Source of the DNA: Ostrea edulis
Lineage: Eukaryota
Reading direction: 5' to 3'
Length of the DNA: 64,000 nt
Assembly (NCBI RefSeq): GCF_947568905.1
Contig: NC_079172.1
Span: 29,388,001-29,452,000, forward strand
Shown here: positions 1 through 64,000 of the stretch, piece by piece
How the letters are laid out: every line of letters begins with the position of its first letter
Position numbering within the stretch: the stretch's first letter is position 1
Position numbers and translations under genes: made by a program
Notes under the pieces: generated by a model
Told to the model about the DNA's origin: nothing
Databases searched by the model: none
Seen by the model: only the letters and a program-made list of their open reading frames with translations

Positions 1-439
1 CATCAGGTATAATGAATGGTGTGGCTAGGCAATCTATTCTAGCGCATTCGGCCACATCACCTTCCATACCGGTATTTTTAAAAAATATATTTCAAGCAAC
101 TGAAATATTTAGCATCTCAATTCAATTATGTTTTCTGTCTAATCATTAATGTGTATTTCCTACTCAATGTCAGTTTACTAATATACTTCCTTTATTTGAA
201 GAAAGGGATCAATGATTATTGTCAAATTATAAGCTAGATGGTAAAATTTATCTTCGCTAGCCAAGGGTTTACGATCCGATCCGCTTCTCTGAGAAGCGGA
301 GCGGATCGTAAACCCTTTACTTGGCTAACGAAGATGGGTAAAAATTATGGAACGTGTTATTTTGAAATATGTTTACAAAATATTTTCATTCAAATCATCA
401 AAAGTACCAATTTGGCATTTGAGCGGCCCGTTAATGGTA

Positions 440-700
440 CATCAGGCGTATTGATAACACTTGATTCCATAGCGAAAACCAAAGATAAAAGGAAACATTG
501 CTACATGGTTTATGATGATTTGTCAAAGGCATTAAATCATGTATGGCATAAAGGACTTCTTATGAGCTTCAAATTTAGAGTTAGTGATAACTTGTTAAAC
601 TGTTCCAAAGTTATCTAAACAGAAATGAAGTGGTATATTGCAGAGAAACACATGTTCAATTCAAACTTATGTTAGAGTCCCTCAAAAGATCGTGTCAAAG
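440..700 (+). mobile_element. Degenerate non-LTR (CR1/L2-like) reverse transcriptase remnant
   Basis: ORF 238..618 ends in ...KRKHCYMVYDDLSKALNHVWHKGLL..., a decayed form of the RT motif (F-x-D-x-SKAFD-x-V-x-H-x-G-LL). Decayed GVPQGS-like coding sequence follows. Confidence 0.6.
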
Positions 701-1378
701 TTACATGTATGTATAATGTTATTTGAAGTCCCCTTTCTAAGACAACATTTGTTGGAATTGGGCATTGGTGTTTGGATCCACTTTCATTTGCGAAATTTTG
801 TGTGTGTGTGTTTTTAAAAAAAATGTTTTTCTCTTTGCCTACATTCTTCATTATTTTGTTTGTTGCTCATCCCCCCTTTAAAAAAAATCTTTACACATTC
901 GTATTCAATCAGTAGCTGTCAATGTGCATATGATTGTGCCTCATGTAATATGGAGATATAACATTTCATGACATATAAATGTACTTGTATACATAACCAA
1001 TTCATTATAAAACTTTCCGAGTTTATCTAAATACGAATATATTTTTAAATTCAATTTTAAATATCATCATGCTGTATAATTGTATTAATTGTATGCTGAG
1101 TTGTTTAGTAATAAAACCGCTGTTTCTATAGATATATACGCGTATCTAGATGTAATTACCAGCATATGTTCATCGTAACGTCAAAACAATCTCGTTTTTA
1201 CGTCTGTAACAAAACGTGCATGTTGACATTTATTTTTTGTTGGAATTTTGTAATAATTAGATTACATATAGTTTGAATTAAAGAAAAACTTTTTCAAGAG
1301 ATGCACATTCAATAAAAATCATAAAATTTCTTAATTTTTGTTAATTGAATAGCTATACGGATGATTGATTTTGAAATA

Positions 1379-2945
1379 TACTACTCAAAATTTGATAAGG
1401 ATCACTAGGTTATATGTATGTAATTTACCACTAACATAACAAGACATAAATTTGACTCAGAAACGTGTTTACTCATGTTATGAATGAAAATTCATGAACG
1501 GCATGAACTTTTATCAATACGGAATGCTTGAAATCTGATAACAACACCAAAAGGCATTTCATTACAAAAAGTTTACAGCAAACCAGAGAAAGAATTACAC
1601 AGTTTTTGGGGATAGTCCATCATTACACTTAGTCGATGAAGTGTCAATACCGGGTATGGCCTTCCCTTGCGTCAATGACGGCTTGACAACGTCGAGCCAT
1701 GCTGTCAATAAGCACCCGGATGTTTCCAATGGGAAGGTTGTTCCACTCTTCCACGAGGGCGTTTCCGAGCTCTGCCAAAGTCGTGGGTTGTGTTCTACGG
1801 CGTGAAAGGGCAACCTGCAGCATGTTCCATACATGCTCCATCGGGTTCAAGTCCGGCGAGCGCGCTGGCCAGTCCATACGGACAATTGTCTCCTGCTGAA
1901 GGTACTGCTCCACCACCATGGCACGATGAGGACGGGCGTTATCATCCATCAGGATGAACTCCGGGCCAACAGCACCAGCGTAGGGTCTGACGTAAACATC
2001 GAGGATCTCATCCCGGTACCGCACCCCCGTCATTTGTTCCTCTCTCCAGGACATGAAGATCTGTTCTTCCATCCCTGCTGATTCCACCCCAGACCATGAT
2101 GCAACCACCACCATAACCGTCATGTTCACTGATGTTGGCATCATGGAAACGTTCACGTTGTCGTCCCCACACTCGGTGCCTCCAGTCTGTAAAGTCCAAA
2201 CAATACCTGGACTCATCGGTGAACAGAACTTGAACCCAATCGTTCTGTGTCCAAGTGACATGATCTTCAGCCCAGTTCAATCGCTCCCGCCGGTGTCGAA
2301 CAGTCAGAGGGACTCGAAGCACATGCCCTTCTCGAGTTGAGACCTGCATTGTGAAGCCGATTCCGTATCGTCTGAGTGGACACATTCACCCCCGAGGCGT
2401 TCAGGAGGTCGTTACGTAGGCTGGTTGCTGTCCAGAAGGGATGGCGTCGTGCCCGAAGAGCCACAAAATGGTCTTGGCGTTGGGTTGTCGACCTCTGACG
2501 ACCACCCCCATGTCGGTGTGCTGCTGTACCAAAAGTTTGCTGTCGGTTCCAGGCCCTGTTTACAACGTTCTGGCTGACGTTTAGTGCATTTGCAACGTCA
2601 CGTTGTGAATAGCCAGCGTCAAGCATTCCAATACATCTGCCCAGTTGTTCTGTCGTCAGGCGACGCCTTACACGTTGAGGGGGCATTGTGTTGATAAACG
2701 TAGTGTAAACACTCAAGTGAGTTTGAAATTTTAGAAAGAATCAGACACCGATGCCTGAGTGAAATCGTGCAATGGTAGCAAAAGCATAAACTGTGATGAG
2801 AAACGCATTTCCCATGGCATGAAATGCACGTGCAAGTTTGTTGAAGACGTTTTTGATTTCACTTGGACACAATATTGCCAGTTATGCAGTTATTAATTTT
2901 TTAAACAGAAAAATATCTATGATCCTTATCAAATTTTGAGTAGTA
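1379..2945 (-). mobile_element. Full-length Tc1/mariner DNA transposon (DD34E), 1567 bp
   Basis: Perfect 26-bp TIRs TACTACTCAAAATTTGATAAGGATCA (1379-1404 and its reverse complement at 2920-2945), flanked by TA at 1377-78 and 2946-47. An internal transposase lies between them. Confidence 0.95.
1644..2686 (-). pseudogene. Tc1 transposase with two frameshifts (~2340, ~2033)
   Basis: Three overlapping ORFs join into one protein: HTH region (MPPQRVRRRLT...), VLFTDESR...IMVWGGIS, then MDDNARPH...WPARSPDLNPME. There are 34 residues between the second catalytic D and E. Confidence 0.92.
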
Positions 2946-3291
2946 TAGTTACTAAATTTCGATTAACATCATACGATTACGGCAAGGTGTAACATTCAGT
3001 GTTGACTCCGAAGATTGTCTCAAAAACAAACAAATTTTAACAGAATCAACTCAAATTTTTTTATTTCCACATTCCGTAAATGATATGTGCACATTACTAA
3101 AAATGCTTAATTCAATAAATATCTTAATCATCTGTGACGTTTTGAACGTCAAATTATCATTGTGACACATATAGCTATACATGAAAATGCTTTTAATTTT
3201 TTTTCTTTGAATGTGTTCAGTAGTCAGTACAAAGAATTGCTCTTTTAGATTCAATAAATGCAATGCAACTACAAGTTCCCATATCATTAAA

Positions 3292-3785
3292 GTTATTGTT
3301 GAGTGGTGATGAGATTCTTGGGTTCAAAGATAACATAAAAGATTTTTGAATATGTTCAGAAATATATTATTGAAAGCAAAAGATTTTAAAATGCATTTAA
3401 TACATGAGTGTTTGTTATGTATGTCTATTCTTATCCTGTTGAGTCGGTACTCTCATTTTGTTTTCCTCTCCTGTTGTACTTCTTCGTTTTTCTTTCACTA
3501 TTTTTATTTGATTTCATTTTTTCTCTTTTGTATGTCATTTAGATCCCATTAACCACCCCCACATTTCTATTTCGTTAGCATATTATTCATATCAAGAAAT
3601 CATAATACTTATATAATCATTATATTTGGAATGACTTAATATCCTTTTACTTCATATCTATATTGTAATTTCTTGTGTGTATAATTATCTTGTACCTTAA
3701 AGGAGAAGGCTTATATTGGCATTGCCTGCTGCCTAATCCTTATTATGTTATTCATAATAAAATACTGTTTAAATTGAAATATAGT
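3292..3785 (+). mobile_element. 3' end of a CR1-like LINE (ORF2 C-terminus plus 3' UTR)
   Basis: Reads LLLSGDEILGFKDNI-IFEYVQKYIIESKRF* (stop ~3390), typical of the C-terminus of these ORF2 proteins. An AT-rich UTR ending in AATAAA follows. Confidence 0.55.
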
Positions 3786-5369
3786 TCTACATTCGACACC
3801 ATTCTAACTTTGACAATAAACTACATGTCATGTTAAAATTTTGTTCAAAAATATATTTAAAATGATAAAAAAAAACCTTTTTCTAAAATCGTTTTAATTT
3901 AATTTAAGACAGACCGTTAACTCAATCCATAATCTAATTGGCATAACCGCAGTGAATAATCTACATATCAAACATCTATAATACAATATTCGTCGTTTCT
4001 CAAGTATAGTTATTTCATAATAAAATCACTTATCCAAATATTAATTCAAATTTTGAATAAATAATTCAGAATTCTCTCAAATATCCAAATGTACCTACAA
4101 AATGCATCATGGATATGGTCTATTTTCCTAATGTTAAGGCTTATCTACACCCCCCCCCCCCACACACACACACACACACACTTCTTGCATTGTGAATCAG
4201 CGTCTACAGCGAATGGATTAGATGACATCACAATTTTAATAACTTATATTATCAACATCACAATCTTAATTATTATGCAAAATTTTATGTTTGTATCATT
4301 AGTTTTGATTAAGAAAGCTATTAACATTTCATATTATAAAGTGTGTGCGACACCGTCGTTACCTGTTTACATGCAATATTTACGTAAATATTAGAGTATC
4401 CAAGCTAATAGATTCAATAATTCGTATTTTCATAAGATGAATTGATATCGAATGGATAGAATGTAAATTTGTCGTCAAATTGATATGCAACTTTCATATA
4501 GTAAATTGTTTTTATTCATATAAAACAGCGTAAATGCTACCATAAAGCTATATAATACATTTTGACACCAACAGCGTGCGCGGCGTCCATATATTTTTAA
4601 AACTAACTTACAACGATATGTATGGCGAGTACTGATATTGGGTATCTTGAAATGTCATAAATATTCAAATATCACCCTTAAGGGAGTCAGCTACTTATAC
4701 CTTTTGATTGCAGGTAACCTCAAATTTCAAGGTTTTCGTGAATATCTGTGTTTGTATTAGATATCTGACATCAGCATGTAAATTAAAATGAATAGGTTTA
4801 CCATGCAACATCCCTAGAAAGGACCGATTATAAATGCAAATCAGTCTAACACCATTGAAAATGAAATACATTTTTCGATAATAAGTGAAAAATATTATAA
4901 CAAAAGAAGAGAAATCTTTAAATCTATTGAAAAAAATGTATGGTCGAAATTTTTCTGCTTGAAGAAAAACCATGTTGGCTACTCAACTCAGAAGACAAAG
5001 AAATTCTTGTGGGCAGATTTATTATGATAACGTGATATGGGAATACATATGTAAGTATGACATATTGTAAGTTAGATTTACATATATGTATAGGCCTACA
5101 GTTGTATATGCTTGAGTTATTAGTAAAGACTTTTAAATGATGCATATCGTGAATCTAAGTCACTGTTTGAGCAGAATGTCCCGTCATGGTACAGTACCAC
5201 CAATTTTCTTATCAATAAGCTAAATGGTGTTCGGAAACTGACTTGTGCCAAAGTACATAAATTCAAAAGTGCACTGAAAGATCGTTTATTAAAAAATTAT
5301 ATCAAGGAATGGAAATCACCAGCTACTTCACAATACGACAAAAAATTAAATTGCTACATATCTTTTAAA

Positions 5370-5542
5370 TACGAAAGCCGGATAGGCTCATTTTTGAAAA
5401 GTGAAAAAAAAATTAACTCGTTATAACGAGAGACTAACTCGTTATAACGAGATAATTATCTCGTTTTAACAAGATAATTAACTCGTTATAACGAGTTAAA
5501 ATATTTTTTTACTCTTTCAAATGAGCCTAGCCGGCTTTCGTA
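5370..5542. mobile_element. 173-bp MITE inserted in the LINE remnant
   Basis: TIRs TACGAAAGCCGG(A/C)TAGGCTCATTT, with TTTAAA on both flanks (5364-69, 5543-48). The interior is built from CTCGTTATAACGAG palindromes. Confidence 0.85.
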
Positions 5543-6114
5543 TTTAAACAAAATTTCGTTCAGGAGAAATATTTGGAATTACTCAAAATCCTTGAGCAGA
5601 GAAGTTTTACACGCTTTCGCATATCGGCTCACAGATTAGATATTGAAAGAGGCCGATACCAAGGCATTCCTAGACAAGATAGACACTGTATTAGATATAA
5701 TACCAATACACTTGATGATGAAAAACATCTTTTACTGTTATGTTCTCATAATGAGGAGGAAAGAATTAAGTGTTTTATATTGAATTGGTGAATAACTGCT
5801 GTAAGAACTTTTGTAACATGAATAATGATCAAAAGTTGATCTGGCTCATGACAAATGAAAATGCACAAATACTCAAACAAACCAGTAAAATTATTTTAAA
5901 AACAGGAATATAGAATACTAAAGGTTGTATAACTGATCGACTTGGCTCAGGCACCGTCCTTTGGTACCCTCTGTGTTTGTGACAACATTTTATAATATTG
6001 TTTTACTTTACTTCCCGTATAGCACACTTGTTGTACAGCACATTTTCAATCAGTATTGTGATGAGAATTCAATACCTATGTCAATGTAGAAACCCTTAAC
6101 ATGTGTATGTAGTA

Positions 6115-6198
6115 GGGTCCGTGTTTGCCCAACTATCTATTTTGTATTGCTTGTAGGAGTTATGAGATTGATCACTGTTCGTTATCTTCACCTTGCAT
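6115..6198 (+). mobile_element. 84-bp 3'-terminal fragment of the Penelope-like element also seen at 47426-48054
   Basis: Near-identical to 47971-48054 (GGGTCCGTGTTTGCCC...TTCACCTTGCAT). Confidence 0.8.
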
Positions 6199-6334
6199 AT
6201 AGTACACAACACATATATGTGTACACATATTGTATCATGTAGTATATAATATTGTAGGCCTATATATACCCACTGAGGGCACTTGATTGATGAATAAATA
6301 AATAATGAAAATATAATTATGCCTTGTCATCTAA

Positions 6335-9300
6335 ATTGTTATGTACAGCTATAGGCCTATGCCTCCGATTGTTAATGAGATTTCTGTTTATTGTTCTGTA
6401 CAGATATAGCTATAGGCCTATGCCTCCGATTGTTAATGAGATTTCTGTTTATTGTTATGTACAGCTATAGGCCTATGCCTCCGATTGTTAATGAGATTTC
6501 TGTTTATTGTTCTGTACAGATATAGCTATAGGCCTATTCCTCCGATTGTTAATGAGATTTCTGTTTATTGTTATGTACAGCTATAGGCCTATGCCTTCGA
6601 TTGTTAATGAGATTTCTGTTTATTGTTATGTACAGCTAGTATAGGCCTATGCCTTCGATTGTTAATGAGATTTCTGTTTATTGTTATGTACAGCTAGTAT
6701 AGGCCTATGCCTCCGATTGTTAATGAGATTTCTGTTTATTGTTATGTACAGCTAGTATAGGCCTATGCCTCCGATTGTTAATGAGATTTCTGTTTATTGT
6801 TATGTACAGCTAGTATAGGCCTATGCCTTCGATTGTTAATGAGATTTCTGTTTATTGTTATGTACAGCTAGTATAGGCCTATGCCTCCGATTGTTAATGA
6901 GATTTCTGTTTATTGTTATGTACAGCTAGTATAGGCCTATGCCTCCGATTGTTAATGAGATTTCTGTTTATTGTTATGTACAGCTAGTATAGGCCTATGC
7001 CTTCGATTGTTAATGAGATTTCTGTTTATTGTTATGTACAGCTAGTATAGGCCTATGCCTCCGATTGTTAATGAGATTTCTGTTTATTGTTATGTACAGC
7101 TAGTATAGGCCTATGCCTTCGATTGTTAATGAGATTTCTGTTTATTGTTATGTACAGCTAGTATAGGCCTATGCCTCCGATTGTTAATGAGATTTCTGTT
7201 TATTGTTATGTACAGCTAGTATAGGCCTATGCCTCCGATTGTTAATGAGATTTCTGTTTATTGTTATGTACAGCTAGTATAGGCCTATGCCTCCGATTGT
7301 TAATGAGATTTCTGTTTATTGTTATGTACAGCTAGTATAGGCCTATGCCTTCGATTGTTAATGAGATTTCTGTTTATTGTTATGTACAGCTAGTATAGGC
7401 CTATGCCTCCGATTGTTAATGAGATTTCTGTTTATTGTTATGTACAGCTATAGGCCTATGCCTCCGATTGTTAATGAGATTTCTGTTTATTGTTATGTAC
7501 AGCTAGTATAGGCCTATGCCTTCGATTGTTAATGAGATTTCTGTTTATTGTTATGTACAGCTAGTATAGGCCTATGCCTCCGATTGTTAATGAGATTTCT
7601 GTTTATTGTTATGTACAGATATAACTACAGTGGAGCCTCGGTAATCCGGACGCCATTAATCCGGACGCTTCACCTTCCGGACGATTTTTCTAGGAAACAG
7701 AATTTTTATACATTATTTTGCATCATTAATCCGGAAATTCGCGTTCCGGATCCGGACGGTCACTTTTTACTACAAAACGTTATAATGCATTGAAAATTGT
7801 ACCGTTAATCCGGACGGTAATTTTGTTTAGGGAAGGTCTGTGTCGGACAATTTTAGCAAGGCGTAAATTATAAAGAAAACAAGCCAAACTGTCTAATTGA
7901 AGCGATTACCTGTACCCTGGCAACACCTCCCTCCAATTAGGTGGTGTGTGATGATAAGTCCGTTAGATAGCACGTGCCGATCGAGACATTGTATTGCCAA
8001 TTTTCGCACATAAGATCTGTATTGCGTGTAGTGTTGAATTTTGTAAATAAATCTGTAGCATATTATTTTATTGTCTTGATCAATACGCTAATAGTATTAA
8101 TAAATTAAACATCATGCCGTAATGATAATTTTTTCACTGCTACACATATCAGTTGTACTGATTCGTAAATTGATATCGGCTTATTCAAATCTAAAGAGTG
8201 TAGATTATACTTCTAGATTCTGGATTTTATACTGTTGATTGGCGTGAAATATACATGTATGTTCATGCACATGTATATGTAGTAAGTTTTTAATGTTTAG
8301 AATGCCACGCATGTAGAATGTACCTGTGTACGATTGATTCTTGTTACGATGTTGTAGAGCTTTATTGCTTTCGAATTTTTAAACTCTGGGTAGAAGTGAG
8401 AAAATTACCATTTTAAGGAAAATGACAATTAAATTCTGTATGTACCTGTAATGTTACTTTCACCCGAGTTTTGTTACGTTATTATCGCACCATGAAAATA
8501 ATAGGTGCAAGTGACTAGATCAAAGCAGTAGTAGGTCTTAATATTACGAGCTTAAATGATTTTGTTCTCCCGATATTGTCTTGGATAATTATAGAATAAG
8601 AAATATAAACTCTGGCAGATTGAATTTTGGTTAAAGAATGTTGTCAACTGACATGATAATCACGAAATTCTTATATCAACTTTGGACGATGAAGATTGTT
8701 TTAACAGACCGCCGAACCCGTGAATCGTGACAGGTGGAAATTACCGGCCTCTTTAAGAAGTAAAAGTGTGATGAAATGTTTGAAGTGTAAATGATTATGT
8801 TAGTTACTAATGATTTATTTACTTATAGTTACATAAAGTGCTTCATTATTTGTTTTAGTGCATACGGTACACAGTTTTGTATATTTATTTGTAGGGCTCA
8901 TATGTATGTACAATGTAAGCACAGGCAAATACACTGAACACTTACAATTTTAGTGCTTTGAAATACATGTAAATGTTAACATTATCATAATTTATTTACT
9001 AATGCAAATGGTTAAATCCAATGATAGAATGTATTTAATTCACTATGCATCAATAAAGTAGGCACATATTGGTTACTTATGCAAAGCTAGAAAATATGCG
9101 ATTCAATTATCCGGACGCTTCATTTATCCGGACGATTTTGCTGGGAACCAAAGTGTCCGGATTAACGAGGCTCCACTGTATAGGCCTATGCCTCCGATTG
9201 TTAATGAGATTTCTGTTTATTGTTATGTACAGATATAGCTATAGGCCTATGCCTCCGATTGTTAATGAGATTTCTGTTTATTGTTATGTACAGATATAGC

Positions 9301-9463
9301 TATTGGCCTATGCCTCCGATTGTTAATGAGATTTCTGTTTATTGTTCTGTACAGATATAGCTATAGGCCTATGCCTCCGATTGTTAATGAGATTTCTGTT
9401 TATTGTTATGTACAGCTATAGGCCTATGCCTCCGATTGTTAATGAGATTTCTGTTTATTGTTA
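6335..9463. repeat. 54-60 bp minisatellite (core TAGGCCTATGCCTCCGATTGTTAATGAGATTTCTGTTTATTGTTATGTACAGC), split by a MITE
   Basis: About 22 copies at 6335-7625 and about 5 more at 9181-9463. Confidence 0.97.
7628..9178. mobile_element. Non-autonomous pogo/Tigger-like (Tc1-mariner superfamily) element, 1551 bp
   Basis: TIR CAGTGGAGCCTCG(G/T)TAATCCGGAC at both ends, TA at 7626-27 and 9179-80, subterminal ATCCGGAC repeats, no long ORF. Confidence 0.9.
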
Positions 9464-9674
9464 TAATATTAGGTCTATCTCACGTTTGTCTTTATCGGAC
9501 TCTGAAATAAAGTATTCTGTAGATCTATTTCCTACATTGGCAGAAACTCGAGTCATCTCATCGTCGCAAACTACGGTTTTGAGTCCACTCACGCTCCCTC
9601 ATGGAGAGAATCGATTAGAAGAACCCGTGGGTAACCGACGATGGAGTCATCTAGGTCTTTAATATCATAACGGC

Positions 9675-10109
9675 TATATACTGTTATCTGCAACGCGTTG
9701 CGTATACGTTTTAGGGTAATAAAATCCCGAGTATATATTACGATACCAAAATATACATCGGGTCCGTATTCTCTATAAGAGATTAAACTGACAAGAAAAA
9801 TAGCATATCAAAGAAATTGCATAGAATATAGAGAGATTTATGAACAATATCGTATGCTTCGTGCGGCTTATTCCGTTATACCATTTCTCTTTGAATTCAT
9901 TTGTTTCTCTTTCATATATGTATACATGTCTACATGTATATCAACATTTTAACAAAACATGTGCCCTAATTATTATCAATATTATTTACGAAATTAAAAT
10001 ATCACCATCATGCTATTATAACATCTAACATCAAGACGTTGCAGGCAACGCTCCACAATAAAATGACCAATTTTCTCGTAGAGCGTTGCAAATAACAGGA
10101 GTATATATA
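9675..10109. mobile_element. ~435-bp MITE (TIR TATATACT(CC)TGTTAT(C/T)TGCAACGC); second copy at 23355-23815
   Basis: Imperfect TIRs at 9675-9696 and 10083-10109. The body matches the reverse complement of 23355-23815. Confidence 0.75.
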
Positions 10110-10110
10110 G

Positions 10111-10772
10111 GTTGACGATTCTTATTTCCTCTGTTAGGAATCAATATAAAATGTACATAAAGGGGAAGTTTCCTTGGGAAGAGGGTTTTCTTGTGGGTAC
10201 CATATCAGAGAAAACGGGGCTTGGTTTCTTTTTTTGGGGGGGGGGGGTCAATCCCTTCTCTATATCTCACGCGTTGCATGCAACGCTCCACAGTAAAACC
10301 ACAGATTTATGAAAATCTACGCGTGGGTTATAGAGAAGGGCTTTATTCCGTGTAATAAACTTATTTAGCTTGATACCCCCAAAAGAAACCAAGTCCCGTT
10401 TTCTCTGATATAGTACCCCCACCCCCCACCCCCACCCAAGAAAACCCTCTTCCCGGGGAAACTTCCCCTTTATGTATATTTTATTAACCGAGAAAATAAG
10501 ATAAGAATAGTCGCCTTGTATATTCTCCAAGTATTTGCAACGCCTTACGAGAAAATAGGGGATTTTACTGTGGCGCGTTGCATACAACGCGTGAGTTATA
10601 GTGAAGGGCTTTATTCCGTCTAATAAACGTATTTAGCTTGATTCCCCCCAAAAGAAACCAAGCCCCGTTTTCTCTGATATGGTACCCCCCAAGAAAACCC
10701 TCTTCCCGGGGAAACTTCCCCTTTATGTACATTTTAGATTGATTCCTAACCGAGAAAATAAGTATCGTCAAC
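10111..10772. repeat. Foldback structure with ~200-bp inverted arms and an internal direct duplication
   Basis: 10111-10310 is the reverse complement of ~10565-10772, and 10320-10500 directly repeats 10590-10765. It shares the GCAACGCTC...GAGCGTTGC motif with the adjacent MITE. Confidence 0.8.
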
Positions 10773-10951
10773 AATAAGATATATTTACATTTGCCAATGC
10801 ACTTTCTTATATGACAGTACTAATGAAATTGATGTTCAATTTCGTGTGACATGAAATTGGTCATGTAATCAGTTTGTTCTTGCGTATGAATACAATCACC
10901 GCTTCAAAAGTCAGTTCCTGTATTTTTACCTGGCTTCTTGCTTATGCAATG

Positions 10952-11134
10952 CAGTGGGGATTTAGAGCCCCCCCCCCCCCCCCCCCCCCCCCTCGCCACA
11001 AATTAAAATAATAGAAATAGCATGAGTAAAATTCCAGATTAGTAAAATTCCAGATTGGCACCCAAAATGGCTAAGCATTTTGGCTAATACTTGACTTTCA
11101 CACACACCCTTTCGTAAACTCTGGATCCGCCCTG
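10952..11134. mobile_element. Small MITE-like insertion with decayed CAGGGGCGGATCCAG-type ends
   Basis: Right end CTGGATCCGCCCTG, decayed left end CAGTGGGGATTTAG, CAATG on both flanks, internal poly-C. Confidence 0.5.
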
Positions 11135-11684
11135 CAATGACAACATAACAGAAATAAACGCAGCAGGATATTTATACAGTTTATTTTGTAAAAAACAAGA
11201 ATTTCATTATAAAAGAGAAACATTAAACATATATCGTTCTGTTGTTTCCTTTTAATTATACAGTTTTAAATACCGTCTGCAACTTCTGCATGGCGAATTT
11301 ATAAAATAAAGTTCTATGATATTGGAAGCGAAAACATGTAGGCAGAGTTATAAGTCTACATTTATTTACTTCATGAAGATAAGTTAACCTGTTGTTTCCT
11401 GGCAACTTCCATCACGGCTATGACTCGGCATGATTATAAGCGAGGCTGGTTTCGAGGCTCGAAAAATTTACATGTTCATATCAGGGTACTGGTGCGAGTC
11501 TTCTGACATTAAAATCCTACAACAGAAATCTCTCAAGTGAACAAAAACTCCGTCAGTTCATTTTTTTTTTTTTATTTTACACACACTTAAGGTAAATAAA
11601 AGACGCAACCTACCTGCACTTGGTCTAAATCTGTGCTACTGTCTTGAATCGTCTCCTGCATGGCTACAACCGCGAGTCCTAACG

Positions 11685-12780
11685 ATGAACATACCGTTGT
11701 TTCTTTCCAAAAACCTGACTAAGAGCTGTTTAGCACCAGGAATTAAAACAAGTACTCATCTCTTTGACCACACAATAAAACCAATTTTATTATATAATTC
11801 TGAAATATGGGGTGGATACATAGGTTCATGGAATAAATTAAAATCATCACCATTTGATCCAGACAAACTTTTTAAATCACTTCACTATGAGAAGCTTCAT
11901 CATAGATATTCTAAATGTATTCTGGGTGTACATAAGAAAAGTACAAATTTTGCTGTACTATCAGAATTGGGGAGATTTCCTCTACATCATGATATTTTGA
12001 AATCAATCATTTGTTATTGGTACAGGCTTGAAAACCAAAATGAATTTAAACTACTTAAGGATGCTTATCTATGTAGTAAATCTTTACATTTAAACAGCAA
12101 ACTGTCATGGTACTCACTAGTAGAAAAAGCTTTAGAATATATTAAAATTGGATATCCGTTAAGAGATTTTAGTCAGTATAGATTTAAGAAAATTGTAAAG
12201 AAATTACTCTGTGATAAATATACTGAAACCTGGTACAATAATCGAAATAAATTAATTGATGGGAAACTGTGCACTTATTTTAAGCTTAAGGAGCACTTTG
12301 GTTTTGAGAACTATCTTAATAAAATTAAAAATTTTGATATTAGGCGATTTATTTGTAAGTTACGGATATCAGCTCATAAATTAATGATTGAAGTTGGTAG
12401 ATATTCTGGTATTAATAGGAATGAACGAATATGTAACAAATGCAACTCCGGTTTATTAGGTGATGAGATCCATTTTTTGATTAAATGTGAAAAGTTTGCT
12501 GATGAAAGAAAATCTTTTTGTGGTGCTATAGAAAAAACAGTTAAAAATTTTACCAAACTCAATGATGAACAAAAATTCATTTACATACTATGTTCTGAAG
12601 AGCCATCCATTCTAAATATAACTGGAAAATTTATTTTGAACAATATATGACACTGTATTTGTATATAACTATGTGTTATGTAATCACTTCTTTCTTTACT
12701 TGTATATGTATATATACATTATTTGTATGTATTTTCATGCTGCCCCTTGAGGGCCCTTGATTGGAAATAAATATAGTTAA
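11685..12780 (+). mobile_element. 5'-truncated non-LTR retrotransposon 3' end (RTE-X/L2-like), copy 2
   Basis: Open 321-aa frame with IKPILLYNSEIWG, CILGVHKKSTNFAVLSELGRFPL, KLRISAHKLMIEVGRY and CNKC...DEIHFLIKC. The 3' end is GCCCCTTGAGGGC stem-loop + TTGGAAATAAA. Confidence 0.85.
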
Positions 12781-12789
12781 CTTGACCCA

Positions 12790-13735
12790 TCATATCCACC
12801 ATCAATTCTCTCAGATCCTTTGAATTTCTGTCGAAATCAGAAGAAAGTAAATGATATAAAATGCATCCAACTTGATCGCGACTTTTGGCGCATATATCTA
12901 AATTCTAGAGAAAGCAGACAGGTGTTAGTGGCAGAGGGATTTGAACTTCAACAGAGAACGATCAATGTGTTTGAAAATAATCCGTTTTCTGCGGGTACCG
13001 AGAAGCCCGACGAGGATATACTCCGAGTGACAATCCGAGGAGTCCCTTTATCTGTTGATGACAAATGTGTCACTGACATGTTAAGCAAACTAGGCGCTAA
13101 GCTCACGTCAGAAATCAAGTATGAGAAAATACGAAATCCGTCCACTAGGAAAATGACGGACATACGCAACGGAAACCGCTTCATATACATGCGACCCTTC
13201 CCTGATGGCAAATTCCTACCAAAATCAAGTTTTTGTGCTGGATTAAAGTGCTCTATATTTCATCGTGGCCAACCAAAACGAGAGAGAAAGCGTTGTACCA
13301 ACTGTTGGGGAGACGACCATATGAGGCATAAATGCGAATACGAATCCTGCTGTAAAGTTTGTCATGAATCTGGACACAAGCCGGGGTCCGAGGATTGTAG
13401 ACATTATGAAAACCGACAGAAGGTTGTGATTACTTTTGGCGGAAAAGATGACTCTCTATCTAATTTTTATGAGTGTGAGATAGATAATTTTGGATTCAAT
13501 CACCCTACTTCCGAACACGCATTTCAATATGCGAAGGCTATGAGGTCTGGAGACATGCTGCGAGCTACGAGCATTAGAGAAGCTGCCACCCCACTTGAGG
13601 CAAAACGGATCGGAAAACAAGTGACCACGACAGACCAGTGGGAAGACACAAAAGATGTGGTGATGCGTGAAATAATTGAAAAAAAATCAATCAATGCAGT
13701 GAACTTAAAGAACAACTATTAATCAAAGTACTGAA
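12790..13735 (+). CDS. Gag-like non-LTR ORF1 (RRM-like region + 2 CCHC zinc knuckles) fused to a NADAR/YbiA-like domain; 5' and 3' disrupted
   Basis: Knuckles CTNCWGDDHMRHKC and CKVCHESGHKPGSEDC (13294-13398). From 13435: FGGKDDSLSNFY...HPTSEHAFQYAK...IREAATPLEAKRIGK...QWEDTKDVVMREII, continuing after a frameshift as KINQCSELKEQLL. This matches the NADAR pattern FSNF / PTSEHYFQAxK / W..K..VM / KF.Q...L...LL. Confidence 0.8.
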
Positions 13736-13884
13736 AGTACTCATGGGAGTTGAACATTGTGGAAATTCAGTTAGAACAGATAGCACTGGAAGGGTAGGGG
13801 GATAAATGACTGAATATTATCATGATTTTAGACACAAATCAACTGTTGTTGTTTTTCAAAGCGTTGCAACAGCAAACATGGATA

Positions 13885-14872
13885 ATGGAAGGCCCATGGG
13901 CCACAACGCTCCTCGAGTAACTGAAGTCGTGTTGTTGTTTTCTAGAATTTCACCCCTTTATATTCTCATGAAAAATGTGACCACATATTATGGCCCAAAC
14001 ATTCAAATCAATATGGTTATCAATGCCTTGCAGTTATGAAGAAGTTTTTTCCCCTGTATATATACATGTACATTCAAGTTTAATCCTAGTTGTAGCTAAT
14101 TCTAAGGATTCATTACTTGAAAAGGTTGTCCAATATGCTAAACTGTCACCTGAGTATACTACAGTCCTGTAGAGGATCAATGGAATGGTAAATAATTGTA
14201 TAATAACTCAAAATAAATGAAATGCAAAAAAATTAAAAATCGTCCGGCATCGAAGATGCACAAACCGAGTTGCACAAGGAATGGGCATAGAGGAAACCGG
14301 CAGAAAAGTTTGCAAGAATTATCAAGCAGGGAGCAAAATTTTGCGTACATAAATTTCAGCCGACTTAAATCCTTTGTGACCTTGACCTTTAACCCTTGAC
14401 CAAAATCAATAGGCTTCTTTGTCTCATCAAGGGCGATAATCCATCTAAGTTTAATTGAGATCCTATAATTTGTTAAAAAATTATAGTGCAGAAAACAAAA
14501 TTTTCTCCAAATTTCAGTCTATTTATAGCCACTGTGACTTTGACCTTGTGACCCCATCTTACTGAGGGTGACAATCGATCTAAGTTTAATTGAGATCCTA
14601 TAATTCGTTCAAGAGCTATGGTGTGGAAAACAAAATTTTCTTCAAATTTCAGTCTATTTATAGCCAGTGACCTTGACCTTTGACCTAGTGACCCCAGAAT
14701 CGATAGACCTCCTGGTCTTACTGAGGGTGACAATCCATCTAAGTTTGATTGAGATCGTATGATTCGTTCAAGAGCTATGGTGCGGAAAACAAAATTTTCT
14801 CCAAATTTCAGTCTATTTATAGCCACTGTGACCTTGACCTTTGACCTAGTGACCCCAGAATCGATAATACTT
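13885..14872. repeat. Fragments of Helentron-type non-autonomous elements with a ~160-bp satellite-like array (14380-14872)
   Basis: AGGCCCATGGGCCAC head motif at ~13890. TGACCTTGACCTTTGACC-containing units recur at ~14380, 14530, 14670 and 14830. Confidence 0.65.
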
Positions 14873-16007
14873 GAACTATTCCGAATATTACAAGAGTTTT
14901 CAGATGCACTTTCTGCAATGAAAAATAATAAAAGCCCTGGTCTTGATGGACTACCAAGTGAGTTTTATAAAATGTTTTGGCCTAAACTTAAAAAACATTT
15001 CTTTTCTACCATTCAAAAAATCTTTTGATGATAATAAATTACCACTTTCTCAGAGATTGTCAGTTTTATCCATTATATACAAAAAAGGAGATAAAAATTT
15101 GCTAGAAAATTACAGACCAATTAGTTTGACTGACACTGACTACAAAATCATCGCATTTACTTTTGCAAGACGATTACAAAAAGTAATCAATAATTTAATA
15201 TCAAATGACCAGTCTGCATATATTAAAGGTAGATTTATAGGATTAAACGCAAGAATAATAGCTGATATCTTTAAACATTGGGAAAATTGTAATGAGGACG
15301 GAATATTATTATTTCTTGATTTTCAAAAAGCTTTTGATTCAGTGGAATGGAATTTTATGTTTAAAGCACTTAAATCCTTTAATTTCGGTATTAATTTCTT
15401 AAAGTGGCTGAACATTTTATATATAGAGCCTTTATTCAGAATGAAAAATAATGGGTGGATATCAAAAACCTGTAAAATGTCCCGGGGCATCCGTCAGGGG
15501 TGTCCCATTTCTGCTATAATTTTTTTGTTTGTTACTGAAATTCTTGCAATTCAGATTAGAAAAAGCAATAGCATCAAAGGTATTAACATGGTTAATAATG
15601 AGAAAGATAATGAAATTAGAATTGTCCAACATGCAGATGACTGTACACTCCCTTTAAAAGATGAAGTCTCAATGAATAATGCTCTAGATATCATAAATAA
15701 ATTTAGCTCCGTTTCGGGAATGATTCTTAACACATCCAAATCGGAAAGTATCTTAATGGGAAACCTAAAACATAATTATACGGATAACATTTGTGGAATA
15801 AATATAAATTCCTCTTGTGTAAAAACTTTAGGAATCTACATCGGTCATGATAAAACACTTTGTTATAAAAAATAATAGTTTGAATTGTATAAAAGACATG
15901 GAAAAACTTTTTGAGGCTTGGAAAACAAGAAACCTCACTCTCTTTGGAAAAACTTGCGTGATCAACACGTTAGCTCTATGTAAAACTTATACGGTACCAA
16001 TTTTGAT

Positions 16008-16051
16008 GCACCAGATGCGCATTTCGACAAATAATGTCTCTTCAGTGATGC
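16008..16051 (-). ncRNA. Minimal type I hammerhead ribozyme, copy 1
   Basis: Minus strand: GCATCA-CTGAAGA-GAC-ATTATTT-GTC-GAAA-T-GCGC-A-TC^TGGTGC. All core nucleotides are present, with stems I and II paired, a palindromic GCGC loop 3 and an AUC cleavage triplet. Confidence 0.88.
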
Positions 16052-16218
16052 TCAACCGAAATGTTTGAAATCCGAAATAACTATGAAGTTTTAGAGCTAA
16101 ATATAGCCAAAAACAGCGTGCCAATAAAGTAGAGCCAAATTTGTCCAAGGATAAGAGCTATACATGAGGGAGATAATCCTTAATTTTGAAATGAATTTCT
16201 AAATTTTATAACAGCAAT

Positions 16219-16762
16219 ACGCAAGATCGCGACTACTTTTTCCGTCTTGGTTTTAAATTTTACTTCCCCCTTTCAAAGTCTCGCGAGACCCAGAGTATGC
16301 GAGAATTTGGGCATGTTGGTAAATAATACCAGTTCTGCAACTTTTATCGTGATCGATTCACCCGATTTTAACAATGGTGTACTATCATTGCATTGCAGTA
16401 GACTGTAGTAATGATTCAAGAAAGAAACATAATACGCAGAAATATCCATAACTGATAGATTTTAATGGAAATGTGGTGGATTTTTTTCCCACTGCTGTCA
16501 GCCAGGAAATTCCCAAAGCTGAGAAGAGCTTGCGTCAAAATATATAGCTTCGCGAGCTAAATTCAGAAGTTCATTTTTCCTGTATCCAGACGTTTTTACA
16601 CACCTTTCATATAAAAATGCTTTTAATTGTGGAAAGCACATGGAGGTTAAATCGTCTTCCGATGCCATTGTTTTGAATAAACAAAAAATGCCCAAGATCG
16701 ACACGCTTTTCCGGACTTCTTTACAAGAGAGTTCCGCTAACGCGGTATTTACGATCTTGCGT
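16219..16762. mobile_element. ~545-bp non-autonomous DNA element inserted in retrozyme monomer 1, carrying a short gene fragment
   Basis: Inverted ends (AAT)ACGCAAGATCG...CGATCTTGCGT(ATT). The empty site CAGCAATTAAAT is seen in monomer 2. An internal minus-strand frame reads MASEDDLTSMCFPQLKAFLYERCVKTSGYRKNELLNLA. Confidence 0.8.
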
Positions 16763-16904
16763 ATTAAATATACATCCGTATTTTCAAGCTAGTGACGAAG
16801 TACTTAGCTAATGGGCTGTAGAGACCCTCGGGGACTAACAGTCCACCAGTAGAGGCCTCGACCCAGGAGTCATAATGTAAAACTTATACGGTACCAATTT
16901 TGAT

Positions 16905-16948
16905 GCACCAGATGCGTATTTCGACAAATAATGTCTCTTCAGTGATGC
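16905..16948 (-). ncRNA. Minimal type I hammerhead ribozyme, copy 2
   Basis: Identical to copy 1 except that loop 3 is ACGC instead of GCGC. Confidence 0.85.
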
Positions 16949-19029
16949 TCAACCGAAATGTTTGAAATCCGAAATAACTATGAAGTTTTAGAGCTAAATA
17001 TAGCCAAAAACAGCGTGCCAATAAAGTAGAGCCAAATTCGTCCAAGGATAAGAGCTATGCATGAGGGAGATAATCCTTAATTTTGAAATGAATTTCTAAA
17101 TTTTATAACAGCAATTAAATATACATCCGTATTTTCAAGCTAGTAACGAAGTACTTAGCTACTGGGCTGTAGAGACCCTCGGGGACTAACAGTCCACCAG
17201 CAGAGGCCTCGACCCAGGGGTCATAATGTAAAACTATCTAAGATTTTATATAGAATCTCTGTTCTCTCTTTACCATGCAATGAAGAATTAAAAACAATGA
17301 ATAGACTTATATTTAAGTTCCCATGGAATAAAACAGATCGTATAAAACGAAATACTTTAATACGTAGCATTAATGAAGGAGGTATTGGTGTGATAGACGT
17401 TGAGTCAAAATTAATGTCAATAAAAGCATCTTGGGTTGAAAAATTACTAAATTCAAAGGGAAAATTAAAGTCATATGTAGAATCCTTATGTCTGAAAAAT
17501 AATATTTATTTTAAATATATTCTAATTACCAATGAAACAGATTTGAAAAATTATGGCTTAATCAAAAACTTTCCAATTTTCTATCAACAAATTTTTATAT
17601 GTTCCAATAAATGTAAACAGAGACAAATGCATTTATCAGCTACAAAATTCTTACAACAACCAATATGGAATAATAAATTATTCACATATAAAGGTAAGTC
17701 ACTATATTTCCCTGATTGGATTAAAAGTAATCTGCTCTATGTCAAAGATATATGTGACTCAAGTGGTCTAAAACCTGCTAAATGGTTTCTTGATAATTTA
17801 AAATACAAAAGTAATTGGATTTGCCAATATAAAATTTTATATTCAGTCTTTAGAGAATTTATAAACAAATATGATCTTTCAATTGTTCCATTTATCACAA
17901 ACTCTCCAATAATCCCTCGCTTTCAGTACGGCAACAAACTATTAGACTTAAGCAAAGGTATTTCAAAAATATTTTACAAAATTTTATGCAATAAAAAATC
18001 ACGTACACCTATTTATCAGTCATTCTATGAAAGAGAATTTCATATTCAGTGTAAATCATCATGGGTAAAAATATATAGACATAAAATTGCAAATATTCTT
18101 GATAAAAAGGTTGCAGAGTTCAACTATAAACTTCTGAACAACTTGCTCAGCAATAATTTATTCTTAAGTAAATGCTGCCAAGATATAAGCAGTAAATGCA
18201 ACTCATGTCCAAATGAAACAGAAAATTGTAAACATTTAATATTTGATTGTTCAAATGTCAAAGATATTTGGAATTTGATAAGTTCCTCATTAAAATTTGA
18301 AATTAGCTGGAAACATATTGTTATTGGCTTCTATCAGGAAACAAATGACAAAATATCAGTTCTTAATATTTTAATTTCTTTCATTGCTTATCGTATATAC
18401 AAATTCAAAATGTTATGTAGACTCAATAGCAAAAATGAAACACAAGAAAGAGTTAAACAACATATAAAATATGAATTGCTAACATATCATAAAGTACTTA
18501 AGAAATGTAACACTCATAACTCGAATTATATAGACATTATATTAGGAATTTCGGATAAACTTTAATAAAATTAAATCAATGTACGAGACATTATCAGTAT
18601 TGTAACATACTTTTAATTAATATACATATATTTCTTACTATTCATCTGTATTTATTTGTAATCGATATGTTCACGTACAACATGTATTTAATTATGTAAA
18701 TGTAGTTTTACGAATGATATAAATCCACCTCTACTGGGAGAACATGGTCTCCCGGCTAGGATGCCCTAGGGTCATCTCTGGACTCTAGTTTGTGTGTGTG
18801 TGGACCCTGAGGCAGCATGAGTGGTATTATGTTTTAAGAAAATCCCTAGCTTTATTATATCTAACATTATGGCACTGTTGTAATCTACTAACTCATTGTT
18901 ACATTGATCATCATACAATATGAATACTGTATAACCTATATATTTAAATGTCAACTATGACAATATTACTCTGACATGCAATGAAATTTATGTATTCAAT
19001 GAATGTACATATACAATGAATGTAGATAT

Positions 19030-20110
19030 CAAGAAGCAATGCATTTTCTGTCGTTTTCGAACCACGGGAACTTTTCCCCAATCACTCAAAATAGAAAACG
19101 TGTTCTTATCGGGCCGTCGGTCATGTGACCGGGCTGAAAATGAATCAAGTGTGGCGGCACCCCCGGCTCCAAATCCAATATGGCTGCGCCCAGCATAACC
19201 GCTACAGTTTTATACACATTTTCAGAAGAAGAGCTTGACGATGATAACGACGAAGTATTCATTGTCGCAACAATGCCGTATGTGTCAGTTATGTTAATTA
19301 GACATCTATTGATAGCATGCCATATAGTTATTTTGACACAATAATTGGACAACCATACATAAACTATTGTCTGTCCTAGCCTCTCTTGCAACTATTTCTT
19401 TAACCCTAATAAAAATAAAAATTGGCAACTGACCTGTAAGATTGGATGAGTTGTAACTAAACAACTCACATTCTTTTGTTATTTCATAAATGTAGGGTCT
19501 TCGAGGTGTATGCATTGACAAAAGTGATGGAATGAATAATAAAAATATATGTTGTTACAAGATCTTGTAAAAATATATGCATAATGCACTTATGTAGAAG
19601 CTGCTGTTCGTTAATGAAACTGACAAAACTTGCATATCTATAAACGACGCCATCTTGGTCCCGCTCACGCCTGTCAAAAAATTCGGCGCCATCGGGCCGA
19701 CCCGGTTGATGCGCACGCATTATCGGCTTCCAATCAAGTGTTCAGCCGGTCAAAAACCGGCGGCCCGGTAATACCGGCGAGGTCGAATCAAGTTCCAGCA
19801 TTGGTCAGTTCAATTGTACACCAAACCCGAGCTTAAAGGCCTCTCGGTCACCTGAGTATCATATTCCATACATAGACCATGTATTTAGCTTTTCTCACAC
19901 ATGTTTGGGAGCAGATAACATTTTTAAAGATTATTTCTTAATTTAAAAAAAAACATTCCCTATGCCTGCAACACCGGTGATCAAAACATTATGACCCGAT
20001 AGTTCAGCATAAGAGCGAATTCAATTGACCAATGAGAACGCGTCTCTATTTTGGGTGATTGAGGAAAAGTTCCTGTGGTTCAAAAACGACAGAAAATGTA
20101 TTGGTTCTTC
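19030..20110. mobile_element. ~1.08-kb non-autonomous DNA element with ~80-bp imperfect TIRs
   Basis: 19031-19110 (AAGAAGCAATGCATTTTCTGTCGTTTTCGAACCACGGGAACTTTTCC...) matches the reverse complement of 20030-20109. ATAT lies on both flanks. Confidence 0.75.
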
Positions 20111-20636
20111 ATATTTATTGCCGGTGCAAACAGATGTTAGGTATTTTTACAAACTATGATCTTTCCTCGATCGATCGAGATAGGGCTTCTTAGATTTAAC
20201 GTCCTTGAAATATAAAAAGGAGACGAATAAAAACTTGAGTTAGTGATTTTTTGGATTCTGGATTCCTCCCTTGTGTAAATATAGAATAGAGAGGGTCAAT
20301 TCGTGACGAGCCCCTGTGGCTAGACCGACGCTAGTTTCTCCATCGCTGATCGCGACCAAATCACACCAGGATGTAGTTTACTCCGTTCTTCTTGTCATTT
20401 CAGTTAACTTTACCCTCTAAATTACCTTTATTTTTACACATTTTTTTTTTTTTTAAAAACATTTCATTTTCAATTAAATATCTATATCTTATATTCTCTT
20501 TGGTATTGTTCCTAATTTTTTATTCGATAAAACTCTTACGAACTATATTTTGTGTTCTACGATCGTTATTTTGGTCATCTGCTACATAATCATGGAAGCT
20601 CGATAAGAACACAAATCAAAATAGAAAATATAAATA

Positions 20637-20796
20637 TAAGAAATAAAATATCATTTTTCAATGTTATTGGGATATGACATAAAGTTGGTACGTGATCAAA
20701 TCTACTATAACGCCCTTCGGGCGTTATAGGATTTGATCACATGACCAACTTCATGTCATATCCCAACAACATTCAAAAATGATATCTTATTTCTTA
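20637..20796. mobile_element. 160-bp hairpin (foldback) MITE
   Basis: Near-perfect palindrome TAAGAAATAA...TATAACGCCC-TTC-GGGCGTTATA...TTATTTCTTA. Confidence 0.85.
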
Positions 20797-21959
20797 AATG
20801 TACTCTACGGGTTATTTAGAAATAGTATACCGATACCAAAACAAGATCATATTCCGGCCATATAACCAACCTTGTCACTTCCTCCTCTGATTAAAAAAGC
20901 CAGGGAAAATAAGAAAAAATAAAGTAAATATAAAACAGGTTAATATTTAAAAAAAAAATTTTTTTATCGAGTACTCAACACTACTAACATGAATAAATCT
21001 TTTAATCAATACAGCTTGAACTAAATCTTAAAAGTAAGGAATTAATTAATTAATTAATTAATTAATTAACTTGCATTTTGGCTAAGGAATATTCATATCA
21101 TCATGAATATTTATTTTCTTTTTTCCAAATTAATCCGTTTAAAAAAAAGTACCAAAAAAATCCAAGCTTTATTTTGAATAGGCCCGACCGGATTAAAATT
21201 CTAAATTGCGGAGTAAACTTACGCTTCATTCGCGGAGAAAATTTATTGATGCTTTCGTTGATAGGTCTGTATTTGTTTTATTCTGCATACAGTAGTGGGT
21301 GAACGCGTCATTTATTGAAATGCACTCACAATTTTCTTTTTGGTACGTAGGCCGACACGAAAATCGAAAATGACACCAGGCCCAAGCATTGTTCGCCCGT
21401 CAATTACGAAAGTATACTTGTAAAATTTTGCATTGGAAATGAATATCGCACTTAGTGTTTTATTCCAGTATATATCATTTAGATTTTAGATTCCACATAT
21501 TTGTTTACAAGCAAAGACAAGCACAATGTTATGACGATGCGCTACTTTAATATTGTATGGCAGCCGATATCACGGAAATTGATTAACCGCGATACATGCA
21601 CAAAATATTAATTTTCTGAAATTTCTCAATGCATGAAAGCCTAATTACAGGTACATGTGTTTTTTGAATAAAACCATTCCACAAAGGTTGGGAAGGTGAA
21701 TTTTCAGTACCTTAAATTGCATTGATCAAGTGCTTTGATTTAAAACATATATCCACTCTGTGGCGTCTTGGTTATCGTTTATAGGTTATCATTAAATTTT
21801 GTCACATGTTTTCTTTTCTCCCGAATAAAATTACGTCGCGTATTTTCATTGTGACGTAAAAATACAGTGGATTGACATAAGGGGGGGGGGGGGTTGCTTG
21901 GAACGGCTCATATCCGAACTTGGCAGGTTTCCATTACATTTTGATGTAGTGAAAAATAT

Positions 21960-23352
21960 AATAAAATATGTAAACAGATGAGATTAGAAAATCTGGGTAC
22001 TTCTTTTCCTCTACTAAATGCTGCATACATGCAAAGTAAGCATAATGCTTGTACATTAAAATCGCAGTCATGGTATGGTGTGGTGCAAAAGTTATTTGGA
22101 ATTGTTGGAATTAGAAACAATCATATTGCAATCAATAACCTATCAATTTTAAAGAAAAAATGTAAGGAATTGTTATGCAATCATTATTTGAAAGAATGGG
22201 GACATATCAGAAGTTTACAATATGGAAAACTTGAAACTTATGTTAAATTTAAAACTAATTTTGTTTTTGAAAACTACTTAACACTCTTACCACCTGCACA
22301 ACATAAAACACTTGCAAGATTACGTACATCAGCGCACAATTTACCAGTAGAACGAGGTCGTTATTCAGGAATCCCTAGACATTTAAGATTTTGCACAAAG
22401 TGTTCTTCTTGTAAAATTGGTGATGAAATTCATCTAATTTTTGAATGTTTAACTTATAACTCACTCAGGCAGAACATGTATGAAATTATAAAACAACAAT
22501 GTGAACATTTTTCCAGTCTTGACACCATGAATAGATTAATATGGTTACTCAATTGTGAAAATACTGATGTACTTGTAGCCCTTTGCGATTTGATTAAAGA
22601 AGCAATATAAAATGAAACATGTGAAAGTTCAAACCAATATGTTTATACATAATTATGCGCTCCTTGTAAACATGACATGTTGACTTAGTCCCGTGGTATC
22701 TTTTGCATTACATTCAATCATATGTACTTGTACTACGTGCCTATTACTATTATTATGTGTCATTGCATATATTGTTATTATTTTCTTCCTGTGTGCATTT
22801 CTGACTGTTTTGCATTAGGATACACGGTGGTACTTACATATATTACATCAAGTAATGTCTCGTGTTATGTACATTGTCTAAGCTCATACTACTAGTATTA
22901 CTGTATATTATGTGTGAACTATATGAAACCATATTGCACATATGCACTCATTATAAACATGACATATTGATCTAGTACCAATGCACCGTCCCGTGGTATC
23001 TTTTGCATTACAGTGGAGTTAATCATATGTACTTTACTACCTTTACTATTATTACATGTAGAGTTGTTATGTACATGTATATATATAGACATCTATATAT
23101 GTATATTTTTTCCCCTGTGTGTATTTCTGACTGTTTTGCATTAGGATACACGGTGGTACTTACATATAATACAAATAAGTATTATCATGTTCAAATGTCT
23201 CATGTATGAACATTGCTCATACTAATAGTGCAGATTTTACTCTTGTTTTGTTTTGTTTTTCTTTTTATCGTCATTGCACATTGAAATGTTAACAATCATG
23301 TATGCTGTATGCCCGAGAGGGCCCTAATTTGGAAATAAATCATATTCTATTC
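21960..23352 (+). mobile_element. 5'-truncated non-LTR retrotransposon 3' end (RTE-X/L2-like), copy 3, with a ~300-bp tandem duplication in the 3' UTR
   Basis: GKLETYVKFK...FENYL...RLRTSAHNLPVERGRY...CTKC...DEIHLIFEC. The 3' end is GCCCGAGAGGGC + TTGGAAATAAA + (TATTC)n. 22660-22920 is repeated at 22950-23225. Confidence 0.85.
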
Positions 23353-23354
23353 TA

Positions 23355-23815
23355 TATACTCCTGTTATTTGCAACGCTCTACGAGAAAATCGGGGATTTT
23401 ACTGTGGAGCGTTGCCTGCAACGTCCTGATGTTAGATGCTATATACCATATACGATTACTATCGATTAGTGATCGATTACTGATCTGATCGATTAGTCAT
23501 GTCTGGTATATAATAGCATGATGGTGATATTTTAATTTCGTAAATAATATTGATATTAATTAGGGCACATGTTTTGTTAAAATGTTGATATAGACATGTA
23601 CATATGAAAGAGAAACAAATGAATTGAAAGAGAAATGGTAATTTATAACGGAATAATTAAGCCGCATGAAGCATACGATATATTGTTCATAAATCTCTAT
23701 ATTTTATGCAATTTATTCATAGAAAATTTTTCTTGTCAGTTTAATCTTTTATATATGTCAACCCGATGTATATTTTGGTATCGTAATGTACTCGGGATTT
23801 TAGTACCCCAAAACC
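23355..23815 (-). mobile_element. Second copy (inverted, one end lost) of the MITE at 9675-10109
   Basis: Reverse-complement similarity across ~400 bp. Confidence 0.75.
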
Positions 23816-23849
23816 TATCTAAATATAGAAAAAGATTACTCGACAAAAC

Positions 23850-24420
23850 ACACGGAAGTCAAACCGGTTGATACTGGTTATGTTCGTATGCCATACGTTA
23901 GTAAACAAAGTGCCTAAGAACACAAAAAATCATTCGCCCTACGTCAGAGTTCTATATTTAATCAACTTCATTAGCGAAATATATCCCAAAAGTTTAAAAT
24001 CGGTCAAGTTTAATATATAGTCAATTACAAATTTTAAATACAGTGTTTACATATAGAATTTGAGATGTGTAGATTGTAGCAACGAACTTAAGAACTATGT
24101 TTTACGCTTCCTATATATTAATACGCTATGCATTCGTATATAACCTGGTGTCGCCAATTTTGAGTGCGCAGAAGGATTTTTTTTGGAAGGAGAGGGCTGT
24201 GCCGGTTTAGGGAGTGTGTGTGTCTATTGTCTTGAAGGGGTTTACGGGCTTCTTCAGATAAGTAACTCGTCTTTTAAGTGTCGTGGTACATTGTTGAGTT
24301 TCTAAGATTCATTTAAGTAATTCTGTTCTTGCTACAATGGAAAATATCGGCTGAATTGAGGTTTTCAAGATGGCGGGCTTCATTTCAAGTGACGTAAATA
24401 TGGCTGACGTAGTGGATATT
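23850..24420 (+). promoter_or_regulatory. Candidate promoter region
   Basis: ETS-type CGGAAGT (~23853), YY1-type AAGATGGCGG (~24367) and TGACGT/ACGTCA sites (~23941, 24389, 24405), at the start of a long TE-free block. Motif evidence only. Confidence 0.4.
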
Positions 24421-26363
24421 TTTAAATTAGGACTTCAGCTTCATGAATTTGTTTTTGTTTTGCGAATATTTTATTTAATTTAATAAATTGCTGATTTTTT
24501 AAAGAGGTTTTGTGATGTGTTAGTAATGGGTTGAATGGTCTGAAATGCACGGCTGCTCCGTATGGGGCAGCCATTAAACTTTTCATTGCCATGCTAATTT
24601 TTTCAGTGAACATAGACATATAAAGAACGGAGAAAATTCCTGTTGGTGGTTTAAAGCAAGTATGCTCAAAGTACGAGTATGTTGATTGTTACCGTTCACG
24701 TGGTAATTGCAAATTTGCATGAGGAAGGCCACATTGTCTTTAATCACAATATTAAGTATAAAAGCTTCTGCTGAAAGTTTCCATATTTGGTAAAAGCCAA
24801 ATTTGTTCTTTATACTTGTGTTCGAAAATGCCTTAAAGGTACATTTTCAGAAATGAATGTCAACCAAGAGCTGATGAAATAACAGACTGAAGATCAGCTA
24901 GGACAGGCAAGCAAATAAGTAAAACAAATGTTGCATAAATGAATATTTAGGGGGAAAAAGGCAGACTACGTATTGCTGTATTTGGCTGTAACGTCATAGC
25001 TTTAAATTTTGAAAAATACTATCGTGTCCTTCCAATTTCTTTGCTATGCTTTCCTAATGAGCAAGTTTCAGATACTTCTCTATGAACGTCAGAAGTCCAA
25101 AGCATGAAGTAAAAGTATCAAAAGGAGTGGTACAGAAATGCAAAACAAAACGAGACCGAAAAGAAATTCTATTGCAAATGATTTCAAGTTATGTAAAAAC
25201 CGGTATGTATGTGAAACATTTCCAGGATAGAAAGTTATCCGAAGCGTGCGCCAAGGTATATACTAAATGAATGCAAGCAAAAAGTGATCCGTGACTAAGA
25301 GGAAAAATTGTAAAGGTATTGTGGTATCTTAAAAAAAAATAATGCTCGGAGAAACCTGAAAAGAAATGTAAGTTGAGCAACTGTCAAAAAAAATAAATGG
25401 TGAATTGATGTGTTGCGAAGAGTTCAAATATAAATAACAGGTCAGTAAATGCACACAAAGGGCGTTCTAAATAAGACAAATGATTTTTAAAGAGAAAGAT
25501 GGACATGGTGATTCAAGTAGCCATGATGCAAGCCCTTATAATGTAAGTTGCGTTTTGTGTACATTGTGAGGTGTAGGAAATGTATTTAAGGAGGATGAAT
25601 TTCGTGATGATGAAAGATTGTGAAGTGTGGTAAAATTTGTATCTTAATTGATTCAATATTAAGGACACATGTTTCGGTTAACTTTCTGTTAGAAATTCAG
25701 GAAAATGTTTTGGCAATAGGATTGCTAATTCAAAATTGGAATGAAAATTGCAGATAATTGGTTTTAACAAGAGTAACTTTCCTGAGTAGAGAAAACTTAG
25801 ATAATGCTTCAATTTTGGGGTGAGGGTGTTAATATTTTAGAGAATTCATCTGGTGTCAAGTGTTGACACTAATTGGAAATTAATTAGCTGGGGGGGGGGG
25901 GGTGTAGGAAAGGGATATGTTTTTATTGTATTCTAGGTGTTCTTAAAAGTGAAGTAAGAAGCTTGGTGATGTGAAACAGATGAAGTGTAAATGTTTAGAA
26001 TGCTAATGAATTGCGGTGACTAAACGCAAGATGCCTAGAAGAGGTGCCCATTACTATTGAAGGTTTACCATGATTTAATTAAGCAGTCGCTGACTTGCTG
26101 TTTCGAACGTGTTATTTTGCCAGAGTGTGGTAAGCAAATCTGAATTGTGCTCTTGAGATAAAAATTTGGGGGGGGGGGGGGGGGGGGGAAAGTTCAATAC
26201 ATAACAAGTCCTTTTCAGGAGTCTTCGTCGAAAAGTTGCTGGAAAAGCGAAAAAAGAAGTGCTCAAGATGTGATGATCATTTGATCCGAGATACGTAATT
26301 ATGTTGGATTAATTTGCTAAACTCTTAGATCTTGAACATGTAATTTCCTCATTTGACTTTAAA

Positions 26364-29300
26364 ATAACAGAAAATAGAATGAAAAATCTACTTAAAAATG
26401 GGAATATATGACATCACTAAAATTGCATTTGTCTTTGAATTTGGGAGAGCAGGTTGAAATGAAGGGGGGAGGGATAGTTTTGATAAATTTTAGTTTCAGT
26501 ATTGTCGGAACTTGCTGTTTTCCAACAAATGAGTGTTGCCATTCACACATCAGAAAGTGGAGTTATTTTAGGAGTGCTCTTGCCTACAAAGTGCATGTAA
26601 TTTAACTGATGGTGGAATTGGAATTTGATTGTCCTAACCGTGAGTGAAGTCCACCCATAGTATAAATTTTTTCCCTTAAATTGTGCAAGGAAATATTTGG
26701 TTGCTTTAAATATCTTGTTTATTAAAAAATATCAATTACTTGAGTGACAATCATTGGATGCATTGGTAGAGAGGGTAGTGCTAATCAGCTTATTTCAGGC
26801 ACATCTGGTCCACAAATGAAGACCAAAACTGAATTCATCCAATGGATAGTAATAGAATCCTTGTCTACATTGACCCATTTAAGTGACCGAAAGTTTGGAA
26901 AGTGACTTGTATGCATAAAGATTGGTATGGTGTTTGCTACTTGTCTAAATGTTCCTTCATATGTCCTTTTTTTATTTAAAATTATTTGTTAAGAAATTTT
27001 ATTGAAGTTGATACTTTTGTAGTTGACTGTTTCTTGTTTGACCACTCTTAAATTTGAAAATTGCATTCGAGGGGGTTGGAGAAATATTTTTGCAGCTCCT
27101 ATACCCCAGCCTACAACCTTGACTATTGAAATCTGATGCTGCTGTAAAACCATGCTTCAAGCTGGTGTGTATGCCCAGTGTTCCTGTCGTGTTTTGGGTC
27201 CAAAAGTAAAAGCATTGAAAGCTTTCTCCCTACCGTTGGTGGTCTGTTTGCTGGTAGGCTATTGTATTTTTTCTCTGTATATGATGATTTTGTAATTCTT
27301 GTATATTTTGCTTCTTTTCATGAGCCCATTTTGAAAATCAGAAATGTATGAATAATTTAACATTATGCATATATTATCAAGAATGATTCAATTTGTAAAC
27401 TGGGGATTTTCAAAATTGTTATCATTTTGAACTTGTTGACATGTATATTTTGCATGGTTGGGGTGGGCGTGTAAAATTTAACGGAGTTGTGTTTCAGATT
27501 TGTAACACTTGAGATTGAACCATGTGCCTGTAAATTGATTTGATTGATGCTTCTACTTCTGGTAAAAAAAACTTTTTATTGTGGTTTATAATTACATTTG
27601 CATCACGAAGTATTTGTTGAACTTCATTAAAAAATATTTTTCAGATATGTTAAGTGCATTATCTCCTTTCCTTTGTTCACTTATCTTTATAAAGATTCAA
27701 ATGTGATAAGTCATGTTGTTTGGGTGTGTGCAAATGCAGTTTTTTAGGCTTCCAGTAGAAAGTGTTTGTTTTTTTTTGACTATACAAGAAAGTTATCCCA
27801 AGAAAGGTATCTGCATTTCTCTTCTGACTTAATGGAACTGCTGCAATTTGAAAAGGCTGCGTAAGTTACCCACTTGTTTCGTTGTTGTTTTTCATTTGTG
27901 AAAACTTAAGATAACAGAAAATAGAATGAAAAATCTACTTTAAAATGGGAATATATGACATCACTAAAATTGTCTTTGAATTTGGGAGAGCAGGTTGAAA
28001 TGAAGTGTGGGGAGGGATAGTTTTGATAAATTTTAGTTTCAGTATTGTCGAAACTTGCTGTTTTCCAACAAACGAGTGTTGCCATTCACACATCAGAAAG
28101 TGGAGTTATTTTAGGAGTCCTCTTGTCTACAAAGTGCATGTAATTTAACTGATGGTGGAATTGGAATTTGATTGTCCTAACCGTGAGTGAAGTCCACCCA
28201 TAGTATAAATTTTATCCCTTAAATTGTGCAAGGAAACATTTGGTTGCTTTAAATATCTTGTTTATTAAAAAATATCAATTACTTGAGTGACAATCATTGG
28301 ATGCATGGGGAGAGGGTAGTGCTAATCGGCTTATTTCAGGCACATCTGGTCCACAAATGAAGACCAAAACTGAATTCATCCAATGGAAAGTAGTAGAATC
28401 CTTGTTTACATTGACCCATTTAAGTGACCGAAAGTTTGGAAAGTGACTTGTATGCATAAAGATTGGTATGGTGTTTGCTACTTGTCTAAATGTACCTTCA
28501 AATGTCCTTTTTTATTTAAAATAATTTATTTGTTAAGAAATATTATTGAGTTGATACTGTTGTAGTTGACTGTTTCTTGTTTGACCACTCTTAAATTTGA
28601 AAATTACATACGAGGGGGTTGGAGAAATATTTTTGCAGCTCCTATATCCCAGCCTACAACCTTGACTATTGAAATCTGATGCTGCTGTAATACCATGCTT
28701 CAAGCTGGTGTGTATGCCCAGTGTTCCTGTCATGTGTTGGGTCCAAAAGTAAAAGCGTTGAAAGCTCTTTCTCCCTACCATTGGTGGTCTGCTTGCTGGT
28801 AGGCTATTGTATTTTTTCTCTGTATATGATGATTTTGTAATTCTTGTATCTTGTATATTTTGCTTCTTTTCATGAGCCCATTTTGAAAATCAGAAATGTA
28901 TGAATAATTTAACATTATGCATATATTATCAAGAATGATTCAATTTGTAAACTGGGGATTTTCAAAATTGTTATCATTTTGAACTTGTTGACATGTATAT
29001 TTTGCATGGTTGGGGTGGGCGTGTAAAATTTAACGGAGTTGTGTTTCAGATTTGTAACGCTTGAGATTGAACCATGTGCCTGTAAATTGATTTGATTGAT
29101 GCTTCTACTTGCTCCTGGTAAAAAAAACCTTTTTATTGTGGTTTATAATTACATTTACATCACAAAGTATTTGTTGAACTTCATTAAAAAATATTTTTCA
29201 GATATGTTAGGTGCATTATCTCCTTTCCTTTGTTCACTTATCTTTTTAAAGATTCAAATGTGATAAGACATGTTGTTTGGGTGTGTGCAAATGCAGTTTT

Positions 29301-29460
29301 TTAGGCTTCCAGTAGAAAGTGTTTTTTTGTGACTATACAAGAAAGTTATCCCAAGAAAGGTATCTGCATTTCTCTTCTGACCTAATGGAACTGCTGCAAT
29401 TTGAAAAGGCTGCGTAAGTTAACCACTTGTTTCGTTGTTGTTTTTCATTTGTGAAAACTT
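26364..29460. repeat. Tandem segmental duplication, 2 x ~1.55 kb, non-coding
   Basis: ATAACAGAAAATAGAATGAAAAATCTACTT starts at 26364 and 27911 (period 1547). The copies are collinear with scattered substitutions and small indels. Confidence 0.95.
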
Positions 29461-30299
29461 CAAAAGTATTTTAGTGATGACTTGTGTGTACACTATATTT
29501 TTGACAATTGATGTTGGAAGTTACATGTTGGGGTGGGAAATGTACAAGTTTTTCAGTATGCCTTGTTGACATCTTTGGATCTTGTCAAGCGACACTTTTG
29601 ATTGCCTTGGTTGCACAGTAGAATATCCTGATTGTGTTGTGTAATCGACTATTGAAGAATTCCGAAAGTATGATAAAAGTGTTGGTAAATGGAATTTTGA
29701 TGCAACGCTCTAGTGTAAGCTGCGCTTTCTTATTTACAAGTTTTAGATGATTCTTTCTCCCCCCAACTGTTTAATGTAGCGTTCAATTGTTCATGTACTA
29801 CTGCATACTATATTATGTAAGATGGAATTAACAGTATTGACCTTTTGACCTGCAAATGAATAAACATGTAGCTAGATCTATAGCTTTTATTATAATTAGA
29901 AGAAATACAATGCATTCTTAACAGTTCTGAAGTATTCGAATTTGTTTCTTTATATATTCACTGGTGTTGTTTCGCATTGATTTAAATTTGCTATACTGTT
30001 CAATACTTGCATGACCTTTTACATGTACATAGTACACTTGATTTTAGCTTAACATGAATGGGGGGAAGGTTTTTGCTAACTTGTTTTGCATTAACAGGTC
30101 GCCACCGACTTCTTTTTCAATTCCTGCTGATTTTTCTAAAGACCCAAACATACAGGTGCTTCGTCTATTCCTGACAACCACCCTGAAATAGCAGTAGTGC
30201 AAGTTTTTGTTTTACAGTTTTCTTTCTAATATTGCTAGCATCACTTCAGCTTAATATCTTCATATGTAGATGTATAAATTGTTGATAAGCACTCTATAA

Positions 30300-33200
30300 C
30301 CTGAGGGAATATTAATTAAGTTTAGGTAGGGCAATTTTGAAGGCTCCTTTTCAGATATGGCATTTTTAATTGGATCCCATGACTGATGAAATCAAATACC
30401 CAAGCACTCAGCAAGCTGCATCTCTAATATGGATTTAACTTGAACGGTATTGACAGCTTTCGTCATTTGAGTATGAAGGGAGGGGTGGGCACTTGAAGAA
30501 GTCTGCCAAGTTTCAGAGTTTGAAGAGTTCATGACTTTTGGTGATCCTTTTTTATGACCAATCTCTTGAAGTGCGACAGTCCTCATGTAGAGGTTTGACC
30601 GAAAATCCTGTATGGCAAGTGTTTTATACAAAATGAGTCTATAATTTTGTTAATTGAGAATCCATTTCTGATTTGAACAATTGTATATATGTCAACATTA
30701 AAGGGGGGGGGGGGGGGGGGGGTAAAATCTTAAACGATATCTGAGTTTTCAGAGTCCAAGTCTTTCCTTCCGGAAAACGGTGAATCCAGCATAAATTCCA
30801 TCTGAAAGCAAATTCTTTGTGCAAGCACAGAAGGGGTCGCCAATTCCCACAATAGGATTCTTGAGTGTTCCAGTTTACATGGAATTTTGTTTGAAGATTG
30901 ACGGTTACCTTCAGGTTTCCAAATCGGCAAGTTACACATTTCCATTTCACAAAAGGATAACTGCTACCTAAAATATACAATAAGGTGATAAGAAATGTGG
31001 ATAAAGGGGGAGGGGGGGACACTTAACTGTGTTCATGAAGTTTCAGATCTAAGGTTTGGCGAGACGTAGAAGAATTCTGCAAAAAAAAGTTAATAGGACC
31101 AGTGAAGTATACCAGTAATGGTTCCTCCAATCTACAGCTTTGAAAAGCCACCAACTCCATCGTGGGACTGTCCCAGATTGATTTTTCAGTGGTATTGTTA
31201 AAAGTTGAGAAAATGACTACAGCAAGAATGAATTTATTTAGGCCATGTGTTTTCCATTTAGAAGATCAATGTACATTATATGTACTGTTGTAATGGGGGG
31301 AGGGGAATATTGTAAATAATTACTGACTTTCAGAGTCCAGCTCAAGACCTTAAACAGTGGAACCACCAGCCCAGAATTCAAACATTACAGCAGCTTTCAA
31401 TTTGAAGGATTCAAATTCTAGATTAGCAGAGATCAAAGAGAAAACCTCAGATAGGATTGTTGAAGTGGAATTTATCAAGAATTTTGCGGAAGAGAAGATA
31501 TTTCCTTAATAGCAGTTTGTCTTCCATAACATTTTCCTGTAGGGATATGTAGAAAAATTGATTTCTTTTCATCCTCGAATGTATTTGCATGCAGTCAACT
31601 GAATTGTATTTGGGGGAGGGGAAAATCAAACCATGCCTCAGTAGTTTCAGAATTTGTGCAAGACCTTGAGATCCTGCAGAAGTTCCTGTGTTGGATAATG
31701 TTGCAAATCCTTAGATCTATAGGATTAATGGAGTACTTTAAATCGATTTTTCCCAAGGACGTGCCAATGAATTTAAGCTTTTCAAGTAAGAGATTCCCGG
31801 TTCTGCATTTTCCATGTCATCAGAATGGTAAAGTGATTGGTTATGTATTAAATGGTGGGAGGGTGAATTTTAACAACTAATGAAGTTTTCAGGGTCCAGC
31901 CCTTTGCAGTACTCGAGTCTTCAAAATAGTGAAAGCAGTCCCAAGTTCCATCAGCTCAGTTTCGAAAGACGGGATTCAGAAGCTTAACTTTTTGCAAGCA
32001 ATTTTGAAAGAAAGCAATTTTTTTAAGAAGAGCATTTAAAACATGAGATATAGGGCAAGTAAAATCTATTGCATCGAGTTAAAGTATTTTATGTAATTGT
32101 AGACCTTTTGGGGGGGAGGGGGGAATCTAATGCATGTCCATTAAGTTTCAGAAATTCAAGCTTGAAACAATCCAAAAGAATTTGGCAAAAGTTTGGACAC
32201 GGACCTGTTGAAAAATTTCAAAGATCTGATCATTGGTGTTCTCCTTGAGTGAATTTTCAGTAGAAAGGATTTTGAACCAATTCCATTTTCTTTCCAATGG
32301 AAGTCGAAGATTGCATGATGTGCTACTTCATAGGGAAAAACTTAAACTTGCAAAGTTTTGTATCCAGCTTTGATTTTAAGATGGGGATTGTATAAGGCTT
32401 GAGGTGACGAATGCTGTCCAAGATTCATGAAAGAATGATCCACATGCAAGTGCACTATTTCCTAACCAGCGTTAAGATGTTTACCATTTGTAGGGAATTT
32501 TGAAAAGAAAGACGGGATTACTGAAGGGCAAGTTATTTTAAGTTAGAAAGGATTTGTTGATGCGCTTCACTTGAACTTTGATTGGGGGGAGGGAACTTGA
32601 TACCCAACATTTCACAAGTTTCAGATTGAAGTTTTGCAAGACCCTATAGGATCCAGCCAAAGTCCTGTGCTGCATATTCAATTTACCAATGAGTGTTCTA
32701 AATCCATTTTCAGTAGGATTCTTGAAAACTTGGAAGATGAATTAAATTGCTGCAAGTAAGAGATTCCCAGTTTTTTCCATGTCATCAGAATTGCAGTGAG
32801 ATTTGTGTTATGGGGGAGGGGGAATCTTACAACTTTTATAAAGTTTTCAGGGTCCAGCTCTTTGCCGTACTTCAAAATAGTGAAAGCAGTCCAAGTTCCA
32901 TCATTAAGCAAAGCAACTGCCAAACGTAATCTCACAACTGAGGGGGAATTTTAAACATGTACATTAGGTGATGCAATTAAGAAATTTCTACAGGTGTGAA
33001 AAATCCAAAGATGGGTCATTGAAGTGCACTGCGGGATCCAGTAAGAAAACTTAAAGACGTGTGATTTTTCAAATAGAAGATTTTCTTTGGTTGTTTTTTT
33101 TACCCGAAGGCAAAAATTGCATGTCGTACAATGGACGGAAAGGAAAATATTTTCATGTATTGTAGAAGTTTAGCCTCATTTTGAAAATGATGAATCCCAT

Positions 33201-34990
33201 CCAAGTTACAGCATTAAAAGCATCTTCCTTAATGCAGAAACACTTTAAAAGAAAATTTAGATCAACAAGAAAACTGCAGTACATTAGGATTGTAGAAGTA
33301 TTTATTTGACCGAGACATTTTAAAAGAAAAATCTAAAGATTGTCAGTGTTTCCATATTAAAAGTTGTCCATGATGCTAGATTTAAGATGCAACACTTCAC
33401 AGGATCTGTATTTTCAGCTTTGATATTGAAACAGGAAACCTTGGACTTTAATCTTGATGTAGGGGGCTTGTGGACCTAACCATGTCTGTCAAGTTTCAGA
33501 ATTTAGGTATGACAGTCAGTAAATAAAGCAGTGTTGAAAGAAAGCCCAGTAGTGGATTTCTGCAGAGCTCAACAGTAAGAAGAACATTTGATGTTGAAGT
33601 AGGGAGTGTTCCATTTTATTTTTCAGAAATGAATGCTTGTCGAGATTCAATTTGTAATGAAGGGGGGAGAGATGTGCTATTTTTACTAAGTTTCAGAATT
33701 TATGCTAGTGCTACCCGAAAACAGAATCCAGTCCAAGTTCCAGCTTGCGCGTCACAACTAAAGCTGATGTTGACATGGAAACTTTTGATGTAGGATTTTT
33801 GAAGGGCTCCAAATTGCAGATTGAAATTTAAAGCATCAAATATTCAATTGGCAAGTTCACTACAATACGTTTCTCAGGTATTTAAATGTAACAATCTTCA
33901 TTGTGTGTGGCGTAGCATAGGAAATAAATAAATTATCTGTAAACTTGAAATTCTGAAGGGGTAGGGGATACCTAACAATGCCTATCAAGTTTCAGAGTTT
34001 ATAGGTTACTGAGGAAGTAAAGAGTCGAGCTCGGGTTGGAGAAAGCAAGTACAGTGCTGTAGACCAGCTGCGATGATCAAATGAAATCATTGGAGAGTTC
34101 CAATTCATAAGATTAGTAGGATTCTTTTCTTTAACTTTTTGAATTGACAGCAAGTTGCCAAATTTTTCATGGAAGTGTAAAGGTGAAAAAAGGGAAAATA
34201 TCAGCTGATACAAATTCTGATGCTAAACATACTGCTTGGGTGTGAAAAATTTATATGTGCTTGGGAGAAGATTGTGCATTAATGTTTCAGATAAGAATTC
34301 CGAGTACCATGATAAATCCCTGCTAATGCAGCTTTGTAAAGAAATGCTGTGTTGCCTCCTTACTAAAGTCCATTTTAAAGAATTTAACGAGAGAAAAAAT
34401 GCCGACCAATATCCTTGCTGGATTTACATTGAGTGAATGATGGTAGTAAATTTTACTTGCAGAAAGATATGTATCTAAAAGCATACACATCATAAAGAAT
34501 TTTGATATTGCTATTGCATATTGTTGCCATTTGAAGATTAAAGTTTTTGCAGGGTATACATTCAATTTTGAAGAGTAAATATGAAAATCGACGTGGATTG
34601 TTGTCCAAAAACCTGTTTGCTTCCTTGCAGGTTTTCATTGGATTAATTCTTTGGAGAAATTTCTTTTATAAAATGGATTTCTATAGGATTGCTGAATTTG
34701 GATAAGATTCGTGGATGCCAGTGTTGTGCCATTGTGTAATGAAATCGAGTAGGAACTACTACTTGCTATGCAAATAAACATCTTCAACATGAAAATTCCA
34801 TCAATAGAGAATCTATGCAGTTTTGCCAGAATGAATAGGCATTGGAAGGGGGGGGGTAATATCTGCAGTATTTTCAGGAAAACTGGTAGAAGAAAAAAAA
34901 TTCTTGATTTGAAGAAGGGCCGTTTTTCTTGAATCATCAAAGGAGTAAACCATGCAATAATCCATCCAGTAAGAAAATCACCCATCTTAA
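30300..34990 (+). other. Array of ~14-16 diverged ~200-320 bp units with conserved splice-like and pairing motifs (candidate multi-exon lncRNA)
   Basis: G-run + ~20-30 nt + TTTCAG (often AAGTTTCAG) ending at 30516, 30752, 31046, 31333, 31650, 31892, 32151, 32624, 32850, 33499, 33696, 33995, 34290 and 34877. ATCC, TAGGATT and GCAAGT recur in the same order. No consistent reading frame. Confidence 0.6.
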
Positions 34991-37859
34991 TGTGCTTTAG
35001 TCATAAATTTTTTAATGTTAAATTATGTTAGTTGAAACTTTTTAACAAGTATTGTACTGTGTTAAATTATCTGCATAGCTGCTTTGTTCTTTGTGTATAG
35101 GGGGTTGGGGCTCTTTTTACCTATAGGATGAAGTGATGGAAAGGTGCATATAAGAGATGCTTATCAGTGTTATGCCTTGCAGTCGGTGCACAATTTGTAT
35201 TTTGAAAAAAAGGAAGGTATTTCTTGCTACCCATTTTTATATTGTGTATGATTCTGTACCATAGTAGGCTTTAGATTTGAAATAACGCAGATTTTCTGCA
35301 AAGTATTGTTTTTTATACTTCACCTTGTTTGTTGATCAAAGATGTGGAAGCTTTATAGCAATATCACAGATGTAGAGTTTTACTTTTATTTGTAGAGAAG
35401 GCTATCTATTGGAAGCATGCACCATTTCATGTAAATTATAGAAAACTTGGGATATATTGAATATAACTGATGGTGAAGTGTGGTAATTTGCATGCCATAA
35501 ATTTGATTTTCATAGTTTCATATAATCTGCTATTGTAACCAAGACTTGCTGTGTTGGCATTTCAAACTTCCTCAATTGTCACGAAATTGGTTCTTTCCTA
35601 GTTGTCGCAATTTTCTGGCAGCAACACTATTTTAATTATGTTAATATTGCCTATCTGCATACTATGCAATAATCCAAGATTTGTGTGAAGTAGCAAGTTA
35701 TCCTAGCTATTGTAACTTTAATTCAACATGTACTTGGTTGGGTTTTGTTTTCTCCTCTTATGTACCAGTGTGAAGATGATTGATTTGGCATGAGAAGAAA
35801 ATTAGCAGCTATTAGCAGACACTAAATAACCTTCCCTGCCTCAATGTGGTATTCTTTGTGATATTTAATATGCTGTGTAATTTTTATTGTGTGTTTCTTT
35901 TTGTTGTATATACCAAGTAATGTTTATATATGAAAATTAGCAGTGGTTAATGGTCACTAAGTAACCCTCACTGCCTTCATGTGGTATTCCATTTCTTTTG
36001 TATACTAAATTTTCAGTAATATTTCTGCGCACATCCTAAGGTGTAATTTCTTTGTCGTGTTGATGCATAGCCAAAATATTTGTAACCCCTACTAAAATGT
36101 GTTTCTAAGTATTAAGTGTAGTAGTTACCACTTGGACATCTAGATAATGTTGAAGCATGAAAGTTATTTAATTTTGTCCTTTCTTTACATGCTAATTGTA
36201 TGCAGCACTAGCTCTGGACTTGGGGCTTTCTGAAAGTGGCACTGTGTGGATGATATAGTCTGCTATCTTTACCCCTACGATGTAATTAACATTTAACACA
36301 TTTTTTGTGTTCAGTTTAATGTAGTCTACTAGACTTGCATATAACTTATTTTTTATCAAAATTGAATCGTAAACAGTTTGAGGTAAAAGCGAGTCATACA
36401 TTACACTTATCTATGCATTTAAGCTTAATACTATCAATGGTAAACAAAATTTTTGTTGGCAGTTCTTGTTGAATTGTCCTGTGATCAGTTGAACACGGGT
36501 TTGTGTTTTTGTTTGTTATTTTAACAGGTTTTCTCTGCTTTGGCATCTGTAAGTTAATTTACATGTATATCATACAGGGTCATTCAAGTTTGTAATGTGT
36601 AGCATGGTGATTCAAGTAGCCATGTTGGTCTTAAAACAGCATTTATGTTCCTGGTTACTGCCCGTTATCATAACATTGTGTAATGGTCATTAATTGGATT
36701 ATTTCTCTCTGCTTTAAAACTAATTTAGTTTCTCTTGATTGCTCTGTTCACTGTATATTATGTTGTGTGGTATGTAGACCTGTGGAAAGGTCTAGGTTTT
36801 CTGTTTGCAGATTATGGCGTATGAAGGGGAACAAGGATAGTATATGTGCCTGGCAAGATAAATATGTATACTAGATAAGCATGATGTGGCCCTTCTAAAT
36901 TGGCATGGTCAGAAAGTGAGAAAACACTTGCCGACAGCTGGTCAGAGCAATGGGAAAATCTCACCTCCCCCTCCTCTCTACATGAGGGGAGTTAGGGTTG
37001 GGTGGCCGGCTCGCAGCTAACAGCTGACCACTATTTGGTGTGCCTTAATTGTCAATCTAAATTTTGTGATTAATTCTATAAAAAATTTGGGTGATTTGTA
37101 AATAATTTTATGAGTGTTTTATGAAATGAAACTCTAGATCTGATGTTGTAATGATGAAGAGATTTTCGCGCAATTAAAATTTCCAAAATCTTGAATACAT
37201 TGTAAATTCCATCTAGGATAAGTGATTTATTCTTAATAATCCAAATATTAAATTGTTATGATAAATAACATTAATTTAGGATTAAAGAATTAGTTACAAC
37301 TGTCAAAATGGTAATAAAAAATATTTTGGTGAATAAAAAACAAGTTTTTAAATTGGAAGTGTATATTGTGAAACTTGGAAAGATTTGAAAAATAAAATGA
37401 AATTAAAATGTTTTTATGTAGTTGGTTTTCTGTATTGCTGCATGCAACCATGGTTCACGTCTTTTTTCAAGGATGTTGCCTTTCATATCACATTTAAATG
37501 TGCGACATTTTCACGATTAGAAACTTAAAATGCCCATTTAATGAAATATGAAAGTTGCCTTGATTACAGAAGGTTGAGTCTTGGTTGCATGAATATTGAA
37601 AGTGTTTTCAGATTCTCTCCATGGATATGGGTATTTAATTATCGTACTGAACTGACCAAATGGCCATTTTGAAGTGCATGTACTTGTATGTCTAGGAAAC
37701 TGATTTAGTGAAGACATTGAGTGATCTTGTAGATCCTACAGTAACAAGGCCATAGGGTTCAAGGGTTAGGATTAAAGATTTTCTATTGGATGATCAATGA
37801 TTTTGAAGAATTTCACTTTTTCAGTGGATTTTGGTCAGCCTGCTAAAACTTGAAGCCAG

Positions 37860-40430
37860 AATTGGATCTGGTTTTTCTGCACCCAATCTAGGTCTGAATA
37901 CAGGTGCCCTTAGAGGGAGGTTGTGACAAGATGTCGGTGCAATATCTATGATAAAAGTCCATAACAACATTTGCTCTACTTTTAGTTTTAAAAAAGGTCA
38001 TGGTGCACCATATTAAGTTGAAATGTGAACTGATAATATATTTGAGAAAGTGGTTGTGACAAAATTTAGAACAATACCTGTAAACCATATTGGGAAAAAA
38101 ATCTGGTAAACTGTGACCTACTTCTACCCCTAAGGTAGGTCATAGTGCACCAATCCAGCTGAAATGCTAACTCCACTTTTAATTCCTCCAAGAGGAAGTC
38201 TGAAGAAATATGGCAATATCTTTATCCGTGTTTGGAAGGAAAAAAAAAGCCTGGAAAACTTTGACATATTTTGAGACCTGAAGTAGGTGAAGGATGGACC
38301 AATCCAGCTGAGATTGATGTTTTCCGCCACTCTCAACAATTTTTCAGTTATCTGGTGGCGCCCAGTTTTTATTGGTGGTAGAGAGAACCCAGATACATTG
38401 TGCCCGGGAAGAGACCACTGACCCTCTGCAAGTAAACTGGGAAACTTCCTCACTTGCCAGCGTGAGCGGGATTCGAACCCGCACCAAGCAGAGGTGAGGC
38501 CTGTGTGATTTTGAGGGCGATGCTCTAACCACTCGGCCACGGAGGCCCCTCAATCCACACGGGCTTAGCCCCTGTGTCTCAATCCAGCTGAAATGGAAAC
38601 TGAACTCCAAGAGGAAGCCTTTGACTAAAGAAGATGGGTGACTTTATCGAGCCGACGAACTCGCAAAGTAAATATCAAATTTAAAATTGAAGCTCTCTTG
38701 AAAAAGAAACATTTGCATTCTATAGTTAAAGCAATCAATCCATAGTTTCCAGAAATGCTCTTTCGATGTGCCCATTTCAAATGAAAAAATCCTATTCAAA
38801 TGCAAAAAACTCGCAAAATAACAGTAAATTTGACTTTCCCAAGCAGATTTTCATATGGAATCGGCGAAGATTGATTAAAAAATGTTAGTACATGTTCAGG
38901 TGTAATATGTTTTGTAAGTATGGAGACTTGACCCACTCTGAAAAAAACTTGACTTTCTTGTGTAAAACTTTTGTCATATTATCAAGAAAGTTTACATGTC
39001 CACGACGGGTGACTTTAGATAGCTTGAAATTCAAAAATTAATCATGGGATGAATAGCCAAGGTTGTATAGGGGCCGTCTCAATAAGTTTTGGGACAGACT
39101 TGGATTGCATATCTGGTTCGAATTCCAATTTCTCTCCTATCTATTTTTTTCTTGTGAATTATTAGACTTCCCACAATTATTTGTCTCTGGCATTTTATGC
39201 TAAGTTTTACTCCTAGCATGCAATCTTGCAACAATCAAAAAGTTGCTCAAAGGCACAGTACAAAAACAAAGCAAATCAAGTGTGTGACTTCAAAGAAGAA
39301 AATTTAATTAAAATCATCATTCACAGGCAATATCATGTATATCAGACATTAAACGGCTTTTAACGCTCACATAATCACACTGGTGCCTGGAGTACCTAAG
39401 GTACCAAATGACACTGCATACATGCTTACAACATCCAACAGTACGTGCTCCACATTTCCATTAACAAATTAACTGATGCGAGTGAGAAACCTCGCGTTTT
39501 GTGATGTAAATTAAATGTGGAATAGCGTTTTCTGTATGGTGCGCAGTATTAATGCTTTGATTTGGATTCAGTTTTTATCCAACAAATGTTTTTGAACAGC
39601 ATTTAAAACCTACTGGTACTAGTATACCGAATATAATAAAGGCATCAGTTCTCGCCTCTTTTGGTACAACTCTGAGGCCAATTTTACAGTTACAGAACAC
39701 AAATTTGTTAGATTTCCCAGCAAATACAAATGGGACAGAAACAATATGATCCATATATTTGGGGTTTTTTAAATTCTAAATATTTTGGACAGCGTTTTGG
39801 TATGATACTGTATTTATTGTAACTACGGGTACCATCAATGCAGATTTTAAACTCACGATTTGCAACCGGTGCCCAATCATGAATACAGGCTTATTGTTCA
39901 CCAAGTTCACCCATCTTTCAGGACAATGCCTATATATCCATAATGAAAAAAAAGCCTGGAAAACTGTTTGATCTACTTTTAATCTTAAATAATGTAGGTC
40001 ACGGACGGACTGGCCAATCCAGCTGAAATGCAATCTGAACTCGTATTCCTCTTGGAGAAAGCTTAAAAATTTCAGGGCAACATCTGTATCTGTAACCAAA
40101 AAAAGTCTGGAAAACTGTTTGACCTACTTTTTAAGTTGGCCAAACCAGTTGAAATGCAAAGTATATTCCTCTTGGAGGAAGTTAATGTGTAAATTTCAGG
40201 GCAACATCTGTATCTGTAACAAAAAAGTCTGGAAAACTGACCTACTTTTTAAGTAGGCCAATCCAGCTGAAATGCAGAGTCACTCTCGCACTTCTTGAGG
40301 GAAAAATTGTGACAAAATTTCAAAGTTGTACATGCATCCGTTACAGAAAAAAGTCCGGAAAACATGACCTTGGACGGACAGACAGAAGCACGGATAGTGC
40401 CATATCATAATCCTAATAGCGGATGTATAA
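37860..40430. repeat. Decayed Helentron-type satellite carrier (CCAATCCAGCTGAAATGC units), split by later insertions
   Basis: The unit motif occurs at ~38150, 38300/38580, 40015, 40140 and 40259. A GGACGGACAGACAG...TATAAAAA terminus lies at 40373-40432. Confidence 0.55.
38312..38550 (-). mobile_element. tRNA-derived SINE, family A copy 1
   Basis: Head GGGGCCTCCGTGGCCGAGTGGTTAGAGC...GGTTCGAATCCC (A and B boxes), tail GTGGCGGAAAACATCAAT, TSD CAATCCAGCTGA (38300-11, 38580-91). Confidence 0.9.
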
Positions 40431-41886
40431 AAATCACTGTGAATGGATGGAGCTTTCGTATTTCACATAAATGTGTGCTTTCTTTGTGACAAGACCTTTT
40501 CGTACCAAAATTTTTACATAGGCCATGATATTTTGATTGGATTGTAATAGGGCTTTCATATTCCACATTTGTATTCCTTTAAAAGTAACTGATCATTCTT
40601 CTCCATATCAATTCCTTGTGATGAGTTTCACAGATGCATCTTATTTGCAATATCAAAACATTTACAAATAGGTAATAATAACTCAGTTAAGAGTTTGAAA
40701 GGTCATTTACTGAATGGCATGGAAACCCCAATTGTGCTCAAATACAAATAAATTGGTATGTTTATAATCTGAAATTTCCCCTTAAAGTCCCTGAAGTCGT
40801 GGTTTAGGGTTAAGATCAAAAGATCGATGTCAGATAAAAATCTAAATTCAAATAGTTAAGGGGAGGGGGAGTAAAATCTCCCTCAAGTTTTTGTCATCCG
40901 ACATCGATTACGCTTCAGTGGAAAAAAGAAGCGACTGGTAAAAGCCACATAATAATAATACTAATAGATTTAATGTACACTTTTATCTATGAATAAAGAG
41001 TAGAAAAGGTATACAGAGTGTTATTTTTACTCGTATGTTTTTAATCAATTAGTTTCAACATTCATCATATTTATTTGGGGGGGGGGGGGGGGTGTATTGG
41101 TGAAAACTATGTGAATTAAGTTTTCTAGATCTCACCCCCTAATTGATCAATTTGTTTCATAATCAACAACATATGCAGTATATTGTACAAGATTTAATAT
41201 ACAGATGAATAACTTAAAATGGAGAGTAACAGATATCATCAATTTCGTCAGTAAAGTCAGTTATACAAATCGATCTCCTCTTTGAAATATATCATAGTGA
41301 ACACCATAGATAAAAAGTAACTTTATCACTTGCTCTAAAAATATTGTCAATGTCATTTAGGGCATATAACTTAAAGGGGCATTAGCTGTCATTTTGTTGC
41401 CAAAAATTTAATTCAATGAAAATTGCCCGATTTATATATTTCAGTAACAACACCAGAATTTAATGATTTCAAACACTTTTTACCCTCAAAATGGGCACAT
41501 GAATATGTGATGTGGTGATTGAATAGTTATTGTCTTGCTAGACAATACTTTCTTATATATTTCTTAACACTAAAAGTGGTTATCTTAAGTAATTTTACTA
41601 GGTTTAATTCTCTTCTTTTTGTACAAAATAAATGTTTTTATTATAGTCATTAATATACCGGGTATACATGTATTCCCATGCCATTGAGATATTTTGAAGA
41701 AAAACAAGGTTAAATTGCCATTACTTTCACAGCTACTGGCACTTTAAAACTGCTAGGAATGAAATTGATATGAGCTGCCAAGTTTGTCTTTGCTTGTAAT
41801 TAAAAGCAAATGAGATTTAGCAAGTCATCTGGGCATCCATCATTCTCTGCTCAATCTACTTATAACTATGAAGCATCTTTAATTTT

Positions 41887-42603
41887 TTAATCAGATTCTA
41901 GAACATTTTTGGAAGCAGATTCGAAGTTGCTTTGTTTACGGTCCTCTTCGACATCTTCATCGCCTACAAATTCATCATATTCATCATTTTCTTCATCATC
42001 GTTCACATCACTCATTTCTTCTGCTTCTGTCAACAAATTCAAATCAGGCTCTGCATCTTGGATGAGAATCTCGTTGCATTTCTCATTGGTGGAGTTCATC
42101 ACTCGACTGACCATCTTCCTTACGTGGCGATTCATGTGGCGCTTTAAGACAAAACCCCGCCCAAACCTCCGTCCACAGATCTGACAGGGAAACGGCTTAA
42201 TTTTCTGATGCGTCTCCAAATGGTGATACAGCGAGCTCTTGTCAGTGAAGCTTTTCCCACACTCCTCACAAGAAAATGGACGCTCTCCACTGTGGATTCG
42301 GAGGTGCACGGTCAGTGCACCTTTCTGTCCAAATGCCTTTCCACACACGCTACACACAAATTCTCTGACTCCCTCGTGTACTGTCTTCATGTGTCGGACT
42401 AGATTGCAGCTCCACCTAAAGGCCACACCACATACAGCACACTGATGGTCCCGTTCATTGGTGTGGATTTTCCTGTGAGCCCACAGATTTCTCGAGTCAC
42501 AGAATGCCTTGTCACACATATCACATTTGAAAATCCTCTCACCTGAATGGGTTCTTAGGTGAGTTTTCATAGCAGCAATCAGGTAGAAAGCTTTCCCACA
42601 CAC
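41887..42603 (-). CDS. C2H2 zinc-finger protein, last coding exon; full CDS complement(join(41887..42603,43620..43816,46098..46809)), 541 aa
   Basis: AG acceptor at 42604-05. Five fingers plus the end of a sixth with HTGE(R/K)P-like linkers, then an acidic tail and TAA at 41887. Confidence 0.92.
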   Translation of the reverse strand: MCGKAFYLIAAMKTHLRTHSGERIFKCDMCDKAFCDSRNLWAHRKIHTNERDHQCAVCGVAFRWSCNLVRHMKTVHEGVREFVCSVCGKAFGQKGALTVHLRIHSGERPFSCEECGKSFTDKSSLYHHLETHQKIKPFPCQICGRRFGRGFVLKRHMNRHVRKMVSRVMNSTNEKCNEILIQDAEPDLNLLTEAEEMSDVNDDEENDEYDEFVGDEDVEEDRKQSNFESASKNVLESD

Positions 42604-43216
42604 CTATTAAAGTGTAAAGTTATAAAAACAGTCTCTATGCAAATTTCATTTAACATCAGAATTTAGAAAAAAAAAGTTTCACTGCAAATGCAACCTTCAG
42701 TTAACATATACAGTACCATAAAACATGGTTATTGGTGAAGCTCCAGGGCCAGCAAAAAACATTTAGTTTTAACCAAACTTCATTATATCCAAGAATATTT
42801 TGGTTATTTTCCTCTCATAGGAGAATATTCACTGATCGAATCTTTTTTCTTATATTTCTTTTGAAATTGACATTGCTCTCATCAGACAATGAATACATGT
42901 TTGTTGTGAACTAGTTTTTTTTAAAATACCACCTGCCTGTGTGATCATTACCAAATATGGAGCGTCGTCAATTTCAAAGGGTGTATATGCTGTTCCATTT
43001 AAAGTAACAAATGGGTCAATGATATATTTTGGTACTTAAATTTAGTTGATATTTTCAAAAAATACATAATGAATTATGAAACAATAAACTGTTTTTCTTT
43101 GTTGTTTTATTGTGTGATGAAGGTAGCAAGCATTGCAGAAAAATTTGCATATAAACCTGCTAACGCGGATTTAATATGAATTTTTGCTGCAATGTTTGCT
43201 ACCTTCAACACTCGAT

Positions 43217-43440
43217 TGATGTTTTCCGCCACACTCAACAATTTTTCAGTTATAAGGTGGTGCCCAGTTTTTATTGGTGGAAGAGAGAACCCAGTTACAA
43301 TGTACTTGGGAAGAGACCACCGACCTTCCGAAAGTAAACTGGGAAACTTTCTCACTTACCGGCGTGAGCGAGATTTGAACCCACGCCGACAGAGGTGAGA
43401 GGCCATGTGATTTTGAGCATGATACTTGGCCACGGAGGCC
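43217..43440 (-). mobile_element. tRNA-derived SINE, family A copy 2
   Basis: Same family as 38312-38550, with 14-15 bp TSD (C)CTTCAACACTCGAT at 43202-16 and 43440-54. Confidence 0.9.
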
Positions 43441-43619
43441 CTTCAACACTCGATAAAACAACAAAGATCTAAAACATTTTAATGTTTGAATATATATCAA
43501 GCATGAATTTGTTTGCTATACAAGCGTGTTTCACTGTATTACAAAATAGCCTTGGAGCCTGTGAATCGATAATTTCTAAACAGTCTACAAATTCATCAGA
43601 TCAAAATCTCGTTGTATAC

Positions 43620-43816
43620 CTCACACTTGTATGGTCTTTCTTCATCATTCAAGTGAATCCGGGAATGTTTCCTCATGTCGTACGTACTGGCAAATAACTT
43701 CCCGCATGTCTCGCAGGAGAAAGGTCGCTCTGAGCTGTGACGTTTTACATGCTTTCTCATTGTACTGGGGTCACGGAAGGCCATTCCACACACTTTGCAA
43801 CAGTAAGGCTTTTCTC
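43620..43816 (-). CDS. C2H2 zinc-finger protein, middle coding exon
   Basis: Acceptor TTTTGACAG|GA GAA AAG and donor TGT GAG|GTATAC. Phases match both neighbouring exons (HT-G|EKPYCCKVC and YKCE|VCGKAF). Confidence 0.92.
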
Positions 43817-44455
43817 CTGTCAAAAGATTTCTAATAAAGTAATCATTAAGTCATACATGCAAGACATTTGACCCCTTTGTAGTTTCATCCATGTGTTACA
43901 ACTTAAATTCACATGTAATCAAAACCCTATTTGATTGGTTCATTTGACTTTATATATCATATCAACTTAAGTTGCCATTAAGTCGCGCCATATATGACGC
44001 CCTTACAATGGTATCCCAATACGTTTGGCTCCTGTTTCCATTTTGAGTAGCTTTACAATATTGTTCCAAGTCCTATAAAATTCATACATGTATTAAATTT
44101 ACTTTGATAATCATTTATCAAATAAAAAAAAAATGTTCTTCTGAATTGAATTCAGTTTATAATACGTACACTGCTCCAACTTACTTTAATTACATGTATA
44201 TCGCATAAATTACTTTCATTCCTTAAACATGTTAAAGGATATCGGAATCGGTTAAGTGTCTAATAGTATGACGCAAAACAGTTTACTCTGAAATTTATAG
44301 TCAGCAAATATATATATGTATTACATATGTTCATTATTTATTATAAACTCCATTCTTTCTCATGCAGCTTTGAGAAAATCTTAAGGATTTCATCTCCACA
44401 TACCTTACTTTAAATAGCATGACAGAAAAACACAAGCATTTACTATATCATTAAT

Positions 44456-45674
44456 AAACAAGAGATGTTTGTAAAACACATATGCCCCCCCATGGTGCAA
44501 ATTTGAAAAGGGTTATACACACACACATCATTTAATTGAGAGTAGTATCATCAATTCAAAATATTGAGCAGACAATATCTTCCTATGTCAAGAGTGGATT
44601 GACCATGTGACCTAAAAATCAATAGGGGTCATCAACTCCTGAAGATGTACCAGTGTACCAAGTTTGATGTCTGTCAAGCAAAGGGTTCTCAAGATATTGA
44701 ACGGACAGTATATTCCTATGTCCAATTTGACCCTTGACTTTTGACCATGTGACCTTAAAATAATTAGTAGTCATCTTCTCCTGAAGATGTACCAGTGTAC
44801 CAAGTTTGATGTCTGTCAAGCAAAGGGTTCTCAAGATATTGAGCGGACAGTATATTCCTATGTACAGTTTAACCCTTGACCTTTGACCACGCGACCTCAA
44901 AATCAATAGTTGTCATCTTCTCCTGAAGATGTACCAGTGTACCAAGTTTAAAGTCTGTCAAGCAAAGGGTTCTCAAGATATGGAGCTGACAGTATATTCC
45001 AATGTCCAGTTTGACCCTTGAACTTTGACCATGTGATCTGAAAATCAATAGGGGTCGTCTTCTCCTGAAGACGTACCAGTGTACCACGTTTGATGTCTGT
45101 CAAGCAAAGGGTTCTCAAGATATTGAACGGACAGTATATTCCTATGTCCAGTTTGACCCTTGACCTTTGACCATGTGATCTCAAAATCATTAGTGGTCGT
45201 CTTCTCCTGAAGTCGTGGTCGTCTTCTCCTGAAGTCGTACCAGTGTACCAAGTTTGATGTCTGTCAAGAAAAAGGTTCTCAAGATACTGAGCAGACAGTA
45301 TATTCCCATGTCAAGTTTGACCCTTCACCTTTGACCATGTGACCTCAAAATCATTAGGGGTCATCTTCTCTTAAAGATGTACCAGTGTATCAAGTTTGAT
45401 GTCTGTCAACCAAGTTTGATGTCTCTCAAGCAAAGGGTTCTCAAGATATTGAGCGGACATTATATTCCTATGTCCAGAGTAGATTGACCCTTGACCTTTG
45501 ACCTTTTGACCTGAAAAACAATAGGGATCCTCTTCTACTCATAACTAACCCACATATGAAATATCATTATCATCAAGTGAATGGTTCTCAAGATATTGAG
45601 CGGACAACACATGGTCTACAGACCGACAGGTGCAAAACAATATGCCCCCTCTTTTTCAAAGGGGGGCATAAAAA
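44456..45674 (+). mobile_element. Helentron-type non-autonomous element (HINE) with internal 142-bp satellite-like array
   Basis: 5' AACAAG...TATGCCCCCC, 6-7 tandem units with period 142 (44644, 44786, 44928, 45070), and 3' hairpin TATGCCCC...GGGGCATAAAAA. Confidence 0.85.
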
Positions 45675-46097
45675 TGAATTTCAGAGGTGCAAGGACATCA
45701 CAAAAAAGCCCAAATAAGGTAGGCAGGTACAGTTGAAGTTTGGTATCCCAACCACTGATATCTCGAATATTATGGATATGTTGAAGTGATTCAGAAGTCC
45801 CAACCACTTACTCTCTAAGTGTTTTACCCTTGATATCTCAAATCCTCGGATATCTCCAACTTTTTTCTCGGTCCCATCGAGTTCAAGATAATGAAGCTTT
45901 ACTGTATGTAAAATTAAACCAGGTTATTATCCGAGATGAATTACTGTCAGTGTTTAAAGGATAATTTAACAAATCCAATTTCCCCCCCCTTAGTATGCAT
46001 GCATTCAGTCAAGGAAAATGAAATTTTACAATCCTGATAATTTAAGTTCTTTCTAAAATAAAAAATCAACACCTTGATTTAAAAATGTGTCGAATAC

Positions 46098-46809
46098 CTG
46101 TATGGATTGTTTTGTGTCTCTTTAAAGTGATTTTCTCTGCGAACGACTTTCCACACTCATCACAAGTAAGTGCCAGCTCCTTATTATGAATGCGATTGTG
46201 TCTTTTCAATGACTCGTAGAGTTCATAGGCGTTACTGCAGAAGGAACATTTAAAGGCTTTTTTGTCATCATGTTCGTATCTCATATGAGATGCATAACTC
46301 CGCCTGGAGTCAAACGTTGCCTGGCAATGACAGCAGGTGTACATGTCTGAAATTCCGTGCACTTCCTGTATGTGATCTTTCATCTCGCTCTGCCAGAATT
46401 TTTCATAGCAATGATCGCACGTCACTTTTCCTCCACACTTCTTGGAGTTAGCAGAAGGAACCTCCGTGTCCTCACTTGATGAATTGCTCTTTGATTTTGT
46501 TTGCGACTCCCTGAAGCAGACGGTGCTGTGATCTTGACATTTCTTTACGTGGAGAAGGTAGGCATTGCTGTTGCTGAAGTCTTCTCCACAGAGATCACAG
46601 TGGTCATCCACCTCTTCCACAATTATTCGCCTTGGCTGGTTTTTTCGCCGGGATTTTCTGGTCTCCATGATGTCCAGATTTGAGCTGCATTGTTCTAATA
46701 TTCCGTCCTGCTGTGGATGATGGCTTTCAGATGGTCCACTGAAATCTATTGTTACTGCAGTGTCTTCCATCTCGATATTGTGTTCCTTCGTCGATTCATT
46801 GATGTCCAT
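46098..46809 (-). CDS. C2H2 zinc-finger protein, first coding exon
   Basis: ATG at 46809 with an in-frame TGA upstream, acceptor at 46845-46 (exon starts in the 5' UTR), donor ACA G|GTATTC at 46097. Encodes an acidic N-terminus and 4-5 fingers. The three coding parts total 1626 nt. Confidence 0.88.
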
Positions 46810-47299
46810 CCACTGTAAACTACCGATTCATCTGGAGATCCCCTCTGAAAAACACAAATTTAGTTTTCATTTTCATTATTTCTATAAAAATTTTGTTTGC
46901 AGCCAATGTCATTAATTCTGGTAGTATCTCAGAAAGAGATCATATTGGTACGTGTATTTCAGTATGACATACATGTATACATAAAAACTATTATAATAGC
47001 AATAAGAATCTTTTGCACCAGGAGGGGTTTCAACACATCTCTTTGGGAGGGGGGGGGGTTCTATGTATGACAGTATTACTTAAGTTAATTGACCTAAAAA
47101 GTCAGTATCAAAATATATGAGCTTGCATTATTAAGAATGAATGCCAGATTTCACAAGGTACATGTAACAACCCCCCCCCCCACCCACCCCTCCTATTTTG
47201 TTTGCCTTGGTGTGAACAAACACCCAAAAATAGTTCGAAATGTAGTAAAAGGAATTCAAAACTCCCACATAAGAATCATAATCAAAACTCCCAAAATAT

Positions 47300-49800
47300 G
47301 TGAATCATACAAAACATGTGAATCATTTAGAACTCCTATAACACAAGTGAATCACTCAAAACTCCCACAACACATGTGAATCATTCAAAACTCCCACAAG
47401 TGAATCACTCAAAACTCCCACATGTGAGCTCGAAATAAAGGACACCACAGAGTCGTCCATTTCTGCTTCATACTTAGATATTTTATTGAAAGTAGACATT
47501 AACGGCAAACTAACAACTCAACTGTATGACAAACGGGATGATTTCAGCTTCTCCATCGTCAACTTCCCACATTTATGTAGCAATATTCCATTATCACCTG
47601 CATATGGTGTTTATATATCTCAACTGATTCGATATGCAAGAGCTTGTTCTGGGTATAGTAAGTTTTTAAATCGAGGTAAGCTACTGACAAACAAGTTGAT
47701 GGTACAGGGATTTCAACAGTCTCGATTGAAGTCAGCATTTCGCAAATTCTATGGTCGTTATAACGATCTAGTTCGTCAATACAACCTCGCATTGGGTCAA
47801 ATGCTGTCTGACGTGTTTCATACCGATTGTTAAGCCGTTCTTGGCACACTGATTTGACTGCGGATAACTCCGTTTACCTGATCAGGATATGGGGCTCACG
47901 GCGGGTGTGACCGGTCAACAGGGGATGCTTACTCCTCCTAGGCACCTGATCCCACCTCTGGTGTGTCCAGGGGTCCGTGTTTGCCCAAGTATCTATTTTG
48001 TATTGCTTGTAGGAGTTATGGGATTGATCACTGTTCGTTATCTTCACCTTGCATTCAAAATTCCCACAACACATGTGAATCACTCAAAAACTCCCAGATG
48101 TGAATCACTCAAAACTCCCACAAGATGTGAATCATACAAAACTCCCACAACAAGTGAATCATTCAAAACCCCCACAAGTGAATCATTCAAAACTCCCACA
48201 ACAAATGAATAATTCAAACCCCCCACAAGTGAATCATTCAAAACTCCCACAAGATGTGAATCATTCAAAACTCCCACAACAAGTGAATCATTCAAAACTC
48301 CCACAACAAATGAATAATTCAAAACCCCCACAAGTGAATCATTCAAAACTCCCACAAGTGAATCACTCAAAACTCCCACATGTGAATCATTCAAAACTCC
48401 CACAACAAGTGAATCATTCAAAACCCCCACAAGTGAATCATTCAAAACTCCCACAACAAATGAATAATTCAAAAGCCCACAAGTGAATAATTCAAAACCC
48501 CCACAAGTGAATCATTCAAAACTCCCATAACACAAGTAAATCACTCAAAACTCCCACAACAAGTGAATCATTCAAAACCCTCACAAGTGAATCATTCAAA
48601 ACTCCCACATGTGAATCATTCAAAACTCCCACATGTGAATCATTCAAAACTCCCACAACACATGTGAATCATTCAAAACTCCCACAACAAGTGAATCATT
48701 CAAAACCCCCACAAGTGAATCATTCAAAACCCCCACAAGTGAATCATTCAAAACTCCCACAACAAATGAATAATTCAAAACCCCCACAAGTGAATCATTC
48801 AAAACTCCCACAAGATGTGAATCATTCAAAACTCCCACAACAAGTAAATCACTCAAAACTCCCACAACAAATGAATCATCCAAAACTCCCACAAGATGTG
48901 AATCACTCAAAACTCCCACAACAAGTGAATCACTCAAAACTCCCACAACAAATGAATCATCCAAAACTCCCACAAGATGTGAATCACTCAAAACTCCCAC
49001 AACAAGTGAATCATTCAAAACTCCCACAACAAGTGAATCATTCAAAAACTCCCATAACATGTGAATCACTCAAAAACTCCCAGATGTGAATCACTCAAAA
49101 CTCCCACAAGATGTGAATCATTCAAAACTCCCACAACAAGTGAATCATTCAAAACCCCCACAAGTGAATCATTCAAAACTTCCACAACAAATGAGTCATT
49201 CAAAACTCCCACAACAAGTGAATCATTCAAAACTCCCACAAGATGTGAATCATTCAAAACTCCCACAACACATGTGAATCATTCAAAACTCCCACAACAA
49301 GTAAATCACTCAAAACTCCCACAACAAGTGAATCATTCAAAACTCCCACAAGTGAATCATTCAAAACTCATTCAAAACTCCCACAACAAGTGAATCATTC
49401 AAAACTCCCATAACACAAGTAAATCACTCAAAACTCCCACAACACAAGTAAATCACTCAAAACTCCCACAACAAATGAATCATCCAAAACCCCCACAAGT
49501 GAATCATTCAAAACTCCCATAACACAAGTAAATCACTCAAAACTCCCACAACAAGTGAATCATTCAAAACTCCCACAACAAGTGAATCATTCAAAACTCC
49601 CACAACAAGTAAATCACTCAAAACTCCCACAACAAGTGAATCATTCAAAACTCCCATAACACAAGTAAATCACTCAAAACTCCCATAACACAAGTAAATC
49701 ACTCAAAACTCCCACAACAAGTGAATCATTCAAAACTCCCACAACAAGTGAATCATTCAAAAACTCCCATAACATGTTAATCATTCAAAATTCCCACAAT
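47300..49800. repeat. 24-27 bp minisatellite (GTGAATCATTCAAAACTCCCACAACAA)
   Basis: Dozens of tandem copies. The periodic ORFs 48080-49393 are translations of this repeat. Confidence 0.97.
47426..48054 (+). mobile_element. 5'-truncated Penelope-like element (Naiad-like: ORF ends after the RT thumb)
   Basis: ELEIKDTT...SASYLDI...LYDKRDDFSFSIVNFP...NIPLSPAYGVYISQLIRYARAC...DC* (stop 47833), then a GC-rich 3' UTR. It is inserted in the minisatellite without a clear TSD. Confidence 0.75.
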
Positions 49801-49989
49801 GTAAGATCTATAAGGCCCACATGATATATGGTAAGTAACCTGGACTAAAAACCATTAATTAATGCACGCAATGAGGAATACATGCGTATATATATATTTT
49901 TTTTTTTATAAAACTTGAAGTAGTTAATTGTGAAGTTTTAAAAATGTCCACCAGTCAGTATAAGTCACTAAAAGTAACTGCAATTCTTC

Positions 49990-50582
49990 AATACCAAAAT
50001 ATCCAAGTATCTATATTTCCTCCAATACCAAAATATCCAAGTATCTATATTTCCTCCAATACCAAAATATCCTAGTATCTATATTTCCTCAAACACCAAA
50101 ATATCCAAGTATCTATAATTCCCCACGACCAAAATATCCAAGTATCTATAATCCCCTAAGACCAAAATATCCAAGTATCTATATTTCCTCAAACACCAAA
50201 ATATCCAAGTATCTATATTTCCTCAAACACCAAAATATCCAAGTATCTATATTTCCTCAAACACCAAAATATCCAAGTATCTATATTTCCTCAAACACCA
50301 AAATATCCAAGTATCTATAATTCCCCACGACCAAAATATCCAAGTATCTATATTTCCTCAAACACCAAAATATCCAAGTATCTATATTTCCTCAAACACC
50401 AAAATATCCAAATATCTATATTTCCTCAAACACCAAAATATCCAAGTATCTATAATCCCCCACGACCAAAATATCCAAGTATCTATATTTCCTCAAACAC
50501 CAAAATATCCAAGTATCTATATTTCCTCAAACACCAAAATATCCAAGTATCTATATTTCCTCAAACACCAAAATATCCAAGA
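49990..50582. repeat. 34-bp minisatellite (ACCAAAATATCCAAGTATCTATATTTCCTCAAAC)
   Basis: About 17 tandem copies. Confidence 0.95.
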
Positions 50583-50852
50583 AAAACAAAACCAGCAAGT
50601 GACATAAAATGTTTCTTTTATTGCAGAAAACAAATATATATATGATTTTCAATATTTTATATAATATCTATATAATCTTTTCTCTCATTTATCTGTCTGA
50701 GAATATGTTTTACACTGCAGGACCACAATGTAGACTAGACATTTGATGCTTTTCAAAATTGTGCTATCCTGTTTGAATAAAGGAATTTATCATCATGATT
50801 ATATATCTTAGCTGCAAGGCACATATATATGTAGAAATGATAAACAGGAAGA

Positions 50853-51107
50853 TTGATTGTATATTGTTTAACGTCTCTCTCTCAAGAATATTTCACTCAT
50901 ATGGAGACATTGCTGGTGAAGGGCTGCAAAATTTAGGCCTATGCTCGACACTTATGGTTTTAGAGCAGGAAGGGATCTTTATCGTGCCACACTTGCTGTG
51001 ACACAGACCTCGGTTATTGCGGTCTCATCCGAAGGACCACCCCATTTAGTCGCCTCTTACGACAAGCAAGGGGAAGTGAGGACTTATTCTAACCCGGGTC
51101 CCCACAG
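50853..51107 (-). mobile_element. SINE-like retroposon without tRNA head, family B copy 1
   Basis: 14-bp TSD GATAAACAGGAAGA (50839-52, 51108-21), (CAAT)n tail, and GTCGTAAGAGGCGACTAA motif near the 5' end. Confidence 0.85.
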
Positions 51108-51211
51108 GATAAACAGGAAGACAATATAGTGAGGAGTAACAGACTACATGTACTTCATGCAGAGGGAACTCATTCCATAATTCCAAATAACTTTAATTTG
51201 GCACGAAAAAT

Positions 51212-51465
51212 GTAGTTCCCAAGAAAAATGTGATACAGATTTGACATTTTCACAGACTATTGGTGTTCCCAAGAAAAATGTGATAGATTTGACATTTTCA
51301 CTGACTATTGATGTTCACAAGAAAAATGTGATACAGGTTTCACATTTTCAGATATTGATGTTCCCAAGAAAAATGTGATACAGGTTTCACATTTTCACAG
51401 ACCATTGATGTTCCCAAGAAAAATGTGATACAGATTTCACATTTTCAGACTATTGATGTTCCATG
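51212..51465. repeat. ~50-bp minisatellite (GTTCCCAAGAAAAATGTGATACAG...)
   Basis: About 5 tandem copies. Confidence 0.9.
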
Positions 51466-51499
51466 ATACAAGACATGAATCAATGCTGAAATGTTTCCA

Positions 51500-51748
51500 G
51501 ACAGTGCTATAAATACATACTTTTTATAATGCAGTGCTATAAATACATCCTTTTTATCGTGCAGTGCTATAAATACATCCTTTTTATCGTGCAGTGCTAT
51601 AAATACATACTTTTTATTGTGCAGTGCTATAAATACATACTTTTTATCGTGTAGTGCTATGAATGCATACTTTTTATCGTGCAGTGCTATGAGTGCATAC
51701 TTTTTATTGTGCAGTGCTAGGAATACATACTTTTTATCATGCAGTGCT
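51500..51748. repeat. 30-bp minisatellite (GCAGTGCTATAAATACATACTTTTTATCGT)
   Basis: About 8 tandem copies. Confidence 0.92.
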
Positions 51749-52344
51749 TGCTGACTTTGGAATAAGGCAATGTTCTAGCTCACAATGGGAGAAAAAATAC
51801 AGTGTCATATAATATAATTCACCAAGAGGAGGTCTCACAAAAGATGCAGATCATCATAAATTACTGAGAAAATTGTGACGAAAAGTTTATTTTTGAACAG
51901 AGCACATCATGTAGGCCTATGTGTTTCTGACAAGGAGGAAGTAAGAAATCAAAAAATGCAAAACCACGTCATGGAGTATGGATTCGCAATTTCAAGACAT
52001 TGTGAATTTCTGAGACATTACAAATCAGCAAAGCCTTGCTATGACATTGTGAAGACAGTGACCTTGTAATTAAATTCACCCAGAGGAAACTGTGTCATTT
52101 ATCAATCATGTTCACAAACCTGGGATTTTTGGACCACTCTGCTCCTGCTGTGGGGACATATGCACTAACGGATGGACAAGCTGATCACGATTGGGCTTGA
52201 AGGGTACTATTGAACCAGGGAATCCTATCATACATCGGTGTTTGTTGCAGACAAGGATGCCATCGTATATTGACTAAAATGTGATGATCGATTGTTATTT
52301 ACATCAGACCTGTATAATGATCATTGTCCTGAGTTTTATTCAGA

Positions 52345-53675
52345 GTGTTAGTGAGTTTTCCATGATTTTTGTCAGCATTTAGAGTGTCAGTGAGATTTCC
52401 CTCAACATTCAGAGTGTCAGTGAGATTTCCCTCAGAATTCAGAGTGTCAGTGAGATTTCCCTCAGCATTTAGAGTGTCAGTGAGATTTCCCTCAGCATTC
52501 AGAGTGTCAGTGAGATTTCCCTCAACATTCAGAGTGTCAGTGAGATTTCCCTCACCATTCAGAGTGTCAGTGAGATTTCCCTCAACATTCAGAGTGTCAG
52601 TGAGATTTCCCTCAACATTCAGAGTGTCAGTGAGATTTCCCTCAGCATTCAGAGTGTCAGTAAGATTTCCCTCAGCATTCAGAGTGTCAGTGAGATTTCC
52701 CTCACCATTCAGAGTGTCAGTGAGATTTCCCTCAACATTCAGAGTATCAGTGAGATTTCCCTCAGCATTCAGAGTGTCAGTGAGATTTCCCTCAGCATTC
52801 AGAGTGTCAGTGAGATTTCCCTCAGCATTCAGAGTGTCAGTGAGATTTCCCTCAGCATTCAGAGTGTCAGTGAGATTTCCCTCAACATTCAGAGTGTCAG
52901 TAAGATTTCCCTTAGCATTCAGTCAGAGTGTCAATGAGATTTCCCTCTGAATTCAGAGTGTCAGTGAGATTGCCCTCAGAGTTTAAAGTGTCAGTGAGAT
53001 TTCCTTTAGCATTTAGAGTGTCACAGAGATTTCCCTTAGAATTCAGAGTGTCACAGAGATTTCCCTCAGCATTTAAAGTATCAGAGAGATTTCCCCCAGC
53101 ATTTAGAGTGTCAGTGAGATTTCCTTTAAGCATTCAGAGTGTCACTGCATGAGATTTCCCTCAGAATTCAGAGTGTCATAGAGATTTCCCTCAGTATTTA
53201 GAGTGTCAGAGAGATTTCCCTCAGCTTTATAGTGTCATTGAGATTTCCCTCAGCTTTGGGGTGTAAGTGATATTTCCCACATCAGTGTCAGAGAGATTTC
53301 CCCTAGCATTCAGTGTCAGAAAGATTTCCCTCAGAATTCAGAGTGTCAGAAAGATTTCCCTCAACATTTAGAGTGTCAGAGAAATTTCCCTCAGCATTTA
53401 TATTGTCAGTGAGATTTCCCTCAGCATTTATATTGTCAATGAGATTTCCCTCAGCATTTAGAGTGTCAGTGAGATTTCTCTCAGCTTTTACGTGTATATT
53501 GTCAGTGAGATTTCCCTCAACATTTATATTGTCAGTGAGATTTCCCTCAGCATTTATATTGTCAATGAGATTTCCCTCAGCATTTAGAGTGTCAGTGAGA
53601 TTTCTCTCAGCTTTTACGTGTATATTGTCAGCGAGATTTCCCTCAACATTTATATTGTCAGTGAGATTCAGAGTT
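52345..53675. repeat. 30-bp minisatellite (AGAGTGTCAGTGAGATTTCCCTCAGCATTC)
   Basis: About 40 copies, with decayed copies again at ~54430-54570. ORFs 52369-53794 are repeat translations. Confidence 0.97.
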
Positions 53676-53834
53676 GTCGAAAAATGTCGGTCCAAATGAC
53701 CGTTTGAAAATATCGGGTGTGATCCGATTATTTTAGAGCTCACGTTCAAAATGCGAAAGTGAAGGTCACTCAAACAACATGGCCACACGGCCAATCAAAT
53801 TTATGAAAGGTTCTCTACCCGGGAAGGAAAGACT

Positions 53835-54120
53835 GGTCGTGGTAGCTCAGTGGTAGACCATTCGTTTCGTACCTGGAAGGTCGTGAGTTTGAGTTCTGCT
53901 AGGCCACGTCAAACCTGAGATGTAAATATATCCTCGCCAAACGCTTGGCATTTATCAGTGAGAGTTACAGGTCTTTTGGATATGACCTCCAATGTTGCGG
54001 CAGGTTTTAAGTTACACGTTAAAGAACCCTCACTACTACAGTCTTGAGTCAAAGTACAAAGGATAGGTCTAAATTTGTGGTGTTTTACCTACAGCTGGTC
54101 ACGTTTCAATATGAGGGGGA
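53835..54120 (+). mobile_element. Diverged tRNA-derived SINE (family C)
   Basis: GGTAGCTCAGTGGTAGA...GGTCGTGAGTTTGAGT head, followed by an ACGTTAAAGAACCC body motif. Confidence 0.6.
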
Positions 54121-55052
54121 AATTCCTGATGGGACAAACAACTTTGTAAGAAAAGAAAAAAATGCTGAACTTGGAACACTTAGAAAATTACGAAGGTTTC
54201 CGTGGTGTTCATGAGTTCCAAGATGGTTGGAAAACTTACCGTATTTGGCTGGATATTATGAGTGGGGGATGCATTGCTGTTAAAACAATAAAAGGCATTT
54301 TGGTGCAGTTTTCTTCGTTCTTTCTATGCAATACAAGGTACATGTATCTGGTCTGACAAAACTTTGTCTGGTCTGACAGAACATAACTCTGTCAGACCAA
54401 ATGTCTGACAGTGATTTAAAAATTTGACAACTCTGGAGATTCCCCTCAGCTTAAACATGTAAGTGATATTTCCCACATCATTAGAGTGTCGGAGAAATTT
54501 CTGTTATAACATAGAATGTCAGAGATTTTTATCACAACTTAGAGTGTCAGCGAGATTTCCTTCAACAAATTAGATTCATTCAATGAATGAGTAGATCTGT
54601 ATATACCTGTAAGGATCAAGCTGCACATAATCTTGTGATAAACTGATGATGAAAGACCAGTGATGGCAGCACCAATGAAAGTTCAGAGTCTGAGAATAAA
54701 TACACTGGATACTTGTAATGTTCCAACAAGATTCCGCAGGGTGTGCAGGAGTTACAGTCTGCACGTCAATAACATGTAGATATCAATGTTACAAGGTAAT
54801 TACTAAATGGCAAGGATGCTTATAGGTACTGCTGCACTCCCTGATACAAGGTAATTATTAAACGGCAAGAATGCTTATGGGTACTGCTGCACTCCCTGAT
54901 AGCTACAGTTATGTAAAGGGTATACAGTTTTAAGTTTTAATAATGGCCGGAGTAAGTTAACATTAACTAAAGGAAAACTCCATCCTTATGTCAACAGAAA
55001 GCTCAGCACTGAATTGTACATGTATTGCTGTTAGACAGTTTATATCCACTTT

Positions 55053-55150
55053 GGCTAGATAGGTCAGTTAATAGATCACCTGACTTGAGATTCAGGGGCT
55101 CGGTTTCGAATCCCAGCCTGGTCCGTTTCATTTTCTCCCTTCCTGTTACA
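55053..55150 (+). mobile_element. Short tRNA-like SINE (~100 bp); partial inverted copy at 56866-56923
   Basis: GGTTTCGAATCCCAGCCTGGTC...TTTTCTCCCTTCCTGTTACA. The reverse complement of its 3' half is at 56866-56923. Confidence 0.6.
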
Positions 55151-55529
55151 CATGTTCATGTAATATTATGATCAGAGTGAGAGTGTCAGACAAGATCAAA
55201 ATACCAATGAGCAGAGCCAGACAGTCAGATTATTATTAATCCTAAAATAATGTATATTACTAAAAATCAATGGGCCTGATCACACATAGAGACTACAGTG
55301 AATGACATATATGCCTATACCAAGTTGTAAATAAATTGGGCGGGGCATATGTGATCACTTTGCTATCGAGTTTATTGAACAAATACAAATATGACGATAT
55401 AGATCGCATTTTAAACGCCTGATAATAAAATATTTTACCTGATCTCATTAAAGAACCGTTAAACTCTTGTTGTCAATAGCATTTCATTTCACAATGATAT
55501 AACTGCACATCGAGGGCATATGTCACTCT

Positions 55530-55600
55530 TCTCTGATCCGGAAGTCAATATGCGCAGATGCCAATTCATGTGACATGCACTTCCGTTCACGTACATGAAA
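55530..55600. promoter_or_regulatory. Candidate bidirectional promoter (GCC2-like gene / ZNF gene)
   Basis: Opposed ETS sites CCGGAAGT (~55538) and ACTTCCG (~55579) with TGCGCA between them, ~100 bp upstream of the GCC2-like ATG. A minus-strand donor CAG|GTAAAA at 55438 could end a non-coding first ZNF exon. Confidence 0.55.
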
Positions 55601-55673
55601 ATTCTGACAAGTTGGAAACTGCTGTTTTCTACCGAAATGTAACTAATCTAGTGATAATAAGAATATTTTGGAA

Positions 55674-55679
55674 ATGGCA
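55674..55679 (+). CDS. GCC2: GCC2-like golgin, putative first coding mini-exon (ATG GCA|GTAAGT)
   Basis: Phase-0 consensus donor that joins in frame to exon 57328. Only 2 codons, so the assignment is inferred. Confidence 0.6.
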
Positions 55680-55997
55680 GTAAGTTTTAATAATAGTTAT
55701 ATAAGTACCATTGAGGGTATTCAACGTACAATCTCTATATCTGCATGCAACACTATTTCAATTTTCAGACGCTTGAGCTTTGAGTTTGACGAGTCGCTCG
55801 ACACTCCGTGGCTCGTAATGTGTGGTCAGATTTCCGTGTAAGCAACGAAAATATTTTGCTATTAAGATTAAGGTTAATGCTTTCTCATGAATATATTTGG
55901 TACACGTAAAGTTATTCTGCACTTCTGACATTGATCGCCAGGATCCCTGTCTGTAAATTCAGGGTGTCTGAACATTCAGAAGGATTCTAATGATATA

Positions 55998-56830
55998 CCG
56001 TATATACTCGCCTATAAGTCGGATTTTTGGGAGTCAATTTTTGGTACAAAACTCTATGTCCGACTTATAGGCACGTACTAAGAAGATTGGTATTTTTCTG
56101 GGCGGCGTAATGTAGTGTTTTTTAAACAACTCCGACGATTATCATGGACTACCACACAAATGATTATTGTTCACATATACTAGACATATTGTGTTGCTTA
56201 TGTATTTTAAAATTATGTATAAAGTACAAGTATTTACATATTTTTATCTAGTTAAAATTTATTTACATACCGGTAACTAATACTTTCAATTCAACTAATC
56301 TATCGTTTATTGGTAAAATTGCATTACGAACCAGATTTAATATTGAAATATTCATATGTATACCGGCTGAATTATATTTCATAAAAGATTGAATATTGTT
56401 AACAGATAATTTAGATCATCATTCTTGACTCTTAAAAACTGTATTGTTGATACAATGAATTATACCGGAATTCCACAATAACAGTTTTCGCGAGGCACGT
56501 GTCACTAAGTAAACACGGTGTCAGGTACTGGTAATTAGGAGACCATCATTGCTTAGGTAAACAAGGGATCATTGCCCATAATAGATCAAGGGTTGCGTTT
56601 AAACCCCAAACAGATATGGCTTGGATATTGAGCACCTCATAATTATTAATTTCTCAAAATATTTTTTGAAACATAGGTAAAAACACTAGAGCATTGACTT
56701 GAAATTGTCAACCGATTCTGACAAAAATTTGTACCGACTTATAAGCGGGTCAATGGCAAATTCCTACAAAATAACCTTAAAAAATACTACCGACTTATAG
56801 GCGGACTGACTTATAGACGAGTATATACGG
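55998..56830. mobile_element. 833-bp non-autonomous Tc1/pogo-type MITE
   Basis: TIR CCGTATATACTCG(C/T)CTATAAGTC, TA at 55996-97 and 56831-32, subterminal CCGACTTATA repeats. Confidence 0.88.
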
Positions 56831-57327
56831 TAAGATAAAAGTGGTACTGACTTAGAGATTAAATCTGTAACAGGAAGGGAGAAAACGTAACAGACCAGAC
56901 CGGGATTCGAACCCGGGCCCCTAGTCTCGGCAATGCAACATTAATAATGATAGAGTTAGTTGAACAGTCAAATCACTTATTTGAAGCAAACAGCGGTGTC
57001 ACCTAAGTGCACATTAATTGCTAGAACCGGCCGAAGCTGAGAGTAAATTTCCAGACATGAATTATGAAGGACTGCTCCGAGATTCGGTGAAGGCGTCAGT
57101 CCAAATATTCAGCCAAGCCGAATCTGAGCCGAGATTCTTATAACATGTTGACACTTATTTTAAAGTGATATTTATTCCCCTATGAGAGGAAAATAATGAG
57201 ATTTTTATTGGGTATAAAGGGTGTTTGGTTATAAAGAACTATCTTTTTTATTAACTTTTGAAGTTCGCTAAAACCTTGTTTTGCTTTATTGTTAAGCAAT
57301 ACTTACAGAGTGCTTGTTTATTGATAG

Positions 57328-57387
57328 GAACATCCTCCAGATGGGACTCCCTCGGAGTCCGAGGCAAAGAGTCCCGCGGGATCAAAG
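57328..57387 (+). CDS. GCC2: GCC2-like golgin exon (EHPPDGTPSESEAKSPAGSK)
   Basis: AG/GT boundaries, 60 nt, joins to LDNLSRED giving GSKLDNLSREDL. Confidence 0.78.
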
Positions 57388-58538
57388 GTAACTAGTTACG
57401 AGACTGAATTCTTATCAACTTACTTTATCCAATCATGTTGAATAATAAGTGAGTATTGAGCATGTTTAGCATTCATTGCCCTGTGACTGCCATCCCTGAC
57501 AGAATTACAGCTGCAGTTTTGCTGGTTACAAGAATTTTACATGTATTGTTAAAGGGGATTCAGAGTATGCTGTAAACACAAAGCTGTTCTACTTAAGTTA
57601 TGCTTTACTCCGTGCTACAAGACAAGCATATTCCATCTAAAGAAATCAAAAAAGATAAAGATGCAGTGTTGTGCTTTACACAGCTTTTGGGACTGTCTTT
57701 TTTCTCCCTAAAAGTCAGTATTCATGCAGTAAAATGACCAAGTCCAAAGTTGTAGCACTAGTTAATGCCAAGAAAAGAAATTATCATAAAAGCACCAATA
57801 TGGACTCTTAAAGGACACTCACCACACCAGAATCAGATACATATAAATGAAATGAGGATCTCACTAATGAAAAAAATTGATCCACAGAAGATTATAACTC
57901 TTGGGGGGGGGGGGGGGGGGGGGGGGAATCAATGATATATCAAAATATTAGGTGCGCATGTATTGTATGCTCCAAAACTAATTGATATTTCTCGTGACAT
58001 TGTCCAGTGTTTCAATGGGAGCTTTGTAATATGTTTTTACCATCCTCTTATATACATCAGGGATCTGTAAGTATTTTGATTTAGAATAGATTGGTAAGCA
58101 TGGTAAGGTTTTTGGTTGATGAGTTTGATCTCTTGATGTTAAGTATATAGAAATGACATTAAATTGCCACTTTCATGCAGAAGAAATTTATTTCATATGT
58201 CTTGAATTAGAAACCCGTACAGACTTTTGTAAACTAGCTTTTTAGAAAAAAGTTGTCAGTATTGATAATGTGAATGAGAACCTGGGACATTTATGACAAC
58301 ATCTCAGAACAAGTGTAGAAATGACTGTACGACATTTACAAGTTACTCTATTGTACAGAAACTTTCATTGTTGAGGAATCTCACTCAAAAGATATTGTAC
58401 TGTTATGAATATTTGCACAAAACCTTGCATATTTTTGTTTTTTCTTCAAATGAACAAATGTATGATTTTGCCTCAATAATAACTTCAATTTGCAACATTA
58501 ACATATATAACCATGGTAATATTACATGTAGTTGACGT

Positions 58539-58812
58539 CCCATGGGGATCGAGGTTAGAATAGGCCCTCAGTACCTCTAATGTTTGTCGTAAGAGGCGAC
58601 TAAATGGGGCTGTCTTTTGAATGAGACCGCAAAAAGCAAGACCCCTTGTCACAGCAGATGTGGCACGATAAAGATCCCCCACTGCTCAATTGCCGTAAGC
58701 ATTAAGTATAGGACTAAATTTTGCAGCCCTTCACAAGCGATGGTGACATCTCCATTTGAGTGAAAAATTCTTGGGAGGGATGTTAAACAATTTTCAATCA
58801 ATCAACCAACCA
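58539..58812 (+). mobile_element. SINE-like retroposon family B copy 2
   Basis: Reverse-complement homologue of 50853-51107, with a CAAT/CAAC tail. Confidence 0.85.
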
Positions 58813-60136
58813 TCTGTTGACACATTTGAGTATGTATAAGCCTTAAATAAAGACACTGTAAGCAGCTAAAGTACAGTAATTTATACACTATGTATTTGTA
58901 TTATGATTTAAGTGTATTTCATGCACAGTTTGGCTAGACTTAATTAACTAGATGCAAAGCATGAGTTGTGCATGGCTTGTAAATTCCTGTTCAGGTTAAT
59001 ACATCATCGCAAGCTATGGATGAAACATATGCTCCTCTTCCCTATCACCCATGACTCTCTGCATTACAATTTCTTCCGTTTCCGTTTCTCATAAATATGC
59101 ATGACGAGAATGTCGTGATCCGTTATAAGTCAAACAGCTATAATGGATGTGGCAATGAAAACATATTCTATCTGCACTATCTGCACTGAAATTATAGTAA
59201 ACAAAAAGTCCTACAGATCGATGACATCTGAACAGTTTCACTTTCACGGTTTATTTCTTATATATGTCTACTTGTTCCAAAAAAGGGGGGTTACCAATAC
59301 ACAACACTCGTCATTATTCTCCAAATATTTCATGAGAAACACTGGGTAGTATAAAGACTTCTCACCGCCTATTCTTAGTGACAGAAAAACATTATGATCC
59401 TCATAAATGCACCTTCATAACTGCCAATGTTAAACACGTGTGTACACGATGATTTTACGTTTGTTAGTAGAATAAAAGCATTCTGATTGGTCAGAGTAAT
59501 ATAATGCATTCTATAAACAGGTTAAATCTCTGATTAAGTCTTGCTCGGAAGCTCAGCGATTGGCCGAATCATGTCATGCATATTTATGAGAAACGAAGAA
59601 ATTGTCATGCATAGAGCCAGGAATGAAAGGGAAGAGGATCGAGCATACTTTTCAGCCGTGGCGTGCGACGTTGAGGTTAATAAGAATTACAGGTACCTGT
59701 TACAGGTGTTGTAAGCATGGACATTTACAACAACAAAAGGCACCTATTACAGGTGTTGTAAGCATAATGATTTACAACAATTATTAATCTAATTAAATTA
59801 ATTTAACCATCCATGATTGCTGCACAAAGGGATATAATATATGGGGCATGAAGGATGTAATTTTAATTAGATTGACCACCTATAAGTACCTGTTACGGTT
59901 TCTGTATCTAGTAATCTGTAACAGCTATAGATGTCTGTTGTTACAGGTTCTCTAAGCATGGTAATTCATAAGACTAGTGTTTAATTTGACCATTTGAATG
60001 ATATTGAAAATTTTAAAAAGAAAAGGTTAACAGAATGAGATATTTTCTAACTAACATTACATGAGCAATGTCGTGTTTTTGAGTGAATTTTCATTAAGTG
60101 TGGACTAAGTAGTGATGTGATGTTGTAATGTTCTAG

Positions 60137-60221
60137 CTGGACAATCTATCCCGGGAAGATTTGACAAAGTTTGTTAAGAAACAGATGCTTCTTCTGCAGA
60201 AAACCAGGGCAAAATGTGAAG
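60137..60221 (+). CDS. GCC2: GCC2-like golgin exon (LDNLSREDLTKFVKKQMLLLQKTRAKCE)
   Basis: Matches my recollection of the conserved N-terminal motif of GCC2/GCC185 (KLETLPKEDLIKFAKKQMMLIQKAKSRC). AG/GT boundaries. Confidence 0.85.
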
Positions 60222-60886
60222 GTAAGATATACAGCTGCTACGCTGACATCCCTGGAAATCCAATCTGTGTTAACTTCAGAACACTATTTGCACATATGCT
60301 GAAATATTTACAATGCCAATGTTTTTGTCTTTGATGTCTTTACAAATTGTAATGATAACCATTTCCTCATGAATGTGACGCATTTGTGAACAGCGCGTAT
60401 GAATCTTAGTACGTATCTATTTTTAATGACTTAGAATTTGACAAAAATGGAAGTAGAATGGAAATATAAAAAAACAAATTTCATATTGAAAAATATGTTA
60501 AATATATGAATTGCGATGCTTCAAGTCATAGCACTTCAGAAAATGCTATACACAAGTTTATGGGCAAGTTAAATGATGCTGCAAAATAATATATATTGTA
60601 GGATTGTAATTTTCTTTTGTGTTTGGGGTTGTAAATTTTACGAAGAATTCATATTTCCAAAGAATAATGAATCACAATATAAAGATTGAATAAACATCTC
60701 TCAATGAATCAGGCAGTATTATTTCCAGAAGCACAGGGCATATATTGTTTTCACAAACCACAAAAATCTTGTCTTTAAAAATTAACGATTCTGTGGTAAA
60801 GGAGTTGGTACTTGGTGATTCTTGATTTCATGACAGTTCTTTTTAGCATATGAAAGGAAGTTGAAACAGTTGTGTACATATATTTA

Positions 60887-60918
60887 TTTTTATGCCCCTG
60901 AGATCGAAGATCGGGGGT

Positions 60919-60949
<31 letters not shown>

Positions 60950-60964
60950 AATTCTGTCATTCTG

Positions 60965-61001
<37 letters not shown>

Positions 61002-61007
61002 AAGTGA

Positions 61008-61043
<36 letters not shown>

Positions 61044-61101
61044 CAAGACCTTTCCGGGGGTACCAACATTTTTGACCCCTTGACCTTGGAGTTTGACCTA
61101 C

Positions 61102-61139
<38 letters not shown>

Positions 61140-61247
61140 ATAAGTGATAGAGCTTTGATATTTCACATGAGTATTCCATGTGACAAGACCTTTCCGTGGG
61201 TACCAATATTTTTTACCATGTGAACTTGACCTTGGAGTTTGACCTAC

Positions 61248-61287
<40 letters not shown>

Positions 61288-61365
61288 AAATGATAGAGCT
61301 TTGATATTTCACATGAGCATTCCTTGTGACAAGACCTTTCAGTGGGTACCAACATTTTTGACCCC

Positions 61366-61431
<66 letters not shown>

Positions 61432-61439
61432 ATAAGTGA

Positions 61440-61474
<35 letters not shown>

Positions 61475-61687
61475 GCAAGACCTTTCCGTTGGTATTAAAC
61501 CTTTTGACCTTGACATTTAACTTTTAATTATTTTTTTTACATTGGTCATAACTTCTAAATGGTAAATATTAGAGCTTTCATATTATACATGAGCATTTCT
61601 TTTGACAAGATCTTTCTACTGGTACCAAGATATTTGCCCTTGTGACCTTGGCCATCTTTGGAATTGTTTCACAAACACATCTTGTTT
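60887..61687 (-). mobile_element. Helentron-type non-autonomous element (HINE) with ~140-146 bp satellite-like array
   Basis: TTTTTATGCCCC...GGGGTCATA hairpin at the left end, units at 60969, 61109, 61255 and 61401, and right end CACATCTTGTT (reverse complement of the AACAAG head seen at 44456). Confidence 0.85.
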
Positions 61688-61691
61688 TTAG

Positions 61692-61780
61692 AATTGACTA
61701 AAAAAGTGACAGTGCTGGAATCCCAGGCACAGCCAGGAGAAGGCAGGGGTAGTGGAGCTGGGACCAATGAGAATACTAAG
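61692..61780 (+). CDS. GCC2: GCC2-like golgin exon (ELTKKVTVLESQAQPGEGRGSGAGTNENTK)
   Basis: Phase 1 in, phase 0 out, open frame, GTAAG donor. Confidence 0.75.
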
Positions 61781-61943
61781 GTAAGACCCTGATGCTTTGT
61801 CATAACAAATGGCACACTGGTGGCTCTATATGATATGATTTGGAATGTTAAATCAGCACTCTCAGATGGAATCTTTATATAACATGATTTTTAAATTAGC
61901 ACCTTTTAGAAGGTAACCACTTATTTTATTATTATCAAATTAG

Positions 61944-62048
61944 GACTTAAGGGCAAAAATTGAAGAACTAGAAAGTGAGAAGAAGGAAATGTTGACTGCT
62001 TACAATGCTGTGCAGTCCTCGCAGGAATTGGCCGCCAACAAGTTACAG
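61944..62048 (+). CDS. GCC2: GCC2-like golgin coiled-coil exon (DLRAKIEELESEKKEM...NKLQ)
   Basis: 105 nt, AG/GT boundaries, heptad-like composition. Confidence 0.78.
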
Positions 62049-62547
62049 GTATGCAGAGCAATAGAACAGGTAGTCAATAAAACTAAAACTTCTCCAAAAC
62101 TAATGGGACAATTTCATCCAAACTTGGCACAAAGTATTGCCAGGTCAAAGGATTCTTGAGTGCTCAAATGAGGAGCCTTGCTCCCTTCCAAGGGGAGATA
62201 ATTAGGCATGGTGCAAATATAGTGGTGTGTTTAAAAATCTTAAAAGACATGCTCAACCAGAAAAGCAGAATTTTAAAGATTATCTACCTTACACCACAAC
62301 ATGGACAGGAGTCAGGACAGGACCACAGAAAGGTTTTAAAGTTTTAGACAAAAACATACAGGAAAAATTCTACGTGTTCCTAAGATTTTTTTTTTTTGTG
62401 ACTGAGTGAGCAAGATGTTGTAGAGTAAATGATTATGTAAAATAAAGGACTTCAATTATATGACTTTAAAAAAATTATACTGTTGTATGCTTAGAATCGA
62501 CATTTACCTGTAAATATATTTTAAGTGTTATTTTGTATTTCATTCAG

Positions 62548-62631
62548 GAAATGGAAAGTCAGCTAAATGAGGCCAACAAAAATCAGGAAGAAGTCATGAA
62601 ACAGCTGTCTATTAGTAAACGGGAAAAGAAG
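62548..62631 (+). CDS. GCC2: GCC2-like golgin coiled-coil exon (EMESQLNEANKNQEEVMKQLSISKREKK)
   Basis: 84 nt, TTCAG acceptor, GTGAG donor. Confidence 0.8.
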
Positions 62632-63137
62632 GTGAGGGAGTTACTTCTCAACAGCTGTCTGTTAGTCAAAGAGAATATAACTCTTAGTGCATCGGGGGGG
62701 GGGGGGGGAAATTAATTATATTTATGCATTTCTTTGTTTTTGATAATTGCCTCGTGGATAAAGTTTAAATTAAGTTTAGAAAACTTATTGATGGAGACCG
62801 GGTTTTAATGATATCATTAACATTCCATTCGTTATAACAAAGTAACATTTATCACATTTTATTCTTGAGAACATTATTTACACATAATTTTGTAAGACTA
62901 GCCATCACAAAAATTTAGTTCTTGTAAATAAGCTCTTACACGTATATAAGACTTGAGCAATGAAAAATGATTTGCAAAAGTTATAAAGGCTCTTGAATAC
63001 ACACATCATTGTATCCAGGTGAAAATTAGGTTTCACGAAATAAAAGTGATCTACAGCAGTGAGACTGCCAGTGATGGACTCCTTTATCTGTATTATAGGA
63101 TATTGACACTTTGTTCATTGTGATATTTCTTGTTCAG

Positions 63138-63242
63138 GAACTTGAAGATCAAATTGAATGTATGAAAATGAAGGATGAGACTCTGAATTCCTCTGTACAC
63201 TTCATGGAGCAGGAACAGACCCAGCTTCAGGAGGAAATCAAG
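63138..63242 (+). CDS. GCC2: GCC2-like golgin coiled-coil exon (ELEDQIECMK...TQLQEEIK); gene continues beyond the window
   Basis: 105 nt, TTCAG acceptor, GTAAAC donor. Confidence 0.8.
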
Positions 63243-63725
63243 GTAAACAAACTCAACTACAGGCGGAGGTCAAGGTAAGCAAACCCAGCTACAGGAGGTC
63301 AAGGTAAACAAACCCAGCTTCAGGAGGAGGTCAAGGTAAACAAACCCAGCTTCAGGAGGAGGTCAAGGTAAAAATCCCAATTGGGGGCCTCTGTGGCCGA
63401 GTGATTAGAGCATTGCGCTTAAAATCAAATGGCTTCTCACCTCTGTCAGCGCGGGTTCAAATCCTGCTCGTGCCGGTAAGTGAGAAAGTTTCCCAGTTTA
63501 CTTTCGGAAAGTCGGTGGTCTCTTCCCAGGTACATTGTAACTGGGTTCTCTCTTCCACCAATAAAAACTGGGCGCCACCAGATAACTGAAAAATTATTGA
63601 GTGTGGCGGAAAACATCAATCAATCAATCAATCCCAACTACAGGAGAAGGTCATAGTAAACAATCTCAGCTATAAGAGATCAAGGTAAACAAACCCAGCT
63701 TCTGGAGGAAATCAAGGTAAACAAA
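63210..63725 (+). repeat. 29-32 bp minisatellite made of the exon end plus splice donor (CCCAGCTTCAGGAGGA(G/A)(G/A)TCAAG|GTAAAC)
   Basis: About 8 copies starting inside exon 63138-63242, split by a SINE. Confidence 0.85.
63383..63633 (+). mobile_element. tRNA-derived SINE, family A copy 3
   Basis: Same family as the 38312 and 43217 copies, (CAAT)n tail, TSD AATCCCAA (63373-80, 63630-37). Confidence 0.9.
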
Positions 63726-63858
63726 ACAATTCAGATGCAAACAAAACAATTCAGATGTAAACAAAACAATTCAGATATAAACAAAACATTGCAGATGTAA
63801 ACAAAGCAATTCAGTTGTAAACTAAACAATGCAGATGTAAACAAAACAATTCAGATGT
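63718..63858. repeat. 20-bp minisatellite (AACAAAACAATTCAGATGTA)
   Basis: About 7 tandem copies. Confidence 0.9.
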
Positions 63859-64000
63859 AAACAAAACAATTCAGATTCTGAATTGTTTGTTTGTAATACT
63901 CCGTGTAATCGGAACAAACCCAGCTACAGGAGGCCAAGAAAAACAAAACAGTATCCTGTGAAATTTTCTGCTGCAAGATCAAGATTAACTGTGGGAAGAA

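What the first reader, a model, noticed from the sequence alone, without database searches (positions are those of the whole stretch)
15979..17235. Tandem hammerhead-ribozyme dimer (retrozyme-like) inserted into a Tx1 RT gene
Seen in the sequence: two copies of a 351-bp unit each contain a complete minimal type I hammerhead on the minus strand (16008-16051, 16905-16948). Each has a CUGAAGA/GAAA core, AUC cleavage site and 2-bp stem III, and copy 1 has a palindromic GCGC loop. The block ends with a short terminal redundancy and splits the codons CTA|TCT of the RT. Established knowledge: minimal hammerheads with palindromic loop 3 occur in Penelope-like pLTRs and in 170-400 nt metazoan retrozyme repeats. 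They are thought to cleave as dimers and can yield circular RNAs, as reported in mussel. Inference: cleavage at 16911/16910 and 16014/16013 would release an 897-nt unit (351 nt plus the 546-nt insert), antisense to the RT. Copy 2's ACGC loop breaks the palindrome.
Basis: partly seen in the sequence, partly recalled or inferred. Interest (0 to 1): 0.7.

Follow-up and report, generated by a model that had tools for sequence, protein, structure and literature searches.

The report
Oyster hammerhead retrozyme copy in a LINE
This is one ordinary copy, two repeat units long, of a very abundant non-coding mobile repeat of an oyster genome that carries a self-cutting hammerhead RNA motif; it landed inside a LINE reverse-transcriptase gene and was later hit by a small DNA transposon.

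Summary
Window 15978-17235 holds two 351-bp units plus a 10-nt start of a third. My descriptor finds only these two sites in 64 kb (0.01 expected). Rfam Hammerhead_1 matches both end to end (31.2 and 27.5 bits, under its cut-off of 34).

Eleven paralogous LINE copies show the empty site. The insert is 1258 bp, splits CTA|TCT, and has no target duplication beyond an ambiguous AT.

The 546-bp "insert" in unit 1 is a separate inverted-repeat transposon (at least 340 dispersed copies). The 897-nt product is therefore peculiar to this locus; the family unit is 351 nt.

About 7,000 unit starts match an exact pattern genome-wide, and 23% follow another unit. All sampled copies share one fixed 3' end, 36 nt past the predicted cut. 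Their 5' ends vary. This is target-primed retroposition.

The ACGC loop of copy 2 is a rare variant (2%).

The element fits the metazoan non-LTR retrozyme kind (Cervera and de la Pena 2020). Circles, self-cleavage and the mobilising element remain untested. The scan found this family before in other windows of this genome. Low novelty.

The parts
15978..17235 (-). Whole retroposed insertion: 2 units plus 10 nt, 1258 bp including the nested element. The RNA sense strand is the minus strand. The AT at either junction is ambiguous.
   Evidence: empty site in 11 paralogues
15978..16217 (-). Unit 1, unit positions 1-240. This is the 3'-terminal unit in RNA sense and ends in the family's fixed 3' end (...GTATAAGTTTTACAT).
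16008..16051 (-). Hammerhead 1: helix I 6 bp, helix II 4 bp, helix III 2 bp plus a GCGC loop (the 8-nt palindrome AUGCGCAU). Predicted cut between 16014 and 16013.
   Evidence: Rfam RF00163 31.2 bits, E 1e-6
16218..16763 (.). Nested non-autonomous DNA transposon (544 bp plus a 2-bp AT, or 546 bp with no duplication). Terminal inverted repeats of about 14 bp, inserted in AA|TT.
   Evidence: At least 340 dispersed copies at 96-100% identity; junctions in 11 other copies; inverted repeat I3
16764..16874 (-). Unit 1, remainder (unit positions 241-351)
16875..17225 (-). Unit 2, uninterrupted, 351 bp
16905..16948 (-). Hammerhead 2, with an ACGC loop that breaks one pair of the palindrome. Predicted cut between 16911 and 16910.
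   Evidence: Rfam RF00163 27.5 bits, E 1.7e-5
17226..17235 (-). 10-nt start of a third unit. This is the 5'-truncated end of the insertion in RNA sense.
14943..15977 (+). Host LINE, RT domain upstream of the insertion. There is a frame change near 15850-15875.
   Evidence: Pfam RVT_1 E 1e-31; ORFs
17236..18565 (+). Host LINE, RT C-terminal part downstream of the insertion, in frame with 15847-15978
   Evidence: Pfam zf-RVT E 1.3e-4, 22.9 bits, below the curated cut-off of 27.5; atlas neighbours carry PF13966; ORF 17297-18565

Best explanation
Window 15978-17235 is one retroposed copy, 2.03 units long, of a young and very abundant 351-nt non-coding retroelement of an oyster genome.

Shown:
- The element's sense strand (the window's minus strand) carries one classical metazoan type I hammerhead per unit.
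- The copy landed without target duplication or deletion in the RT gene of a young LINE, antisense to it.
- A small inverted-repeat DNA transposon later inserted into unit 1.
- Copies across the genome share one fixed 3' end and have variable 5' ends that run across unit boundaries.

Inferred:
- The element is copied into DNA by target-primed reverse transcription from a fixed 3' start.
- The enzyme comes from an autonomous element, most likely a Penelope-like element.
- Tandem transcripts are cut by the hammerheads, which pair through the 8-nt palindrome AUGCGCAU to work as dimers. The products are 351-nt monomers that a host RNA ligase can close into circles, as shown for mussel, coral and axolotl retrozymes.
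- Copies longer than one unit arise because the template is circular, uncut, or reached by template jumping.

At this locus the two cut sites would release 897 nt, because of the nested transposon. The ACGC loop of hammerhead 2 weakens dimer pairing. This copy is therefore probably a dead end, not a source element.
For: - Motif: two descriptor hits against 0.01 expected per window. Rfam Hammerhead_1 matches full length at 31.2 and 27.5 bits. Rescaling the first E-value to one family and the whole 895-Mb genome gives about 0.003 chance matches (my arithmetic).
- Insertion: the empty site is present in 11 of 11 paralogous LINE copies.
- Family size: at least 658 first-look candidates, of which all 40 scored were 97-100% identical. 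Exact 28-specified-letter patterns count 6836 plus 134 unit starts, of which 1576 plus 34 follow a unit end.
- Retroposition signature: 28 loci all end at unit position 1, while the other end varies from 0.98 to 3.84 units. The count of a far-end pattern is 2766 against 6970 at the 3' end, so coverage falls away from the 3' end. Clear target duplications of 20 and 11 bp occur in 2 loci.
- Nested transposon: at least 340 candidate copies dispersed in the genome, the 40 scored 93-100% identical, with conserved termini in AA|TT.
- Dimer: cofolding two GCGC hammerheads gives -27.3 kcal/mol against 2 x -7.8 for monomers, with an 8-bp intermolecular helix III. The GCGC/ACGC pair gives -21.6.
- RNA: contigs from RNA libraries of two studies, plus a run of a third study whose RNA label is a guess, hold the unit. 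One 377-nt contig runs past the unit end into the next unit. The flanking LINE, with at least 153 copies, is uncovered in all four runs.
- Partner availability: Penelope-type GIY-YIG domains are abundant in this genome, with 1102 candidates and 150 scored above the cut-off.
- Literature: non-LTR retrozymes of 170-400 nt with type I hammerheads, including mussel repeats of 350-390 bp that make circRNA (PMC7229834). Helix I of 6 bp, helix II of 4 bp and a short palindromic helix III acting as a dimer (PMC4209133). A link between retrozymes and Penelope pLTRs (bioRxiv 10.64898/2026.07.22.740005).
Against: - No self-cleavage or circle was shown. The runs were assembled contigs, which give no strand, ends or joints.
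- The 351-nt circle folds no better than shuffles, z -0.34. Published retrozyme circles are described as highly self-paired.
- Both hammerheads score below Rfam's gathering cut-off.
- No autonomous element sharing the 3' tail or the hammerhead was found among 30 GIY-YIG loci.
- The high sequence identity of the hammerhead among copies reflects youth, not demonstrated selection.
- The fixed 3' end lies 36 nt downstream of the cut site. The template's 3' end is therefore not a hammerhead-made end.
Confidence: 0.85

Rival explanations
1. The element is a SINE-like repeat mobilised by a LINE rather than a Penelope-like element. It would be copied from linear transcripts whose 3' end is set by transcription (the sense strand ends ...AAGUUUUACAU, with a T4 run). 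The hammerhead would play no part in mobility.
For: A fixed 3' end with 5' truncation is equally typical of LINE-driven retroposition. No Penelope partner was found. Young LINE families exist in the genome, including the host element, with at least 153 candidates and most of the 40 scored about 98% identical.
Against: There is no poly(A) or microsatellite tail. Copies run through unit boundaries up to 3.84 units, and 23% of unit starts follow another unit. That needs a multimeric or circular template. BLAST of the unit against the whole window found no similarity outside the element. One locus has tandem and inverted pieces of the element side by side, as described for Penelope-like elements (L030; PMC8557442).
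Confidence: 0.12
2. The hammerhead-like motif is an inactive look-alike in an ordinary repeat, so no cleavage or circles occur.
For: The scores are below Rfam's gathering cut-off. The monomer hammerhead fold is no better than shuffles, z -0.05 and -0.6. All copies descend from one source, so they count as a single independent occurrence. Published minimal or dimeric hammerheads cleave poorly in vitro (PMC4209133).
Against: All 11 core nucleotides are present, along with the G10.1-C11.1 pair, helix sizes of 6/4/2 bp and the 8-nt palindrome of the classical metazoan motif. The rescaled chance expectation is about 0.003 for the whole genome (my arithmetic). The unit size and tandem form match the mussel retrozymes (PMC7229834). 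The unit is present in RNA libraries while the flanking repeats are not.
Confidence: 0.05
3. The two units arose at this locus by DNA-level tandem duplication of a single inserted unit (satellite-like expansion). They were not copied together from RNA.
For: The units differ at 7 positions. Six of these are private to unit 1.
Against: The 10-nt third-unit stub, the fixed 3' end and the variable overall length are the same pattern seen at 28 other loci, from 0.98 to 3.84 units. The private changes are explained as well by later mutation.
Confidence: 0.03

Closest known systems
Metazoan non-LTR retrozymes (Cervera and de la Pena 2020, PMC7229834), especially the 350-390-bp Mytilus galloprovincialis repeats
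   Same: Type I hammerhead in each unit. Short AT-rich non-coding units (351 bp, 38% GC). Dimers to multimers dispersed in thousands of copies. No LTR, PBS or PPT. Target duplications absent or longer than 4 bp. Occurrence in a bivalve.
   Different: The sequence is species-specific. Circles and cleavage are not shown here. The predicted circle is not unusually stable.
Newt satellite 2 and Schistosoma Sm-alpha type hammerheads (the Rfam Hammerhead_1 architecture)
   Same: Helix I 6 bp, helix II 4 bp, and a 2-bp helix III with a palindromic loop. Helix III is read by the Rfam model as a loop-less 4-bp palindrome, which is the dimer form.
   Different: 31.2 and 27.5 bits, under the gathering score of 34. 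Loop 2 is UUAUU. Tertiary loop contacts were not assessed.
Penelope-like elements and their pLTR hammerheads (PMC4209133, PMC8557442)
   Same: Partial tandem copies, 5' truncation, variable or absent target duplication, and occasional inverted pieces. The hammerhead lies near the 3' end, and 36 nt lie between the cut and the 3' end (compare the 30-40-bp 'tail' of Penelope-like elements). GIY-YIG elements are abundant in the same genome.
   Different: There is no ORF. The hammerhead has the classical architecture, not the min-HHR with a long helix II. No autonomous element with a related terminus was found.
Plant LTR retrozymes (PMC4918200)
   Same: Non-autonomous, hammerhead-bounded unit with a proposed circRNA intermediate
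   Different: Those have type III hammerheads, LTRs, PBS/PPT, 4-bp target duplications, GC above 55%, and Gypsy as the mobiliser.

Membership tests
Metazoan non-LTR retrozyme | A type I hammerhead in every repeat unit | tested here: met
   Of 49 hammerhead-like sites in 29 other loci, about 45 pass the descriptor.
Metazoan non-LTR retrozyme | Short tandem units of about 170-400 bp, dimers to multimers, with low GC | tested here: met
   351 bp and 38% GC. Copies of 0.98-3.84 units.
Metazoan non-LTR retrozyme | Non-coding, without LTR, PBS or PPT | tested here: met
   No ORF of 60 aa or more lies inside a unit. The ends are a fixed 3' end and a truncated 5' end, not LTRs.
Metazoan non-LTR retrozyme | Expressed as unit-length linear and circular RNA | tested here: inconclusive
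   RNA-library contigs of two studies, plus one run only guessed to be RNA, hold the unit, and one contig wraps 16 nt past a unit end. Contigs show neither ends, strand nor circles.
Metazoan non-LTR retrozyme | Self-cleavage at the hammerhead | not testable with these tools
   Needs in vitro transcription or raw-read end mapping.
Non-autonomous derivative of a Penelope-like element | Sequence related to the pLTR or 3' end of an autonomous Penelope-like element of the same genome | tested here: inconclusive
   No similarity in 30 GIY-YIG loci with 1.5-kb flanks. The intact 787-aa family could not be fetched.
Non-autonomous derivative of a Penelope-like element | Penelope-type insertion anatomy: partial tandems, 5' truncation, variable target duplication | tested here: met
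   The same anatomy, apart from the tandems, also fits LINE-driven retroposition.
Rfam RF00163 Hammerhead_1 | Score at or above the curated gathering score (34 bits) | tested here: not met
   31.2 and 27.5 bits, full-length matches, E 1e-6 and 1.7e-5 on 71-nt stretches.
Tx1 clade of LINEs (host gene) | RT phylogenetically within Tx1, with an APE endonuclease and a C-terminal zinc finger | not tested
   Only RVT_1 (E 1e-31) and a sub-threshold zf-RVT match (E 1.3e-4, 22.9 bits against a cut-off of 27.5) were shown. No tree was built.
Plant LTR retrozyme | Type III hammerheads in LTRs, with PBS, PPT and a 4-bp target duplication | tested here: not met
   Type I motif, no LTRs, and no target duplication at this site.

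The most novel reading that the evidence does not exclude
The fixed 3' end lies 36 nt downstream of the ribozyme cut, and copies run through up to 3.8 units. This could mean that reverse transcription starts at a defined internal site of a circular 351-nt RNA and goes round it. If so, these thousands of young insertions with recoverable empty sites would be a direct genomic record of rolling-circle target-primed reverse transcription of a ribozyme-made circle.
Probability: 0.25. Interest if true: 0.5.

Novelty: new member of a known kind. Interest (0 to 1): 0.25.

Why it matters
It adds an oyster family to the known hammerhead retrozymes. The family is very young and abundant, with about 7,000 intact unit starts and about 2% divergence. 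Exact empty sites are recoverable because many copies sit in other young repeats. That makes the genome a convenient place to study how such elements are primed and integrated, and which autonomous element moves them. For genome annotation the practical point is that Rfam scans at default settings miss the motif. The locus itself is an ordinary nested-transposon pile-up with no sign of host function.

Tried and rejected
(1) Rfam scans. The whole-window scan, the 1.4-kb scan and the whole-genome RF00163 search gave nothing. Only 71-nt stretches recovered the motif.

(2) Terminal-unit hypothesis. I asked whether the 3'-terminal unit preferentially carries the non-palindromic ACGC loop, which would protect the tail from cleavage, or whether mixed arrays argue against rolling-circle copying. 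In my 28-locus sample the terminal units had T at unit position 43 in 15 of 26 cases, against 3 of 16 for upstream units.
- Genome-wide exact counts reject the idea. ACGC accounts for 134 of 6970 unit starts (2%).
- ACGC starts follow another unit 25% of the time, and GCGC starts 23% of the time.
- The sample was biased by using the window's ACGC unit as query. The variant fits scattered later mutation.

(3) "All copies are at least one unit long." This was also sampling bias. The far-end pattern count is only 40% of the 3'-end count.

(4) Enrichment of 5' ends at the cut site. No sampled 5' end lies exactly there; three lie 3-6 nt upstream.

(5) Unusual stability of the monomer circle. z is -0.34.

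(6) Autonomous partner. Thirty GIY-YIG loci held no related tail or hammerhead. One unrelated minimal hammerhead turned up in L065.

(7) A partial unit-like piece in L082 and a 93.5% variant in L061 are just older copies, not partner termini.

(8) The PsiU2 scaRNA hit in the nested element (16.2 bits, E 7.3) is chance.
Full report
**What is there.**
- Reading 15700-17500 and the repeat finder show that 15978-16218 repeats at 16875-17115 (99%), and 16763-16884 repeats at 17114-17235 (97%).
- Pairwise alignments resolve this into two 351-bp units, the first interrupted by about 546 bp, followed by a 10-nt start of a third unit (ATGTAAAACT).
- On the minus strand each unit reads GCAUCA-CUGAAGA-GACA/UUAUU/UGUC-GAAA-U-GCGC-A-UC|UGGUGC. 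That is helix I of 6 bp, a G10.1-C11.1-closed helix II of 4 bp, a 2-bp helix III with a 4-nt loop, and a cut after C17.
- This is the classical metazoan type I architecture described in PMC4209133: helix I 6 bp, helix II 4 bp, and a short helix III with a palindromic loop.

**Is it more than chance?**
- A descriptor of my own found exactly the two reported sites in 64 kb. It found 0.01 per first-order Markov shuffle of the window, and a relaxed version added nothing.
- Rfam found nothing in the whole window, in 1.4 kb or genome-wide.
The scores are 31.2 bits (E 1e-6) and 27.5 bits (E 1.7e-5), against a gathering score of 34.
- Rescaled to one family and 2 x 895 Mb, the first E-value is about 0.003 (my arithmetic). 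The motif is therefore significant even genome-wide, though formally below Rfam's cut-off.

**The insertion site.**
- The flanks are a LINE. RVT_1 (E 1e-31) lies upstream and a sub-threshold zf-RVT match (E 1.3e-4, 22.9 bits against a cut-off of 27.5) lies downstream. The atlas search agrees with zf-RVT.
- The LINE is itself a young family, with at least 153 candidates, most of the 40 scored about 98% identical.
- Eleven of eleven paralogues read ...TTAGCTCT|ATCTAAG....
- The RT frame continues across the insertion. The 'Tx1' assignment was not tested.

**The 546-bp insert.** It is an independent element.
- It has at least 340 candidate copies elsewhere, and the 40 scored are 93-100% identical.
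- The copies have conserved termini (about 14-bp inverted repeats beginning AATACGCAAGATCG) and always sit in AA|TT.
- Unit 2 preserves the empty target CAGCAA|TTAAAT.
- The 897-nt inter-hammerhead distance is therefore an accident of this locus. The family unit is 351 nt.

**The family.**
- The unit has at least 658 first-look candidates, and all 40 scored were 97-100% identical.
- In 28 fetched loci every copy ends at unit position 1. On the hammerhead strand this is the fixed 3' end ...GGTACCGTATAAGTTTTACAT.
- The other end falls anywhere, giving lengths of 0.98-3.84 units.
- Clear target duplications (20 and 11 bp) occur in only 2 loci.
- Exact pattern counts give whole-genome figures. There are 6836 unit starts with the GCGC loop and 134 with ACGC. 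Of these, 1576 and 34 are preceded by a unit end.
- A pattern at unit positions 288-336 occurs 2766 times.
- Coverage thus falls away from a fixed 3' end and runs on through unit boundaries. This is the signature of target-primed reverse transcription with 5' truncation on a multimeric or circular template.
- The predicted cut lies 36 nt upstream of that 3' end, so the template's 3' end is not made by the ribozyme.
- For comparison, PMC8557442 describes a 30-40-bp 'tail' and partial tandem or inverted copies for Penelope-like elements. L030 shows such an inverted arrangement.

**Two ideas tested and dropped.**
- In my sample the ACGC variant looked enriched in terminal units, and arrays looked mixed. 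The genome-wide counts show ACGC is a 2% variant that is no more terminal than GCGC, so the sample was biased by my query. Copy 2's ACGC is a rare variant consistent with later mutation.
- The impression that all copies exceed one unit was also sampling bias.
- Separately, unit 1 carries six private substitutions and unit 2 none at those sites. This is a marginal asymmetry that I did not pursue.

**Mechanism.**
- Cofolding shows that two GCGC hammerheads form an 8-bp intermolecular helix III: -27.3 kcal/mol against 2 x -7.8. The GCGC/ACGC pair loses this (-21.6). That is consistent with dimer-dependent cleavage, as published for such motifs (PMC4209133, PMC7229834).
- The 351-nt circle is 64% paired but no more stable than shuffles, z -0.34.
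- RNA evidence is weak. All available runs were assembled contigs.
  - Three runs on record as RNA, from two studies, hold the unit; a fourth run from a third study also does, but its RNA label is a guess.
  - One 377-nt contig continues 16 nt into the next unit.
  - The flanking LINE is uncovered in all four runs.
  - This fits expression but shows no strand, ends or circles.
- Penelope-type GIY-YIG domains are abundant in the genome.

**Comparison and verdict.**
- The element meets the testable defining features of metazoan non-LTR retrozymes (PMC7229834). It resembles the mussel repeats in size and host group.
- A recent preprint argues that such elements derive from Penelope pLTRs (10.64898/2026.07.22.740005). 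That link is plausible here but unshown.
- Earlier notes of this scan had already described the same family in other windows of this genome and called it ordinary. My independent tests agree.
- Those notes name the host a flat oyster. I did not verify the species. The genome is 895 Mb in 52 contigs, and RNA holders are labelled mollusc.
- Novelty: a new member of a known kind. Interest is low.

Noticed in passing
window 16218-16763; L032-L042: A 544/546-bp non-autonomous DNA transposon with about 14-bp terminal inverted repeats (AATACGCAAGATCG...). It always lies in AA|TT, with either a 2-bp AT duplication or none. There are at least 340 candidate copies, the 40 scored 93-100% identical, so the family is very young. 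Its superfamily was not determined.
   Followed up: partly
window 12820-13719 (+): An ORF upstream of the LINE RT carries a NADAR domain (Pfam PF08719, E 6e-11). This is unusual for a LINE ORF1. Another note of the scan also flags it.
   Followed up: no
window 15978-16874 versus 16875-17225: Unit 1 has six private substitutions (five of them transitions) relative to about 40 other family units. Unit 2 has none at those sites. The asymmetry is marginal (about p 0.03) for two units of the same age.
   Followed up: partly
window 15850-15875: The host LINE changes reading frame here: ORF 14943-15875 against 15847 onward. This copy was therefore already or later broken, apart from the insertion.
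   Followed up: no
L030 (G000:C9:38264577-38267926): Retrozyme pieces in inverted orientation flank a tandem copy. This tandem/inverted complex is like those described for Penelope-like elements.
   Followed up: no
L065 2745-2783 (-): A different minimal hammerhead-like motif (helix I 5 bp, AGCGCU palindrome) lies about 1 kb from a GIY-YIG domain. It is possibly a Penelope pLTR ribozyme of another family.
   Followed up: no
G000 C1:110503255-110516013 and about 20 other places: A GIY-YIG element family with identical domain scores and open frames of 787-840 aa. It is often found in tandem (3717-bp spacing) or in head-to-head pairs. It looks like a currently intact Penelope-like family and is the first candidate to check as mobiliser.
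   Followed up: no
run X5, window 15944-16065 and 16859-16980: In a run of 88 million letters and unrecorded library type, summed contig depth over the hammerhead end of the unit reaches about 77,000. Over the nested transposon it is about 100, and over the LINE it is 0. This may be a small-RNA or otherwise enriched library.
   Followed up: no

What the first reader, a model, noticed from the sequence alone, without database searches (positions are those of the whole stretch)
30300..34990. Cryptic array of ~15 diverged non-coding units that keep the same ordered motif grammar (candidate multi-exon structured lncRNA)
Seen in the sequence: the units have lost overall similarity (only 31650-31965 vs 32624-32905 still align), yet the same motifs recur in order. 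These are a purine G-run, a branch-point-like CTAAC/TTAAC/CTAAT/CTTAC, TTTCAG (often AAGTTTCAG), ATCC(AG), TAGGATT, (G)CAA|GT and TTCCAT. Acceptor-like sites end at 30516, 30752, 31046, 31333, 31650, 31892, 32151, 32624, 32850, 33499, 33696, 33995, 34290 and 34877. Spacing is ~200-320 bp, with roughly double gaps where a unit has decayed. Exact TAGGATT occurs 8 times (30853, 31452, 31720, 32714, 33285, 33791, 34117, 34684); my rough estimate is under 1 by chance. Read as splicing, this gives ~100-180 nt exons with no shared reading frame and 93-134 nt introns. The ATCC...GGAT pair could close a helix inside each exon. Inference: selection on RNA motifs rather than protein, as in a repeat-unit scaffold lncRNA or a host transcript for small intronic RNAs. 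I recognise no known family.
Basis: partly seen in the sequence, partly recalled or inferred. Interest (0 to 1): 0.8.

Follow-up and report, generated by a model that had tools for sequence, protein, structure and literature searches.

The report
Old splice-site-like repeat array, seen unspliced
About nine kilobases of flat-oyster DNA are a very old, worn-down tandem repeat whose roughly 20 units all keep a short signature resembling the end of an intron, but RNA from three of the predicted sites is unspliced, so the proposed multi-exon gene is not supported and any function is still open.

Summary
Nineteen to twenty + strand modules lie between 26.2 and 34.9 kb. Each is a G-run, then about 38 nt, then TT[TC]CAG (0.03 expected by chance). 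All 11 + strand copies of AGTTTCAG in the 64-kb window lie at 25.06-33.99 kb. TAGGATT, GGCAAGT and GTTTCAGA are 18-33 times over-represented on one strand only. Units alternate between two types, giving a dimer of about 530-600 bp. A 9-nt invariant core sits in otherwise roughly 60%-conserved units, and equal-identity neutral simulations never gave more than 2.

The multi-exon, structured reading is not supported. RNA-library contigs run straight through two of the five named junctions and a third acceptor, and no joint was found. In 18 of 19 modules an AG lies 8-22 nt (mostly 8-13) upstream of the CAG, and there is no pyrimidine tract. Donors all have A at -1, and two of the five named begin GTT or GTG. 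Folding shows no excess stability. Pfam, Rfam and protein searches found nothing.

The array sits in a sharply bounded 14-kb G>C skew domain (24-38 kb). Added A-tails point to + strand RNA.

Best reading: an ancient non-coding tandem array inside an unspliced + strand transcription unit, with short constrained islands. A neutral relic remains a serious rival.

Earlier first-reader notes on this genome mention "splice-junction echo" arrays elsewhere. I did not test them.

The parts
24001..38000 (+). Strand-asymmetric domain (G>C on the + strand) that contains the whole array; inferred + strand transcription unit
   Evidence: GC skew is +0.08 to +0.37 in all 14 one-kb bins and about 0 on both sides. 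It persists after masking G/C runs in 13 of 14 bins. The domain is bounded by repeat copies at 23403-23818 and 38312-38554.
24367..24411 (+). Promoter-like motif cluster at the start of the skew domain: AAGATGGCGGG (YY1-like), TGACGTAA and TGACGTAG (CRE-like)
   Evidence: Read directly from the sequence. That these are promoter elements is an inference from general knowledge and was not tested.
25040..25073 (+). Most upstream core copy (CTAAT ... GAGCAAGTTTCAG) without an adjacent G-run
   Evidence: AGTTTCAG at 25064; sequence.
26168..26218 (+). Module: G21 run, spacer, TTTTCAG
26464..26499 (+). Module: GGGGGGAGGG ... AGTTTCAG
27460..27497 (+). Module: GGGGTGGG ... TTAAC ... GTTTCAG
28007..28042 (+). 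Module, the duplicate of 26464-26499
28307..28339 (+). Module: GGGGAGAGGG ... CTAAT ... TTTCAG
29012..29049 (+). Module, the duplicate of 27460-27497
29527..29556 (+). Module: GGGGTGGG ... CAAGTTTTTCAG
30478..30516 (+). Module, type A (TTTCAG|AGTTT)
30703..30752 (+). Module, type B (G20 run ... TTTTCAG|AGTCCA)
31006..31046 (+). Module, type A. An RNA contig (30881-31088) runs straight through it.
31295..31333 (+). Module, type B (TTTCAG|AGTCCAG)
31612..31650 (+). Module, type A (TTTCAG|AATTT)
31854..31892 (+). Module, type B (TTTTCAG|GGTCCAG). RNA contigs 31728-32001 and 31765-32001 run straight through it.
32110..32151 (+). Module, type A
32584..32624 (+). Module, type A
32812..32850 (+). Module, type B
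33462..33499 (+). Module, type A with a weakened G-run (GGGGGCTTGTGG)
33662..33696 (+). Module, type A (GGGGGGAGAG ... TACTAAGTTTCAG)
33958..33995 (+). Module, type A (GGGGTAGGGG ... CCTAAC ... AAGTTTCAG)
34263..34290 (+). Decayed module (no true G-run, GTTTCAG). An RNA contig (34028-34399) runs straight through it.
34847..34877 (+). Last module (G9 run ... TTTTCAG)
30853..34690 (+). Span holding the eight exact TAGGATT sites (30853, 31452, 31720, 32714, 33285, 33791, 34117, 34684), usually as TAGGATTnTTGAAG and 70-122 nt after a CAG in six of the eight
31775..31965 (+). Best-conserved block, copy 1 (donor-like GCAAGTAAGAG, TTTTCCATGTCATCAGAAT, G-run, acceptor-like site, first ~75 nt of the B unit)
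   Evidence: Pairwise alignment; offset peak at 940-980 nt; 83% identity over 104 nt.
32745..32905 (+). Best-conserved block, copy 2 (a later duplication or conversion patch)
26359..29460 (+). Recent 1.55-kb tandem duplication inside the upstream part of the array (two copies, 89-100% identical by segment)
36964..36971 (+). The only + strand CCTCCCCC in the window, the exact complement of the module G-run GGGGGAGG. It lies 2.1 kb downstream of the array and is locally paired in its own hairpin.
   Evidence: Its relevance was not shown.

Best explanation
The region is an ancient, locally amplified, non-coding tandem repeat. The founder segment was about 290 bp, or a two-part A/B unit of about 530-600 bp, and it carried a stretch resembling an intron 3' end: a G-run, a branch-point-like yTnAy, then AAGTTTCAG. 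The segment was multiplied head to tail into at least 19-20 copies spanning about 26.2-34.9 kb, with core remnants from 25.06 kb. Later partial duplications followed: a 1.55-kb one at 26.4-29.5 kb and a patch of about 190 bp at 31.8/32.8 kb.

The array lies inside a 14-kb + strand transcription unit with no open reading frame (24.0-38.0 kb). Where RNA-library contigs cover it, the sequence is continuous and unspliced. The splice-like signals are therefore inherited features of the repeat unit, not working exon borders at the sites tested.

The unit as a whole has decayed to about 60% column conservation. A few short islands (AGTTTCAGA, TAGGATTnTTGAAG, GGCAAGT) have been kept far better than the rest. 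I read this as constraint on short binding sites in the unspliced RNA. Under that reading the array is a repeated protein-binding platform, possibly decoy 3' splice sites.

Shown: the array, its extent, its non-coding nature, the uneven conservation, and the unspliced contigs. Inferred: the + strand transcription unit and its promoter, the origin from a real intron end, and any binding function.
For: - Array and extent. There are 19 modules with constant spacing of about 38 nt, and 11 of 11 + strand AGTTTCAG copies in the window fall inside it.
- A/B alternation.
- Later duplications.
- Non-coding: stops in every frame of most units and non-triplet indels between the best copies. No Pfam hit for the ten longest open stretches. 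No homologue of the 116-aa stretch.
- Uneven conservation: 13 invariant columns and an invariant run of 9 in eight A units, against a mean of 5.5 columns and a run of at most 2 in 40 neutral star-tree simulations of the same mean identity. Strand-specific k-mer excess.
- Transcribed and unspliced: four RNA-seq libraries of one study hold 17-24% of the sampled words. Their contigs cross 30930/31047, 31785/31893 and 34290 without a gap, with no joints anywhere.
- Strand of the RNA: untemplated A-tails follow 31088, 33317, 33331 and 34399 on the + strand, and no T-tail is among the listed loose ends, although T-runs outnumber A-runs 25 to 13.
- Transcription unit: a sharply bounded G>C domain at 24-38 kb that survives masking of G-runs.
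- Poor splice-site quality: an AG 8-22 nt upstream (mostly 8-13) in 18 of 19 modules, and a pyrimidine fraction of only 0.47-0.71 at -20..-4. All five named donors have A at -1. The AG-exclusion rule is from PMC1431707 (title and abstract listed).
Against: - The RNA evidence is thin. It comes from contigs, not reads, from one small study of unknown tissue. Only 3 of about 20 modules are bridged, contigs drop rare isoforms, and DNA carry-over in the libraries was not excluded because I could not lay a silent control stretch.
- The module does look like a 3' splice site, with a branch-point-like yTnAy about 12-25 nt upstream of a YAG, so low-level or tissue-specific splicing remains possible.
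- No binding protein, no cross-species conservation and no abundance measure supports a function. The constrained-island inference assumes a star-like history; short-tract gene conversion could mimic it.
- No transcription start or poly(A) site was mapped.
Confidence: 0.45

Rival explanations
1. Neutral relic. The array is an old satellite-like tandem repeat decaying without function. G-runs persist through slippage. The shared islands reflect uneven homogenisation (short gene-conversion tracts around the G-runs) and a nested duplication history. Transcription is incidental read-through or noise.
For: - Poly-G and poly-C runs are common all over the window, so G-runs need no selection.
- All pairwise similarity is centred on the G-run-to-CAG segment, and the best pair is a discrete patch of about 190 bp, as conversion or partial duplication would give.
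- A recent 1.55-kb duplication shows the locus is still rearranging.
- There is no structure signal and no known RNA family.
- The differences listed for the relative's or other haplotype's contigs fall in 'exons' and 'introns' alike: about 10 in 178 nt against 5 in 134 nt around 30.6-30.9 kb.
Against: - A 9-nt core is invariant in all eight A units while immediately flanking columns vary. Equal-identity neutral simulations never gave a run above 2.
- Conversion tracts should give long pair-specific blocks, not a short island shared by all units.
- Several separate islands (TAGGATTnTTGAAG, GGCAAGT) are retained in order.
- The array lies in a strand-asymmetric domain and is found in four RNA libraries.
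Confidence: 0.3
2. The array is a multi-exon, alternatively or weakly spliced long non-coding RNA in which each TTTCAG is a used acceptor and each (G)CAA|GT a donor. A variant is a cluster of alternative exons of which only one or a few are used per transcript.
For: - Each module has the layout of an intron 3' end, with yTnAy about 12-25 nt upstream of a YAG and constant spacing.
- Donor-like GCAAGTAAGAG is well conserved in the best pair.
- The region is transcribed on the matching strand.
- If only one of about 20 exons were used per transcript, most contigs would look unspliced.
- A single + strand complement of the G-run lies downstream at 36964 and could in principle act as a docking site.
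Against: - No joint in any of four runs, and no loose ends into foreign exons.
- Two of the five named junctions and a third acceptor are bridged by continuous RNA contigs of depth 9-77.
- A conserved AG lies 8-22 nt (mostly 8-13) upstream of the CAG in 18 of 19 modules, and there is no pyrimidine tract.
- Donors have A at -1, and two of the five named begin GTT or GTG.
- The proposed exons differ in length and share no frame or structure.
Confidence: 0.13
3. A DNA-level element. The modules would be a tandem array of protein-binding sites in DNA: a G-box, then an A/T-rich element about 25 bp upstream of a TCAGA initiator-like site (a row of weak core promoters), or an enhancer or insulator array.
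For: - The spacing G-run (-38), A/T-rich yTnAy (-12 to -25), TCAGA fits a core-promoter layout as well as it fits a 3' splice site. This is read from the table, and the promoter analogy rests on general knowledge.
- Head-to-tail repeats make any DNA motif look strand-specific.
Against: - RNA contigs read through the modules, and their starts do not fall at the CAG|A positions.
- No TATA-like consensus is present.
- No test was possible.
Confidence: 0.05
4. Decayed protein-coding repeats. The units would be a dead gene for a repetitive protein, either on the + strand with glycine-rich linkers or on the - strand with proline-rich linkers.
For: Open stretches are longer on the - strand (up to 127 aa). 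Recurrent peptide-like strings such as xGTWTxF or x(I/V)G(F/L)L appear in some units.
Against: - No Pfam hit at E<=1 for ten stretches and no homologue.
- Stops occur in all frames in most units.
- The fewer - strand stops follow from the purine excess of the + strand.
- Indels of 1 and 7 nt lie between the two closest copies.
Confidence: 0.03

Closest known systems
NORAD (mammalian unspliced lncRNA built of 12 repeated ~300-nt units)
   Same: Same architecture. NORAD is a multi-kb, unspliced transcript whose body is a tandem series of ~300-nt units from an old duplication. The units have lost overall similarity but keep several short ordered motifs far above chance (PMC4947167). Here there are about 20 units of about 290 nt with ordered islands and continuous RNA contigs.
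   Different: - No sequence relation, and NORAD is restricted to placental mammals.
- The defining Pumilio element UGURUAUA is not enriched: 1 copy in the array.
- NORAD units contain conserved stem-loops, and none is seen here.
- NORAD has a mapped promoter, poly(A) site and binding partners. None of these was shown here.
Decoy (cryptic) exons that cause intron retention
   Same: Both are splice-site-like signals inside RNA that stays unspliced. In the decoy model such sites engage the splicing machinery unproductively (PMC6097662 and PMC7373989, titles and abstracts listed).
   Different: Known decoys are single cryptic exons in introns of coding genes, whereas this is a tandem array of about 20. 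The sites here are weak by standard criteria. No host coding gene was found, and no retention mechanism was tested.
Short dispersed satellite-like arrays of oysters (CgiSat families, Helentron-borne repeats)
   Same: Both are oyster tandem repeats in euchromatic, gene-near DNA, in short arrays (PMC8268682 and PMC7492417).
   Different: - The published families are multi-copy, dispersed and usually transposon-associated.
- This unit has no second copy in the 64-kb window outside the array.
- The core AGTTTCAGA is absent from the supplementary files of the CgiSat paper, which carry the consensus sequences. That paper concerns another oyster genus.
- The units here are far more diverged than a typical satellite, and TRF finds nothing.
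Clusters of tandemly duplicated alternative exons with docking and selector RNA pairing (Dscam type)
   Same: Both have a row of duplicated units, each preceded by a conserved intronic element (here the G-run), plus a single complementary sequence outside the cluster (CCTCCCCC at 36964).
   Different: Dscam-type exons are coding, of equal length and in frame. Here they are non-coding, of unequal length and, where covered, unspliced. The complement is only 8 nt and sits in its own hairpin. The comparison rests on my general knowledge of that system.

Membership tests
Spliced multi-exon lncRNA | Exon-exon junctions present in RNA | tested here: not met
   There are no joints in 4 runs. RNA contigs are continuous across 30930/31047, 31785/31893 and 34290. 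The test covers only 3 of about 20 sites and uses contigs, so rare isoforms are not excluded.
Spliced multi-exon lncRNA | Canonical 3' splice sites: pyrimidine tract and no AG between branch point and acceptor | tested here: not met
   An AG lies 8-22 nt (mostly 8-13) upstream in 18 of 19 modules. The pyrimidine fraction at -20..-4 is 0.47-0.71. The AG-exclusion rule is from PMC1431707.
Spliced multi-exon lncRNA | Usable 5' splice sites after each exon | tested here: inconclusive
   All five named donors are CAA|GT, with A at -1. Three are GTAAGA or GTAAAA (acceptable), one is GTTACA and one GTGTTT (poor).
   z-scores run from -1.5 to +1.8 for ten unit segments, and the helix is not consistently predicted. 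Covariation cannot be tested because both motifs are invariant.
Known RNA families, including snoRNA, miRNA and hammerhead (host-gene idea; retrozyme) | Match to an Rfam covariance model | tested here: not met
   No match at E<=1 in 23500-39500 on either strand. No tRNA in 20000-42000.
NORAD-type Pumilio-binding lncRNA | Many UGURUAUA elements at conserved places in the units | tested here: not met
   TGTRTATA occurs once on the + strand in 30300-34990, and only three times on the + strand in 24-38 kb.
NORAD-type repeat-unit lncRNA (architecture only) | Unspliced transcript made of ~300-nt diverged units with ordered short motifs | tested here: inconclusive
   The units and motifs are met. The contigs are continuous. 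A single full-length transcript, its ends and its abundance were not shown.
Satellite DNA / tandem repeat | Head-to-tail units descended from one founder | tested here: met
   Same-strand modules with constant internal spacing, A/B alternation and pairwise local similarity of 62-83%.
Published oyster satellite families (CgiSat01-52) | Sequence match to a family consensus | tested here: inconclusive
   The core AGTTTCAGA and its complement are absent from the supplementary files that carry the consensus sequences. That set is from Crassostrea gigas, not Ostrea. The Ostreidae satellitome supplement is not held.
Protein-coding repeat gene | Open frame or a domain match | tested here: not met

The most novel reading that the evidence does not exclude
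The array would be the body of an abundant, unspliced, nuclear non-coding RNA in the flat oyster. Its roughly 20 modules would be constrained mimics of intron 3' ends (a G-run for hnRNP H/F-type proteins, yTnAy for SF1/QKI-type proteins, YAG for U2AF). They would bind and titrate 3'-splice-site recognition factors without being spliced. This would be a mollusc counterpart, by convergence, of sponge RNAs such as NORAD or PNCTR, built from decoy splice sites.
Probability: 0.1. Interest if true: 0.75.

Novelty: new member of a known kind. Interest (0 to 1): 0.35.

Why it matters
If the islands are truly constrained, this locus would be a rare invertebrate example of a long non-coding RNA whose function is written in a repeated motif grammar. 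Such cases (NORAD, Firre, Xist repeats) have been the most tractable lncRNAs to dissect. It would also offer a natural test of whether arrays of splice-site look-alikes can act as decoys.

If the islands are not constrained, the locus is an ordinary decayed tandem repeat. The useful lesson is then methodological: splice-like motif grammars in AT-rich animal DNA can be inherited repeat features and need junction evidence before being called exons.

Other first-stage notes on this genome report tandem repeats seeded on splice junctions, so a genome-wide look may be more informative than this one locus.

Tried and rejected
- Coding reading: six-frame open stretches, Pfam on the ten longest, and a word-based protein search with the 116-aa + strand stretch. 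Nothing was found.
- Known RNA families: Rfam at E<=1 over 16 kb and a tRNA scan. Nothing was found, so no hammerhead retrozyme, snoRNA host or SINE call can be made.
- Structure: folding of ten unit segments showed no excess stability.
- Relatives elsewhere:
  - A pattern scan of metagenome contigs gave 120 loci with single chance matches. None matched the unit profile.
  - Two exact-ORF look-ups were not on record.
- Synteny in other oysters through the neighbouring zinc-finger gene: homologues of 62-81% identity exist, but only on contigs of 1.2-2.2 kb, too short to reach the array. I abandoned this route.
- Published oyster satellites: the core motif is absent from the CgiSat supplement, and the Ostreidae supplement is not held.
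- Pumilio elements: not enriched.
- Docking-site idea: one 8-nt complement exists downstream, but it is locally paired and not significant on its own.
I could therefore not lay a silent control stretch, the 24-30 kb part, or the runs X3-X5.

Full report
**1. What is there**

On the + strand a G-run is followed after a few tens of bases by (A)AGTTTCAG or GTTTTCAG. This recurs every 200-320 bp.

- The pattern 'G-run, 8-38 nt, TTTCAG' gives about 14 distinct sites, all on the + strand, against 0.03 expected.
- A looser rule (at least 7 G in 10 nt, 15-60 nt upstream of TT[TC]CAG) gives 19 modules between 26218 and 34877. The G-run-to-AG distance is mostly 34-41 nt. A twentieth module at 33499 has a weakened G-run.
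- All 11 + strand copies of AGTTTCAG in the 64-kb window lie between 25064 and 33988, and only one copy exists on the other strand anywhere.

The array is therefore real, strand-specific and about twice as long as reported, because it also covers 26.2-30.3 kb. Tandem Repeats Finder sees nothing apart from a G20 run, so the units really are too diverged for ordinary repeat finders.

**2. The motif grammar**

One copy of the recent duplicate was masked, and the null was a second-order Markov model. It returned the same words:

| k-mer | observed | expected |
|---|---|---|
| GTTTCAGA | 8 | 0.24 |
| TAGGATT | 7 | 0.39 |
| GGCAAGT | 5 | 0.28 |
| GGGAGGGG | 5 | 0.18 |
| CAAGTT | 10 | 2.2 |

The reverse complements of the 7- and 8-mers are absent from the + strand of the region; the complement of CAAGTT occurs three times there.

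The order along a unit is:

- CAG;
- (A/G)TCCAG;
- CCAAGTTCCAT;
- TAGGATT at +70 to +122 in six of the eight cases (the other two lie some 400 nt from the preceding CAG, in the long decayed intervals);
- GGCAAGT at about +100 to +176;
- TTCCAT;
- the next G-run.

**3. Unit structure and history**

Pairwise local alignments and a profile search show two alternating unit types. Type A reads TTTCAG|A(A/G)TTT and type B reads TTTTCAG|(A/G)GTCCAG. The real period is therefore a dimer of about 530-600 bp.

- Similarity between units is 62-83% and is confined to the stretch from the G-run to about 60 nt past the CAG.
- One pair is much closer over a discrete block of about 190 bp, 31775-31965 against 32745-32905, with unalignable flanks. 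This indicates a later partial duplication or a conversion patch.
- A recent 1.55-kb tandem duplication (segments 89-100% identical) sits in the upstream part, at 26359-29460.
- The unit profile finds no copy elsewhere in the window. Self-BLAST of the flanking stretches (23.4-26.35, 29.46-30.45 and 35-39.5 kb) finds only ordinary dispersed repeats, at 23403-23818 and 38312-38554.

**4. Is the motif retention more than neutral decay?**

I aligned eight A units of 290 nt.

| | mean major-base frequency | invariant columns | longest invariant run |
|---|---|---|---|
| Real A units | 0.60 | 13 | 9 (AGTTTCAGA) |
| 40 neutral star-tree simulations at the same conservation | about 0.60 | 5.5 on average | never above 2 |

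Even at much higher simulated identity the run never exceeded 3. Site-to-site heterogeneity is therefore real.

There are two caveats. The true history is not a star, and short conversion tracts near G-runs could contribute. G-runs themselves need no selection, because poly-G and poly-C tracts are common throughout this window.

**5. Not protein, not a known RNA**

- Most units have stops in all three + strand frames.
- Longer open stretches on the - strand follow from the purine excess of the + strand.
- The ten longest open stretches have no Pfam match at E<=1, and the 116-aa + strand stretch has no homologue.
- The two closest copies differ by indels of 7 and 1 nt.
- Rfam finds nothing at E<=1 in 23.5-39.5 kb, and there is no tRNA.
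- Ten unit segments fold no better than dinucleotide shuffles (z from -1.5 to +1.8), and the proposed ATCC...GGAT helix is not consistently formed.

**6. Transcription and splicing**

Four RNA-seq libraries from one study, labelled 'mollusc metagenome', hold 17-24% of the sampled words of 30300-34990. I laid two of them (X1, X2) together with two runs of uncertain kind on 29800-35500.

- No joint of any kind was reported.
- RNA-library contigs run continuously over 30881-31088, which crosses the predicted intron 30931-31046.
- Contigs in two libraries run over 31728-32001 and 31765-32001, which cross the predicted intron 31786-31892.
- A contig runs over 34028-34399, which crosses the 34290 acceptor.
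- The only loose ends in these libraries are untemplated A-tails after 31088, 33317, 33331 and 34399 on the + strand.
- Three of these sit on genomic A5-A8 runs, which points to oligo(dT) mispriming. No T-tail is among the listed loose ends, although T-runs outnumber A-runs 25 to 13 in the stretch. This points to + strand RNA.

Limits of this evidence: these are contigs, not reads. They come from one study. Rare isoforms are dropped by the assembler. I could not lay a silent control stretch, so DNA carry-over is not formally excluded. Run X6 (another organism label, kind uncertain) covers every bin at 90-99% identity without joints. This shows that the region exists in a close relative or in other haplotypes, but nothing more.

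**7. Quality of the 'splice sites'**

- In 18 of 19 modules an AG lies 8-22 nt (mostly 8-13) upstream of the putative acceptor AG, because the conserved word is AAGTTTCAG.
- The pyrimidine fraction at -20..-4 is only 0.47-0.71.
- Real 3' splice sites have a pyrimidine tract and an AG-free zone between branch point and acceptor (PMC1431707, and also PMC7317903).
- All five named donors are CAA|GT with A at -1. One is GTTACA and one is GTGTTT.
- The word CAAGTT also occurs inside the 'acceptor' (CAAGTTTCAG) and in CCAAGTTCCAT, so the donor-like motif is partly a recurring sub-motif of the repeat.
- In favour of the splice reading, a yTnAy element does sit about 12-25 nt upstream of the CAG in roughly two thirds of the modules.

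My reading is that the founder unit probably contained a real intron end, and that the copies are not good acceptors now.

**8. Context**

- GC skew is positive (+0.08 to +0.37) in all 14 one-kb bins from 24 to 38 kb and near zero on both sides. After removing G and C runs it stays positive in 13 of 14 bins, with sharp edges at 24.0 and 38.0 kb.
- Such G>C asymmetry is what long-term transcription of the + strand would leave. That is an inference from the known transcription-associated mutational asymmetry.
- At the upstream edge lie AAGATGGCGGG (24367-24377) and two TGACGTA(A/G) sites (24390-24411). These look like promoter elements, which is also an inference.
- No coding exon on the + strand was found in the domain.
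- Upstream are transposon remains. Downstream, on the other strand, are zinc-finger ORFs.
- According to an earlier follow-up note of this scan, the genome is the flat oyster Ostrea edulis. I did not verify this independently.

**9. Explanation and rivals**

*Best reading, about 0.45.* The array is an ancient local tandem repeat inside an unspliced, non-coding + strand transcription unit. Its splice-like grammar was inherited from the founder unit. A few short islands are kept by constraint, most plausibly as binding sites on the RNA.

The architecture matches NORAD, which is unspliced, has 12 units of ~300 nt from an old duplication, and keeps five short motifs per unit (PMC4947167). It is not a NORAD relative, because the Pumilio element is not enriched. 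A decoy-splice-site role (PMC6097662) is the most interesting version of this reading, and it is untested.

*Rivals.*

| Rival | Probability |
|---|---|
| Neutral relic with uneven homogenisation | about 0.30 |
| DNA-level array of binding sites or weak promoters | about 0.05 |
| Dead coding repeats | about 0.03 |

For the alternative-exon variant I looked for a docking sequence. The only + strand CCTCCCCC in the window, the exact complement of GGGGGAGG, lies at 36964, 2.1 kb downstream of the array. It is only 8 nt long and is paired within its own local hairpin, whose stability is unremarkable (z = -1.35).

**10. Relatives elsewhere**

- A pattern scan of metagenome contigs returned only single chance matches, and none matched the unit profile.
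- The supplementary files of the C. gigas satellitome paper, which carry the 52 satellite consensus sequences, do not contain the core word. The Ostreidae set is not held as text.
- Synteny through the neighbouring zinc-finger gene failed because all homologues sit on contigs of 1.2-2.2 kb.
- Cross-species conservation, which is the decisive test, could therefore not be run.
- First-reader notes on other pieces of this genome mention tandem repeats seeded on exon-intron borders. They are unverified, and I used them only as a lead that such arrays may be common in this species.

**11. Verdict**

Non-coding, repeat-built, motif-retaining and transcribed all hold. Multi-exon, structured and snoRNA-host do not.
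- Novelty: a new member of a known kind, namely a repeat-derived non-coding transcription unit.
- Interest is moderate to low until constraint or binding is shown.

Noticed in passing
window 26359-29460: A recent 1.55-kb tandem duplication (segments 89-100% identical) lies inside the upstream part of the array. It carries two to three modules per copy.
   Followed up: partly
window 24367-24411: AAGATGGCGGG (YY1-like) followed by TGACGTAA and TGACGTAG (CRE-like) sits exactly where the 14-kb G>C skew domain begins. It is a candidate promoter of the non-coding unit.
   Followed up: no
window 36925-37045: A local hairpin holds the only + strand CCTCCCCC of the window, the complement of the module G-run. 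It is flanked by the short inverted ends GGTCAG...CTGACC and could be a small inverted-repeat element.
   Followed up: partly
window 38312-38554 (copies at 43214-43417 and 63380-63621): A dispersed repeat of about 240 bp, about 86% identical between copies. It has a tRNA-like GGTTCGAATCC-type stretch on the - strand, but ARAGORN calls no tRNA. It is probably a tRNA-derived SINE.
   Followed up: partly
window 23403-23818 and 9704-10057: Inverted copies (85-92% identical) of a dispersed repeat. One copy marks the upstream edge of the skew domain.
   Followed up: no
window 48079-50642 and 52302-53794: Two tandem-repeat blocks that stay open in several reading frames on both strands (for example KTPT(S/C)ESF and NLTDTLNAEG periodicities). 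The first has extreme C>G skew (-0.42 to -0.56).
   Followed up: no
window-wide (e.g. 10236, 10968, 21881, 41077, 47049, 57903, 62694): Long poly-G and poly-C runs of 10-25 nt are frequent across the window. G-runs alone are therefore not evidence of a shared element.
   Followed up: partly
window 46069-46827 (- strand): A zinc-finger ORF whose 247-aa product is on record as its own protein, with homologues of 62-81% identity, all on short contigs of 1.2-2.2 kb. It may be a separate gene from the zinc-finger ORF at 41890-42603.
   Followed up: partly
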